A stretch of DNA of 63,480 nucleotides, counting the filler, from Phoronis australis (lineage: Eukaryota; Animalia; Phoronida), in assembly GCA_002633005.1 (NCBI GenBank). It is 11 parts of 11 records of this genome, joined end to end, with 100 filler letters (N's around TTAATTAATTAA, not from the genome) between each part and the next. Parts side by side here need not be neighbours in the genome. Positions count along the whole stretch, not along the records: positions 28,076 to 33,752 come from NMRA01000078.1; 10 more parts are not named here. One strand, given 5' to 3'. Shown here piece after piece: positions 1-63,480 of the stretch. The position numbers were made by a program, and so were the translations under genes. The notes under the pieces are model-generated. The model was not told where the DNA came from and searched no databases. It was given only the letters and a program-made list of their open reading frames with translations. Numbering within the stretch: position 1 is the stretch's first letter; the number at the start of each line of letters is the position of its first letter.

Positions 1-1727
1 TTATAAGGTAATCCTTTCATTAAGAACAACTGCAATCATATCAATAGATCATATCCATGAAAACAAGTCTCCGGTGGAAGAAATCTACCTTTGGTGATTA
101 CCCGAATAACACTTCCGCCATGAAATAGTGCAAAGTGATAGATCTAACACGGTATCCTGTGCCTTCTTGTTTGCCTCAAACTCTTTGTCGGTTTTAAAGA
201 TTCGAGCGTACCTGAAAATTGTAAATTTTAACAAATTTCTTTCTGTAGTGACATTTATGTTTTAATACGCCAGTTCTCACACCGCTTATTTTCGTGAAAT
301 GACCCCGGAGTTCTGATTGGGCAAAGCTTTGAAAAAGAGACAATGACGTTCAATGTTAAATTCTGGGTTGCATCACTTTTTTGGCGCAAAACTCCAGGAA
401 ATAGCCAAGAGATCACTTGGGTCACATTCCTGAACTTGAGTGCATGGCAATCGGACTGGATGAACATGTATGTTTTATCGAGAAAGAGTGACTGCATATT
501 TTTGGTTGATAAATGTGCAATTTCTATGAAAGGACATGCATTTTCGGTTGCTTTTGACACAGAAAATATGAAAAAATGACAAATTCATGCCGTCGTTTGC
601 ACCACCGTGAAAATTGTTAGTAAGGAGCTGAGAGGTGCGGAAACGAGGTATTGCATATGCAATTACAAGTGGGGTTTCAGACTTTCGCTTCAGATTACGT
701 TACTTGGTGAATTCCCATCAATTTTAGGATAATGCACAGCTGCGTTTTCATCGCATCGGGTGTGCATAAAATGATGGTATGGAAATCTGTGGTGTGACGT
801 ATTCTTATCGTACTTAACACGCAGTCCTATTACGACAATATATGCCGTTGACATCGATACATGTCGTCACCCGCGCGACAATACAATGTCATGTATGTGA
901 CGTGGGCGATAATATATGCCGTGAACACTAGCCCTGTATTGTTACCTCGTTCATGGACAACAACACTCGACATGAATTGTCCCTATCCATTTATGTTGAA
1001 AAGTAGTCTGTTTGTCACGGGTTTTCGGCATATATGCGCATCCAGAGTTACGGGGAAGAAACTGTAAAAATTTCAAAACGAAACTGTATAGCTTGTAGAA
1101 CGTGGCAAATGTGCGGGAGATACTAGGTGTTGATGATGATGGTAACGATGGCGATGACGTTGATGATAAGACTTACGTACCAGATCTTCAGTGCAGGGCT
1201 AGTTGATAACACACAGACCGTGGTAGAGTTCAGTAACGCTTGTCTCTAAGCTTCATGTAGGACCTCGTTAAAATGCAAGACTTCGCGAGATTACTTGAGA
1301 TATTGCTGCGTATTTTAAATAACACGGGATTGTGGGCAGCGAATTCTGTAGCAAATCAGGATAACCTAAGTGTGTTCCGTTTTGAAACCTAAAGCGCTTT
1401 CAGTTAGATATCACAATGGCAACTTTAAACCTTTGAAAATTCTCTTTTGGAGTGTACAATATGTGCAATTACAACGTGACACCCGACATATATTGCCACT
1501 TTGTGAGGTGGGACAGTGTGTACTGGGTGGTTCAATATATGCAGAAAGTTGAAACACATCGTCGCCTAGCTGGGCCGCAATATGTGTCAATGTCTACGAC
1601 GTGTATAATCCCATTCGGCATTAATATTGTCGCTGAGACGACAATATGTATCGAGTTCTATAGTAAATGTGAGGATCACGTGCACATTCGGGCAGAAAAC
1701 CTGTTGGTTATCAATTTGTTATTTCAG

Positions 1728-1889
1728 GACACACTGATTAGCGAGTTGCTGGAGTTGAATAACGGTAGAGTTGATGCTATACTGAACAACAAAGATGATC
1801 CGGAGTTCCTCAAACGGAACTTACTCAAAGTCCATGTGTATTTTGAAGATTTAAACTACGAAGAAATTAGTCAAAAACCGGAATACACG
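1728..1889 (+). CDS. DEG/ENaC (amiloride-sensitive channel family) penultimate coding exon
   Basis: Acceptor tttcag, donor gtagga, 162 nt, phase 0-0. Encodes DTLISELLELNNGRVDAILNNKDDPEFLKRNLLKVHVYFEDLNYEEISQKPEYT; NLLKVHVYFEDLNYEEI..K..Y is the conserved pre-TM2 segment (ASIC [23 protein letters not shown]). Upstream exons not found in the window. Confidence 0.92.
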
Positions 1890-2893
1890 GTAGGAATTTT
1901 TAATGAAAAGGGAAAACATTTTTTTACTTTTAACATATTCACTCCTAATAAATCAAAATGATGTGCTATCTAAGTCATAATAAAGACGCACGCACGCACG
2001 CACCACTAACTCACTTAATGGTCGCTTAGTTTTTGACGACGTACATGTAGGTGATGCCGGATGTCAAATGTGTAGTTGGTTGCGACAGAACCCATTAAAC
2101 CCAAATAGATGTTTTGGCAGTACGTTGAGCCACTGCGGTTTCACACCCGGGGTAGAATTGCTCGGGACCCGTTTGCAACCCATAAGAGGAATGACATTTT
2201 CTTTATTTTCGCGGAAGCGCTTCGGTGAATCTGAAATCACCGCCGTTCCGTTGTAATTACTGCGGTAAATATAAAATCACCGTGGCAATTTCGAAATCAC
2301 CGTGACGGCGGAGATTTTCAAAACCATCGAGAACACCGTTCCATTGGAGTAAAAATTTAGAGAGTATTATAGAATAATCCTTCAAGCTACATTTCATGTG
2401 TATGTTTTACTTTTGACTTTTAGTAAATCAAGTTTTCGGATTGCCTATACTGTATCGTTTGAGGATTTCATTGAATTTCAAGGCATAACCACAGCTCTCC
2501 ATGCCCATTGCTTCAAACATATATTTTAATATGAACTTAAAGTTCATTTTCTCAAATCAATCCTCTAGTCGAATGCACAAGAATTCATCTAAATTCCAGC
2601 AAATTTGAATTGTTTATAAAGGTATTCCTTTAAACCTTACATTCAGAGGAGATCACTGATCACTGTAGACGAATCTACATTTTTTTCGGTCGGATCTGAA
2701 ACTGGGTGCGCATAGTAACCCCAATCGTCATCAGGAACAGTTGGAGAATAATTCCATAGCCAATACTCTCTAAGCAGCTTTTCAAAAGATTACTGTTCTC
2801 GATCTTCTGGAGTTGTTTAACTTAATTGTAAACATCTTTGTCGTGAGCGGAACAGTTGAGGAAAATGTCAAATTTTGCACTCGTTTGACTTTG

Positions 2894-3140
2894 CCGGTTC
2901 CACCGGGTCAACCAGCTGAGACGTCGGTATCGAGATCAATAACGCTATTGTCTCGCTTCAAAAGCAGGACCTCGCAAGATACTGCGAGAAATCGCCGTGT
3001 ATTTTCAATGGTAACTCTTGATTTTGGCTAGACTGTTCTCGCCGCGAGACAGTTTTTGAAGTGGACGCTGATTAATGTAAGTTGGAGTTGGTTATTGAGA
3101 CCCAATCGGATGTCTCACCCGGTTGACCCGGCAGAACCAT
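2894..3140. mobile_element. MITE-like element with ~32-bp imperfect inverted repeats (family also at 38367-38475)
   Basis: Left arm GGTTCCACCGGGTCAACCAGCTGAGACGTCGG versus right arm reverse complement GGTTCTGCCGGGTCAACCGGGTGAGACATCCG. Confidence 0.6.
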
Positions 3141-3446
3141 CGAGGTCAATCAAGCGCGACCCAATTCCATGCTTTTTTCGTGTGACAGCATGTGGCTACA
3201 TGCAGATATGATGTGTCCGAATATCAATAAGATAATACACAATAGTTTTGGCTTACGAAGTAAATGTACGCTGTAGCGTACATGTACATTACAGTGATTC
3301 AAATATGGGAGACAGTTGATCATCTGGCAGGATTTAGTCCGACGCAATTTATACTTTTTCATATGTTGGCTTCAGTACTTGCGCTTTCTAAATGCACTTC
3401 TAGTGTTGTACTAGTTTTAATCACATCATATTTTGGCCAAAGTACG

Positions 3447-3879
3447 ATTAGAAAACGGACAATTGCCGCACAAATAAAGAAGTTTATGTTAATTCAACGT
3501 TTCGTCTTGTTCAACAAGATATCAACAGGATATGTACAGTAGGGCAAGTGTCGATATTCTTTCAAGTCACATCCATGTGGTGAAATGAGAGTGAGATATA
3601 CAGGGAAAGTACGCGGGTCATTACCATAGTTGCAGAGTCACTGAGCTCAGCATGCTACTGATTCTCTCAATAACATGCAGAGCTCAGTTACCCTGCAACT
3701 ATGGTAATGACCCGCTTACTTTCCCTGTATCTCTCACTCTCAATTCACCACATGGATGTGACTTGAAAGAATGTCGACACTTTTTGTCCTACTGTACATA
3801 TCCAGAAGATGTCTTGTAAGACGAAACGTTGAGTTAATATGAACTTCTTTATTTGTGCGGCAATTGTCCGTTTTCTAAT
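3447..3879. mobile_element. Fold-back (palindromic) MITE, ~433 bp, in the last intron of the DEG/ENaC gene
   Basis: Arms of about 210 bp are near-perfect reverse complements (ATTAGAAAACGGACAATTGCCGCACAAATAAAGAAG... / ...CTTCTTTATTTGTGCGGCAATTGTCCGTTTTCTAAT), with a loop of only a few nt near 3663. Confidence 0.88.
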
Positions 3880-3928
3880 TCTTCTAGTTTTGTTCCTGGT
3901 GAAATCAAGTAGCACTTTATTTTTGTAG

Positions 3929-4105
3929 GGATCTTCGCTGATAGCCGACCTTGGAGGATCAGTTGGTTTATGGATAGGCTGGAGTGTGGTAACCGTTATG
4001 GAACTATTAGAGTTTCTTTCAGACCTACTCGTTCTCAAACGGAGCAAATGCAAGCGTGGAGACAATCGCGTGCGTGAACTGCATGCATTCAAACCACGTG
4101 CTTAA
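3929..4105 (+). CDS. DEG/ENaC terminal exon (degenerin site, TM2, short cytoplasmic tail, stop)
   Basis: Acceptor ttttgtag, phase 0 matching the previous exon. Encodes GSSLIADLGGSVGLWIGWSVVTVMELLEFLSDLLVLKRSKCKRGDNRVRELHAFKPRA*, with the DxGGxxGLxxGxS signature. Missed by the ORF track. Confidence 0.93.
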   Translation, partial: GSSLIADLGGSVGLWIGWSVVTVMELLEFLSDLLVLKRSKCKRGDNRVRELHAFKPRA

Positions 4106-6414
4106 CGAATATGTGTGATGATGTGGGGAAAATCAAGGCGCTCATCGACAACAGTCCCATGTCGCACGATTTGCGGCTGTTTTTATGTTGCGTTTCATAA
4201 GGACACTGCAATAAAATGCCGATTCCAGGCGTTTGACTGGTAAATGGCGAAAATGACGCTTGCTCATGAATAAACTTGCTGCAGGTTGTGAAATGGATTT
4301 GGAATTTTTCGGTTTTTTTTCTCAAGTCAGTGTGTACGTCGGCTGGCTTCAAATTTATTGACTGGTTAGTTGAATCTCTAGTCTGTCATTGCGTTTTTTT
4401 AAAGTTCTTGCAATAACGGTTTCCAACCGTTTTGAGTAAAACCAAGACTACTACACGTCCAGCTTTTATAATAAGACTATGAAGCACAAATTAAGTCATG
4501 ATGTACTTACCAAGCTCCATGCACACTGTTTGTTTTGCTTAATTCAAATTTAGAACTTTGGCATTCATGTTAGTACATAGCAGGCTTATGAATTTTGTAT
4601 AGCATAAAGGCATTGTATCCTGAATAAAAGGACATTGAAGGGAGACAATTTTCTATATCAATAAATTGTCATGAGGAACGTTTAATCTACTTTAATTTTT
4701 AGCTAGTTGTAGTTTATTTTTTCAATCACTACTTGGTTAAGAGTAGCCTTGATGAAGCCTTCTAACGTTATTAGATACACAAATTCCGTCTTTTGTTGAT
4801 AAAAAGAGTGTATCGGTGCCAGTCGTTGTAGTTTCGCTTATTTCCAAATACTATTACACTTGTAGGTTGAAAGCAGCCTTTATCAAGCCTCCTAACGTTG
4901 TTTTTTTCAAGATATACAAATGAAATCTTTTCTTTTTGAGAAAAAAGTTTTTGGATCGGTGCTTATAATATGAGGTACTGTACAATTTTCTCTTGTATTC
5001 TCTAAAGTATGTAAATGATCGATTGAGTTTTTTGCTTCACATCTTATGCGTGTTATGCAAGGTTTGTCAAGAGTGGACATTAGGCAGTGGTCCTAAAGGT
5101 GCTGAAACTTTGAAACTGGTATTTATGTTCTTATATTTGAAAACTAGCTGTGGATGCGTTCTAATAGAATGCAAAAAAGTTTCTAAATCTTCTCCCATAC
5201 ATATTCTGCTTACTGATAAACTGTGGCGCATTGACATCAATTACGCATGCGCATGTATTGACAGCTGTTTTTGTTAATTTTTGATAATTGGTCTTCGCAA
5301 TTTTTATACCAGATAGCAAATTGTCATCTCTGCCGGTATTTTAAGTTACGTGACTTTCAATTTGCCACCAGAAAACTGCCACTAGAAATAAATTAAATTA
5401 GATCACGCATGCTTCATTATAATACATAATGAACAAATGCGCGCTGTGTGCAAGTAAAATTCACGGCGATCCAAACTAAATAGTAAATTCCCGAAACTGA
5501 TGTCGAATCCTATATGTAACTCGCTAATGGAGTAATTGACTTGAGGCAGCTAAAAAGTTGTTTACCAAATGGTTATTTTATTTTCTTCTATGAAGTAAGA
5601 AAAAAGTTGTTGGAATCTTTCGACACGCAACGTAACTGAACTTGTGCATATCCTATGAAATTTGCGAATGAATGCTGTGTTTTCGTTTGAAATTACTGTT
5701 CCAAACCAGTCTTTTGCCAAAAAAACTAAAATTTGTTTGAGATCATTAACATTCATGGAGTCACCTTGTTGTCCTGTCGTGATTTCGGAGTCTGTGTAAA
5801 GTTGATAGTAACGACCATTCACGGCACATAAAATGAGCAAGCGTGTCACGCCAATTTGATCCTTCTCTCGAGCAGTTACTGTTGCTTCTTCTCAAGCTTA
5901 ATGTCATCCATAGCCTGAGTAAAAAGTAGTTTGATATTGTGTAAATTTTTTTTGAAAGAGTCATTAAAAAAGAATACAAACTGCGTGGAAATCTTGTCGT
6001 AAGGGTTGTCATCATTACAAATATTCTGTAACGACAGTAATTGTTTTATTTTCGAAATCTCCAAAGCAACCAGTATGAAATATTTGACTTGGACTTGTGT
6101 AATTCTATTACCACACACACGTATAGAAAATCGTCCGTGTAAATTCTTCTAACTTTATTTTGTACGACTTTCTAAATTCAAATAATCAATAATTTGAAGA
6201 ATTCACCTTATTCAACTACTATCGATGTTTCTACCTTAGTAAATATTTAGTAAATGCGTTCGAAAGATTTTCGAAGTTCGTTTCAATTTGACAGGAAGAA
6301 ATTCCGGGAAGGAATCGCCGCTATCGGAAGGATAAGACTGATTGGCTTGTATGTAAATAATTTTAAAACTATGTTAACAATCGTTAATGGAGAACAAATA
6401 GCACTAGTAAGTCG

Positions 6415-6422
6415 TATAAAAG
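6415..6422 (+). promoter_or_regulatory. TATA box of the secreted WAP-antistasin gene
   Basis: TATAAAAG 58 nt upstream of the ATG at 6473, which sits in a good context (CAACATG). Confidence 0.65.
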
Positions 6423-6472
6423 ACCAGCGATCATGTCATTTGGCTACGGCTTCAGGAGGGTAGTCCATCAAC

Positions 6473-6524
6473 ATGAAGGCGTTGGTTGTGTTGGGGTTAT
6501 GTCTCGTTGTCTCCGCCAGTAAAG
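6473..6524 (+). CDS. Secreted WAP/antistasin protein, exon 1 (signal peptide)
   Basis: MKALVVLGLCLVVSASK then AAAG|gtagag, phase 1; typical hydrophobic signal peptide. Confidence 0.82.
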
Positions 6525-7371
6525 GTAGAGTGAACTAGTGCTATTTTGTGTTATACGATGTTGAGTAGAGCATTGTTTGGAAAATTGTGGATAAAAACTT
6601 TTTACTGCGGTTGGTCTCTCGATCATATGGTGGCCCAAAGTTGACATTGGAGAATAAAATTACGAAAACATTCACTTCTTCGCAGAGAAAGGCTTTCTGA
6701 CGCGGAGAACATTTTTCTCAGAAAGTTTTTTTCCGCGGAGATAAGTTTCCTCTGCGGCGAAAAGGTTTTATCCGAGGAGATTTTTTTCGGTGGTGAAAAA
6801 TTTTTACGCGGCGGAATGATGTATCCAAAGAGATGAGATATTTTTTCAATGTCAGCTTGGGGCCAGCCTACGATCCTCAGATTACAATGGCATGTACGTT
6901 TTCCCAATTATTAAATAGTACGAGTATTTTTCATCTATCCAGGGACATGATTTCTGTTAGATTAAGCAAAAATATATAATTGTAAGTAGTATGTGCCAGA
7001 TTCATTTTCAAACTTGAGCTTCCCAAGGGAAGAAGATTGCGGTCAATATCAACTTTCATCAGGTGGCGCTGGGGAAAAGGATACCGGTCCATTTCAGGTG
7101 TTTTTTCTTTTTGAAAACAATGAGCTAATTATATCGCACTACCATATCAATTAAAAAAAAACACAGATCAGAACCAATTATGCTTTTTGACCTCAGACCG
7201 TTATTGTTTTGCAATGAACGATGACCACTATGACCTGGAGAGTCATTCCGCTTCACATTAAGCCCTGTTGAGTGCTTCCACTTAAACTGGATTTTGTTAT
7301 CTGCAAAAGCCCCAATCAGTATCTTTCCTGAGAGAGAAAAGCATTATTCAACAAAGAAATCGCTTTATATT

Positions 7372-7440
7372 TATATACATATACATATACATGTACATGT
7401 ACATGTACATGTACATGTACATATACATATACATATACAT

Positions 7441-7483
<43 letters not shown>

Positions 7484-7487
7484 TATA
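7372..7487. repeat. Compound microsatellite (ATACAT)n/(ACATGT)n/(AC)n/(AT)n
   Basis: Directly visible; accounts for the HIHIHVHV ORF at 7294-7488. Confidence 0.95.
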
Positions 7488-8217
7488 GTGGATTGTGTGT
7501 TTCAGTGTGGGGTCTCTCTACTCACACATAACGTTAGTCATGCCAGCCTAATTCACAAACTTCCTCTTCAAACATGGTCACGGCCGCACTTTCGAATGTT
7601 GGCGAGGTTTACACAACATTACTTTGTTTCAAAGATTTAACTGGTCTCATCGCACTTCATGTCTGTTGATCAAACATGCCTACAACGGAGTTCTTTCTCA
7701 AGTTAAAGAGACATTGAACGTGAATGCTCGTCAAAAATACCTTTGAAACAATTCCTGACGAAAGTACCATCTCGCAACGTCTAGTAAAGAGTAATTCTGT
7801 GAGGAAATTTTCATGCAAAAATCACAAAATTCGCGACTTTTGAAATACACCCACTTGTGATAAATCGCGCATGTGCTCAGTCAGTTGCTTATTGTCGCTT
7901 GAGGTCATAAGTCACATTTTCCCACGTCTATGTTTTGCCATACCAAATAAGGAGACGTGCTTTGCCTTGTGGGAGACAAATCGGCGAAGTGGTGAACAGT
8001 TAACAGATCGTTTTCTTGAAATCTGAAACTAAAAGAAAATGCTCTGATATCACCGCAGAAATTAGAAATATTTATGAACATACTCTAAAAATACCTGGTG
8101 AGCAGGTTAAATTCTGTTTCGGTGGCAGAGAACCACTTCCAATGTTGCAATTTAGTCTATCACGTTCCAGGCCTGTTTAGAGTCACTTAATGCCGGATTG
8201 CATTTTTACGTTTACAG

Positions 8218-8295
8218 AAGGTTGTCCACCTATAGAGAAGAAAACAGTGGGGATATGTATTCATGAATGTACAGCAGACGAAGAATGCGGTCAAG
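8218..8295 (+). CDS. Secreted WAP/antistasin protein, exon 2 (WAP N-half)
   Basis: Acceptor tttacag, donor gtaatt, phase 1-1; EGCPPIEKKTVGICIHECTADEECGQ. Confidence 0.9.
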
Positions 8296-8496
8296 GTAAT
8301 TAGTAAAGACGAGGCTCTCCGTACTTAGCTTCCAGGGTTGTATGTTATTTCATCCTATATAGTACTTTAGTGAAAACTAATTCCAAAGTATTGAAATTTT
8401 GCAAGTGAAAAGTTTTCCTTCAAAAGGTTTTGAAACAGAATAGTTGTCGATCGGTTTCACTGCCGAAAAATGCGTTTTGAGATTCTCATTTTGAAA

Positions 8497-8728
8497 TTAT
8501 TGTTGGGTGGGATAGACTTCTTTAATTGTTTATTGTTGGATGGGATAGACTTCTTTAATCTATTATTGTTGGATGGGATAGACTTCTTTAATTTATCATT
8601 GTTGGATTGGATAGACCTCTTTAATTTATTATTGTTGGATGGGATAGACTTCTTTAATTTATCATTGTTGGATGGGATAGACTTCTTCAATATATTATTG
8701 TAGGATGGAATAGCGTTTTCTAATTTAT
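8497..8728. repeat. 33-bp minisatellite, about 7 copies
   Basis: Unit TTATTATTGTTGGATGGGATAGACTTCTTTAAT; accounts for ORFs 8457-8780 and 8470-8703. Confidence 0.93.
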
Positions 8729-8789
8729 TAGTGTTGACCAGAGCTATAAAACGAAAAATATTGTGCTTTTGTGATTGCATTACAAAATG

Positions 8790-10580
8790 CCAATTCTCGC
8801 TGTTGTCTACGAGACATCTGCTGAAATCAGGTTAGCTCTGATTTCTGAAAAAGCGCCACAAACTAACAAAAAAGTGATATTCATCCTCGACACAATTCCT
8901 GGGGCATAATGTATACACTGCCTTCATGTATCACATTTAAGTGACGACAAGTTTCTACTGCCAGTCTGTGGTATGCACATCGACAACGTGTATAACTTTG
9001 CACCAGTGCTCTTGGAAGGTTATCAATTTCAAAATTGTTTTCATGCTCAAATACAACTGTAAATTTTTTATAATAGTTTAACTAAGAATTGGAATCAACA
9101 TCGAACTGCCATGTTTGCAAAGCACAGTCCTTAACACATTGTGGGAAAATATTTACAAATGACACTTGACACGCTACAAATGTCCATCATTTTCATCTAG
9201 CCAGCGTAAGCAGCCCTTGTGTTACGTTCCCGTGGCATATTCAAATTTTTGAACCAGTATTTAATACTGCTAACAAAGGATCTCGCAAACATAGGGTATC
9301 CGCCACATTTACCCAAAATTGCAGCGCTAGAGCAAGTACCGCCAAGTCCTAAGGTCAATTTACAAAATTTTAATTATTTTTTTTCTAAACACTCATATTC
9401 TTTAAAACCCCAAATCTTGCCACCATAACAAAATGTTGGGTACACCAGTTTATCAGACAAGTAAAAGGCAAGTGATGGGGGCATCTCGCGACATCTGCGC
9501 TGTGGTTTAAAAGCAGGTGATGCAACTTTATTTTCTTGGAAAGAGAGAGATTTTGTAGCTTTCGACCGTGACAATTTAGGTGTGATAAAAACATCAAGAC
9601 ATTTATAATGAGATACAGCATCAACTTGCTGGTTGTTAAAAAACATTTCTCGTAATGTCTTAAGAGACCTCCATTTCTAAATACAATTATTTTTGTTTTC
9701 TTTAAATTCACAGCCATACCCCATGAATCACAATGATCATTTTGAAAATTCAACATGCGTTGCAAGTTAGACGCTATTAGAGAGCACAAAACCATGTCAG
9801 CTGCATACAATAGTGAATTAATATTTGTAGCATGCTCACCTAAGCAGGTGCTATTGATGTCACTACTTGAATTGTGTTTTTCTAATACATGTACCAATAG
9901 TGTTATTAAATAAGTCTGTTAAACTATCACGCGATTTAGCACACGATCTCAGCTTGCTATATATTGATCGCAGAATTGATAACATATTACCATGAACATT
10001 AATTTGCATAAGTCTATGAAACAGTAAGCTATGTGGTACTCGATCAAACGCTTTTGAATAGCCAATAAATGCACAATATAACCTGCCACCTTGCTTGCTT
10101 ATGTGTGTCTGACATATCGCATACAAAGAAGATATATGATCCACAGTCGCATAACCCTTGCGACACCCTGCCCGGGCTTCAAAATGTCGACCATTACTTT
10201 CGGCCCAATACAATCGCTTATTCAGTATTCTGGTAAAGAGTTTCCCAATAGCCAACAGAAGCCAAATAACTCTATAATTATTCTCATCGTCCACGTTACC
10301 TTGTTTTAACAAGGAAATTAACATTGCATCACACCAAGTACGCTCAAAAGACTGCTATTTATCGAACCGGCTGCTGATCCGCTTGCAGAACTTTGGAATA
10401 CGGCTGCAGGTTGCAGGTCAGATTACCCAGTGATATTGACCTTAGGAAACCAGTTTTCTCGCCGATAGCAAGGTACTGATTAGGCACATTTTACCTGTTA
10501 GGTTTCAAATGTCTTTATTTCATAGCAGAACTTCATCGGTCATTTTTCAATCATATTTTTCGTAAAATTACATCTAAATT
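8790..10580 (-). mobile_element. Decayed non-LTR retrotransposon (LINE, RTE/RTEX-like) ORF2 remnant in intron 2
   Basis: Frameshifted RT motifs NNYRVIWLL..IGKLFTRILNKRL, LYCAFIGYSKAFDRVPHSLL, SLLYAADMVL (YADD) and VNLKKTKIIVF, plus C-terminal CTLCPRNCVEDEYHF..VC near 8860-8920. Clade is inferred. Confidence 0.88.
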
Positions 10581-11042
10581 TACTAAAGCGAGGTCGTAGG
10601 TACATACCGCTATCTGACACAGTACGGGGACTATTGCATTCAATTATGTGTACATGTACAGCACTTATACACTTGCAGCAAAAGAGAGACTAGTTTTGTT
10701 TTGATTCTCCGTTTGGCAGAAGAAATAACTCAACATCTGAAATAAGCAGATTAACAGGTTTAATTTCTCACGATTGCCCTCTCTGTCTGAGGAGGGCTCG
10801 TAAGTTGTTCAATACATGCAGTCTCAAAACTAATTTTTTTGTTTTAGTTGCTCATTTTGGAGCTTCGAAATCGCTCTCTGTCTCGCTTTAAGGTATTTAC
10901 CATTCAGTGTTCCGATATTTTCCCGTTTAAACTATTTCACATGCCCACTCTCTGTGGGTTTTTTATTTCTCCGTGCGGAATCTATTTTCTTAAAAACAAC
11001 AGTCTAATTAAAACTTTATTTTAGTTTTCTCGTTTTTTCAAG

Positions 11043-11193
11043 GAAAGAAATGCTGCTCAAATGGTTGCGGAAGCATGTGTGTCGCTAGTAATGTTTCCGA
11101 CACAGTTGAACCGACACTATGCGCTGTGAAATGCCTCGTGGATCCGTGTTTGAAAACGCCTAAATGTCCTGCGTATCCCAACGCAACATGCAA
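11043..11193 (+). CDS. Secreted WAP/antistasin protein, exon 3 (WAP C-half plus start of the 8-Cys module)
   Basis: Acceptor ttttttcaag, donor gtaagt, phase 1-2; GKKCCSNGCGSMCVASNVSDTVEPTLCAVKCLVDPCLKTPKCPAYPNATC. KCCSNGCG..C completes the four-disulfide core. Confidence 0.92.
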
Positions 11194-11559
11194 GTAAGTT
11201 GGAATCGTAATATTCATTTTCCGTTGTAAAGAAAATTTATTTGCCATTGAGAATGAGGCTACGTCCACTCTAACACCAAGCTGTATGAAATAATCCCCCT
11301 GGCTTGCTGCAGTTCCATTTCATTTTGTTTTTATGCAGGGAATAACCCTTTGGTTTTAACAATTAATAAGACCTAGCCGTAAGACATTTTATTTGACGTC
11401 TCAGAAACCACACGTTGACATCGGTAAAAACATGGAGTTTCTGTATGTTCGTCTTGCCTCTATTATTTTGTTAATTTTTATCGCTATTTCTAACAGCAAC
11501 TTACTTAGGCTCTGAAAACAACTTTATTGTTGCAAGAACTGGACATATAATCGATGTTA

Positions 11560-11668
11560 CATGGGCGGTGCAGGCCCCCCCCCCGTGGTGCATCGTCTAT
11601 AGACCATGGGCGGTGCAGCACTAAAGCGGGGGCTATAGCCCCCCGCCCCCTATGTTGCGCCGCCCATG
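11560..11668. mobile_element. Short GC-rich MITE with CATGGGCGG...CCGCCCATG termini
   Basis: Terminal inverted repeat, internal duplicate of the left end at 11605, and flanks TGTTA/TGTCA (imperfect 5-bp TSD). Confidence 0.6.
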
Positions 11669-12645
11669 TGTCACTGACGTCATATTAGGCACTGAGTATT
11701 TTACCCTCATAATGCCCAGCACGCCGAAGGTTTCTCCGCTTTAAAAAATAGATAAGAAAACTGTTAAATCACAGGGAACATTATGTGTTACAAAATCATT
11801 AGACTTCAAATAGAGTTGGTATATAATTTGATACGAGGAAAGTGCCGTGTTCACAAGCACAATATCCTCTCCGGCTGGTTAAAAAGCAGCCAAACTACCG
11901 ACAAGCTTGTGCATTGGCTACTGGGAAAATAGACTAGTACCTGGAAACGAGACTTGCTCCGATCTATTGTGGCTCTAGATTGGTGATAGAAATGAAGTGG
12001 AGAAACTTTGCAACAATTGAAGGTAGGGCCTCTCAACCTATTGCACATGCTGGCCTATCTTTTGCCTTTTTTCTGTTACTTCTGTTACTTGCTGATATTC
12101 GCCTGTACGCCTGTATTCGTATTATACTGCTGATAAGGCACTTCTTGTATAGAATATCAACAACATAACAACCAAAGGACATTTTATCTAAACTTCACTG
12201 CATTTTAAAAGTGAAAATAGCTACATTGTAAGCCTATTACGTAAGTCAACTCTCGTTACTTTAAAAATGAGTTAGTCAATACTGTCAGAAACTTGACTGG
12301 TTCGAAGCCGAATGCGCGGTAGAGGTAGGAACGAGGTTACCGGGAAATGAATGTATCTAAACGCGCAATTTCCTCTTCGGCTGTTTGAGTTCACCCAGAC
12401 TGTTCTACATCGAGTCAGTCCATAGACAGCCTGGAACATACTGAAATCACATGCGAAATTTTGGCGACACCTAGCGGTAACTGTTCACAAAAGAGGGAAT
12501 TTTCAGCAAAAGCTTTTTGCAACAATAACAACTGAGGTTGTGTTCGGACTCATTATTGTAAACGAAATTATCAAGAGCATCCTCTTTCGAGTTACCCCTG
12601 TTACCCTGGTCTCTTGGCGGCAGTTAGTCTTTAACATGTAAGCCA

Positions 12646-15290
12646 TAGGCCGTAGCTCCAGTCTTTTCATCCTCTGAGCATGTCAGGGGGTCAACTTGAT
12701 TTTTTCTGTATGGTTAGATATACCATCAAGCAATTGAGACCTGAAAAATTCCCATGTTTTAAGTTACACATTTTTTTGTAGAAAAACTGTTTTTTGTGAG
12801 TCCAAATGTTACATTATTGAACAAGAGGTAGCGCTAAATCCAACAAAGGACTAACACAAAATGGCATCTTAAGCCAATCACAAGCTCAGAAATTAAGTAA
12901 CTGCAGACCTAATCTAACATGGCGGCTCCCTTAGGAGCTGCTGTCAATGAATGCTGCATACACTTTCAAGCAGTAAGTTCATCGGATCTGTAAAGTTTCT
13001 TGAAACTGATATGGGCAAAAAGCATTAACTGTGCGAAAGAATGACTTTCGCTAGAAGATGAAGACAGTAATGAGCACAATGTGTGTTACCAGTTGGCATT
13101 TGCATCAAGTAACTTCACGGATTGATGTGGGCTCCAGGCAGTATCACAAAGTTATATAAGCTTACTGACGTTACAAAGATAGAAAGAGCAAAGAGGAAAG
13201 ATTGCGAAACTACAAAGTGTGCCGAGAACAGAACCCCCTGATTACGACCAAGATGATGGTGAGTGTTATTTTTTCTGGGAGTATGACAAATTGAAGCAAG
13301 ACACTAGGACAGTGACAGTTTAGTCAGTTCCTCAATGGGAAACAGGTCACTTCAAGCCCGAGTCAAGTTGTACCCAAGCCTAATTTCAAAAGTATTTCAA
13401 AACTATTTATTGTTGTTTTATTACTTCATTGTATTATATTACTGTTTTTCTTGTTGAGGGCCCTCTTGGAAAGCAGTGCTATCACTGAAGAGGCCACCCT
13501 CATTTTAAATATCACAATAATAAATACATAAATAAAATTTTAATTTGGCAAAGCAGTGATTAAAATCCATCAATCATGTCATATTTATGCAAAACGCAAC
13601 AATATTATCTGTTATTTAGTAAATGAAAATGAAAATTTATTAGTTATGTTTTTAGCACAGGTACGAGTTAACTTGGGTGCGAGTTGGCTAAGGTACGAAC
13701 TGACTGGAAAGCCCTCATATGCACCAAATAGTGTTCCAACAACGCAGCACAAAATTAATTTGTAAGCAACCATCAACAAACTATGTTGAATGAGTAGAAA
13801 CTCAATAAAAATGACTGTTCTCAAAATATTTGCGATATATTTCGTTATTCGTCGACCATTTATTTGAGGTAAAATACAATTTAGGATACTTGCATGATTG
13901 TAAAGACTTATTTGCATATCTGAAATTGTATGTTAATTTTCAAACAAAAAGTTGTTTTCAAGACCATTTTGCATACAAACCCATAGGTATCTTTTCACAG
14001 CTGTCTGGGCCTTGTACATGCGCGTTTTATTCTGACCACGGTTTTCATTTTTAATTTGCTTGATTGTAGGTGGGTTGGTTTTGGATGCTGCTATGGCAGG
14101 AAATGACATGGACCTTTTGATCAGATTACAGAGAAGAGATATGGTAGCACTTGAAGCCAAATACCATCGTTCTTGCTATAAAAGCTTCACAAGACCGCTG
14201 GCAAAACAGAAATCTGACGATAGTGAAAGCACAGATGTATTTCAAGAGTTTTGCGTTGAAGTTGTGGAGCAACAAATAATCTCGCAAGAGGAAATATTGC
14301 ATTTGACTCTGTTAAAGTCACTCCTGGAAGAAACTTGTCCAAAAGAGGTTGTAATGTATGTGTCCTAACTGGAAATCTGAAATCGAAATTACAGAGAATT
14401 TGCCCTATTCTACAATTCCTTAGTGCAAAACGGAATCAGAGTGAATTGCTTTTAAACAAACATTTGTTCTTGTGTAAATGCAATACTAAGATGCACTGAA
14501 ATGTGAAACTGCCAAAACTGTGAGAATATCAAAGTGAGTGATGAAATTGGGTCAGATGATGAGTAACGGTGTGATGGACTAGCATCCCAGCCAGAGGAAC
14601 TTGGAAAGACATCTTCTCAAGAGACAGAAACCAGTGAGCCTGGTGATTTGTGAAACATTTTTCTATTTTCATGTTTAAGTCTCTAATAATGGCTTTTTAT
14701 CTTGTTAATTTCTCGGCCTTTTGTACTTCATCCGATTGCATTTGTTGTTATTTTATATCTTTTGTCTCCATTTTTTGACAAATTGTATGCTTTGGACTTG
14801 TAGCAATGATTGTTTTTGTAAGACAGATTAGTAAATGTATGATAAAGCAAATGTGAGACATAGTCAGTTTTGATAATTATAGTTTTACCAATAGTAAAAA
14901 CAGCACAAATTACTATGAATGATAATGCCATATTTCGCCAACAGGTAGCACCTATAAATTCATATTTCTTGCACAATTTTACATTTTAATTGAAAAATAT
15001 AACAAGGTACATGTATGTGTTTATTATGACTTAATAGAGCCTGTAGGAATATTATCTTCAGTATCATCCTTTATGGAACTTATTTTCTTCTTTTCTAACT
15101 TTTTTAATTCCATGTAAAATTTTTTGACTTGGCACAATTTCAACATCAAATTTCACAGAAATGTGCAAGTTTAAACGCGAGAACTTTTTTGATTCATAAA
15201 GTACAATGATTTGTGACATCAAGAACACCTGAATTAAATTGCCCCATCCCCCAAAGTAGTCACAGAAGTGGTTTTCTAGGCCATGGCCTA
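12646..15290 (+). mobile_element. Internally deleted Academ-type DNA transposon in intron 3
   Basis: Termini TAGGCCGTAGC...GCCATGGCCTA with similar GGGGG..CAA.TT.ATT subterminal motifs. Coding relics DMVALEAKYHRSCY (14060-14368) and a C-terminal Cys cluster CSCVNAILRCTEM*NCQNCEN (about 14465-14530). No TSD recognisable. Confidence 0.7.
13341..13712. mobile_element. MITE with reiterated CAACTCGTACC-type termini nested in the Academ remnant, itself containing a LINE-like 3' tail (about 13445-13535)
   Basis: Left GTCAAGTTGTACCCAAG versus right GGTACGAGTTAACTTGGGTGCGAGTTGGCTAAGGTACGAACTGAC; internal GAGGGCCCTCTT...AAGAGGCCACCCTC hairpin followed by a (TAAA)n-like tail. Confidence 0.45.
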
Positions 15291-16290
15291 ATGCTTTACA
15301 CGGGAGACTTCTGGGGAAGTGGAGTCCCAGCTTTTCATCACACACGTTGATATTTTATCCCAGAAATTGATTAGGTGCTTGATACTTTGGGTTGTTTTTT
15401 GGAGGTTTGGAACCTCATATCCCATATTCCAACTGAGGCCGGGAACTGATTTGCTTGAAAATTGGGCTCGTCTAAATACGGGGCGCAGGTCTTAACACGA
15501 TGCCGAAAGCAACATGCGCGACTTTGTTGTCGCACCTTGTGCTGGTCCGAAGTTAGTATTACACTAGCCATATCACTCGCTGCGATATCGATGCGACCAA
15601 TTTTCATCTGTTGGATAATTTTTGTTGCTGGGCCCAAGCCGCACCGGGTGTGCGATTGACCGCTCACGTAACATACATGTAAAGCGGGACATGTGCTTAC
15701 GCGTACCCTCAAAATGATTATAAGTCATGCCACGTGTAAGTTTAGGCAAAATAATACAAAATGTCTGGGCTTTTGTGAGTTTACCTGTGTCATTTGAAAG
15801 TGCAATCATGTGAAATGCATGACTTTAAATAAGTAAATGGATACGAGATTGTGTTCAATGTCATTTGTGTTTTGCGTATTTTGAGGATCAATAAGTCGCA
15901 AATAATGTGTCCACCTCATGGAATGACGAACAGGAACGCCTATGCGTTTTGTGTGTGCTGGAAGTAAGAATGATCTAGTCGAATACATAAGCATTGAACT
16001 TGCTCAGTGCTTGCCTGTAGTCATATGCAGCGCATTTGCTTGGTTGGTACTTTTGGGTGAACCCTTTGTTTTGGTTCTGTAATACGCAGACTGACGTTCC
16101 TAATTATTCATAATAACCCCATGGTAGGAACGGTGATGTTCCAACGGGAAGAGTGTCCCAATAACTTGTTTTAGGCATATTCGAGTTTTGGAATTTGTGA
16201 TTTTGGTTTGGCCATTTTAGCGAGACGGAAAACTTTTTCCTGTCAGTAGTTTGTACTGTACGTGTTCCTGTATTTTTCATGTTGTTATAG

Positions 16291-16367
16291 AGCTAACTAC
16301 TGCGGCGGATGCAAAGCGGAGTTCTTTGTGGACCAGGTCAAAGTTGACAATTGCCATGTTACTCCAA
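16291..16367 (+). CDS. Secreted WAP/antistasin protein, exon 4 (NYCGGC module C-half)
   Basis: Acceptor gttgttatag, donor gtaagt, phase 2-1; KANYCGGCKAEFFVDQVKVDNCHVTP continues in frame from exon 3. Confidence 0.9.
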
Positions 16368-16657
16368 GTAAGTTCAGGAACGTAGACGCAAGGACCTTGA
16401 GAAAACGAAAAATCACGCGAGATATCGTAATACATTACAAGCAAAGTACGCGACCAAACTAGCTTTCAATCCTGAGATTCTTGCGTCTACGGAACTCAGC
16501 GATGAGACGTATTTCTGGTAAAGTAATCTTGGCAAACGACCGATCATTGTTGGTGATATCTGTCGACACTGCCTGGCAAAAGCATTGTGAAACGCACTGT
16601 AAAGTTGCTCTGTGTTAAATTTCAGTTTACAGCAACTGCGGCTGGCATCGCGACATA

Positions 16658-18030
16658 TAGGCCATAGTCCATTCGACTCTAGGAAGCCTAGAAAATCCCT
16701 TCCGTGGGCACTTTTTAGGGACAAGATAATTTTGTTGTTTTTAAGGTCATCACGTACTATACTTTAAGAATCTAAAAAGTTCCCAATGTTTGACTTGCAC
16801 GTTTTCGAGAAATTTGACCTCATAAATATGAATTTTTGCATAATTTGGCATAGAAAACCAATCTTCAAAAACCAACAACACTAGACAAAAACTGAATGAT
16901 AATTTGATTGGAATTTGTTCATTTGAATTTACTGAACAAGGAAAGTGATATATAATATGATATTAGGCGGAAAATTGCTCAAAAAGAGAAAAAGAAATAT
17001 TTTAGCAGTGTCTCCTGTTGGCCAGAAAACATTCTACTGTATTCTGATCTGCCAAAAAATAAATACTGTTAAACATTAGGATGGAACTTGATTAAGATTT
17101 GATATCACAACCTACATATGAACAATATACATTTCCAACACTTCTGCAACAAATTCACTGTCATCACTTTCATTAATTGTCACAATTAATTATCATTATC
17201 CACATAGCTGTTCACTGTCAACTGCCACAGGGAACAATACACCCAACAGTCCCCACAGTCACCAGCATGATTAAATGTTGTCAATATTTTCCATTAGGTT
17301 GAAAATTTAAAGTTCTTTAACAACATAACATACACTTATTATGTTTCTTCATGCACTCCATCATCATTTATATCATCATTATTTCACACTTACCATTAAC
17401 ATTCTTAATGGCATTTTCTGGGGCTAAAGGCAGAGTCATCCCGTGGAGCTTCAGACTAACGTGCTCCAAAAGCCACCCATTACCAACTGGAGATGGTGCA
17501 CTGACATGCTGTTGCAAGGCTAGTTAGTGAATGGCACTCTGGTAGTTTGCTCTTTTAGCATGTAACAGCAAACAATCATGATGAAGAGGCAGATCACAGA
17601 TTTCAACCTGAATATGTGGTAGTGTGCTTTGTTAACTGTTAATGACTCACCGTACAGCTTGCATACAAACGGTTTTATGTTTTCCAAGAGTTAACCAGGA
17701 AACACAAACTTTTGAGCCCAAATTTAATGGCAAAGACAAAGTTAAAAAAATCTCTGCAAGCCTACATCGTACCCAAAATAAAAAAAAGTTTTGACAACCT
17801 GAATACCATTTCATCTAAACACCTTGTTACAGTAATCCTATTTAACTGAAATAGATAACCAAAATGCTCTTCACTTAAGCACACATGTGGACATTTATTA
17901 AGATTCCCTGGGTACTTGAGAGCTACAAATTGTATGGACACAATACTTTTCTGGCATTTGATTGGCTGTTCGGATCATTCTGCATTGACACCTGGTGACT
18001 AACACATTAGTTGAGGTTATATTTTCCCAA
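16658..18030 (-). mobile_element. Second Academ-type remnant (3' part), inverted relative to the first, in intron 4
   Basis: Minus-strand relic FVCKLYG..VNKAHYHIF...DCLLLHAKRANYQSAIH*LALQQHVSAPSPVGNGW...MTLPLAP (about 17390-17690). Terminus TAGGCCAT...GCCTAGAAAATCCCTTCCGTGGGCACTTT resembles the reverse complement of the 15290 end. 5' boundary uncertain. Confidence 0.7.
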
Positions 18031-19703
18031 CTTTTAAATTAAAATTCTAACTACATGTGCAAGTGTATTCTTGGGAATTTTTTTGAAATTGAATTTTGAA
18101 CACATGTACATGTAGATGGGTTTAATGCAAAGCTCCCGTTGCCCCCAGAAAGTAGCCACGGAGGTGAAAGATAGGAGAGCTGGGACTTTGGCCTAACGTA
18201 AACGCTTAGATCCGAAGGTTAGTGACACGTGACTCGTATAATGAAAAACAGTTCCTCAGTCTTTGGGAATTGTTTTCACACGTTTGGTGTGCACTGCTAT
18301 TAGAGATGATCTGAAGAGGGTAGCAAAAATGTAGACACGAGTCGAAATTCGTCAAATCGAGTTCACTTTTAGCGAATCCTTTGTTGTCGAGTAAAATGAC
18401 ATGGTAACCATTGTCGATCTGTGCAACAGTAACTAAAAAGATTGACTTTGTTAGGTAGGCCTATAGTGAGTAACCACGCAGATGTAACTCGTGTCATTCC
18501 AAACATTATACGATAAGCAATAAAACAACAGGCAATTATAAATGCGATTTTTGACTTGTGATTAAAAGTCAACCCTATTTCGGGCCTTGAGTGTTTGCAA
18601 AGAGAAAAAATACATATTGTCTGACCCTTTTTATCGTATTTGAGATCGACATGTTCATTCAGTATAAATATACCCGTTTTAGCCGTAAGTTGTTAACTTT
18701 TGGAATGCTTTACTGCAATGAAAAATCCCATTGTATTCTAAGCTTCATTGTCCTGATATATCTACGTTTCAGCGTGTTCACCAGTGATGTGTAAACTTTT
18801 ATGTCGCCATGGTTTCCAGAAAGATGAAAACGGATGTGACGTGTGCAAATGTAGAGCGAAGCCAGGTATAACAGTGAACTGTTTATGATCTGTAATAGCG
18901 TCCTGTATTCTGTACCTGTAACTGTAAAATAGGCAGAATGAAGTTATCACTAAACACCAATCGCGAGGTCATGGCAAGGTGGACCTGGCTAACTATGTTT
19001 CCGTTATAAGCCAAGCGCAGTCTGAGAATTTTCACAGACTTCAAATCAATAAAAGTCTGAGGGCCTTGGTAATTTCACTTCTACCAATTGCAAAAAAATA
19101 GTCCCACCGGTTCTCTCAATTTTCGCTATGACTGGTTCGCGACATTTCCCCGAAACAAAAAGTGGGTAACTGGTGGCTAACCCGTAAATTTGTTAAGCCA
19201 CTTAAATTCATGTGCACTGTCACCTTTCGCAAGTTCAATTACATGACGTTCATTTTTTGACTTCATGTAGTTATCAGTTCTTACTCAGCAATGTTTCACA
19301 TGTTTACTGATCGTTTGCTTCAACGGTTTTCTTCTTATTTGCAGTCTTGTGTGACAATGATATTCTGTTAAAATGATTTCAAACTCGGTTTTTCCTAATT
19401 AACAGATATTGAGAACAACTTTCCCATAGAGTTATCTGAAACAAAATAATGCTCTGTAACCTTAGACAACCCTCAAAATTTGTAAACTCCTTAAAAGTCT
19501 GCTAAGCGAACAAACGTAACCAATACTTTAGGCGCGGTTACACTACTGTACGGTATACCACCCTCCCAGAACCGTGTCCAGTTTGTGACTCAGATTTTTA
19601 CTTGAATCCTACTCTTATCAGTCATTTGGGACGCCAGGCATTGATTGAACTCACCAAAAGAAGGTTTTATATTCTTTTAAGAAAAGTGTTGATGGTATTT
19701 TAG

Positions 19704-19808
19704 TGTGTCGGCGTAATGTGTCACTGTGCCGACGTAGACGTCACTGTCGCTTTGGATTCCTGAAAGACAAGAATGGATGTTATACTTGCAAGTGCAAACG
19801 CAGACCAG
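19704..19808 (+). CDS. Secreted WAP/antistasin protein, exon 5 (antistasin domain 1)
   Basis: Acceptor tattttag, donor gtaaat, phase 1-1; MCRRNVSLCRRRRHCRFGFLKDKNGCYTCKCKRRP (C..C..C.xGF..D.NGC..CxC). Confidence 0.9.
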
Positions 19809-20050
19809 GTAAATGTATCACATTTTCGATTACTCGTGTGAACGTGACGATGCCCGGGTTTAAAAGGGTCGGGAGGTAGATGTAGGCGCAATGAACATGC
19901 AAGAACGCTCGATCCATTTCAACCGGTGACGGACGACACCGCCATCTGAAAAGTTATTTCGAAATAACAGAAGAACGTTATTATGGTCGGTTAATTAAAA
20001 CATTTCAGAAGTTATAGTTCGACTTCGAAATTTAATTACGTTACTTTCAG

Positions 20051-20137
20051 CGTGCCAAACGACGTGTAGACGATTTTGCCGTTTTGTATTCGAGAAAACC
20101 GAAAAAGGATGTCTCACTTGCAAATGCAAAAGACCAG
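20051..20137 (+). CDS. Secreted WAP/antistasin protein, exon 6 (antistasin domain 2)
   Basis: Acceptor tactttcag, donor gttgta, phase 1-1; ACQTTCRRFCRFVFEKTEKGCLTCKCKRP. Confidence 0.87.
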
Positions 20138-21820
20138 GTTGTACTTTGATTTATAACGCAATATTTTTGTGTCTTTTGTTACAACCGGAGATAACGTGTT
20201 GCAATCACATGTGGTTCCTGTATTTCCAGATTTGAAAGATAAAATTATTTTCGAAATTTAAATTTGACGACTGGTCATTTTAATTTTGAACGGTAACTTT
20301 TCGCTTATACAGTGTTCGGCCAACGTTTTAATCGGAGGGTATTATAAACGCTGCATTATAATAAAAGGAGACAGAGCCTTGCCTGGTTTGCCGTCTGAAA
20401 AATTACATGTGAAATAGCGACAAATGGTAGAAACTGCTTTCTCATCGTGACAAGCCTATATGTTATTGATGATCAGACTCTGTTTGCCCATGGTGCTTGT
20501 CACAAGTGATTGGCCTGGATATCAGCAGTTTGGACGTTGATGTTACGTTAGTTACTAGTAACACGGCTAATAGAAAGCCTTTGCACGTGAACGATCGTTT
20601 TAAGCGTAGATCTGCCTTCTGACAAGATGGCTTACCTGCTTTCTTACGAATGCGGTATTAGACCACTCTCCGTTATGAAATGGATAGTTCCGATCAACGC
20701 AGTTAAGCCACTCCCACCATAGTTACCGTTGCAATGTCTCCAGCCAAAAGCAATTATGGCGGTAGTTCCCTGCAAAGCAACTGAAGTATTATCGGGTATG
20801 TAGTCTTAACAACCTCAGTGGTCTTGGGGCGAATTGCCCGCTACACTCAACGGAATATCTATGATTCTAAATCTTTGAACTCATTCACAGATTACTAAGC
20901 CACTGTCGTCAGCCGACCTTCAGCATGAATCAAAAGCTGTTTAGTTGTTGGTATGGTTTTGCACTGTACTCTGTGATAATTGACATGATCATTAGTTGCG
21001 CTGGTAAGCCAGAGCTTAACGGGTTTGTTCATGTTGGGAATAAACCGCTCAGTCTTAGGTTGTCGACGTAAAGCACACGTGTTGACACACACACATTTGA
21101 TTATTAGCCTAATTTACATCAAATACTAGCAAAGGAAAATATTACCGGGGTACGACCAGTCACTTTCACTTCAGGCTTGTTTAGTTTAACGTATACATGT
21201 ACAAATTAATCCAGACGATTGTGAAATCTACAACCACATACTTTTATATAGCGTGAACTCCTTTCCTTTTTCGCTTTCCGTTAACTGTTGATCTATAAGG
21301 AAAGTGCCACACAGACACTCCACTCAATGAAAACCGCTTTTCAGCCGAATGTTTCTGGGGCTGTGGATGTCGATCGTAGTGTTCATATATTCCCGCAACC
21401 TGGTTGCCTGGTACTTGAAGACTAGTAGCTTGATTGGTTGACATGTCGGAGCTATCCATCGGTCTCAACTTGGTTTCACATTCAGACTAGAGGCAGTCTC
21501 TCTTGGCAGACAACTAAAGACTCCAGAGTTCAGCATCTTACGGAGAGTCAACCTTTGCTCCGAGAATGGTCTCAAGCAATAACCAAGTCCAGAAACTACT
21601 TCTCATCTGAACAAAAACACAGTTGAAGCCACTTTATAGTACTAGACGGTCTAAATTTTTGACATAAGGCGGTTCTACAGTAGTCTTAGGTAATATAAAT
21701 TTACATGCTCGCGCTTGGAACGATTCATTTTGTTCACAAAACACCCATTTGCAAAAAGGCGATTTGTTTCACTTACATGTATCAAGAGCCACCTTCGCTC
21801 ATTGCGTTTTCTTATTCCAG

Positions 21821-21975
21821 TGTGCTTTCTTCGTGCTTGCAAGAGGCATTGTCCCCATGGCTATAGAAAAGATAGAAGAGGGTGTCAAAGCTGCAGATGT
21901 AAACCTAAAATCTACTTCAAAAACTTCAAAAGATTCTTTGATAGAAATGCTGTATTGAACATCCGAAATATGTAA
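21821..21975 (+). CDS. Secreted WAP/antistasin protein, exon 7 (antistasin domain 3, basic tail, stop)
   Basis: Acceptor cttattccag; VCFLRACKRHCPHGYRKDRRGCQSCRCKPKIYFKNFKRFFDRNAVLNIRNM*. The seven exons sum to 705 nt = 234 aa + stop with all phases compatible. Confidence 0.9.
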
Positions 21976-21992
21976 TAGGTTTTCACCGCCAC

Positions 21993-21998
21993 AATAAA
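21993..21998 (+). terminator. Polyadenylation signal of the WAP/antistasin gene
   Basis: AATAAA 17 nt after the stop codon, followed by a T-rich tract (tgtttgtttt). Confidence 0.6.
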
Positions 21999-22829
21999 TG
22001 ACCAGACCCGTTAGAAGCGCCTGTTTGTTTTATTCTCCACACAATTCATAACTTTAAGCACCTAAGTCTGTAAATTTTTATTTCAATCCAGGTTTCAGCA
22101 ACTTCAACATCACGAACGATCTTTTTTGTAAAATATCCATGGGTCCTTCTCCTGGAGCCTCGATTATGGTTGCAGGATTTTAAATTCAATATACAATGCT
22201 GACACCTGTGGAGTTACTAATTGAGTTTCGTAGTCCTAATGATGGCTCTTACAGATTCTATAAAATGGGTATCTTTCTGGAAACAGATAGAGAATTTCTT
22301 CTGACCAACAAAATCTGGTACTTCTCTACGTTTTGATAAGTCTTCTAAGCCGCCACAATTCATCGTAAAAATTGCAACTCGTTTGAGCTATCGTCACGAA
22401 AAAATAAACAGTTGAAATACTTTTTGATGAGAACCTCTGGTATACACTACTCCTGTAGAGTTAAGGAGAGACCATTTTGTAGTTGTTCAAACACGATACT
22501 TGGACTTATGAAGCTTTACAAAAACAATTTAGTTATTTTTGTAAATGGTCACCTTTGCCACTACACCAGACTTGTCATTTTTTGTTACATGTGTACATGT
22601 ACATGTAATATTTTTGAAAAAAATTCCCTTTCCGAAGAATTGCTATTGTGGCGGGCGCCGTGGTCTGGTCGCGAGTCCGTTTGAAGACACACTATATAAC
22701 AAGTTATGTCTATACAAGGAATGACCAAGGGGGCACCCACATTGAGAAAGTGACCGCATTCGCAAAAAGTGTACAGTACCAGAAATTGCGGGCAGGCTGT
22801 TCTTTCACAACAAAGTCTTGTGGGACTCG

Positions 22830-23260
22830 TGCGATGTTCAATAGGCCTCCTAAAAGGAGCCCTAGTTCCGACCTCAAATGACCTACCGTCTGTCTACCTG
22901 CCGTCTTCTATACTGGGAATTTCCGCAGAAAGGCTCACCCGATGAAACGTCATGCCCATGGGCATTTATTTGATATTAGTACTTCGGGTTTCAAGCGTTC
23001 AGACATTGGGGCGTTTATTTCGAAAAGTGCAAGAGCTGCAAATAGGTCCTTGGATGCTTCGTCAAGGTTTGAAGTAGTCCATGATGAACGAATCAAATTT
23101 AATTGCGCATGTAAGTCTTTCGAATGGACTTGGCAACCTCAAGGGTCTCAGTGTCAACTGAGCTGCGAAACGTGATGCTGACATTGTAGAGGCTTACAAG
23201 CTCATTGACATAGCAGTTGACGAAGTGCAAGCGTTGGGAACAAACATCGAAGATGTCTGG
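22830..23260 (+). mobile_element. Decayed hAT transposase fragment (THAP12/P52rIPK-like)
   Basis: Frameshifted relics FNRPPKR, KRHAHGH, LIAHVSLSNGLGNLKGLSV and KRDADIVEAYKLIDIAVDEVQALGTNIED occur in the order expected for hAT transposases. Confidence 0.55.
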
Positions 23261-23426
23261 GTAGAAGGGTTCCAAGACGAGCAAATCATTGGATCCGATA
23301 TACAAATTCCTCGGCAGTCTAGACAACAGAAGGATAGGACTAGCGCATGAGTAACCACTGGGGATTAAAAGTTTAGAGAGAAGTTTTCAATTCAAAATTT
23401 ATTTGCATACACTGTAGTACACTTTA

Positions 23427-23691
23427 GGTCTCGCCACGGACCAGGCCAGCTTGATTTGTGTAGATGTAGAGTTTCAGTGTACTTCTGGTCCCTCGGCGAA
23501 CTAGTCTTGTGATTTTTTTACCAAAGTGTTCTTTGTAAAACTATTTATCTCAGCCAGTACTGTTTGATCCCGCGACAGATCGACTATTTGTATAGGGGTA
23601 ATAAGCACAGGTGTACTGATGGTCTCGTGACGGACCAGGTCAGCTTTTTGTGTACTCTCAGTGTACATCTGGTCCCTCTGCAAACTAGTCC
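23427..23691. repeat. Two ~75-bp direct repeats about 190 bp apart, each with a GGACCAG...CTGGTCC stem
   Basis: GGTCTCGCCACGGACCAGG...CTGGTCCCTCGGCGAACTAGTC versus GGTCTCGTGACGGACCAGG...CTGGTCCCTCTGCAAACTAGTC. Confidence 0.65.
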
Positions 23692-24430
23692 AGTGTATCT
23701 TTTCACCACTGTGCACAGGATGTTTTGGTTTCGTGAAACTGTTTTCAGATGATTTGTTTCCTGATAGATTTGACGTTTTTCAATGGTTGTCAACGTGATT
23801 CAGCTTAATAAAGTGATACCTAATTATTTAGTGTCGCTTTTGATAATAGACTATGAGTTGAGAGCACCATCGTTCGCCAGTTTTTCTCGTAAGGAGACAG
23901 AACACATGTTTATTTCTCGACTAACAGTACAGGTCTTCGTTCTTAAACAACTTGAGGCTGCAGTTATGCGATCATCTGATATTTAAATTTTTTCGCCCCG
24001 TCGGTGCTCCTTAATTATGCTCTTGAATATTTGGAAATTGTCTTAACCCCTGTATACACACCACACTTTTTCGTATACGACTTTTCTTATGCTAAAAAGG
24101 TGTGTGTAAGCAGATGTTCCAACAAAAATTTTTGCTGGTGGCGTGACTCATACCCAGATGATAACAATATGGTTTCACGAAACTTATGTGCCAAGTTCAT
24201 GTGACGAAATCGAGAAGGGTTTTTAATTATCTTCAGAAAAACTCCAGAGACATGTTAAGTGCCAGAAACTTTCCAGGATGCATGGAAATTTCACTATTTG
24301 GCTACAAAACAAAAAAATATCTTACACGGGAGGGGAAACCCCCCTCCCGACCTCCCCCCGCTCGGCGCCACGCGCCTAGGATTCGACCTTGGCGAGAATC
24401 TTAAACCCCCCCTTGCTGAAAACGTAGATC

Positions 24431-24530
24431 NNNNNNNNNNNNNNNNNNNNNNNNNNNNNNNNNNNNNNNNNNNNTTAATTAATTAANNNNNNNNNNNNNN
24501 NNNNNNNNNNNNNNNNNNNNNNNNNNNNNN
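24431..24530. other. Artificial contig spacer (also at 27976, 33753, 37924, 40857, 44246, 46707, 53457, 57630, 60137)
   Basis: Ten identical 100-bp blocks of 44 N + TTAATTAATTAA (stops in all six frames) + 44 N. Confidence 0.99.
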
Positions 24531-25111
24531 ATGTTTCTTCTTCTTGATTGTTTTTGGCACACGTTTCTTCACCCTGACTGGGTCTGTTTTAGGTCGATTC
24601 AGCAGTCTCCTTTTGTTGTGCGTATGTCGTGTACTGGTGCTGCTATCGTTTGACGAGACTAAACTAACTGACGAATGTGAACGGTCTTCACTCTGGAGAG
24701 ATGACGATGATGGGGAAGGATAAATAAAGCCAGAGTCTGGGTCTTTGGTGTAGTTGGCATCATGAGATGGTATTGATGGCAGGGAGTTTACAGGATGCTC
24801 TGATGGCGGATTGTACAAAGCCATGCAACTGTCCGCACGTAGACTCAAGGGCGTGTCTTCCGTTCTGTGAGCAAACTTTGATATGTCTGTATTGGCCCTC
24901 TCCAGTTTACCCTGTGGTATGAGTTTGTTCAGGATCGCCATTTTTCGCAGCTGTTGCTTGTATTTGTTGATGTTTTTCAGGAACCGGGGACACCGGATGC
25001 ATTCCTGACGAGCGATTCGCTTGACTCGAGGCAGTTCATCTACGCACAGTTTACCAGCGTAGAGCAGACGAAAGTCTATGTTGTCAATGTTACGCAATAT
25101 ATTCACTGCAC
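24531..25111 (-). CDS. MATCAP: MATCAP/KIAA0895-family last visible exon, truncated by the spacer
   Basis: Acceptor actttcag; GAVNILRNIDNIDFRLLYAGKLCVDEL...PRFLKNINKYKQQL, then a Ser-rich and Lys/Arg-rich extension that stays open to the gap. Confidence 0.9.
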
Positions 25112-26054
25112 CTGAAAGTACAAGGTAACCTCAACATTGTCCTGAAAATGTACACAACAAATTGCTACCAGAAGTATACTCAGCTCTAAGTCAGCCACAG
25201 CCAGTTGGCAACAATCTTAAGTTGAATTTTAATTAAAATTTTCAGTGTCTTGACGTCATTTCGAAATTTTTACCACTATTCAATGTACAGGTCAGACAAC
25301 AACATATAAATTACATAAAATAAAAGACATAGCTGACACGCAATATTTTATGTAATTTGCATTATTACTGTGAGAACAATTTATTAAATGTTCATAGATG
25401 AACTGAACATTATACCTGAAGCTTGACAGATAATAATAAATTACTAATTAATGTATGGAAAATATTAGGAGGTGAAGAGCATTTTTACAAAATATCAAAA
25501 AAACATTTGCTAACATTTTCTTTAAAAAATACTTTTTAATCAGGAACAGAGTGGCGTGAATGACACAGACCCTTAAAGCCACAGACTATAAACTTGAACT
25601 TGAATACTTACCATAAGTGGTCTAAATCAAAAGCCAGTTTCTTCAACACAGCATAGATTGATTGCATTTACAAATTTTCAAATATTTAAAGCAAGACTTC
25701 TTTGATTTTGTTAAAGGGGGACATCAGCATTTTTTACCTAAAAAAGCAAACCTCCTGACACATTTCAGTGATTATGCTTGTCCCAAGGGCCTTCTAGGCA
25801 TGTATTAACAGTGAAGTCAGACAACCCATGACTTTCTTACATCCCCACTTTGCATTTTGTAGCACACACAGGTAAGGACCTGGGGAACAGTGTTTACGGT
25901 TAAGTAGGACCTTCAAAAATAGCCAAATTTGAAAATTCTAGATTTGATATCACTAAATCAAGGGAAAAAGGGGGTCCAGACACCCTTGGATCTGTCTATG
26001 ATTTGATTTAATGACAGCATACCTTGCCAGTGCCTGTAAACACCTGCAACTCAC

Positions 26055-26222
26055 CTTCAAAATAACACTGATCTCCGCCATATCCTCCAGTTCCACTTGG
26101 GTCAGCCAGACCTCGTTTAACACGTGTCACAAATCTCCACCGCAGTTCTGGGTTCATTACATATCGACCAAGATGGGTAAACAACTCTTGAAATGTCATT
26201 GTCTCTGACATGCAAGCAGTAT
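26055..26222 (-). CDS. MATCAP: MATCAP/KIAA0895-family internal exon
   Basis: Acceptor ctaatag, donor gtgagt, phase 1-1; YTACMSETMTFQELFTHLGRYVMNPELRWRFVTRVKRGLADPSGTGGYGGDQCYFE (RW..R.KRG..D.S..G...DQ.Y). Confidence 0.92.
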
Positions 26223-26770
26223 CTATTAGAAAGAATATGTATTATTACAATTTTGACATAGTTTAAACAAAAATACTTATTTGTTTTGATGCACTTTAAG
26301 TCTTGTTAGCAATTCGACATCACTTGTAAGAATGTACAGATTGAAGTGGCATTAAAGTTGTGCTTTCTGTCAAAAAACGAGTTTTGAATTAGGCCACATA
26401 CCATTATAAAATTAGTTTGAAATTGTTCTTTACTAAGTTTAGATGTGATCTCAGAGATCTAAAAATGATTAAAAGAAACTTATCTCTCATGGTTGTAATG
26501 CATTGGATTCAAAACAAATTCTCGGCGACTGACTACCGTTCCCTAGTAAAGTTGTATTTCTCTCTAGGATTGTTCGGTTTTTGACATGAAAAAAGATTTG
26601 TATGTCTGGAATTTGTTGCATTTGATTTTTGATTATTTACAAAAATCTCAATTCTCGATATAATGTACATCTATCAATACATGTCAGGATGTTGTAGTAA
26701 GTGTTTATAGTGATTTTCATGCAATAAAACTGATACATAATATTTTGTACAAAACCATTGTGAAACTTAC

Positions 26771-26939
26771 AATATGACAATGCAGCCACTTTCAAGTATT
26801 GTACATTAGCCTGCAGAACGGTGTTTATTGTAGCTAAGCCCTCTTCTGTCTGAACTAGTTCATATGATCTCAAAGAACGCAGACCAAACTTCTTCCGATC
26901 AGAGAACCACGGCTGTAGGCCATCATTCAACATACGGTA
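26771..26939 (-). CDS. MATCAP: MATCAP/KIAA0895-family tubulin metallocarboxypeptidase, internal exon
   Basis: Acceptor catgcag, donor gtaagt, phase 0-1; YRMLNDGLQPWFSDRKKFGLRSLRSYELVQTEEGLATINTVLQANVQYLKVAALSY carries the family QPW...TEEGLA...AAL.YY motifs. Confidence 0.9.
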
Positions 26940-29900
26940 CTGCATGTCAGTTAAGGGACACATCTTAATTCTAGTTTCCAGAAGTGACCATATTGCCTGA
27001 TGGATAAAACTCAAAAGCACTGCATTTTACAACTTAGAAAAGAGTTAAGATTCAAGCACAAATGGAATATGCAGGTGCATACTTAACCGCTGGTATAGCC
27101 AGAAGTATTCAGCAGGGGGGATAAATGCAAAATTGTCGGTGGGTGTATATGAAATAAGTGGATACCTGGAGACACTTTCCAATGAACAAGGGGACAAATG
27201 TAATGGGTTTTGGCCAGATGTGGACTTTTTGCAATGAACGGGGGGGGGCATGGCCCAATTGAGTCCCCCCCATTGGTCATACAGGTGTTGTTAACAAAAA
27301 GTAGTCTCCATTTTGACAGAAAGTAGTTACCCTGACCAGATAAGCTGCATGAGCACAGCATAACAATATATATTATAGCTTTCACATGGTGGGCGCAAAA
27401 TAAATCTTGCACTGAAATTTATCAGTAGTGTGTGCAGCATACAACAAATATATTCATTTAGATAGTTTGGTCTGGCCACATGATTATTAGCTTACATTAA
27501 GTCTGTTGGTAATGATCGCTCCAAAAAGTAATCAAAGATTTATACTTAAACAGTAAATCAATACACTTATAGATAGATTCTATTGATAGCGGTAATGATT
27601 ACTTCAACCATTCTATATACATTGTATAATAATAGTTTCACCAATCAAAAATTAATTCTGACATTGTGTGTTTGGAATAGGGTGTATTACAGTAAATGCG
27701 TTGAGTGCCTACATGTCCTTGTTAAAAATATTATATGTTAAAGAAAAAAAATCTTGAATAAGAGATTTGATGCATTGGACCATGACAATCTTGGAGTACA
27801 TGAGCCCTTCCCAAAGAGTCCAGGAAATCGAAGCCTTAAATAAGCCAATTTTTTTTTAACTTTCAACAAGTTTTGAAGTCTCTTCAACTACTGAAAGAGG
27901 GACAAAGATCTGAATGTGAATTTGTCAGGAGCATGTTCATACTGTTTTGAGCTACACCAGAAAATATGAAACTAANNNNNNNNNNNNNNNNNNNNNNNNN
28001 NNNNNNNNNNNNNNNNNNNTTAATTAATTAANNNNNNNNNNNNNNNNNNNNNNNNNNNNNNNNNNNNNNNNNNNNAAAATGGTGACTAAGATAAACTACA
28101 ATATCGCACCCTGTTAGGGTTCTGAAATTGGACTACTGCAGAAAAGCTAATTTAGGGACATTTTCCTAGGTAGAAATACAGTAAAACCTAGCCAAAATGA
28201 TGTAAACTGAATGCGGTTTGTTGAAAAAAATTTTAATTGCTAGGCAATCACCATGATATGTAATTGTCATGCGAGTCATACGCGACAATGGACAGAGATC
28301 TGCACTTGGAAACCGTTGTCGCTAGGAACTGAAACTAAATGAGGGCTATTCGTAATGTGACCTGAAGGGATGGTGCTTGCAACAGTAAAACATGAGTCAT
28401 CCCATGACACACTTAAAATCAATTGTCAGCATTTTATACCTCTCCTGAAGCAAATGGTAACTGTTCATAACATCTTACATCAACAATTGAAAAGCTAGCA
28501 AAAACCCTATGTAACACGTGACATCTCTGACACCACTGCCAGCAAATATCTTACGCTGCTAAACGTTGCAATAATTGAAATGTACAAAACAGTTATAATT
28601 ACAAAGAACAATAATTGCCCTTAGCAGCTACAAAACTAATAATTAAAAACATGTTTACAACGCTAAAACTAATTACAGCTGAGTGTGACATATTTGCCTA
28701 AATTATTGCCACGTGGATGGACTGAAAAACGAGACAGTGTTTCACACGAAATAATTACCATTTCCCCTTTTCAAACAATGGCCACTTTGAGATGATAATT
28801 ATGAGTTATAAAGAGTTAAAGTAATTCTTCCCTTATTTCGCACAAAAATAATTGCCAAAATTGACATTTGTCTTTCTTGCATAAAATAAATGGAAACTTG
28901 CCAAATGCTATTACATGACTTCCACACACCACACACCAAGTTAACAATACTAAAATATTATTTATCTTTCTTGCGAGATATTATGTATTTTAAAACAGAA
29001 TTTCTCATCTCCGCCATATAGCGTGCTATACAGGAGAATAACTGCCACATCGTATTGTTAAGAAACTGTATGAAATGAAAAAACTTGGCAGTAGTCTGCC
29101 AAGCTGTCGGCTAAAATGTGAAACATTAAATTGTGTAAACTGAAAAGACCTGCATGGGGGAAAAATTTTTTTGAAAGACTTCTACAACCAGTACGGGCAG
29201 CAGTGGATAGTCTGTTTTCACCACAGATAGGTGGCGCATGTGTTAAGACAAAATAACAATTGGTCATCAGACTACTAAATAGAAATGCCTATTGCAAAAT
29301 ATCCTAAAAATACAAACTATCAGGTCACAACGACTGGTAACTACAAACTCGTATTTCGTTGACAAACAAGTAAAACAAAAAATAGCATGGTAAATATTAT
29401 CATACATTTGAGACGTTATGGATTAAAATCACAACTTTAATGTTTGGCACGTTCTGGTAGCAGATCTGTTTAATTGCACTTTGATAAAACGAATAAAGGA
29501 TCTTTGACACAGAGGATGTACATATTATGCGTAAACTTAACACCTTGAACTGAAAATGTCAAAAACGGTGACGTAGATCTGCACGATAACAATGAGTTAA
29601 AAGTTGACCTAAAATCACATGACCTAAAATGGTGACACGTATCCTGCCACGTTCTCCACAGAAACAGGACACACTGCGCCTGGTGACTGGACATTTCATA
29701 AAACACATCCTCTTGTTTCACAGATGCGACTATACTTTTTGTTATGAACCCAGGACGAAGTCCATCAAAAAACAAACACCAGCATAAAAAGTCTAACATG
29801 TAACATGTTTGACACAGTAGTCAACATGACTGCAACATACAAAAGTAGCATGGTGCTCCATATTTGTATACAGATGCTGTATTATTCAAATGTACTGTGA

Positions 29901-30248
29901 AATCTCACAAATTTCGAACAATGATGGCTGCCAGTTCCAATCAATGCCGTAACTTTTCAAAACAGTACCTGACCCAGTACCTACCCACAATACAGAACTT
30001 GAAAATGGCAAATCAGTACTTTGGTGTTTATTACCATTTATGAGAAAATGTGAACATAAAATTCTTTTGTCTACCTTCCTGTGTCCTAATCTGATGAGAG
30101 TTCACAGTGCGTTCCTCTATCGAAGAGGCCAACTTAGACACACTCAACAAAGACATGCATATTATATACACATAACTTTACAAAATCGTGTTCACGTGAC
30201 TTGCAAACTCGTAACAAAATTCACCAAGACACAAATTTGTCACCATAG

Positions 30249-30322
30249 TTACAGTCTCGTATCCTCTACTTCTGGTTTCTCCTTCTCTTCGGGCGACAAC
30301 TCCTCGATAGGCACCACCCAAC
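30249..30322 (-). CDS. Podocalyxin/CD34-like membrane protein, terminal exon with PDZ ligand DTRL
   Basis: Acceptor gtttgcag, phase 1; GWVVPIEELSPEEKEKPEVEDTRL*. Followed by about 2 kb of AT-rich putative 3' UTR or flank. Confidence 0.87.
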
Positions 30323-30757
30323 CTGCAAACGTTACATCGATAAGATTAACTAACGGAATCATTTACCAAAGAAAAGCTCTAAAAAGTGCTAAGTTGATAT
30401 GACGCCCACACCACTTGACAACACCATGGATAGCAGTGTTCATGTGCGCCCACTGTGTCCATCGTAAATAAATACGATAAAAAAGTGATCATTTTTAAAC
30501 CAATTGCATGGACTAGAGTAACCAACACCAGAGAATGAGTCTTCGAAGGGCAATGTTAATCACACTAATCTAACTTCTTCTCTAACAGCACTACCATACT
30601 GTGTAAGTAAACTAATACACATTCAGTGAAATCAGGAAGAACCAGTTTATCTGCTAACAATGCCAAAAGACACTTCACATGAAAGACAAAACAAATAAGG
30701 GCGACGCCTGTCAATCAAACAACTAATTCTGGATGATTGATGACAAGTCCCACCTAC

Positions 30758-30905
30758 CATTCTCTTCATCCAGCTTTGTGATTGGCACACCATTGCCATT
30801 AGGCACCTCCTTCTCTAGCATGGGTTGTTCATCTTTCACAATTTCATCATCAGGAATAGGGTTGCCCTGACCGTTCTCACCCCTCTCAGGATCATTCACT
30901 AGCCC
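30758..30905 (-). CDS. Podocalyxin/CD34-like membrane protein, cytoplasmic exon
   Basis: Acceptor tctcatag, donor gtaggt, phase 0-1; GLVNDPERGENGQGNPIPDDEIVKDEQPMLEKEVPNGNGVPITKLDEEN. Not in the ORF track. Confidence 0.85.
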
Positions 30906-32541
30906 CTATGAGACCAGAACAAAATGAGCGGAGGCAGAGATATAAAACACCAGACAGAATCAAGGTTTGGTTTGTGACAAGAAAATTGCTATGTCGGGAG
31001 TAAGAAGTAGTTTTGATTATCCCCTAATTAAAACTATCAACCCCTTTTGGTGAACAAAGAAACCAAGTTTTGACTTACTACACCAGTCGTTACAAAAATG
31101 GTCTCAACTTGTTCATTACTCAGATGAGAATCAATTTGTGGAAATAATTATAAAAGACAGATCATTATTACTTGGGATCATGTTCAGTGCATAACTAGGA
31201 ACCCATTCCCAGTTCTTACCAAGATCAGAAATCACCGGTAATTAGAGAAAATGCTACCTTTGCAACGAGGATAAAACTTTTTAAATTATATTCTATCACA
31301 GTCTTAACACGTGAAGCATGAAAAGTCCCTACAGGGATCTCGGATTTTGAGAACTAGTTTGACGCCCGTTATTCAGTGGAGAAAACTGGTTCTCAAAATG
31401 CAAGACCCATGTTTAATAGTGACTTTCAACAGTATTCTGTTAAAATAATTGTGTATCACATAAATGCTTTGGACAAAAATTATATGAATTTGTCTACGGT
31501 GATGTGCCAGAGTATTTTTTCAAAATAGTCAGTAAGTTTCTTAGAGATCATAGAAAGTACCGCAGAGGCGAATCATTATCAAAAATCCAAATTCTACTTC
31601 ATTATTCAGTAACAGCTACAGAAACATATACCCGATATTTTCCATCACTGCATTTAGCCAGAGAATTGGAAAAAAACAAGAACTTTCAAAAAAATTTGGG
31701 AAACTGGAAATTGTTGCGTTTGGTAAAATTTTTACGTCCAAGTGAAAAACTACAATATTCTAAAATATATGGCCATGCTAATTGTCTTTAGGCTTAATTT
31801 CCAGATAACATATTGTTTCAGAGTTACCGAGGAGTTAAATAAAACAAAGTCTGTTTTTTGTTTAAAAATCAACATTTCAAGTGATCTATTAAAAAATAAG
31901 TCCTTAGCGACATGTCTGGGGTTAGTTAAATAACAGAATGTAGCAATTCATCAAGCCAGATAAATGTTACAAGCATTGTTGATCAAGAGGTACATTGAGG
32001 TCATGTAAGGTCATATTGACAAGCCTGTGCATTTGACCATATATCAACAATACTACAGAACGTAACTCAGAAAATGTACATATTTTCTAAAAGAAGAAAA
32101 TTTGTAGAATTTAGGTTTTTGACTTCATACTTATCTGCCACTAATTAGGTCGTGTGACCACGCATTATTGAAAAAAATTGTAAAAGGAAAGGTTCATTCA
32201 CAGCAAAACCAGCGCCAATAAAATGAACAAATTTCGTGCAACATAAATGTTCAAGATAAAATCTCAAAAAAGCAGTTGTACTTTTCTAAATTGTTTCGTT
32301 TTCATTTTGCACAAGACGAGTTTCTTCATAAAAATCATGCATGTTCTATTTGTTTACTCCTCGAGCAAAAGTGGATTATTTCAAAAACAGTCCCCAAAAG
32401 CATTTTGTAAAACAGTGCATAAAATACAGCACCTGAGAGTTTTATTTGAACCCAACCAGCTACGTCTGAGATACGATGTAAGACAAACTTGGGACATTTT
32501 TCTTGGGTCTTACATAACCTAAAGGACTAATTGCCAGTTAC

Positions 32542-32766
32542 CTTTCCTTTGCGGGGTGTCCAGAAACCATATCGTTGCTGACGACAGCACATGTAGATTA
32601 TGCCGAAGATAATGATGATGATACAGATGGCAGCTATAACCATCATTGCGATCCACAGACCCATGTGTGCCTCAAATACCGTCTCATCGTCATCACCAGT
32701 GGTCGCATCAGGCGTCTGTTTACCCAGTCCGGGATCAGGGCCATATGACACCAACTCATAACCTTC
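32542..32766 (-). CDS. Podocalyxin/CD34-like membrane protein, transmembrane exon
   Basis: Acceptor ttctctatag, donor gtaact, phase 0-0; EGYELVSYGPDPGLGKQTPDATTGDDDETVFEAHMGLWIAMMVIAAICIIIIIFGIIYMCCRQQRYGFWTPRKGK. Confidence 0.88.
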
Positions 32767-33439
32767 CTATAGAGAAAAGCAGGAACATGGACCCGGGCTT
32801 AAGAGTCATCTGATTTACTACACAGGACATCTGCGCAATAAGACAGTCCAGGAGGAGCACATATTATTTTCAAACTACATCAATACAAGCTGTCAGCACC
32901 TGTTTTATGGTTACAGCTACCGACTACAAATCTTGGTGACAATGAAGCCTTTCTTTTATTCTTTACTTTTGTTGAAAAACATACGAGGAAATTCTAAACT
33001 GAAGGATCATTTACACAATGACATGAAAGGAACAAAGGACCTAGCTGAGCTACAATAACTTATAATATAGTAAGTGTTGCCTGTGAGGAGATTTAACTTA
33101 AAAGAGACGGGACGTCTTAAAGTTGGTTTAATTTGAACACTTTCGAGTGCCAAACGAAAATTCAATTGCCAGCCCTTCAGCAGCGTCAGATGACATCCTA
33201 GTGGGTGTTTTATGCTAAGAAACCAATTCTGGATATTGGCAATTTCACAAAAAGATGCGCCTACCTAAATATGTATGTATCCGGAAATAACGCAAGAAAA
33301 TGTAGATACAGAACCTCTGGTACTCGTGAATTTCGCCCAACAGAGCAGACTGACTCCTGCTGAGGATTTATAATTTGTTAACTTTAAGAGTTTTATGCGT
33401 ATGAAAGATTACCATCACCATGTAACGTAAATAACTCAC

Positions 33440-33507
33440 TTTTTCAAACACCTTCTTAAATTCAGGATCTTTTATTATCTTCATCAGTTCCTCTTTCGGG
33501 ATAATTT
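33440..33507 (-). CDS. Podocalyxin/CD34-like membrane protein, extracellular stalk exon
   Basis: Acceptor tttatccag, donor gtgagt, phase 1-0; xIIPKEELMKIIKDPEFKKVFEK, phase-compatible with the next exon. Confidence 0.72.
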
Positions 33508-33988
33508 CTGGATAAATAAATCTTTTATTACAACTCAACAGAACACTATCCTGCCTTTTCACACCACCAGGGCTGTGATGGTGGATATAGATATTAGAAC
33601 TACCAAGCTCACTGATCATAAATAGTGTCAAACACTGTGGCCTAACTGATCAAGGTTTTCAGCTGGAGGAATGAATACAGTGCAGGACTTAATTTCATTC
33701 CAATTTTTTTCAACGTGATAAACAGTCACCAGTAACTTAAGCAAGACTATTTNNNNNNNNNNNNNNNNNNNNNNNNNNNNNNNNNNNNNNNNNNNNTTAA
33801 TTAATTAANNNNNNNNNNNNNNNNNNNNNNNNNNNNNNNNNNNNNNNNNNNNACTCATTCTTTCGTCTCCCAAAATATCTTTGTAGCATCCTTCGTCTGA
33901 AGTAACAAGAATACAAAACATTACATGTTCGTATATTCTATGACAAGGCTGCAGCATCTGCTCTTATTAAAACAATAGCAGCATGAGC

Positions 33989-34077
33989 AAGAGAGAGAGA
34001 GAGAGACAGGGAGAGAGAAAGGGCGAGAGAGAGAAAGAGATGGGGACAGAGAGAGGGGGAGGGAGCGAGGGAGAGGG
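33989..34077. repeat. (GA)n / purine-rich microsatellite
   Basis: Directly visible. Confidence 0.9.
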
Positions 34078-35015
34078 TGTCCATCCTAGTCAATTACTCC
34101 AATTGCGGGTAAAAAGTATTGAAGCTTATGATTTCATGTCATAGTCAAATTTGAAAGCATTCAAGTTTTATATTAAAAGTAGATTTTTTACCGCCACTAA
34201 GGCACTGGGAAATTATTTAATGAGATTTTCGTACTTGTATTCATATTTTGGTTCCATAGTATTCGTTCCATAAGTAATTTTAAGCATTCTTGTATCGATA
34301 CTCACCAAGTTTGTTTCTTAAAAAAAACTTGTAAAACGTGGAAATGAACACCATAAAGAATTTAGATCAAAGGAACCCTAATACCTTCTTAAAGATAGTA
34401 AAATTCCTAAAAATTGTGCAAGTGGTGGGAAAAAAAGTTTCACACAAAAGTTTTGATAAAACAAAACTTCTCCACTATCCAACGGTTTTATGACCTGTTG
34501 ACAATTTTCTAATACTGTACAGTCGTTACAACATGTAGCATTTCGATAATAGGTGAATAATTATGATATAACGGGCCAAACACGAAACCATATTTATCTA
34601 ACTTAATTTTTGAGATAACCCGACACGCGTGTAAAACACTTCTTTCTAGAAAGGGTTGGCTATTTTTTCATGGAAAGTTTGAAAAGGTTCACCTAATTGC
34701 AGCAACTCGATAATGAAAAAACAAGGCGTTGGATGATACGTCTTAGTATGTTAATTCTTATGTCCCAATTTTTTTATTTTTCGGCCATAGGAATTTTAAA
34801 ATGTTAGTGAAGAATTCAACATGCGATATTTTACAACCTTCTTTAGAGAAACCGTGTCCCATGTTGTACTACCGATTCTATCAATCTTTCCCTGCCAAAA
34901 ATTGGAAAATACGTTTTCTACTTTCGGTGATGGTGACGAAAAAAAAAAAATTACCACCTTAGAAACGAGTAATTATTTCAGCAGTTTTTCTACCATACGT
35001 TGTTAAATGTGTGTA

Positions 35016-37923
35016 ACTAAGAGAGTTGATGGCCCTCGGACAAGAAATGGGTCTGCAGGGAGACAATCTCAGACAGTTTGTTGAAAAACAACAAGCTGAA
35101 GCGCGTGCTCAGGTAGAGGCTGAGGCTGAGGCGGAGGAGAGAAGGCAAGCTCGTGAGGCTGAAGAAAGGGCACGAAAGGCCGAACAGCAGATGGAGAGAG
35201 AAATAATGGAACACGAGAGGGCGCTAGCAGCACTGAAAGCTGAACAGGTTGCAGCGGAGGGTAGCCATGTTAGATCAACTGGTGGTGTAAAGCCGAAGCT
35301 ACCTAAGTTTGACGAAAATCAGGACGATATGGACAACTTCCTGGAAAGGTTTGAAAGATACGCAGAAATTCAGGGTTGGACACAGAGTGAATGGGCAATT
35401 AGTCTCAGCCCCCTGTTAACAGTTAAGGGCCTGCAGGTTTATACTAGCCTTCCTATGGCTGATGCACTAGACTATGCTACACTCAAAAGAGCCTTGCTAA
35501 AGCGCTATGAGCTGACTGAAGACGGTTTTCGCAGACAGTTCCGGGAAGCGAGGGCCGAGAAGGGCGAGACAGCATACCTGTTTGTGGCACGCATACAGCG
35601 TTACCTAGACAGGTGGATCGACATGTCCGACTGTGGCAAATATTTTGCTGAGTTTAGAGACTTGTTAGTGCGGGAGCAGTGCGTTAACACTTGTACTAAG
35701 GACTTGGCCTTGTTCCTGCGAGAGCGGACACCCAAGACTGTTCCAGAGATGGTGAGCTTAGAAGAGAGATATATTGAGGCCCATGGAGTGGATATAACGA
35801 GCACCCAGTGGAAAAATTCCCAAGAGCGACCAGTCAAGACAGACAACCAGAGAGTCAATCAGAAGAAAAATTACCTCGCAGAGGAAANAGGGCCGAGAAG
35901 GGCGAGACAGCATACCTGTTTGTGGCACGCATACAGCGTTACCTAGACAGGTGGATCGACATGTTCGACTGTGGCAAAGAGTTTGCTGAGTTTAGAGACT
36001 TGTTAGTGCGGGAGCAGTACGTTAACACTTGTACTAAGGACTTGGCCTTGTTCCTGCGAGAGCGGACACCCAAGACTGTTCCAGAGATGGTGAGCTTAGA
36101 AGAGAGATATATTGAGGCCCATGGAGTGGATATAACGAGCACCCAGTGGAAAAAGTCCCAAGAGCGACCAGTCAAGACAGACAACCAGAGAGTCAATCAG
36201 AAGAAAAATTACCTCGCAGAGGAAAGGTGTTTCTTCTGTCACAAAATTGGACACCTGGCTAGAGACTGTCGGAAGCGGAAACAAGGGATGCAACACCAAA
36301 AGTCAGCAGCGGTCAACCACCGAGGTTCCCAGAGCTAAGAGGATTCGGTGAAGCGTGCTAATCCTGAACGCGCCTTCAAAGGAATGCTGCGTCTGAAGGA
36401 GGGGTATGTTGGCACTAAGAAGGTCTCAGTGTTGAGAGACACAGGCTGCACAACCATTGTGGTTCGATCTAGTTTAGTCGAACCAGGAGATATGACCTGC
36501 CGGAAGTGGTCATGCGAGTTGGCAGACTCTACCAAGGGATGACTGCCTGTCGCAAAGATCAACATCAAGACACCGTACTACACAGGAGAAGAGTTCGCGA
36601 TGTGTATGGAGCGTCCAGTGGCCGATTTGATTATCGGGGACGTGCCTGGCGCCTTGGACCCAGGCGATGTTGAGCGACAGCAGAGAGCAACTGCCAACGA
36701 GGACAATACAGGCAATAGCCTTGTGGAGGGTCCGAAAGACGATTCTCAAAAGGGTACGACTTCCCAAGAGAAGAGCCTAGTCACCTCAACTCTAGAGGGA
36801 GAATAGGTGGCTGCCAAGTCGGCAGGAACAGATCCTGATGAATCCAGCAGGGAATCGGTAGCAGTGACTACCAGGGCTCACGAAGAGCGACAAAAATCGG
36901 ACATTAAACCGTTAGCTGTGTCCCCAACCATACAAGAAGTGGGACTAAAGCAGTTCGAAGAAGCCCAGCATGAAGATTCATCAATGAAAAAGTTGTGGGA
37001 GCAAACTGAAGCCAAGGTTAAGCGACAGACCAAAGGCAAGGGGTTATACGTGATGGAGACTCAACGAGGAATACTCTATCGCATGTTCAAAAAGAAAGAC
37101 GGTGACGAGGTGAAACAAGTTGTCGTGCCGAGCAGTTTACGGAAGTCCGTGATGAGGCTTGCTCATGAGTCTATACTCGGTGGACACCTCGGTGTTAGGA
37201 AGACAACTGACCGTATCACCAGTAATTTCTATTGGCCAGGAGTGGCATCAGAAGTGACCCGATTCTGCATATCATGCGACATCTGTCAGAAGACTATACC
37301 TAAAGGTCGAGTGACCAAGGTACCCCTGGGATAGATGCCTTTGATGGATGAGCCTTTCAAAAGGATTGCAATCGACCTGATTGGCCCTAAAGCTCCAGTT
37401 TCCGACAAAGGAAACAGATACATTCTCACGGTGGTAGATTTCGCTACCAGGTATCCAGAAGCAGTGGCGCTACCGAAGATTGAGACAGAGCGTGTGGCTG
37501 AAGCATTATTAGAAGTCTTCAGTAGAGTAGGGTTCCCACGGGAGATCCTGAGTTATCGTGGAACGCAGTTCACAGCGGAACTGATGAAGGAGGTCAGCAG
37601 GCTTGTAAGTGCAAAGCAGCTGTACACGACCCCTTACAATCCACGCTGTAACGGGCTCTGTGAGAGAATCAACGATGTTGTGAAGGCCATGCTGAAGAAA
37701 ATGTTTCAAGAAAAACCGAAGGATTGGGACCGGTATCTGCCAGCTGTCCTATTTGCTTACCGAGAAGTCCCGCAATCAAGCACAGGATTTTCACCCTTTG
37801 AGTCATTATACGGCAGGACAATGAAAGGTCCTATGCAAATACTGAGCGAACTCTGGACTGGGGAAGACAGCAAAGAAGTCCGAAATACTTACCAGTATGT
37901 CTTCGAGCTCAGGAACCGCTTAG
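35016..37923 (+). mobile_element. Gmr1-like Ty3/Gypsy LTR retrotransposon gag-pol, pseudogenised and truncated by the spacer
   Basis: Coiled coil, capsid (PKLPKFDE..DDMDNFLERFER), SCAN-like region, zinc knuckle CFFCHKIGHLARDC, protease LRDTG, integrase HHCC (AHESILGGH...CISCDIC) and core (IDLIGP..NGLCER). Four in-frame stops (36336, 36540, 36804, 37332). No RT between protease and integrase. Confidence 0.95.
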
Positions 37924-38366
37924 NNNNNNNNNNNNNNNNNNNNNNNNNNNNNNNNNNNNNNNNNNNNTTAATTAATTAANNNNNNNNNNNNNNNNNNNNN
38001 NNNNNNNNNNNNNNNNNNNNNNNGTTTGCCGCTGGATTGCAGCTTGAGCCGAGCCATAAAAGGGTTCGAAATAAAGGAATTTGTGGTGGAATGTGAGTTC
38101 GATTGATAACAAGATGCTCATTCTGCATGTGTACATGTAGCTCTACAAAACTACGACACAGCTTCGCAAGGTCCAAAAATCCAGTCAGCGTTTCTTTGCT
38201 GCGATGTTTTTTGTCCAAATTCTGTGCTGTCACCTATCTCTGGGCTATGGGTGAGCCCATCCGTGGGCGTGACGCTCTCTCCACGTGGTGACTGTAGTGT
38301 GGCGTAATCAGGTCAAAATTTGTAAGCATAAGATATTGTAGACGACTGGATCATTTGCTGAATTCA

Positions 38367-38475
38367 CCGGTTCCGCCGGGTCAAGCGGCTATGACATCTG
38401 ACTCATGTGTAAGTCGGTAGTCGTCTTTGCCACGCCCTCAACCAGTGTCTTAACCGGTTGACCCGGCAAAACGGG
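38367..38475. mobile_element. Second, shorter copy of the MITE family at 2894-3140
   Basis: CCGGTTCCGCCGGGTCAAGCGG...CCGGTTGACCCGGCAAAACGG inverted arms. Confidence 0.6.
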
Positions 38476-38879
38476 TGGAATGAATCAAGTTTACCCATTA
38501 CATCAAGCGAATTTCCCCACACAATTGAATATTTATAGTAAATCTAACGTTTTTCGCAATCAATGAGAGCGGTCATCCATAGACTGGGGTAATGCCGGAA
38601 AAGAAAACAGGCAGCTTATATGTCAAGCATCTTTTTTGCTCTAACCATAGCAATTTCTGTGGAAACCATAGCAAATCATAGCACTGAGGAAAACAAGTCA
38701 AAATTGGGTCAAGTACCAAAATGCATTGGATGTCACCACTTACAGTTTATTCTTTGTCGTGAAAGGCCACCGTCCCATAGTACGCACCACATCGTAAACA
38801 CCACGTTCATATACAGACACATTGATGTATAAAATTACAATCAGAATGTTGAAGCATTTAGACACTAGCTCTTATGAGA

Positions 38880-40250
38880 AAAGCTTTCTTGATGAATTGT
38901 GACAGATTAACCAAGAAGGTACTAGAAACGTTATTCAAGTAACTTAAAAATGATGTAGTATCGCACTGTGACAGTTGTGGAATACATGTAAATTAGATCC
39001 TCAAGTGATCATACAGAAAGCATCTTGTTAAGAGGTGGAACTCGTCTTCAATTTCATACAAATTATTTTTTTTTGCTATATTTGCACAGCCTTAGTTCTC
39101 TATCTACTCTTCCTCGCGCCATCTCGACTTCAAGAGTATGAGAAGATGGAGCAACGTACCTGCGAATCTCACCACATTTTATAACTTTTAGATATTGAGC
39201 AACATTTAAGTTCTTATGCACCTCAGCAAAAACTACATGTTTGCTACTATTTCTTACTTTGCAATCCCATTCTTGGAAGGCACAGTCTTTAACTATCTGA
39301 GTAATTATTTTCAAAATGCACCAATATCTCCAACGTTTTGTTGTGCCCAAACAAAGCCAAAACCATATCCCTGGACTACCTTTTTGCCTCATGGCCTCGG
39401 CATTTTTAGTCGATACAAGTCGTGAGGAGAAAATGCTGTCAAGGTAGGTATAAGATGTAACTTTGTTGATTTCTGATGATTTAAAAAACATTTCTCACAC
39501 CTATTGGGTGTTCCGCTATTTCGAAAACCACGATATTAGTTTTAGACATGTATATATCCATTCCAACTCTGTCACAGAAATTTTCAAGAACTCGAATTTG
39601 TTTGTGCAGATTGTTGGGAGTAGACAAATTGGTTGTTATATCGTCAGCGTACAATAAGTACAAAATATCAGGTGACTCAATAGACTCATTTATTTCCTCG
39701 TCCGTAATAGGGCTATTCAACTCGATCGGCTGACTTTGACTGCAATCGTTACAATTAAGTTAATGATTTTTTGTGGATTAATTTGAACCTGGAACTCATC
39801 CTCCTCATCCATATTGATATTTTTATTAAATAATTCCTCAAAATAATTGAGATGGACTGACATGATTAGACCCAATGGTCTTCTTTCTATTATAATTTTC
39901 CAACAGTTTCCAGCATTTATCCGGATCACCACCGTCGCAGACTGACGGTGCCTGTTGACATAGACTGTCCATACGGGCTTTTCGTTCATTTTCTACAGTA
40001 AGTTTGGCATTCAAATATTCAGTTGCATTACCAATGCCTTTTCTCAATGCATTACGCAGCTTATTTTTAATGTGTTTGTTTGGTTACACACTCTCGTCAT
40101 CCCACCACTCCGGATTAATGTTAGATCTGCAGGTATGTTGCCTTTTATTGCAGTGAACTTTTTTGTACCCGCTTACAGTACCTATTAGAGGCTGTTACAC
40201 GTACATGTAGTAACGGTGAGTGTTGTTAAACTCCTTGGTAACTCCTATGG
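38880..40250 (-). mobile_element. Decayed, internally deleted LINE ORF2 remnant
   Basis: LLYADDI...LENFCDRVGMDIYMSKTNIVVF, YTYLDSIFSS, SSHTLEVEMARG..RELRLC and EDEFHLLTRC relics; same architecture as the LINE at 8790-10580. Confidence 0.85.
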
Positions 40251-42194
40251 CCCTGTCGAGCAACACTCGTGATATGAAATCATTTCGACAAAAGAGATTG
40301 CCAGTAAAAGCCAAAGCGAAGGTCAGAAAATTTTGTTATGAACATCGTGCGTATTAATTAGCGAAAATACTTATCAATTTGGAGTTACGCCAAATCACTA
40401 CAGAAATGGCAAAAATGCGTAACAAATGCTTAATTCCCGTACTGGTTGGCAAGTATCCGACAGTGTCATGAGCCCAACGTAGGTCAGTACTCTCCAAATT
40501 AATATTTATAACACCTTACTACGAGGCCCAATGCAGGATTTTCATCACGTGACTGCATGTCCGCCTAACTATCATTCTCAGGATGGCCGCAGCCACTGAA
40601 AGTAGAAAACGTTCACTTTATTCTTTTCAAAATGAACCTCTATCACAGAAAATGTACATAAAATAACGTCTTTACCTGAAAAAGCAATCATTTCGTATAT
40701 GTCCTGGTACTGAGGCGGCATGTACATGTACATGTACAAGTCCAGAGATATTAAATGGATCATTACACATATAATGACTGTCTCGAACATATAAATCCTC
40801 TACAAGAACAACTGATGAACCCAGTTGAAGTGTTGCAGCTACGGAGCTTAGGGATTNNNNNNNNNNNNNNNNNNNNNNNNNNNNNNNNNNNNNNNNNNNN
40901 TTAATTAATTAANNNNNNNNNNNNNNNNNNNNNNNNNNNNNNNNNNNNNNNNNNNNATGAAATAAATCCACACCCTCTCCATCAAAACCCAGGAAAGCCC
41001 AAAAGAATACTGCCAAAAGGATTATTTAGCATTTCATGTTAAACGCCACCACTTTGAATACCTTCTTTTAAACAATAAAACTATCACTGTCTCATGTATA
41101 ATTACTGACCCAACTGGAAGCGTTCACACTCTGTTCAGTAAACAAAAGCATGTTTCAATCTGATCCGAGTTTTTGCTTAATGCATATAGGAGTGAAAACT
41201 GACACAAGACACAAAAATGCCTATAAGTTAACGCGGCGTGTTCTTCATTCACAGGTGAGAAAATCACCTCACAAACCATGTACATGTAGAAATCCTTCCC
41301 CAGCACTTTTCAGGTCTTCAAACCTAAACAAACATTACGGCGTTTTCCCGTTGCTCCAAACTTGTTCGATTCTATAGCCCAACAACGAGTTGGGAAGATC
41401 ACCCCTGTAGCCAATATCGTACACGACTGATTAACTCCATTCTGGCATTTATTGTTGGAGGGCCGGCTCTCTTTTGTTCAATAATTGCCCTAATCTCCGA
41501 TCAGATCGTATCTAGCCTGTCTGAGCTGTGCTGCTAAAAATGAAAGTTAAGTTATAACATATTTGAACATAAACCAATAGCATTTCTGAATTCCTTGTCA
41601 AATGCTGATCATGTTTAGTTTTTGAATCACCAAAATCGCCAACTACAACAGAAGTCAAGACAATCCATTCTGCCAGGTTTCAGTAACCCTTTGAAGCCTG
41701 GGAGATAATTGGCCTGCTTGTTGTCATACGGGACAAACGACTGCACTGGGCAGTTAACAAAAGAGCCAGATGTTATCGCACGTTCAGAACCCCTCACGTC
41801 TGGAAAAGTTACTGAACGACAGAACGCTGTCATGTTTGCCGAGTGTATCAGCGCCTTCGCCGCGTCAATACACAACTTCACTCTTAGGCTAGATAACTAT
41901 AAAACTACAAAATTATACAGGTTTGTAGCTGTAATATACGCAAAATTAATTTACCAACTCTTTGAATTTGACGTCGATTGGAGAGATATGACAGTTTGAA
42001 TTTCCGAGCACTTAGATTTTATTTAGAAATCTGAACTTTTCTTGTTCAAAACTGATTAGAGGTAATATCACGGAATTCTTTGATTTACAAAAATATGATC
42101 AAGAACAGCACGCAACCTTTTAAAGCTGTGATCGTTTTATTTCAATTTAATATCATTTACAATTAAAACGTGGGTTCAGTAGTATATCCCTGTA

Positions 42195-43481
42195 CCGTAT
42201 TACCCGGAATATAAGGGCATAGTCCTATAGTAGAGTGTATAGCCTTACATTCGAGTATAAGGCCAGGGCCTTATAGCCCGAGTCATTTGGATTCTGGCGT
42301 GATCTCTTGAGCTTCAAAGATGCATCCCTCGTAAGCACGAAGTGTATGGTGAAGTTTGGGAGAACACGATACGGACGAACAGTCAGAACACTACGGAACC
42401 ATACCTACACAGAGGGAGAGGGAAGGTACGTATGTACCTGTGTGTTACGTTCGCCATTTTGGAATCTCTGCGCGTGTTGTACTGATTTTTGCTTGATTTT
42501 CGTACTTACTCAACATTTTTACGAAATCCGTCTAGTCACGCAGCATTTTGTAATCTTTGACTTTACGTAAAGTTTCGGTCATGTGTGGCAAAACAAAACA
42601 TAATTAACTAGCGCTATACCCGAAATAGTGGTATGCCCTTATACTTGAATATATTATAAAGACGTGGCCTTATTCGCTTGTTCAGTGTGTCGTCGTCATT
42701 TTGGCGTTTTGAGCCCTGTCAAAGGAAATTAGAATACCAAAACTGAAAACAATAATAATCATTAGGCCAGATTTAAGTACCTCTGTAATTTGCTGAGCAT
42801 TTTGAAAATTATTACCTGGCCACGATCTTGGTCAAGTTCAATCCTTCTTGCCTAATTCCCAGGGAGCATACAAAGGATGTATGTGTAACCGGTGTCGGAA
42901 CAAACCGATTAATCCAAACCCATAATTTTGTAAAACTTCCAAACGTATAACTGCCCCCGTGGTTAACTAAGTCGGAAAAAATCCAATACCTACAACTTTT
43001 TTTTGAAAATGTGATGCCATTGGCGGATCAAGGATACGATAAGGGGGGGGGGGCAACATGTTGTTTTCGGGAATTGGGTAAAGCGCAATTGCGTGTGCAG
43101 CACAGGCCTAAAGGTACGGGGACAGGGCGTGAGAACCTTCTGTTCGGAAAATCCACCGGTGGACTAAATTAAAAATGCCGCGATCTGGGGTCTCCGCTAC
43201 AGGTTCTAGTTACTCAATATTTCCTCACGTTTCACGCTGTTGCTCTTCCATTTTGCTTGCGGCAGCCAAGGGCGAGGGGGGGGCGGGCTCCCTGTCCCCC
43301 TAAATCCGCCTATGGATGCGACTGCATTTTTAACAATATTTGTGGGTCCAAATCCCCTCATACTAGTGTCAGATGAGTCTTCACTAACGTTCGAATATTC
43401 TGTGTCGTTTGCCTTTTTAAGTGATATGAAAAAATGCATTATTTGGCCTTAGACCATGGTCTTATCTTCCGGGTAATACGG
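42195..43481. mobile_element. Non-autonomous Tc1/mariner-pogo type element with TA TSD
   Basis: TA|CCGTATTACCCGGAATATAAGGGCAT ... ATGGTCTTATCTTCCGGGTAATACGG|TA. Confidence 0.85.
43018..43314. mobile_element. GC-rich MITE with CATTGGCGGAT...ATCCGCCTATG termini and perfect 5-bp TSD, nested in the pogo-type element
   Basis: Flanked by GATGC at 43013-43017 and 43315-43319; G-run and C-run subtermini. Confidence 0.75.
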
Positions 43482-43766
43482 TACACAGCGCGTTTTCACA
43501 TGCGTAATATACAGGAACACCTTGCAAGTTTTACCATCATTATGTCATTTTACGGAAAGAAAGCAACGCCATCTAGAGTAGTATTCCGACACTTGTTAAA
43601 TCCAACATGTTCGTGTTGGTAACTGTGTAATTCTGGACCTAAATCACAAAGAATGTGCAAAAACACAAGAAATAATTGGCAAAACATAAAATTATGAATT
43701 TTGCACAAATACATGTAGTTGAAACAGTTCGTGTAATTCTGGCACCTTGTTTTTTATTTCGCCGTG

Positions 43767-43960
43767 GTGCAACACCTCACATCCGCTCTGCAACTCATGT
43801 CTATGCAGCACCTCACGTCTATGCAGCACCTCACGTCCCTGCAGCACCTCACGTCCATGTAGCACCTCACGTCTGTGTTGCACTTCACGTCCATGCAGCA
43901 CCTGACGTCAGCGCTGCGCCTCATGTCCGTGCTGCACTCCAAGTCTTTGAAGGCTCTCAC
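43767..43960. repeat. 18-bp minisatellite (GCAGCACCTCACGTCYAT), about 10 copies
   Basis: Directly visible; open in several frames (APHVHA / DVRCCM / REVLHG repeats). Confidence 0.9.
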
Positions 43961-44345
43961 GTTGGCGTTACAAGTTCTGTGGAAACAAGCCAGAGTTCAC
44001 CTCCTGAATGCCCAGACAACTAGCTTTTCATTTGTAAACGATTCAAAACTGCACGTAATCTCATTTTTACTAAATTACACACTGTCATCTCAACATCTTT
44101 TTAATAGTTGCCCCATCATTTAGCGATAGTGTTTCTAGTGTAAACTAATGAAGATCATGTCGTAAGATTCTTTGATATTTGATAGAAATCTCCTGAGCAT
44201 CGTAATTAAATCAGACATTTAAAACGATGAATTTCGATCGACGACNNNNNNNNNNNNNNNNNNNNNNNNNNNNNNNNNNNNNNNNNNNNTTAATTAATTA
44301 ANNNNNNNNNNNNNNNNNNNNNNNNNNNNNNNNNNNNNNNNNNNN

Positions 44346-45295
44346 GACTTACCCCGTGCTTGCCTGTGAAACGACCGTGCGGCTGTAGCGAAGGCTGCTG
44401 TCGGGTACGCCTGGAATGTGTGCTCCGTTGGTCCATTATTACCAGCTTCGAAAATCTTCATTTCGGTCTTTAATAGCGACCTCAGGGTGGCCAGCGGCAT
44501 GTTGATATCGCCTTTGTTTTGCCTGGCGATGTTTTGACGCATCGCTGGGCTTAACTTGTCCAATATCACGGGAACGAGTAGGTCCTTGTTTTCATGAGGC
44601 TCCAGGGTAATCAATGTCCGAATTAGTTTCTCAATTTTGTCGTAAAATGAGTGAAACTGTCCGGCTGTTGCGGGTGGCATGTTGTAAATTTGTCTTAACA
44701 GTTCGCTTTTGAGTTTTGTCGATGAGCCGAATCGTTCCTGCAGTAGGCTTATAGCCGTATGATAGTTTGCTGCCGTAATTTGCAGTCCATTGATGACATC
44801 CTTGGCAGCACCCTGCAGTGTAGATTGCAGGTACTGGAACTTTTGGACATCCGTCAGTTTGGAATTGGTGTGAATGGACGAAGAAAAAATATCCCAGAAT
44901 GTTGGGTAATCTAAATATTCACCCGAAAATTTTGCGAATTCCAGTTTCGGCAAGCGAATGATGTTTGCGGTTGGAGTCGGAGCAGTCACTGTGGGCGGTG
45001 TTGCAGTTGGTTCAGGTTCGGGAATGAGAGCTATGGCCAGCTCAATGTCCGTGATGTAGTTTTCATCAGCGTCAATTTCGGCTTCCATATCACTTGGCGG
45101 TAGGAGGGGGTGCAGTTCGCCGTTGATGTTGATGACAGTCTGCAGTTTTTCGGCGATGAGATGGGAAATCGCACGAGCTTTTGGATGGTCACCTTCATGC
45201 AGTGCTGTATCCAACTTGTGTTTAAGTTGTGTTATTTGTCCTTTCTGTGCCCCTCTCTTGACTCTGAGGAGTTTGATCTTCTCTGCCTTGTCCAT
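44346..45295 (-). CDS. BEL/Pao retrotransposon Gag (DUF1759-type), intact up to the spacer
   Basis: ATG at 45295; RLPKLEFAKFSGEYLDYPTFWDIFSSSIH..KLTDVQKFQYLQSTLQGAA...NYHTAISLLQERFG; no stops in over 310 codons. Confidence 0.92.
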
Positions 45296-45308
45296 GGTCA
45301 CGGCACCA
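45295..45308 (-). promoter_or_regulatory. Primer-binding site (tRNA-His type)
   Basis: TGGTGCCGTGACCA lies 3 nt after the LTR end ...CCCACA and is complementary to the tRNA-His 3' end (GUCACGGCACCA). Confidence 0.8.
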
Positions 45309-45311
45309 AAA

Positions 45312-45585
45312 TGTGGGATTCCAAAATGTGGGGTAATTAGCGGGTTAACTAGATGAGGTGGCTCGATGTGCTGAGCAGAGAGCTGATAGAGAGCGTCTTA
45401 ATGCTTCGATATATTTAATCAAACTGAGTTCTACACGACACATACATCTGTTAAGTTCCAAGAAATGATTCATGCCCAAATACATATACATTGTGGTTAA
45501 GAGAGGAAGAGAGGATGGGTTACAAAGAAAGACTGAACACACAGAGAGTGAAAGTTGCATAATGATTAATAGTTCCTAGTATACA
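45312..45585 (-). mobile_element. Putative 5' LTR of the BEL/Pao element (about 274 bp)
   Basis: TG(TATA)...(CCCA)CA ends and internal ATTAAA; the 5' boundary is inferred because the second LTR is not in the window. Confidence 0.6.
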
Positions 45586-45894
45586 AAAACTTTACTTTCC
45601 TTGCTACATGAAACCAAGACACCGGAAGTTATGATTCCTCCTCAGGTAGTTTCGCATTAGGCCGCCTGACTTGATGGAGTTGCGAACCTCTTAACGAGTC
45701 TCTATGGTTAGTGAGTGCCACCGGCTCTACTTACCTGTCTCTACTGCCAAGTAGAAAGTGATGGCACTGTCTAGTGACCATGCATAGTATCTAGCTGGTT
45801 CCAGTAGAGAGTGTGAAGCTCCTATACGCCAGAAGCATTTCAGCGAATTATGCCTTATACTGATTAAAACGTCAGTCACGTTAATTGTTTTAAG

Positions 45895-46023
45895 GGCACT
45901 GGTCGGATATAGCGGTTCTGGATTTTTTAGAGAGCCAATTTCATCCACTAATTAAGTAACGGGCCCATTATTTAGTGACTGCCTGGTTCTCTAAATCCGG
46001 GACCGTTATATCCGACCAGTGCC
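45895..46023. mobile_element. Small hairpin MITE (about 130 bp)
   Basis: GGCACTGGTCGGATATAGCGGTTCTGGATTT versus reverse complement GGCACTGGTCGGATATAACGGTCCCGGATTT; pairing continues inward; TTAA near both flanks. Confidence 0.75.
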
Positions 46024-46052
46024 TGTTTTAAGTACCATTTGCGGATAGAGGT

Positions 46053-46458
46053 GCTGTATGTGAACTTGGAATCCTGCTTAATCTCGAAGATCGCATATGC
46101 GAGAACTTGGAATTGAATATTCTTTAAGGCAAAAACATGAAAAGAATTTTTATAATTATTGGCCTCGCGATCAACCATTTTCTCCTTTACCATAACTTAT
46201 GTCGCTAAACCGGAGGAATATGTGAATGGCTGAATCGATTATTGTTTGGTGAAACTGATCGCTCGTAGTTGAAAAGGTTGGTTAAAATTGACGACTTTAT
46301 TCAAATGTAACTTGATTTAGTGCAGTGCAAATTTTTATGAACATGAACGTGATTATTTGAGTGAACTTTTCAAGTTGCTTCGCGTATTCCAAGTTTACGC
46401 AACACTCACTTCTGCTAAATCTTGAGATTAAGCAGGAGATTCCAAGTTCACGTACAGC
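46053..46458. mobile_element. MITE with ~38-bp TIRs
   Basis: GCTGTATGTGAACTTGGAATCCTGCTTAATCTC versus reverse complement GCTGTACGTGAACTTGGAATCTCCTGCTTAATCTC. Confidence 0.78.
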
Positions 46459-47122
46459 CCGGACAGGCTTTAGTTTAGGAGAACGTGGATGTCTTCAATT
46501 CCTTACACAGTACTAGGGCTGATATCCATAATATCTACAGGTTCAAACGTGTTTCGATTGTCACCATTCTTTGGGGTTAATGGACCGTAAATGTGGACAT
46601 TTTTGCGCTGAAAATTGGCAGCTGTTTCTTACGGTAATAGTCGGATAAGTTGGTCCCATTTCAAATTCTGTCAGGAATACTTAAAAAATAAAATGAAGTG
46701 TCGCAANNNNNNNNNNNNNNNNNNNNNNNNNNNNNNNNNNNNNNNNNNNNTTAATTAATTAANNNNNNNNNNNNNNNNNNNNNNNNNNNNNNNNNNNNNN
46801 NNNNNNCCTCAGGCGTACCTTGTGTATCCGGTAAGACAGCATCTCATGACGTACGCCCTCAAGGAAGAGGCAATTTCTTGGAATTTTTGCTTTTTCTATT
46901 CTGGTGTCATTACGCGGCGACGGTTCAGTGACATTTTTGTTCGCTTCCAGTGGTGGCAAGGACAGCGTCCTTCTACTTCGGATGCTGTGTGGCCCTAGAA
47001 AGTGTCCACATTTCTCTAATTTTAAAGGTTGATATCTTAGAAATAACAGTTCAGATTTTTGTAAAATCTCCCATGTTAATGGTATACTGGTCAGCCAGTA
47101 GTTTGATGAAGAACATGTCCCT

Positions 47123-48756
47123 AAACAAGAGCAACGCAGAGCGTTGAAATGCGCCCAAGAATACACCACAAATGGTGTGCATTTAGGGTTATTTATTTGT
47201 ATCACAAAAATGGCCACTAGATGGCGTAAAAACGTACAATCTATCCAAAAACAGGAACATGCCATATATCATAAAAATCTATAAAGGAACTTCAGAGAAA
47301 CAAAGGAAAACAGAATAACATGAAATTGCCACTTGTGGGCACAGCGTCTGTTGGATCCGCCTGAAAGTCGTCGTCTGTTGTTATCTTCATATAAATACAC
47401 TCATTAAATTTAATAAAGATCCTGAAAGGGGTTTATGAGATATAGCTATGGGCGCAAAACAACACATAAACTACTTCTAGGAGGCGCAATACTAGTCAGT
47501 TGCCATCATCAAACGTCCTCTTCGCACTGAAAGCATATACGCCATTTTTTAAAAACTCTCCCTTGAATGATTTCGTTGATAGAGGGGTGGACGCCAAAAA
47601 CAAGATTTGAAAACAGCAAAAATGGCCACTACCTCAATTCCATCCAAAAACATAGATGCCTATGTTCACAACTTGATGAAAATCTGTTGAGGACCTTTGA
47701 AGATACAGACTGGTAAGCGTAAAAAACTAAAATTGCTACTAGGGGGCACACCAGCAGTCAGATCTGTCCGAAGGTTGTTGTCGTCCGTTGTCAACATCAT
47801 ATAAATACACTCGCTAAATTAAGTAAAGATCCTGCAAACGGTTTATGAGATAGTCATGAGCGCAAAAAAACAAAAGTGCCACTAGGAAGCGCCACAGTCG
47901 TCAGAAAATCATCGTCAGCCGTCCGCTTCATACATGTAGTAAAAACATACATGCCAATTTTCACAATTTTCCTGGAAGCGGTTTCGTTGATAGATGACTG
48001 GACGCCAAAAACTGACTCGAAAACAGTAAAAATGGCCACTAGATGGCGCAAACTAGGTCGAATCCATCTGAAAACGGAGAGATAGCGTCACTTAATTAAC
48101 AGATGCATGTATGACAAATTTTATGAAAATACGTTAAGGACGTTTTAACACACAGAGGTAAACGTAAAAAAATAAAATTGCCTGTAGGTGGCACACCAGT
48201 AGTCAGATGCGTCCGAAAGTCGTTTGTCTTCCGTCGTCAACATCACATAAATACACTTACTAAATTTATTAAAGATCCTGCGCACGGTTTAGGACATGCA
48301 GCTATAGGCGCAAAAAACTGCCACTAGGAGGCGCCTTAGTAGTTGAAGTCGTCGGAAAATCATCGTCTTACATACCAATTTTCACAATCATCCTTTGAGC
48401 GGTTTGGTTGATAGAGGGGTGGACGCAAAAAAACAAACTCGAAAACCCAAAAACATGGCCACTAGGTGACGCAAACTACGTCGAATCCATCTGAAAACGG
48501 AGGGTTAGCCACATCTCACTGATAGGTGCCTATGTACCGATTTTCATGAAAATCCATTCAGGACTTTTGAAGTTACAGAGGTAAACGTAAAAAACTAAAA
48601 TTGCCACTAGGGGGCACACCAATAGTCGGATCCGCCTGAAAGTTCCCTCATATACGTCCAGGCAATTTGGAGCGGACGCCGGACGCCGGACTTCGAACGG
48701 ATGGACGGAGATGACGGCATAATCAGACCACATATAAATGCGTTTGCACATAAAAA
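47123..48756 (+). mobile_element. Helentron-associated non-autonomous element (HINE/DINE-1-like) with an internal tandem array
   Basis: Starts AAACAAGAGCAACGCAGAGCGTTG; internal ~140-bp monomers in a ~420-bp higher-order repeat; (GGAC)-type microsatellite; ends GCACATAAAAA; no TSD; related copies at 53221 and 56126-57430. Confidence 0.8.
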
Positions 48757-51398
48757 CTGCAATCAGGTTTGAAAGAAGTTAATCCCTCGAAACAATGAAC
48801 CCATATGATCTGAATTGAAAACTACAAGTGAGAACAATTGTGTGCGGAAGGTATGAAATTACGGAATTCATGGCTCCGAAAGTTTACAAGTCGACAAATA
48901 AATAAATCCAACGATCAACACAAGTCTGAAACAATATTAATTGTTTTACTATCAGTTTGATAGGACTATTTTTAGAAACGTTTTTATTTGCCTGATAGGG
49001 TATTCAATGTTACACAACTTACCTTCAGGCTTGCGAACCTTAGGAGTATCGAGCTCCATCTTATTTATACTAATGCACTGTGACTTGCACGCTACTTTAA
49101 ATTTCCTTCATAGTTTTAGTCTTCGGTTACTAATTTTCAGTCTTTCATGCTTCTTCTTCCGTCTTGGTTATCCGTGAGTCGGATCGTATCGTTGTGGCGT
49201 GGGCAAGGTACATGTAAGTAGATAAACGAAAACGTTCATTATTAAAATTTACAAACAATCGATGAAAAAACTATTGTTTTCAATGTGCCATTCGGAAACT
49301 AATTCAAAAATCCTCATCCCTACAACAGTAGTAATCGATCAAGAGAACCACTGCACAGCTCCAATTGATCTTGGCATTTGGAGAGGAATTCAAGTAACTC
49401 CACTCAGCATGCATTTTGTGACCTTGAACGTCGTTTGGATTTATTCATGCTGTATTTCTTGATATGTTAGGAATGGTGTTAATACGTTAGTGCAATTGTT
49501 AGTCGGGATTAAAAAGAGTGTTAACGTCAACTCGAATGTACCAGCAAGACAAGTAACAAACGCTTAGTGCAAGCAAATGGTAATAGCTATGATGGATGGA
49601 GAGCTTTATCTATTCGAAGTACCTGTGCGTCATCGCAACCCAAACACAAATAATTGAGTACAACCCAATTATCTGGACACCATACATCTGTCACAGGTGA
49701 GTAACTGTAACTGTGTCAGCCAGACAAAAATGTTATCAATAACGAAAGTTACACACCTCTATCGCCCTTCATGTATCGGGTAAGACAGGATCTCATGGTG
49801 CACGCCTTCAGGTATGAGGCAAGTCCTGGGATTTTTTACCTTTCCGACTCTGGTGTCATTTTGTGTTGGTTGTTCAGCGACATCTTGGCCGGGTGCACTG
49901 CCAGTTGTGGCAAGGTCCTCTATGACCATAGAAAAAACGTCAACATTTCTCTAATTTTGAAGCTTCAAAATCGTGTACATTTCCCCAGTTTTGAAGTTTC
50001 ATATTTCCGAAATAGCTGTCCAGATTTATGTAGAACTTCCAAATCCAAGGACTTAAACACCGCTTACCAAACGAATTCAAAATAAAATCTTGATATTTTA
50101 GAACATTATTAGTTTTTTGACATTACGTCTTGGAATATTTTCATCAAATGAAATTCGAATGAATATCGACACCGTTGTTTTGCTATTACTGTGCTTTTCT
50201 TCTTCGCTAAATTTTACTTAAGGGAAATATTCTTGCGAGGCAATCATTATGAATATCAGACAAGTAAAAACCGAAATTTCAAATTTTACTTGGGTTTCTA
50301 GTTTCCGATAATATAAACATTTAAGGAGTTAAAATATTTAATTTTGTAAAAGATTTAGCTAAAATCGCATACTTGGCAATAAAGTCCAATCAACCTTCGA
50401 GGGCGATTTTAACATACATGAGCCGAGGTGAGTGTATTTCATATTGGGAAGTATACATTGAAAGAAATTTGGTTAGGAAAGTAAAACGATGCCCCAAAAA
50501 TCTTGTAACCGAAGTGTAAAACATTTTAAATGCTTTTTTCTCATGAAAGTTGAACGGTAACACACTTTTCAACTCTGCTGTCAGTCATATTAGTGGCACT
50601 GCAGGAACTTTTTGATGCACTGTGACGCGTGGTGACGTCGTGGTCCTGTATGGTCCCGTAAGGATGATAAACCTTATATTGATGATGTCAACCAATCCAC
50701 TTTCTGTCAACTGCTTTGCATCTTTAGTGTCAGTCTTCCAAAATAAAAGCAGGAACCAACTGAAAAACAATATATTTCCTATCTCATAAATTGCACGTTG
50801 TGGTCCTTGACGGGTGGCCTTTTTTAAAGGTGCTGTGTGACTTGCTAAAAGCGTAGGTCACACTTGTCCTTTTAGCAGAAATTGTTAGAAGTTTTCAAAA
50901 TTTCCTCCAGACTTTTGAGGGTTGGCGATAAGTTAAAAAGCATTATTTTGTTTCAGAGAACTGGATGGGGAAAGTCGTTTTTAGTATGTGTAAGTAGGGC
51001 AAAACCCAGTTTGGTATCCTTTTAATGATAAACAAAGCCCAGCTATTTAACAAATGACAAAGTCGCTCCAATAAAATACAGCAATTAAGACTAAATATAG
51101 TTCACTTCCGAGAAGGAATATAATGCAGGCGACCCGAACTGAGAGCCTATAGTGCACATGTAATTCATATTGACAAGATCTCTCAGTTATACAATTACCA
51201 ACGTAATTTTTGACAGACTGCTCTGAAACCAGTTGTGAAACCGTGTACTTGAATAAAGACGTATTCCTGAAGCAGATTTTTCACTTCGCTTTTCCAAATA
51301 AAACAAATGATTGATCAATTTTTGATGGCTCAAATGAGTACACACATGTATTCAAAACCGGTAACTGCCAGGATACTGATTTACAGCTGAACGGCACC

Positions 51399-51484
51399 AT
51401 GTCTTTGGCGCTGGTGTCATTCGTGTTAGTGGTCCTTCTGCCCTCTTGGTACACTGTAACTGCTCGCGACGTCAGGTGCCGTGG
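51399..51484 (+). CDS. Candidate signal-peptide exon of an unidentified secreted protein
   Basis: Acceptor tttacag at 51386, Kozak GGCACCATG, MSLALVSFVLVVLLPSWYTVTARDVRCRG, donor gtaaat. Downstream exons not established. Confidence 0.45.
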
Positions 51485-53170
51485 GTAAATGGTACACTAG
51501 TCAGCCGAAGTCCACTAGTTCGACGACTTGCCAAGTCGCTAAAATTGCACAATAAGAAGTGATCAACCTTATATGACCTGAATTGAAAACTTCAAGTAAG
51601 AAAGAATGTGTACGGAATTTATATGAAATTAAGGTATTCATGGGTCGCAAGGTTTGCAAGTCTAAAAATCCATAAATCTGAAGACTTATCCACACAATTA
51701 CGAAAACCCACCGAAGGTTGTAAATTTAAACTTTCATGACACTAGATTCCGAACAGTGATTTCGAGCAAAACGTTCAGGGATTTATTTGCACACGGCTGC
51801 TTGAAACTAGTTCTTCGAAGAGCCTGTGCCTCTCAAAACGGGATCCAAACATGAAGTTGGGCGAATCACTGAGTTGGTGTAGTTATTTACATGTTCAAAG
51901 TATGGTTTATCGCCGCCAAAATTTTGCTGCTTGGCTGTCGTTAACTTTGAATCGCTGGTTTTTGGCATCATAGACCTTCGGACTAGTTTCAAACTAACTA
52001 GTTTTTTTCTTTCTGTCGGATTAGTGAACCTTCGGTCTTATAATGCCTTTTTCATCATTTGTGGTATTATGAGACTTCGAACTTGTGAACCTTTGGAATA
52101 TCGAGCTGTACCCTATTTATACTAATACAGTATGACACGCAAGCAACGTCAGATTACATATACCCGCTGTTAGATTAATTTTCGTCTTCAACCATTCTTC
52201 CGTCTTGGTTATCCGTGGGTCGCAGCTTGTCGTTTATGTATGGGTATGGCGTGCAAATAGACAAAAACGTGCAGTAATGAAATTTACAGACAAGCTGCAA
52301 ACCACCTATTGTTTTCAAGTTGACACTTCGAGATTAATTTGTAAATCTACAAAGGCAGTTATCGATCACGGGAACCATTGTTCTGATCCATATGTTGGGG
52401 GTCATCCTGATGTGTTCCCGTTTTATGCATATCCGGATTCTACATATGTACGTGTCCCGGGCTCGGTATGACCAGTTTTTATTGCATCGGAAGGAGTTCC
52501 ATGTGTCCTGGTCTTGTAGCTGTGATTGTCTTCCTGCAGGGAATGTCCTGGCTGCATGTATATGAATGCCGGTGTACTGGCACTTTAATCAGTTGATTAG
52601 CCGGATGCTTCATTCAAATACACGCAAGCCGGACAATTTCTCCAGGGGGACAATGGCTACTTTCACACCGAGTTCTATGTGTCATTGGTCAGTGCTCGAT
52701 GAGCCAAGAAAATTAACAAGTTCGCCTTTTGCGACCTAGCCGAAATCTCGAAAACTAAAGGCACATTTTCAAGAAGAGAGCTACCGTTCCAAAATTCTAG
52801 GGGTCAGTGCTTTATCTGACAACGACCAGAATCCAATGGAACTAAGGAGAATGCATAAAAATAACACGTAACTTTTTTACTTGTTGATCTTATTCCCTAA
52901 ATCAGGCACCTGACAACTGTCATGTGGGCCCAAATGGCAAGCGTTGCTGAAACTTGCACACTCGTCCGCGTAGCGTCTGGACTATTACCCAAAAACCCGG
53001 ACAGATAGGATCCGGAGTCCATAAAACGGGACGCATGTTAGGGCCCTAGTTAGTATATTATTACAATTGTTAGTCGGGATTAGAAAGAGCGTTAACTTCA
53101 GCAAGTCAAGTAACAAACGTCTAGTGCAAGCTAATGATAATACATTTGATAGATGGATAGATATATCCAT

Positions 53171-53171
<1 letters not shown>

Positions 53172-53222
<51 letters not shown>
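53172..53222. repeat. (AAT)n microsatellite abutting a HINE 5' end
   Basis: About 17 AAT units directly before AACAAGAGCAACGCAGAGCG. Confidence 0.95.
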
Positions 53223-53225
<3 letters not shown>

Positions 53226-53456
53226 GAGCAACGCAGAGCGTTGAAATGCGCCCACAATTGCACCGTATACGGTATCCTTCTAGGGTTGTTTATTGGTACC
53301 ATAAAGTGGCCAGTAAAGGGCATATATGTAGTATGTTGTACTTTGCAAAATGGAAAGGCATGTTCATTGTCTCCTCAATAGGCTAGGGGCAAAATGTGAG
53401 TGATCTTCATAATACAAGCACATCCTATACATCAGTTGCTTAAAGCACCACAGAAA
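53221..53456 (+). mobile_element. HINE-like element 5' end, truncated by the spacer
   Basis: First 34 nt are identical to 47124-47157. Confidence 0.75.
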
Positions 53457-54262
53457 NNNNNNNNNNNNNNNNNNNNNNNNNNNNNNNNNNNNNNNNNNNN
53501 TTAATTAATTAANNNNNNNNNNNNNNNNNNNNNNNNNNNNNNNNNNNNNNNNNNNNAATTCCCCCATCGGCTGGGCTTAAGCTGAATTCATCACCAGAGC
53601 AAAAATGAAGGGGACTTAACAGAGATGTTAGTAACTGAGGTAGCCAAGTCCTTTTGTAAGTAGAATTTTGCCACCCTGATTATCAGTACCCCAGTTCACC
53701 CGTCATCTTTTCTGTTTTCAGAATTAGCCTTCATGATGGGTAGCGGTATTTTGTCTGATTACTTTTGTCTTGAACTGTATTTGGTGCTGCGTCCTCTATG
53801 ACCTGTTTGCTCATTCCGTCTACTGTACCCAGCCACTGATTTACTATGTTTCAAGTTTAACTTATGCAGAGATGATTGCGGATGTTGTGTATCAGAAGGA
53901 TGAGCCTCTTTAGACCCATGTGACATTTGGTTGGCAATGTGTTCTATGTCTCCTACTCATAAATTGCTCTTACTATGACATCATTTCCAGATAGCGCACC
54001 TTGGAGGTGTTTAATGTATGTGAATTGTCCATTTGTCTCACTTTACAGTTGGCTGCTAGACAAGGCTGAGCACGTGAAGAAATGTTTACACCAGGCCTAT
54101 GACAATTTTATAGCAAATTGCTCTAATCCTTTGTCTGTCTTGTAATACGTAGTAGTGGTGACTGGTCAGGATTTTAGGAGTGTGTGGATGAAATATGCTT
54201 TCATGATGTTCCAAGATTGGACTCTTGTATAAAGTTCAGAAAATGTTGGATAATGCCTTTAA

Positions 54263-55592
54263 AGGAGAATGCCACCCAGAAAACAACCTTTTTTTGTATC
54301 AGTTTAGATGGAGTAGTTCCACTCGATAACAGCAAGTTCAGTTGTTTTACCTGACACCTAACTGCAGATGGAGGTGTTGAAATTAACCAATGACGTAATC
54401 GGTTCGAATGCAGTCTGTTCAGCCGTTCACAACAAGCTTACTGGTGTCAACTTATCGCTTGAATTCATCGTTTTACACCAATAAATCATCAAAATTCAAT
54501 GTAAACCCCTTACAAATACATCGAGTTCTTGAACAAACGTGTTGTTTTATTTTACTGTTACGGATTATAGGTATTTGAACGTACTGTAGCCTACAGAGTT
54601 CTCCTGTAGGCCAATTTACCATGGTCAGTCGTGGGATTTTGGGTCTGTTTGGTGATAAATTCGAACCATTCTTCTGTGAAATGGCTGTATTTGTATATCC
54701 AAACAGATTCCCTAACATGTGACCATAGAATATAACATCAAGTTATTGTTTCACAACAGCTTTCTTGTCAGCAAACACTGAATTAGCATGCGCTCACATG
54801 GCCTCGGTGCCCGGTCAATTACCTTTATAATTATTGCATCGAAAGCCGGTACGCAGTGGTTTAGTCATTGCTGGCTTCTCAAAAGATTTGCACTCTCGAA
54901 TACTCCAAAGGCATTACAAGTTGTATCTAACAAGACAGACTTTGTTTCAGTTTGATACAAGCATGGGTTAGGGTGAGAATAATTCACTTTGAAACAGAAC
55001 GCAGAATAATAGCGTCTACTTGGCCACTCAGTCGGCACCAATCCGGACTTAGTCGAGAGCTCATCTGACGAAGACTCCACGGGTCGGATCATTAGGTTTC
55101 ACAGGCTATCAGTTCGAACCGGAATACACTGATCAAGAAATACTAGAGAGGCGCTGTGAACATGCACAGGAATCTGAATGTAAGGATAGTTCTTTGGTAA
55201 GCCGGAATTCATCAGAGAAATCACTCTCAACGAAATGCCGGCCACAGACACGATGTTTCATGGCCTCATACTTGCTTTTAACAGACGTGTATTTTTCGTT
55301 CTTCACTACCGTGAGCCACTTCCTAAGCATTTCAGGCTCTCGAGGAAGTCGAAAACACAATGTACCTGCTTTCTTCGCAGCTCCATAGTTGGGACAAGCG
55401 GGAACGTTGCACAGCAATATAGCGACATTCACTCTGCAGATGAACCACTGACGTCGCTGTGTCATTTCTCACCTTCCTCACAGGTTAACGCGACACCTCA
55501 CGGCAAGATGAGGTCAACTGTATAAGAGGCGATGTGGATATAGGCCGATTAAGGTGGTACAAAAGACTAATTAAATCGGGTGGCATTCTCCT
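54263..55592 (-). mobile_element. Internally deleted Kolobok-type DNA transposon with a THAP-domain relic, in a VPS51 intron
   Basis: TTAA|AGGAGAATGCCACCC ... GGGTGGCATTCTCCT|TTAA (15-bp perfect TIR, TTAA TSD). Minus-strand THAP CNVPAC...FRLP...W...RVCGRHF (55133-55465); plus-strand relic GYQFEPEYTDQEILER. Confidence 0.85.
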
Positions 55593-55901
55593 TTAACAGA
55601 TCTGGGATGTGTTCACTTTGAGTAACTTTTCCATGACTATGCAAAGTGGTGCTATTGTTTGATTAAAAGGAAACTTGGATTGGTAGACAACTGAGCATTT
55701 AGGTCATGTAGTAGCCATGCAAAGTGAGAAAGTAGTCTCTTACATGTCACCTGTTGGTTTCGTATATTATGTGTTCTTTCACTGTATCAGTTTATTGATT
55801 TATAGTAGCATAGTACAGGGAACATTGTACTAAGCATTCCCACAATAATTTTGCATATGTTACTTTTTGTTAATAACTTATAATCTATATTTTTGCCGCA
55901 G

Positions 55902-56042
55902 CTGATCTTAACAGACGAACAGTTCATGGTTGAGGACAAGTCATCTCTCACTCCTATCTCAACGCTTTGCGCCGAGGCAAAAGACACAGCCCAACAACTG
56001 TTGGATCATTATGTGAGGGTGCAAGGACTGACCATATCACAG
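55902..56042 (+). CDS. VPS51: VPS51 (GARP/EARP subunit, Ang2/fat-free) internal exon
   Basis: Acceptor ttttgccgcag, donor gtaata, phase 0-0; [47 protein letters not shown] closely matches VPS51 LTLTDEQF...TPVSTLCAEA..TA..LL.HYV.VQGL.ISQ. Confidence 0.92.
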
Positions 56043-56125
56043 GTAATAGTGCTGGGGATCTCACTTAAGTGTCAAGACTTATTGAAGATATTAGCTTTGA
56101 CGAGAGTGTTGAAACAACAAAATCG

Positions 56126-57430
56126 TTTTTTATGTGCCCACATATTTATTGGTCGCATATTGCCGTCATCTCTGTCTGGGCATCCGTCGTCTGTCGTCCG
56201 ACATCCGCAGCTATATCTCCTAAACCCCTCACAGGATCTTGATGAGATTTTGCAGATGTGTTCCTTTGAAGCTGATGACAGATGACGGCGAATTTCGGAC
56301 CTCTCCGACTACCGGTGAACCCCCTAGTGACATTTTTTTTTTTACACTTACCTCTGTATCCTTGGAGGTTCTTTCATGGACTTTTATAAAATTTGCCAGT
56401 TAGGCATCTATTATTGAGATGATGCCATCCTCCCATTTTCGGACGGATTCGAGGTATTTTGCACCACCTGGTGGCCATTTTTACTGTTTTTTGGTGTCCG
56501 CCCTTCTATCAAACAAACCATTCTAAGGATGATAGTGAAAATTGGCAAATATGTTCCTAATGTGAAGAGGAGGGCTCACGATGATTTTCCGATGACCTTG
56601 ACAGCTGTGGCGCCTCCTAGTGACATTTTTTACGCTCATGGCTGTAACTCCTAAACCCTCTGCAGGATCTTTATTAAAGTTGGCACGTGTATATAAACTT
56701 GACAATAAACGACTTTCAGATGGATCGGACTACTTTTGTGACCCCTTGTGGCAATTTTAGTTTTTTTTTTAATTTAACCTCTGGATTTTCATAAAATTTG
56801 GCAGATAGTGAGTTGACGCAATCCTCCGGATTTCGGTTTGGCTGTATCTCCTAAACCCTTTACAGGATCTTTACTAAATTTAGCAAGTGTATTTGTATGA
56901 GGTTGCAATGAACGACGACGACTTTTGGATGGATCTGACTACCGGTGTGCTTTCATCAACCAAACCATTCTAAGGATGATTTTGAAAATTGGCGTTTATG
57001 TTCTCATTGTGATGAGGACGGTTGACGATGACGACTGACTACTGTGGCGCCTACTTGTGACATTTTTGTTTTGTTTTGCGCATTTAACTGTATCTCCTAA
57101 AGCCATTGCAGAATCTGTGTTAAATTTAGTAAGAAGTGTATGTATGTGAAGTTACAGACGACGATTTTCAGACGGAGCCTGCGAACGCTGTGCCCCCTAG
57201 TGGCAATTTCATTTGTTCCATTTTTCTTTGTTTTTCTGAAGTTCCTTGACGATTTTTATTTGTTAAATAACTTTCTATTAAAGAGACGATGACATGTTCC
57301 CAATTTCGTATGGATTCGACATATTTTGCTTCATCTAGTGGCCATTTTTATGATACAAATAAACAACCCTAGAAGCACACCTTTTGTTGTGCATTCGTCA
57401 GCTCATTTCATTGCTCGTGTTGCTCTTGTT
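56126..57430 (-). mobile_element. Second near-complete HINE-like element, in a VPS51 intron
   Basis: TTTTTTATGTGC at the left and TTGCTCTTGTT at the right are reverse complements of the 47123-48756 ends; same internal monomers (CCCCTAGTGGCA, CATCTAGTGGCCA). Confidence 0.8.
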
Positions 57431-59149
57431 GTGATTGTATTACAAATCACCAATTATCTGCCAGTTATTTGCGTGTGATTTTACAAGTTAAAAACGCACA
57501 AAGCAGTGGTCATGAGCTGGACTGCAACCACGAGAATTGTGACCTCGATTCTGCACTAGGGCTAATCTCAGCCAACCACTTGCCGATAATGTAACGTGTG
57601 ATAAATGAGATATGAATTTTACTAAATGTNNNNNNNNNNNNNNNNNNNNNNNNNNNNNNNNNNNNNNNNNNNNTTAATTAATTAANNNNNNNNNNNNNNN
57701 NNNNNNNNNNNNNNNNNNNNNNNNNNNNNGTTGTCTGTAATCTATGACCTACTTTACTCCAGGAGTCCCACCAATTGTGACCTACTTTTCATTTGGCGAA
57801 ATTTAGCAGACGACAGAATAAAAATATCGGTAAATCTTCACTGATTTTATTCGAAAGATCATGAAATCTATGGAATCGTACAGGTAATTCGACTTTAAGG
57901 TAGATACCCAGCTTTACATGAACATATCGTATCAGTGGCCTTGTCATTTGTCAGGTGAAGGTGAACCCCGAGGGCGAGGGGTTCTTCGGATTTTCACTGG
58001 CTCCTCGAGCACTTATTTTTTTCATCGTAACCTTAACAAATTCCCATATCATGAACGTACGATTCTCTGTTGAAAAGCATCGCCTCTTGTCTCTGTCGAA
58101 GCGTCTTCAAATAGTGCAAAAACACTCATCGATTCCACCAGGATCTGTCGTTTAGCGACAGTGTATTTGCCTCTGACATCTCGTTCGATTGTCGGGTATC
58201 ACGTGACTTTTCGCATAGGGGCGGAGCTTATGATAGGTCAATTACAGACAGATTGGTCGCGTTGCACGAGCAAACTCACTCTATATTTAGGACTCGAATA
58301 TTACATTGTACATGTTGTCACATTCGTAAGAAGATTATACACTCCAAGACAACAAACGTACACAACACAGGGCTGAAAACGAATGGCCTCATTTGCCAGA
58401 ACTGTCAATCAACATGTTCCAAAACTCGAAGACATTTTGTGACGTACTCCATAGAAAAATAGTTTGGCAAAGATACAATTACGACTAGAAAGGAAAGCAG
58501 AAGAAGATGTCATAAGCAAAAACAGTACGTCCCTTCAGTGTTGTAGTGGTAAAATCGGCGACTCGAAACTCGGGTTCGAAACCGGCCTCGGTTTCCCGCC
58601 AAAATGTTATCTCACTACTGAGATAACTGAATGGGTTAGTGCACGGTTGTATTTGCCATTCGACGCTAATATTATGGTATAACACGCGTTATTATTTGCT
58701 AAGAAAGTAAATGACAAAAAGTGTGTAACACGTGTTAGCCTTTAAGTCAATATATGAATAGCCCTATCTGGTGTGTTAATCTTTCTTGAGTTTACTATTT
58801 GATGAGAATGTGAGTTGTGTTATTACGAAGCTCTGATCCAGGGCTTCATGATCGGACACTAATAAAGCCAACGTGAAGTTGGCTAGACGGCCCATCAAGC
58901 CGCCAAATTAATAATCCTGATCTTGAGCATGAGGAATGTTCGCTCACTCCAAACCTGAACTCCCGCCACCTTTAATCCGAGCAAGGAACAATGAAGGACC
59001 CGAGTTATGTAGCGCGGATAGTGGTCGAAATCATTGAGAGAGTGGGCCCGGTGCATTTGAAACTGCTAACGTAAAATTGAGTTAGAAAACAAGCTCAAAA
59101 GTTCTGTAAAGTAATAATTATCAGTCTTCTTACACGCTATACTAATATG

Positions 59150-59600
59150 TGGTCATATTACGTGACTTACAGTGTAGGCTATTATAAGTCTGAAAGGAAC
59201 TCTGTCCCGATCGGGAATCACGTGGTGTGACTTATAGATGACTTGTAAGAAGTCTACAACTAATTTATTAATGAATTCTTTAATTTATACCATATCAACG
59301 GCGCTGATTTATAACAGCACAATTTTATAAATGTATGTGCTCTCCTCAGTTTGTGTAAGTTGTCACCTGTAACTATGACTGGTTTTCTGCGGTAGGCCTA
59401 GGGTCTCAGGTAACATTGGACTATCCAGAGCGTCTTCAGGTGAAAAAGTCCCGAGTTCGTGGTCTGGTAGTAACAGAAATCTTTTCAGTTAACTGTATAG
59501 GTCACGTGATGTGACCAACATAGGACATGGTAAGAAGACTACTTATACCTTACTAACAGCTGATTTATAAAACAGCACAATTATAGGAATAATATCCTGT
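59150..59600. repeat. Degenerate tandem repeat (about 260-290 bp period)
   Basis: Recurrent TCACGTG(A/G)TGTGAC, TAAGAAG(T)(A)CTAC and GCTGATTTATAA(AA)CAGCACAATT blocks. Confidence 0.5.
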
Positions 59601-60060
59601 TCACATGTTTTATAAATGGGTGTTTTTTATGTAAAAGTTATGTCACGTATATGATCGATCTATGTCAATTATTGTGCACAAAACCGTGAGTTTTAATTTA
59701 AAAGACCCGGTGAAGTTTGTTCAGAGCTAATGTTTTGTGTTGCAAAGGTAGTGCAGTCCTCGGAACAGCGCTGGTCATGCCGAACCATGGTTAGTGGGTC
59801 GTGGTCTGTAGAAGCAAATAGCTCATTCGTAATACTTTTAACCTGTCGTTTTCACTTAGTACATAGGTGTACTTGTGCAAAGCTGCACATATTCGCGTAA
59901 TTATATGACAACGAATGCAGTGAAAAATGGCGAAGTTTTCGAAATTGAAGAGTTTGTGTTTGTCAACCATCAGTAATATATTTGATAATATTATTATATT
60001 ACGTTGTTATTACTTTGCAGATAATATTTAAACGTTATCTTGTTTTGGCTTTCAGTTGAG

Positions 60061-60136
60061 TTAAAGGAAAATGCCACCCGATTTATTTAGTCTTTTTTGC
60101 CGTCTTAATCGGTCTATATCCACTTCGCCTCGCATA
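60061..60136 (+). mobile_element. Terminus of a second copy of the Kolobok family, truncated by the spacer
   Basis: TTAAAGGAAAATGCCACCCGATTTATTTAGTCTTTT...TATATCCAC matches the reverse complement of 55520-55596. Confidence 0.85.
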
Positions 60137-60936
60137 NNNNNNNNNNNNNNNNNNNNNNNNNNNNNNNNNNNNNNNNNNNNTTAATTAATTAANNNNNNNN
60201 NNNNNNNNNNNNNNNNNNNNNNNNNNNNNNNNNNNNCGTGGAAATGAGAATCAACTTTGCTTTTTGGACTAATTGACGGCTTTTAAGGGGCCATGCGTTT
60301 TAAGTCGGTGGCGAGAATTACAACGAAACGCTCTTTCACCAACAGCTTGCTATCATGTCATTCCGTATGATTCAAAATTACTATGGCATGAGTTTCAGGT
60401 TTTTTTGTTACCAAGAATGAGTACTAGGTTACGACGTCGCGTTCGTTATTCATCGGCTTTTGCAGTTGTAAGCACTTGCGACGCATTCACTTTCCGAAAG
60501 TAAAATAGATGGCGCTCGATACAGGTCATTTACAGATCAATGGCTCAGCGTGCATCAATTAATGTTTTTAGCAACTTCTGGTCAGTGATAGCTCGGTTCT
60601 CGAGTTACTATGTTGTTAAGAATTTATCGGGAATAGACAGTTCTTACAATTTAGTTAGATGTATACATCAACAACCTGACTTAACATAAATATATGCGGT
60701 ACGTACAGGGTATAACCTGTCCAAAACATAGTTGAATGGTGAACTCCGAAACATTAACCTCACTAAATTATAGATATTCTATCAAATAAGAAAATACATG
60801 TATTTTTATGACTGTGTTATCATGAGTCATACACGCAATTACTGGCTACCCTCCTGTCTCGTGGTAAACAGCCAAATGGTCAGAAAAAACATGGAGAGAA
60901 CTAGTTGTTCACTCATGAATTTCATAATGTTTTTGT

Positions 60937-61088
60937 CATCATCGTCATCACCAGCATCATCATCATCATCATCATCATTATCATCACTATCATCATCATC
61001 ATCGTCATCATCATCATACAACAGCCTCTTTACCACCTCTATTGTCGTTACCATCATCACCAACACAACTACCAACATCATCATCACG

Positions 61089-61128
<40 letters not shown>

Positions 61129-61237
61129 TATCATCACTGGCAGTGTCATGATCAACGACAACTGCTTCCATCACCGTCACTGTCATCATAACTACCCTGT
61201 TTATCCTGCCTGTCGCCATCACAACTACCACCATCAC
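60937..61237. repeat. (CAT)n/(CAC)n compound trinucleotide microsatellite
   Basis: Directly visible; accounts for the poly-S, poly-D and poly-I ORFs. Confidence 0.95.
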
Positions 61238-61359
61238 AAAATGTCAGTGACGTCGCCACTACACTGTATATCTTCAGGGAATATTTGTCATCAACTATAA
61301 ACTGTCACCACATGTAGTTCTCACGTGTGCTAACAACAGTCGTGGCACGTGATACTTAC

Positions 61360-61530
61360 AAGGGTCGTGGCAGACCCCGTTGCAGTCCCTGAAATAGCTC
61401 CCATACGGAGCATACTCGGGAATTAATGTGCCGCAATAGCCGCAGAGGTCGAGCTTGTTTTTTCCATTACACATTCCCGAGCAATCGTACAAAGATTCAG
61501 AGAAGTCAGCGGCAAAACTTGTGTTCCCAC
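61360..61530 (-). CDS. Internal exon of a Cys-rich extracellular protein with DC.G.C.G...D.CG.CG repeats
   Basis: Acceptor ttttccag, donor gtaagt, phase 1-1; GGNTSFAADFSESLYDCSGMCNGKNKLDLCGYCGTLIPEYAPYGSYFRDCNGVCHDP. Confidence 0.8.
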
Positions 61531-62629
61531 CTGGAAAATCAAGAATTGGAATTTCATTGATTATTGTAATAAAATAATTAATTGGGAGTGTCTACCTTTC
61601 AAGAAATGAAGTTGAAAGATATGGTATTCAGAAGTGTGAAACTCACGGACTTCGTTTGCCAAACCCGTCTCACTCCATGTTCTTGAACCGCTATTTGCAA
61701 ACTATTCACTGTAATATAAGCAAGTGATTATATCACAAGTAATCCAAAGAGTATTTGTTTAGAAAGTATAAACGAGTTTATGTCTTGGCGATGTGATCTT
61801 TACACTTCCTACCAAGGCATGCGCATTGACGCCCAGACACGGAATTCAGTGTGTTGTTCATCACGTTTTAACAGAGCCACTTTTCAGAACAGGTGGCGTG
61901 TCAGAGGATAAAGTAATTTGTGCTTCATTGGTTGACACAAAACGATTTTTTTCGGATGGGCATGTATTATGCGCGCATTACTGCGTTTCTCGAAGATTCT
62001 TGCAACGAGTATCAAGAACTCAGACCCCATCCAGCAACATTTTGTGACGGGTTTGTAGAGTTTGGCAACATAATACTGCTTTTTGGAAGAAATGGAACGA
62101 AATTACATGTAGCAACTGCTGAAAAAATATCCAATGCAAGAAATGGAAAGCATTGGCAGCTCTACAAACCCGTCTCAAAACGTTGCTTGAACAGCGACAG
62201 GAGTTTTATTATTTTTTTTTAGCTACAGACCTAAACATTTCATTGCGCCCTTCTAAAACCCGAGTGCGCTTATCGCGTGCACATGGTTTTCAGTGTCACG
62301 GAGAGATGTTTCAAAAATACAGAAACAAAACTGTTGTTGGTGTTCCACAAAATCAGTTATTGCAAGCGTTCTGGTGCCAGTGCTGTAGTGGTAAAATTAG
62401 AGGTAAGAAGGCGCCTAAAGCCCATCTCATCACCTTGAACACGGAACGTAACTTACGGTGCGTAGGCGCTACGTTCATATGCAAAAATGTGGTTGGCTGC
62501 GCCTACGTGCTTCTACGCCCCACTACAGCACTGACTGGTGCACGTTGTACCAGACGTGATCAGGCCGCTCACATGGTCATTGCACTGATCACCTGGGACC
62601 ACGAATATTTTTTAATATACAATTAAAAC

Positions 62630-62720
62630 CGACATGAGGAGCTAGAGACCTTACTCAAAGGTCCAGCACTGTGTCCCAGTGAGACTCGAACCCACAAGAT
62701 CACCAATAACCCGAACTCTT
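62630..62720 (-). mobile_element. tRNA-derived SINE fragment
   Basis: Pol III B-box GGGTTCGAGTCTC on the minus strand followed by a CCTTTGAGTAAGG core-like segment; no cloverleaf. Confidence 0.4.
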
Positions 62721-63480
62721 CAGTCTTAGGTACTTGGATATACATGTACATGTAATGACAGTAAAATTATGTAAAAAACGCATACTAAAAACACACTGAA
62801 ATTTAGTGGACTGAACACACTGGTGGCATTAAAAGTGTAACAAATCACGAATTTTGATACACTGTATAAAATGAGACTTGGGACTGACAACTGGGACCAC
62901 ACTGAAATTCTGGACTAGCTGTTACAGTAGGCTAATAGTAGTTGACCTGTTATTCGCTAACCCGTGTGAAGCCAGTGTGAACGACGAATTGAACACGCTT
63001 TGTTTTTTCCACAGGATAAACATGTTCCGTTGTTTGTGCTCCACATTTTCCGTTATCTTAAGGCATTTTTGCTATGGCGAGGAGCTGTTTTTGTGGTGGA
63101 TTCGACAACAAGGCTTCCAATCACGCTGTGACACTTTTTGTCTTTAAACGGGAGAAAGCGATTTCGATGACGTTTTGACAATTTTCTTAATTTGTTGGTG
63201 GCAGTTTAACAGTAACATGTGTTTGTTAAATTACTATCTATAAATGTTAAGTTTACCAATAGTAAATGCATTTCCTTGGGGATTATGACCTACATTCGGG
63301 AAAGTAACTTCGTACACTGCAGTTCTGGAGTCCCTTTCATATACAAAAGTGCCTTAAGATTTAAGTCAAGAATTTTGTCTTGCACTACCACTTCACATTT
63401 GCTGAAAAAAGGTTCAGTCAAGTGATTGCGAGCACATCACAGTCTAAAACAATTAAAACGTGATGACGTGTTCACTGAAT

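What the first reader, a model, noticed from the sequence alone, without database searches (positions are those of the whole stretch)
6473..21975. Complete hidden 7-exon gene for a secreted WAP + NYCGGC + triple antistasin protein with a strongly cationic C-half
Seen: tiny exons over 15.5 kb splice with consistent phases into 234 aa, with TATA and polyA signals; it is almost invisible in the ORF track. The last 115 aa contain 36 Lys/Arg versus 5 Asp/Glu. Established: in leech antistasin (C-R-V-H-CPHGF...GC..CKC) the P1 residue follows the second Cys; here P1 would be Arg, Arg and Lys, i.e. trypsin-like or factor Xa-like targets, and domain 3 (CKRHCPHGY) is strikingly similar. WAP proteins such as SLPI, elafin and crustins are antiprotease and antimicrobial. 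Inference: a multi-headed protease inhibitor or antimicrobial/heparin-binding secretion (mucus, venom, shell or tube matrix), possibly with an undescribed domain combination.
Basis: partly seen in the sequence, partly recalled or inferred. Interest (0 to 1): 0.72.

Follow-up and report, generated by a model that had tools for sequence, protein, structure and literature searches.

The report
Secreted inhibitor carrying unnamed eight-cysteine module
This is a real, spliced animal gene for a small disulfide-rich, predicted secreted protein that likely blocks trypsin-like proteases with one of its antistasin units and likely sticks to negatively charged surfaces with the others, and it carries an unnamed eight-cysteine module that also occurs in many animals, algae, amoebae and bacteria.

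The parts
6415..6420 (+). TATAAA 58 bases upstream of the ATG (candidate TATA box; not tested)
   Evidence: the only TATAAA in 6200-6480
6473..6524 (+). Exon 1: ATG and predicted signal peptide (aa 1-17); phase 1
   Evidence: hydropathy 3.26 vs at most 1.48 elsewhere; joint to exon 2 in 4 reads
8218..8295 (+). Exon 2: first half of the WAP domain (Cys 20, 31, 35, 41)
   Evidence: Pfam WAP E 0.0013 on the half domain; joint to exon 3 in 5 reads
11043..11193 (+). Exon 3: second half of WAP, linker, first half of the 8-Cys module (Cys 70, 74, 79, 85, 93); phase 2 donor
   Evidence: joint to exon 4 in 9 reads
16291..16367 (+). Exon 4: second half of the 8-Cys module (NYCGGC motif, Cys 98, 101, 115)
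   Evidence: module scores 46.8 bits on a profile of 37 bacterial modules; joint to exon 5 in 9 reads
18773..18865 (+).
   Evidence: Pfam PF02822 E 5.5e-11; 1skz E 2e-7, bdellastasin 1.3e-5; joints on both sides, 9 and 5 reads
19704..19808 (+). Exon 6: antistasin unit 2, 13 K/R vs 1 D/E, loop lengthened to 5 residues with RRRR
   Evidence: Pfam E 8e-8; joined to exon 8 in 4 reads
20051..20137 (+). Exon 7: open, phase 1-1 antistasin unit 3 with six Cys, weakest donor site, first conserved Gly replaced; skipped in the RNA seen (cassette, decaying or allele-specific exon)
   Evidence: Pfam E 5e-4, 20.9 bits, under the 21.2 cut-off; donor 5 of 9 consensus letters; depth 0
21821..21975 (+). Exon 8: last antistasin unit (P1 Lys, P1' Arg), 21-residue basic amphipathic tail, stop codon
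   Evidence: Pfam E 2.6e-7; 1skz E 5e-6
21993..21998 (+). AATAAA 18 bases after the stop (candidate polyadenylation signal; not tested)
   Evidence: RNA depth in 21906-22107 and none in 22108-22300

Best explanation
The gene is spliced into a 236-residue, 35-cysteine protein that is predicted to be secreted and that likely works as a surface-tethered inhibitor of trypsin-like serine proteases in a defensive or matrix secretion. Shown: one gene, exon order 1-6 then 8 in RNA; order signal-like peptide, WAP, 8-Cys module, three Hydra-type six-Cys antistasin units, basic tail; neutral N-half (net -2) and cationic C-half (net about +28). Inferred: the first antistasin unit binds the protease as a canonical substrate-like loop with Lys127 in the S1 pocket (trypsin, plasmin or kallikrein type, not factor Xa); the later units, with Arg at P1' and 10-13 basic residues each, keep the fold but serve mainly as a disulfide-locked polycation that holds the protein on sulfated glycans, mucus, mineral matrix or bacterial surfaces; the WAP and the 8-Cys module act as stable binding or spacer modules. 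The phase 1-1 antistasin exons let the unit number vary; exon 7 is likely a weak cassette exon.
For: Six GT-AG junctions in run X3, 4-9 reads each, all on the strand expected for a plus-strand RNA. Pfam antistasin on 4 of 4 units. Unit 1 aligns without gaps to antistasin 28-57, placing Lys127 on Arg34, the residue factor Xa cleaves. Poecistasin has the same C-(K/R)-L-L-C-R-x-G-F-x-K-D-E-N-G-C pattern and inhibits trypsin, kallikrein, FXIIa and elastase but not FXa or thrombin; bdellastasin inhibits trypsin and plasmin but not FXa (passages of PMC6265900). A WAP+antistasin protein of a sea cucumber is cited as a tested serine protease inhibitor (passage of PMC7277884). Charges per unit: 6/3, 13/1, 8/2, 10/1 K+R/D+E, against 1-3 K/R in 11 of 11 antistasin-pattern units of module-bearing relatives. 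SLPI's antibacterial action is ascribed to a +12 charge (passage of PMC11408880). The 8-Cys module sits beside TIMP/NTR, Kunitz, pacifastin, TIL, Kazal, thyroglobulin and WAP domains in other proteins.
Against: No activity, tissue or localisation data. RNA support is one run of three, 4-9 reads per joint, about 19 in 100 of the run read; X1 and X2 show no junction read. The units are six-Cys repeats, not the ten-Cys leech domain on which the P1 rules rest, and the function of non-leech antistasin-like proteins is 'largely unknown' (passage of PMC7851590). WAP+antistasin proteins also occur in shell matrix and adhesives, where a structural role is discussed. That a basic P1' weakens inhibition is my recall (the second antistasin domain is reported inactive on FXa); the paper was not held. 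Signal peptide judged by hydropathy only.
Confidence: 0.52

Rival explanations
1. It is mainly a structural or adhesive matrix protein (shell, tube, footprint, mucus): all modules serve as disulfide-locked beads and the cationic half cross-links acidic proteins or glycans.
For: WAP+antistasin proteins are in Lottia shell matrix (PMC3374290), sea-star footprint (Sfp8, Sfp3, Sfp15; PMC9382459) and limpet mucus (219 aa P-vulgata_12; PMC7333891). WAP spacing is non-inhibitory; 3 of 4 units have atypical loops. Many relatives are bare tandem arrays of up to 12 modules.
Against: Unit 1 keeps a textbook Lys-Leu loop and ordinary charge while its neighbours diverge; RNA level is low in the one run that has it; no low-complexity or DOPA-type repeats in the sequence.
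Confidence: 0.22
2. It is mainly a cationic antimicrobial or glycan-binding protein (crustin/SLPI-like by charge), with little or no antiprotease action.
For: Net charge about +28 on 117 residues; C-terminal 11-residue window with hydrophobic moment 0.89, reached by 133 of 5000 shuffles of the tail; WFDC antibacterial action tracks charge.
Against: The charge lies on the antistasin units, not the WAP (4 K/R vs 6 D/E); only 1 match to two classic heparin-binding patterns; the tail test was chosen after seeing the tail.
Confidence: 0.15
3. It is a truly multi-headed, cross-class inhibitor: every antistasin unit blocks a trypsin-like or furin-like enzyme and the 8-Cys module blocks another class (carboxypeptidase as NvCI does, or a small-P1 protease through its C-x-V/A-D-P-C loop).
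For: All four P1 residues are Lys or Arg; unit 2 carries RRRR; NvCI is the top fold match in 3 of 3 VIA-align searches; the module keeps company with inhibitor domains.
Confidence: 0.1
4. On exon 7 only: it is not a regulated cassette but a decaying pseudo-exon, or is missing from the alleles of the animal sequenced in run X3.
For: Depth 0 at 96 and (apart from the end of exon 6) at 90 in 100 likeness; weakest donor; lowest Pfam score and loss of one conserved Gly; X3 differs from the window elsewhere (19717 T>A in 3 of 5 reads).
Against: Open frame, six Cys, phase 1-1 and a good acceptor are all kept; 0 of 4 reads allows inclusion up to about 53 in 100.
Confidence: 0.4

Closest known systems
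Antistasin family (Pfam PF02822): leech antistasin 1skz, bdellastasin, hirustasin, guamerin, poecistasin; Hydra antistasin
   Same: Six-Cys units with the 10-2-1 spacing of the last four Cys and basic residue after Cys2; unit 1 matches 1skz at E 2e-7; tandem six-Cys repeats as in Hydra (passage).
   Different: No four-Cys N-terminal subdomain of the ten-Cys leech domain; units 2-4 have Arg at P1' and are polycationic; fused to WAP and the 8-Cys module.
WAP+antistasin proteins of marine invertebrates: StmAW-SPI (Stichopus monotuberculatus), P-vulgata_12 (limpet), Sfp3/8/15 (sea star), Lotgi1|201804 and 239125 (Lottia shell)
   Same: Secreted, Cys-rich, WAP plus antistasin; P-vulgata_12 is 219 aa with 15.1% Cys.
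   Different: None is described with the 8-Cys module in the passages seen; their sequences could not be inspected (StmAW-SPI paper not held; sea-star supplements unavailable; limpet supplements hold no YCGGC), so identity of architecture is not excluded.
SLPI / elafin (WFDC4, WFDC14) and crustin-type WAP proteins
   Same: Eight-Cys WAP core with the CC pair; cationic secreted protein.
   Different: Cys1-2-3 spacing 10 and 3, not 6 and 8; the WAP itself is slightly acidic.
Uncharacterised WAP+module and module+antistasin proteins: Saccoglossus XP_006817093, Pecten XP_033728451, Mizuhopecten XP_021351240, Styela kielin/chordin-like; Antedon XP_071940936, Dermamoeba EP01097 P001600
   Same: Same neighbour pairs; 48% identity over 84 aa across WAP and module with the Saccoglossus protein.
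   Different: Each has only one of the two pairings; database names are automatic and do not name the module.
NvCI / NpCI, Nerita carboxypeptidase inhibitors (PDB 4a94, 5mrv)
   Same: About 50 residues, two-stranded sheet; Cys gaps 5,7,3,10,12 vs 5,7,4,2,13 here; buried aromatic four residues after the fifth Cys (Trp42; Phe105 here; F, W or Y in 371 of 407 modules).
   Different: Two extra N-terminal Cys, a two-residue instead of ten-residue hairpin loop, no free C-terminal tail in this protein; fold score weak and no sequence match.

Membership tests
Antistasin family (PF02822) | Six-Cys repeat above the Pfam gathering score | tested here: met
   3 of 4 units above 21.2 bits (43.2, 33.1, 31.5); exon 7 at 20.9 just under
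Antistasin family (PF02822) | Two conserved Gly per repeat | tested here: met
   Both kept in units of exons 5, 6, 8; the first is Val in exon 7 (feature from PMC7277884)
Antistasin family (PF02822) | Reactive-site P1 after the second Cys, three-residue loop to the third Cys, hydrophobic P1' as in active members | tested here: inconclusive
   Met by unit 1 (K-L-L); units 3 and 4 have Arg at P1'; unit 2 has a five-residue loop
Antistasin family (PF02822) | Inhibition of a serine protease | not testable with these tools
   needs an enzyme assay
Leech-type antistasin (factor Xa inhibitors) | Ten-Cys domain with N-terminal subdomain | tested here: not met
   six Cys per unit vs ten (PMC7851590); matches cover only residues 28-57 and 86-111 of 1skz
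WAP four-disulfide core (PF00095) | Eight Cys with central CC pair | tested here: met
   Cys 20, 31, 35, 41, 47, 48, 52, 56; the two halves match profile 5-24 and 27-40; whole-domain Pfam score not run, as the domain is split by an intron
SLPI/elafin-type inhibitory WAP | 6 and 8 residues between Cys1-2 and Cys2-3 | tested here: not met
   10 and 3; rule from PMC11408880, drawn from human proteins
NvCI-type carboxypeptidase inhibitor | NvCI fold (two-stranded sheet, three disulfides) | tested here: inconclusive
NvCI-type carboxypeptidase inhibitor | Free short C-terminal tail after the last Cys | tested here: not met
   module ends at Cys115 of 236; tail requirement from PMC6780499
WAP+antistasin inhibitors (StmAW-SPI type) | Secreted protein joining WAP and antistasin domains | tested here: met
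   domain order of StmAW-SPI itself not seen

The most novel reading that the evidence does not exclude
The NYCGGC module is an undescribed, mobile extracellular domain family shared by animals, algae, amoebae and bacteria (Myxococcota, Marinisomatota, cyanobacteria) and is the wider family from which the orphan picomolar snail inhibitor NvCI arose; it is itself a protease-binding module, which makes this gene a three-fold inhibitor whose number of antistasin heads is tuned by exon skipping.
Probability: 0.25. Interest if true: 0.7.

Novelty: new variant of a known kind. Interest (0 to 1): 0.44.

Why it matters
The protein itself adds one more shuffled WAP/antistasin secretion to a known kind. 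Two things are worth keeping. First, the corrected model points to one unit to test, and to a division of labour (one inhibitory head, polycationic anchor) that is easy to assay. Second, the 8-Cys module is a clear gap in the domain libraries searched: over a thousand protein clusters across kingdoms carry it, often beside protease-inhibitor domains, and 31 of 217 relatives end within five residues of its last Cys. If it is the parent fold of NvCI, a scaffold known from two snail species gains a large natural family, and short-tailed members become direct candidates for carboxypeptidase-inhibitor assays.

Tried and rejected
No genome is held for this window, so paralogues and synteny were not checked. 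No RNA holder was listed by index; the runs laid were added by species label; the contig run X4 showed no exon joint. Single-exon protein searches found nothing (short queries, weak evidence). The viral-contig scan gave 12 pattern matches, 0 of 12 with the module's context: chance. A six-frame scan of the window found no further antistasin or module exons. Profiles of the module found no PDB sequence at a useful E (best 0.3; none up to 10); Foldseek gave no match at E up to 0.001. Its top row for the bacterial model was the Trop2 ectodomain (E 0.96, rmsd 1.9 over 37 columns), and the Atlas listed an EpCAM-like cluster at TM 0.38: a second weak lead, absent from the VIA-align lists. Module and antistasin profiles are unrelated (probability 0.2). 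A complex prediction of a bacterial module with carboxypeptidase T was not folded: no verdict. Factor Xa/anticoagulant reading rejected on domain type and P1 context. Two-gene reading rejected by the exon 4-5 joint. Paper searches: 'NYCGGC' found 1 paper, on a fungal transcription-factor study (listing only); antistasin + WAP domain found 5; a search for NvCI with homologs/domain family listed 15 papers, none holding NvCI. Earlier scan notes: none for this sequence, genome or module. The organism was not identified.
Full report
1. Observation. Reading 5500-23000 and testing splice sites by script gives eight plus-strand exons: 6473-6524, 8218-8295, 11043-11193, 16291-16367, 18773-18865, 19704-19808, 20051-20137 and 21821-21975. 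All seven introns are GT-AG, phases 1,1,2,1,1,1,1, and the full chain reads 265 aa. Pfam, run exon by exon, finds the two halves of a WAP on exons 2 and 3 and antistasin on exons 5-8 (E 5.5e-11, 8e-8, 5e-4, 2.6e-7). Four in-phase family matches in order are not chance; the RNA settles it.

2. RNA. Three raw-read runs and one contig run with the same species label were laid. Run X3 shows joints exon 1-2 (4 reads), 2-3 (5), 3-4 (9), 4-5 (9), 5-6 (5) and 6-8 (4), all GT-AG and on one strand. X1 and X2 show none. Exon 7 has depth 0. So the transcript seen is exons 1-6 plus 8: 236 aa, 35 Cys, three antistasin units. It is one gene. Limits: one run, about 19 in 100 of it read, joints listed only from 3 reads; 0 of 4 allows exon 7 inclusion up to about 53 in 100. 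Exon 7 has the weakest donor (5 of 9 consensus letters) and has lost a conserved Gly but keeps frame and six Cys; cassette, decay or allele difference are all open.

3. Anatomy. A hydrophobic N-terminus is followed by WAP (aa 18-58), the 8-Cys module (70-115), the units and a 21-residue tail. Residues 18-119 are near neutral (net -2); 120-236 carry 34 K/R vs 6 D/E. The WAP has 10 and 3 residues between Cys1-2-3; SLPI and elafin have 6 and 8, and shorter spacing is linked to reduced or inconsistent antiprotease activity (PMC11408880, passages). Unit 1 aligns without gaps to antistasin 28-57, putting Lys127 on Arg34, the factor Xa cleavage site (PMC7277884, passages). P1-P1'-P2' are K-L-L, R-R-R, R-R-F, K-R-H. 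Unit 1 mirrors poecistasin (R-L-L), which inhibits trypsin, kallikrein, FXIIa and elastase but not FXa or thrombin; bdellastasin inhibits trypsin and plasmin, not FXa (PMC6265900, passages). The units are six-Cys repeats like Hydra antistasin, not the ten-Cys leech domain (PMC7851590, passages). The other units hold 8-13 basic residues, against 1-3 in 11 of 11 antistasin-pattern units of relatives. That a basic P1' impairs inhibition is recalled, not read.

4. The NYCGGC module. A pattern covering only its C-x-x-NYCGGC-x-A-x-F/Y part matched 39 prokaryotic loci; 39 of 39 also show the upstream C-x-x-x-P-C ... C and the downstream Cys, which the pattern did not ask for. I aligned 37 of the 39, dropping L031 and L040 as near copies. 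The window's aa 71-116 score 46.8 bits on that profile. No Pfam family reaches E 0.05 and no NCBIfam family E 0.2 for any of the 37. The profile finds 760 proteins among 2,261 candidates and 1,228 clusters at 50% identity with E up to 0.001: amphioxus, tunicate, hemichordates, echinoderms, bivalves, nemertean, rotifers, tardigrade, nematode, green algae, a diatom, amoebae and bacteria. Partners include WAP, TIL, Kunitz, Kazal, pacifastin, thyroglobulin and TIMP/NTR, but also EGF, VWA, dockerin and secretion tails, and many members are bare arrays (proteins chosen by me, 13, 16 and 21). Among the 240 stored hits (the best-scoring only, biased to multi-copy proteins), WAP lies directly before the module in 5, antistasin directly after it in 3, and none holds both by pattern; Pfam agreed on the 21 scanned. 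The closest over WAP plus module is Saccoglossus XP_006817093, 48% over 84 aa.

6. Mechanism. Best reading (0.52): a secreted inhibitor with one canonical trypsin-type head and a disulfide-locked polycationic anchor, in a defensive or matrix secretion. Gene, splicing, domains and charge are shown; secretion, inhibition, anchoring and tissue are inferred. Rivals: structural or adhesive matrix protein (0.22), antimicrobial polycation (0.15), cross-class multi-headed inhibitor (0.10). An earlier scan note on a bivalve beaded antistasin-like protein (e1-9282541) raised the structural reading as a lead; I did not test it.

7. What is known. WAP+antistasin proteins are reported from Lottia shell (PMC3374290, passages), sea-star footprints (PMC9382459, passages), limpet mucus (PMC7333891, passages and supplement search) and a sea cucumber (StmAW-SPI, seen only as a citation). 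Their sequences could not be checked for the module, and the sea-star supplements were unavailable, so the three-part order may already be in print. I found no paper naming the module, in a library that lacks most subscription journals; InterPro, CDD, SMART and MEROPS were not searchable. PMC9966942, PMC9885460, PMC5549309 and PMC13563554 were seen as passages and added nothing decisive.

8. Verdict. Real gene, corrected model, known kind of protein with an unreported order of parts: new variant of a known kind, interest 0.44. The lasting lead is the unnamed cross-kingdom module and its possible kinship with NvCI (novel case 0.25, interest 0.7 if true).

Noticed in passing
window 1437-1958 (+): Exon of a DEG/ENaC (amiloride-sensitive channel) gene upstream; Pfam ASC E 0.0013.
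   Followed up: no
window 24529-25130 (-): Open frame with a weak match to MATCAP, microtubule-associated tyrosine carboxypeptidase (E 0.009), facing the gene's 3' end.
   Followed up: no
window 9388-10354 (-): Broken LINE-type reverse-transcriptase remnant in intron 2 (RVT_1 E 7e-9 and 2e-4).
   Followed up: no
window 35017-37979 (+), 44345-45397 (-), 55133-55465 (-): Gypsy-like gag (SCAN) and integrase remnants, a BEL/Pao-type DUF1759 frame and a THAP frame; assembly gaps of N lie beside some.
   Followed up: no
window 8496-8736: 33-base tandem repeat, 7.3 copies, in intron 2.
   Followed up: no
window 19717: T>A in 3 of 5 reads of run X3: Asn155 to Lys, removing a glycosylation sequon and adding a further basic residue; allele or strain difference not resolved.
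   Followed up: partly
L016, L019, L049 and other Myxococcota-type loci (L013-L051): Bacterial secreted proteins joining a TIMP/NTR-like N-terminal domain (Pfam TIMP E 3.7e-10 in L019) to the 8-Cys module, some with pacifastin repeats (L017, L032): animal-like inhibitor cocktails in bacteria.
   Followed up: partly
L018, L026, L036, L046: Marine bacterial proteins with the module plus dockerin and Kunitz, or a PETase-like hydrolase and a type IX secretion tail.
   Followed up: no
window 61338-61530 (-): Cys-rich candidate exon on the minus strand from the scan; not identified.
   Followed up: no

Follow-up and report, generated by a model that had tools for sequence, protein, structure and literature searches.

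A candidate spiralian representative of the CD34/podocalyxin family and its invertebrate relatives

Podocalyxin and endoglycan (PODXL/PODXL2) are type I proteins that comprise, in this order, a mucin region, a globular domain, a transmembrane (TM) helix and a charged tail bearing a PDZ motif, DTxL, and the globular domain adjoining the membrane in the CD34 family is a disulfide-bonded, tetracysteine one (PMC2193439, PMC2171597). The C-terminal motif reads DTHL in podocalyxin (PMC1796660, PMC2193439) and DTEL in CD34 (PMC2193439); DTHL of podocalyxin binds NHERF, and in vertebrates microvilli can be induced without the tail (PMC1796660). The modelled globular domain of PODXL has a four-strand alpha/beta fold like that predicted for a nemertean relative described below, and its tail measures 76 aa (residues 483-558) vs 87 aa at the present locus (PMC12922080). 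The family gene comprises eight exons with the TM helix in exon 7 (PMC2193439, PMC3819108), and an intron soon after this helix is common to PODXL (TM in exon 7 of 8, PMC3819108) and to the gene considered here.

The latter differs from PODXL/PODXL2 by a DTRL instead of a DTHL end, by two extra introns in the region, and by exons that fall below the Pfam cut-off. The invertebrate family to which it belongs is devoid of the tetracysteine motif and carries furin-like sites in some members, whereas the overall layout (mucin, globular domain, TM, charged DTxL tail) is the same. Exons A and B (Table 1) would correspond to vertebrate exon 7, and exons C and D to exon 8, each divided by an extra intron. 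Introns 6 and 7 of PODXL, whose phases we take to be 1 and 0, would fit the window's outer boundaries.

Structure and expression of the locus

The window, meaning the whole stretch of 63,480 nucleotides analysed, carries on its minus strand a real, transcribed and spliced gene, represented by the 3' end of a gene for a single-pass membrane protein (Table 1). As originally predicted, the four exons are compatible in phase: spliced by script, they form an open frame of 170 aa, with GT-AG at every intron and phases 1|0|0|1. Junction-spanning reads were found in all three raw-read RNA-seq runs, selected by species label, for the 673-nt (59/65/19 reads), 1636-nt (67/79/36) and 435-nt (94/67/25) introns, the first mate lying throughout on the plus strand, which in most stranded libraries denotes minus-strand RNA, and RNA contigs (X1) contain joints identical to those of the raw reads. 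Depth over the 3' untranslated region amounts to about 16-89 first-mate-plus reads per bin, up to the contig end at 28076. Another upstream exon is spliced onto position 33507 (57/61/13 reads), but its ends, known from the reads, were not found in the window. The ectodomain is therefore truncated by the spacer at 33753, as the original prediction had it, and the pieces past this spacer are not the 5' part of the gene; the window includes neither the signal-peptide and mucin exons nor most of those for the SEA domain.

Table 1. Features of the locus, and accessions of named relatives
Feature	Position or accession	Strand	Details and evidence
Coding exon A	33440..33507	-	68 nt, phase 1 start; GT-AG, frame, RNA depth and junctions
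Coding exon B	32542..32766	-	225 nt, phase 0-0; GT-AG, frame, RNA junctions
Coding exon C	30758..30905	-	148 nt, phase 0-1; GT-AG, frame, RNA junctions
Last exon D, coding part	30249..30322	-	WVVP element, C-terminal EDTRL, TAA; frame and RNA
Intron A/B	32767..33439	-	673 nt, phase 0; RNA junction reads
Intron B/C	30906..32541	-	1636 nt, phase 0, 14 codons past TM-closing CC; RNA junction reads
Intron C/D	30323..30757	-	435 nt, phase 1; frame and RNA junction reads
Upstream intron, 3' end	33508..33752	-	Cut by contig spacer; reads splice onto 33507
3' UTR	28076..30248	-	>2.1 kb, to contig end; continuous stranded RNA depth
Transmembrane helix	32590..32658	-	~23 residues; hydropathy; kept in homologues
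DTRL, predicted class I PDZ-binding motif	30252..30263	-	Sequence
Relatives, spiralian	Tubulanus XP_074645784.1; Owenia CAH1783961.1; Lingula XP_013416967.1		
Relatives, deuterostome	Saccoglossus XP_002738036.1; Strongylocentrotus XP_003730244.2; Branchiostoma XP_035676033.1 / XP_078595555.1		

The product has, again as predicted, a single TM helix (3.3 on the Kyte-Doolittle scale for a 19-mer), followed by a tail of 87 aa with a C-terminal EDTRL. It shares with the CD34 family the type I, single-TM arrangement and the charged tail, and its DTRL follows the same D-T-x-L pattern as DTHL and DTEL. Exon B encodes the last SEA strand, a short stalk, the TM helix and a basic juxtamembrane segment, and exon C the part of the tail with the GNP, PMLEK and NG elements. 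Exon A encodes more than the stalk of the original prediction, since it aligns with a helix (residues 317-333) in the AF2-modelled nemertean homologue, the last one of a predicted SEA-like domain.

Invertebrate relatives and their membrane-proximal domain

A phmmer search of 1.84 billion proteins with exon B alone retrieved 11 relatives, including Saccoglossus, Owenia, Tubulanus and Lingula proteins, while a word-based search with the same exon gave no homologue among 17 candidates, which is weak evidence. Identity between the spliced peptide and these four proteins plus a JGI fragment ranges over 34-49% (34-46% for the four named ones). A profile of these first relatives retrieves proteins from amphioxus, at E 2.6e-17, and from sea urchin, at E 4.4e-17. 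The family spans the proteomes of an annelid, a nemertean, a brachiopod, hemichordates, echinoderms and amphioxus, where its members are labelled 'mucin-17/-22/-5AC-like' or uncharacterised. Compared with tail profiles, the whole window tail scores 84 bits (spiralian) and 36 bits (deuterostome); without its TM helix it reaches 36.5 bits with a profile built from deuterostomes only, where 500 shuffles give at best 7.2. Amphioxus reaches 32.8 bits against a spiralian ectodomain profile (shuffle maximum 8.2). No tail in the family diverges more than that of amphioxus, the one bearing the Pfam match described below, which scores 3-6 bits against the other tails, a level matched by 1-36 of 500 shuffles. 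The family tree matches animal phylogeny and places the window gene among spiralians (99/96), in agreement with the invertebrate origin initially proposed.

The named relatives resemble the window gene in their TM helix, tail motifs and C-terminal end, except for Lingula, whose tail lacks the EDTxL (PDZ) end. Two intron positions are common to the window gene and some family members: that of the 673-nt intron recurs in sea-urchin and genomic ORF fragments, and that of the 1636-nt intron at a nemertean isoform break and in five genomic ORF fragments. An N-terminal hydrophobic stretch is present in 12 of 15 homologues (the exceptions being two partial records and one without the N-terminal region), and all 13 full or near-full homologues harbor an S/T-rich region (24-37% S+T; one fragment and the 5'-short Diadema model were left out of this count).

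The tails terminate in EDTxL in 15/16 cases (EDT[HKR]L), with DTHL in 11/16: all 11 deuterostome-group tails end in exactly EDTHL, while the JGI fragment, like two of the named spiralians, ends in DTKL. These invertebrate ends are closer to those of podocalyxin/endoglycan (DTHL) than to that of CD34. The elements conserved across the family are C-basic, [DEG]NP, NG, a W/I-V-P element and EDTxL. In contrast, the juxtamembrane CC is found in 3/16 tails, ENG in the window only (1/16), and PMxEK and WVVPI in 5/16, so that the six colinear podocalyxin motifs originally listed, two of which are not conserved, were an overstatement.

Modelled with AF2, the membrane-proximal domain of the nemertean homologue shows a beta-alpha-beta-beta-alpha-beta order (pLDDT 70-92), and SEA-like domains head its structural matches, all with Z<8: PCDH15 (MAD12) at Z 7.8 (rmsd 2.8 over 99 residues), the IA-2 ectodomain at Z 6.0 and MUC16 SEA at Z 5.7, with ACE2 ranked first by Foldseek (E 4.4e-4). 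The collectrin/ACE2 neck, PCDH15 MAD12, CDH23 MAD28, the IA-2 ectodomain, MUC16 SEA and the ferredoxin-like Nup54 are alike in fold only (8-17% identity), and such SEA-like proteins have ectodomains and tails of their own, unlike those of the window family. A fold search with a half-domain model was set aside, as the TM helix dominated its matches; two family profiles compared with PDB sequences yielded nothing beyond TM-level noise, and NCBIfam gave no relevant match. According to Pei and Grishin in 2017, the CD34-family globular domain reportedly has a SEA-like alpha/beta fold.

No cysteine occurs in the 160 residues before the TM helix in 14 of 15 homologues (one in the remaining homologue), nor in the part of the globular domain visible in the window; the signal peptide, mucin region and globular domain that the original prediction proposed to look for are found in the relatives, without the cysteines expected of the last. 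The family departs here from the disulfide-bonded tetracysteine globular domain of CD34, and its own membrane-proximal domain is predicted from the model to be SEA-like and cysteine-free, and to be cut by furin in some lineages. This suggests that the SEA-like domain came first and that the CD34 globular domain gained its cysteines in vertebrates.

Ancestry, function and rival readings

The window gene is likely a cysteine-free, pan-bilaterian pro-orthologue of CD34/PODXL/PODXL2, and probably the spiralian descendant of one ancestral bilaterian gene behind the vertebrate stem-cell marker CD34, the kidney-filter protein podocalyxin and endoglycan; the family would then date to the first bilaterian animals. 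One link comes from amphioxus, where all five proteins scanned exceed (27.1-31.6 bits) the gathering cut-off of 26.3 bits of Pfam CD34_antigen (PF06365), the family of CD34 itself, with a match spanning the TM helix and the whole tail, to the last profile position. CD34_antigen is listed in 12 of 15 scanned family proteins, being the best match in nine, and in Ptychodera the match reaches into the pre-TM domain (E 7.9e-4). The Pfam comparison advised at the outset succeeds in amphioxus, and not in the window's single exons or the spiralian relatives: no spiralian, echinoderm or hemichordate member passes the cut-off, only 1/11 of the first relatives shows the profile at E<=0.05, and, with exons scanned singly, exon B scores 16.1 bits (fourth-ranked, TM only) and exons C and D give no match. 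Neither word-based searches nor an HMMER search retrieved a vertebrate protein, which makes the link to CD34/podocalyxin a transitive one; it is indirect, though drawn from several sides, and probably genuine. A profile-profile comparison of two family profiles was discarded, both containing the window exons and therefore not being independent. The CD34-family reading of the original prediction is accordingly sustained by the invertebrate nature of the gene, the layout of its relatives and the amphioxus Pfam matches, and weakened by the motif count, the cysteine-free domain and the lack of a direct vertebrate alignment.

What would such a protein do? By analogy with podocalyxin, an O-glycosylated, mostly acidic mucin stalk would give apical or luminal surfaces a bulky, anti-adhesive coat. 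The DTRL end may dock on a PDZ scaffold of the NHERF type and the basic patch next to the membrane may contact an ERM protein, together anchoring the coat to cortical actin; likely sites would be the epithelia of coeloms, vessels and nephridia (podocytes). As a point against, sialylation, on which the charge of podocalyxin centrally depends, is considered scarce among protostomes. Taken as a whole, the scenario of one podocalyxin-like gene (mucin, SEA without cysteines, TM, EDTxL tail) in the protostome-deuterostome ancestor, listed in databases under 'mucin-like' and coating apical invertebrate podocytes and coelomic or vascular linings via NHERF and ERM, is a tentative one. It is possible, to a comparable degree, that the gene is a true homologue whose function differs from that of podocalyxin, such as a mucin shed after furin cleavage, or a gut or epidermis adhesion receptor, using a non-NHERF scaffold and having no role in ultrafiltration, which is compatible with the proposed ancestry and rivals the mechanism only. 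The R-x-[KR]-R (furin-like) sites in the ectodomain of 6/14 homologues, the trefoil, D8C or F5/8-C domains added in Lingula, Owenia and amphioxus isoforms, the PDZ end lost in Lingula and the dispensability of the vertebrate tail for microvillus induction all accord with such a function. However, the retention of EDTxL in 15/16 tails, in protostomes and deuterostomes alike, would imply a conserved PDZ partner.

Could the resemblance to podocalyxin be convergent instead? An independent invertebrate mucin-SEA-TM family of the collectrin, KIAA1549, IA-2 or dystroglycan type, sharing with CD34 only the widespread SEA fold and having acquired DTxL on its own, seems improbable. The SEA+TM layout is indeed recurrent, the globular domain is free of cysteines, sequence searches gave no vertebrate match, and four tails and two ectodomains scanned in isolation gave no CD34 match (0/6). 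Moreover, collectrin/ACE2 outrank CD34 once the SEA part is included: in the ESM Atlas, the nemertean SEA+TM+tail segment has collectrin first (0.91) and the CD34 cluster ninth (0.86). In contrast, the nemertean TM+tail segment has podocalyxin as its top match (0.87, below the tool's 0.9 bar and a lead only), with 135 features in common vs at most 93 for the other matches listed. The amphioxus Pfam match likewise covers TM and tail above the curated cut-off, whereas Collectrin (PF16959) is matched weakly (E 0.016-0.11) in 3/15 proteins, at 12.6-15.3 bits vs a cut-off of 27.1, and an EDTHL that is exact on all 11 deuterostome-group tails also argues against convergence. Unlike collectrin, the homologues carry long mucin regions, and we know of no mucin region or DTxL end in collectrin. 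Finally, a vertebrate or contaminant contig bearing an ordinary divergent PODXL/PODXL2, to which nothing points except a contig CpG o/e of 0.60, is hardly credible and is refuted, unless the named spiralian records are mislabelled, by the closest relatives and the tree (99/96), as well as opposed by two introns more than in the vertebrate exon 7/8 layout and by RNA from three runs of the same species label that carries the gene.

If the tentative scenario above holds, podocalyxin would be no vertebrate invention, and the glycocalyx half of the kidney filter would go back as far as the slit diaphragm formed with nephrin. Research into how ultrafiltration arose centres on nephrin and other slit-diaphragm genes: among the top-ranked matches, papers on invertebrate excretion (searched in the main text for some) contain zero mentions of podocalyxin, and we found no report of an invertebrate podocalyxin/CD34 homologue among the top-ranked matches of the full-text literature. 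The named orthologue candidates of Owenia, Lingula, Saccoglossus, sea urchin and amphioxus make the use of podocalyxin, NHERF and ERM in invertebrate podocytes, coeloms and vessels testable. Should the three vertebrate genes be paralogues from whole-genome duplication, a pre-vertebrate ancestor is to be expected, and the surprise is further tempered by the PF06365 tag that amphioxus proteins, alone among the named relatives, already carry automatically.

Structure and transcription of the gene

The podocalyxin-like gene of Phoronis australis is an expressed and spliced member of an invertebrate protein family, whose product has a transmembrane (TM) segment and a PDZ-type C-terminal end. The window is a row of short contigs with N-TTAATTAATTAA-N spacers in between; the gene sits on the piece 28076-33752. 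Its four phase-compatible minus-strand coding exons, seen in the original prediction (A to D, lettered 5' to 3'), are separated by GT-AG introns (673, 1636 and 435 nt; exon phases 1|0|0|1), and their splicing gives an open frame of 170 aa, with a helix, a short stalk, the single expected TM helix and an 87-aa tail ending in EDTRL. All three introns are spanned by reads in each of the three raw-read RNA runs that carry this species' label (59/65/19 reads for the 673-nt, 67/79/36 for the 1636-nt and 94/67/25 for the 435-nt intron), in every case oriented as a minus-strand transcript, and the contigs of a fourth run show identical joints. RNA coverage of the 3' UTR reaches the contig end.

The transcript extends upstream of exon A: reads leave 33507 for an upstream exon (57/61/13 reads), of which 10 codons in open frame are visible, including an FVAK motif at the place of the third strand of the predicted SEA-like (globular membrane-proximal) domain of homologues. 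Three reads of one run (X4) join exon A, at 33509, to a second, different upstream exon, which suggests alternative splicing in the ectodomain; both upstream exons are absent from the window sequence. The 1636-nt intron contains a short repeated element that is probably a SINE- or MITE-like repeat of high abundance. RNA coverage over it is very deep on either strand (raw reads reach about 370-720x in each direction, the assembled contigs of X1 5779), and opposite-strand joints occur there as well.

Features located in the window
Feature	Position	Strand
Coding exon A	33507-33440	minus
Coding exon B	32766-32542	minus
Coding exon C	30905-30758	minus
Coding exon D	30322-30249	minus
Short repeated element, 1636-nt intron	31344-31400	
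DEG/ENaC/ASIC channel exon	1437-1961	plus
Antistasin-type cysteine-repeat exons	19649-21975	plus
MATCAP-like exons	24534-27026	minus
Ty3/gypsy-type LTR element	33853-37923	
Duplicated gag part of that element	35601-35858, 35939-36196	
DUF1759 ORF	44349-45397	minus
THAP domain ORF	55136-55468	minus

A family of proteins with mucin, predicted SEA-like, TM and tail parts

Searched by phmmer among 1.84 billion representatives, exon B had 11 matches at E<=0.001, and the 10 looked up comprise four named proteins (Saccoglossus, Tubulanus, Owenia and Lingula), one JGI hypothetical fragment and five unnamed sequences. Over 141 columns, the spliced peptide shares 49% identity with the JGI fragment; its identities to the Owenia, Tubulanus, Lingula and Saccoglossus proteins are 46%, 40%, 40% and 34%, respectively. 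A first profile, made from C-terminal parts of these relatives and scored on 7992 candidates, reached amphioxus (E 2.6e-17) and Strongylocentrotus (E 4.4e-17), and also recovered an unnamed urchin-like protein and two of its own seeds. A second profile retained 17 proteins out of 7997 candidates (15 named echinoderm, hemichordate or amphioxus proteins, one unnamed relative and one noise match), none of them vertebrate. Protein parts were also scored separately, to rule out TM bias: the window tail obtains 83.7 bits against the spiralian tail profile (shuffle maximum 6.3) and, with a profile of deuterostome tails only, 36.5 bits (shuffle maximum 7.2), and the amphioxus ectodomain 32.8 bits against the spiralian and 69-73 against the non-chordate profile. 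The weak point of this scoring is the amphioxus tail, with 3-6 bits against other family tails; the window's short ectodomain piece by itself gives a non-significant 0.5-1.3 bits.

In a midpoint-rooted, outgroup-free tree of 15 rows, the gene falls in a spiralian group (support 99/96), beside ambulacrarian (94/94) and amphioxus (100/100) groups, a pattern that would be expected of one vertically inherited gene. Judging from the points where genomic ORFs enter intron, three ORF fragments, two from sea urchins and one unnamed, share the exon A/B intron position. The post-TM position coincides with a break between nemertean isoforms and with the ends of unnamed fragments, five in number.

The six colinear tail motifs of the original prediction survive in part. 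Across 16 rows, a C followed by a basic residue, [DEG]NP/ESP, NG and a loose W/I-V-P element are universal, and EDTxL ends 15 (DTHL in 11), but two of the six are peculiar to this species rather than conserved (CC 3/16, ENG 1/16); PMxEK and WVVPI each occur in 5/16. The Lingula protein (XP_013416967.1), with a cysteine-rich juxtamembrane run, lacks EDTxL: either the brachiopod lineage has lost its PDZ ligand, or the final exon of the model is mispredicted.

An N-terminal hydrophobic stretch is found in 12/15 homologues, and the anticipated mucin region in all 13 full or near-full ones (170-760 residues, 24-37% S+T), net acidic in 12. The AlphaFold2 model of the nemertean protein (Tubulanus XP_074645784.1; alignment of 15 rows) shows, across residues 224-343, a domain of beta-alpha-beta-beta-alpha-beta order (pLDDT 70-92 by block), followed by the TM and a disordered tail. 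As modelled, this domain best resembles membrane-proximal SEA-like domains, every Z-score being below 8: PCDH15 (Z 7.8, rmsd 2.8, 99 aligned), a nuclear-pore chain taken as Nup54 from the Foldseek result (7.0), CELSR1 (6.8), CDH23 (6.6), GPR126 (6.3), IA-2 (6.0) and the MUC16 SEA (5.7); Foldseek ranked ACE2 first. The original check called for a small Cys globular domain; the domain modelled here has no cysteine in 14/15 homologues. Furin-like R-x-[KR]-R sites, carried by 6/14 ectodomains, hint that certain lineages shed the stalk. In Owenia CAH1783961.1 the SEA-like domain (~420-760) is apparently split by a ~200-residue mucin insertion directly after a polybasic RRRRKR site; extra D8C and trefoil domains occur in the Owenia and Lingula homologues, and an F5/8 type C domain in amphioxus isoforms.

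Probable relationship to CD34 and podocalyxin

The link between this family and CD34/podocalyxin is indirect and draws on several lines. The Pfam CD34_antigen profile is passed by all five amphioxus proteins scanned (27.1-31.6 bits, where 26.3 is the cut-off; the matches start at profile position 77 or 102 and run to 204) and listed for 12/15 family proteins, being the best match for nine; in Ptychodera (E 7.9e-4) the match also takes in part of the domain before the TM. When the TM and tail of the nemertean protein, whose aligned region shares 40% identity with the window peptide, are searched in the ESM Atlas, a podocalyxin cluster comes first (0.87). It has 135 features in common with them, no other listed row exceeding 93, and counts as a lead under the rule of the tool. 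Layout and DTHL end agree with the vertebrate definition, as given in passages of PMC2193439, PMC2171597, PMC1796660, PMC12922080 and PMC3819108.

Against the link, the window exons singly reach at most 16.1 bits, over the TM only and behind three other Pfam families. CD34_antigen is listed for only 1/11 first exon B matches, is not listed for the Tubulanus and Lingula proteins in the Pfam scan, and matches none of six tails or ectodomains scanned alone. With the SEA part included, the ESM Atlas places collectrin first (0.91) and CD34 ninth (0.86), and the tetracysteine motif of the vertebrate family is absent from the invertebrate one. The word-based and HMMER sequence searches brought up no vertebrate protein to align. 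Because one defining feature tested is lacking, the gene is filed as a cysteine-free pro-orthologue rather than a strict CD34-family member; its homology to CD34/podocalyxin is nevertheless likely. In PODXL, the last helix of the globular domain is presumably preceded closely by a phase-1 intron, and the TM followed, some ten codons on, by one of phase 0; these would coincide with the points where exon A starts and exon B ends. We also take CD34, PODXL and PODXL2 to adjoin plexin A paralogues, in the manner of whole-genome-duplication copies. For the idea that the family is treated as vertebrate, no outright vertebrate-only statement was found in the literature searched; PMC3819108 covers its conservation among vertebrates. 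Further leads from the ESM Atlas are two nematode clusters, one 'SEA domain-containing' (610 aa, TM 0.40) and one of DUF8077 (0.84), and an unnamed cluster with cnidarian members (0.87), all candidate ecdysozoan or pre-bilaterian members.

Putative role and further features

CFTR binds NHERF through a DTRL ligand, and invertebrates, too, have NHERF and ERM proteins. By analogy with podocalyxin (in portions of PMC1796660, PMC2171597 and PMC12922080), the glycosylated acidic stalk would hold apposed membranes apart and promote an apical or luminal domain, and the tail would recruit NHERF via DTxL and ERM proteins via its basic juxtamembrane patch. CD34/podocalyxin ancestry combined with a podocyte or coelomic role is a tentative proposal, somewhat on the improbable side.

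Among the full-text search matches listed, none describes a CD34-family gene from an invertebrate; Pei and Grishin 2017 may mention invertebrate homologues. In the two papers that name both podocalyxin and amphioxus (PMC2607016 and PMC5787515), the former is just a marker of mouse cells or appears as PODXL2 of fish, and a term search did not find podocalyxin in the main text of PMC12113024 and PMC5315740, on invertebrate podocytes. Parts of PMC11136496, PMC6586460 and PMC13570299 supply the domain scheme, the Pei and Grishin 2017 citation and a KIAA1549 precedent for SEA-like furin cleavage. The amphioxus Pfam tag is already present in automatic annotation; what appears new is that the family reaches ambulacrarians and protostomes, among them a member shown to be transcribed and spliced.

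Elsewhere in the window, the Ty3/gypsy-type element consists of two 2035-nt pieces joined by one N, and part of its gag is duplicated across the join, likely an assembly overlap. The gag contains a SCAN domain. An integrase-like ORF directly follows its protease region, an order which we take to be Gmr1-like. The antistasin-type exons match Pfam Antistasin (E about 1e-6), and the DUF1759 ORF is presumably a BEL/Pao-type gag.
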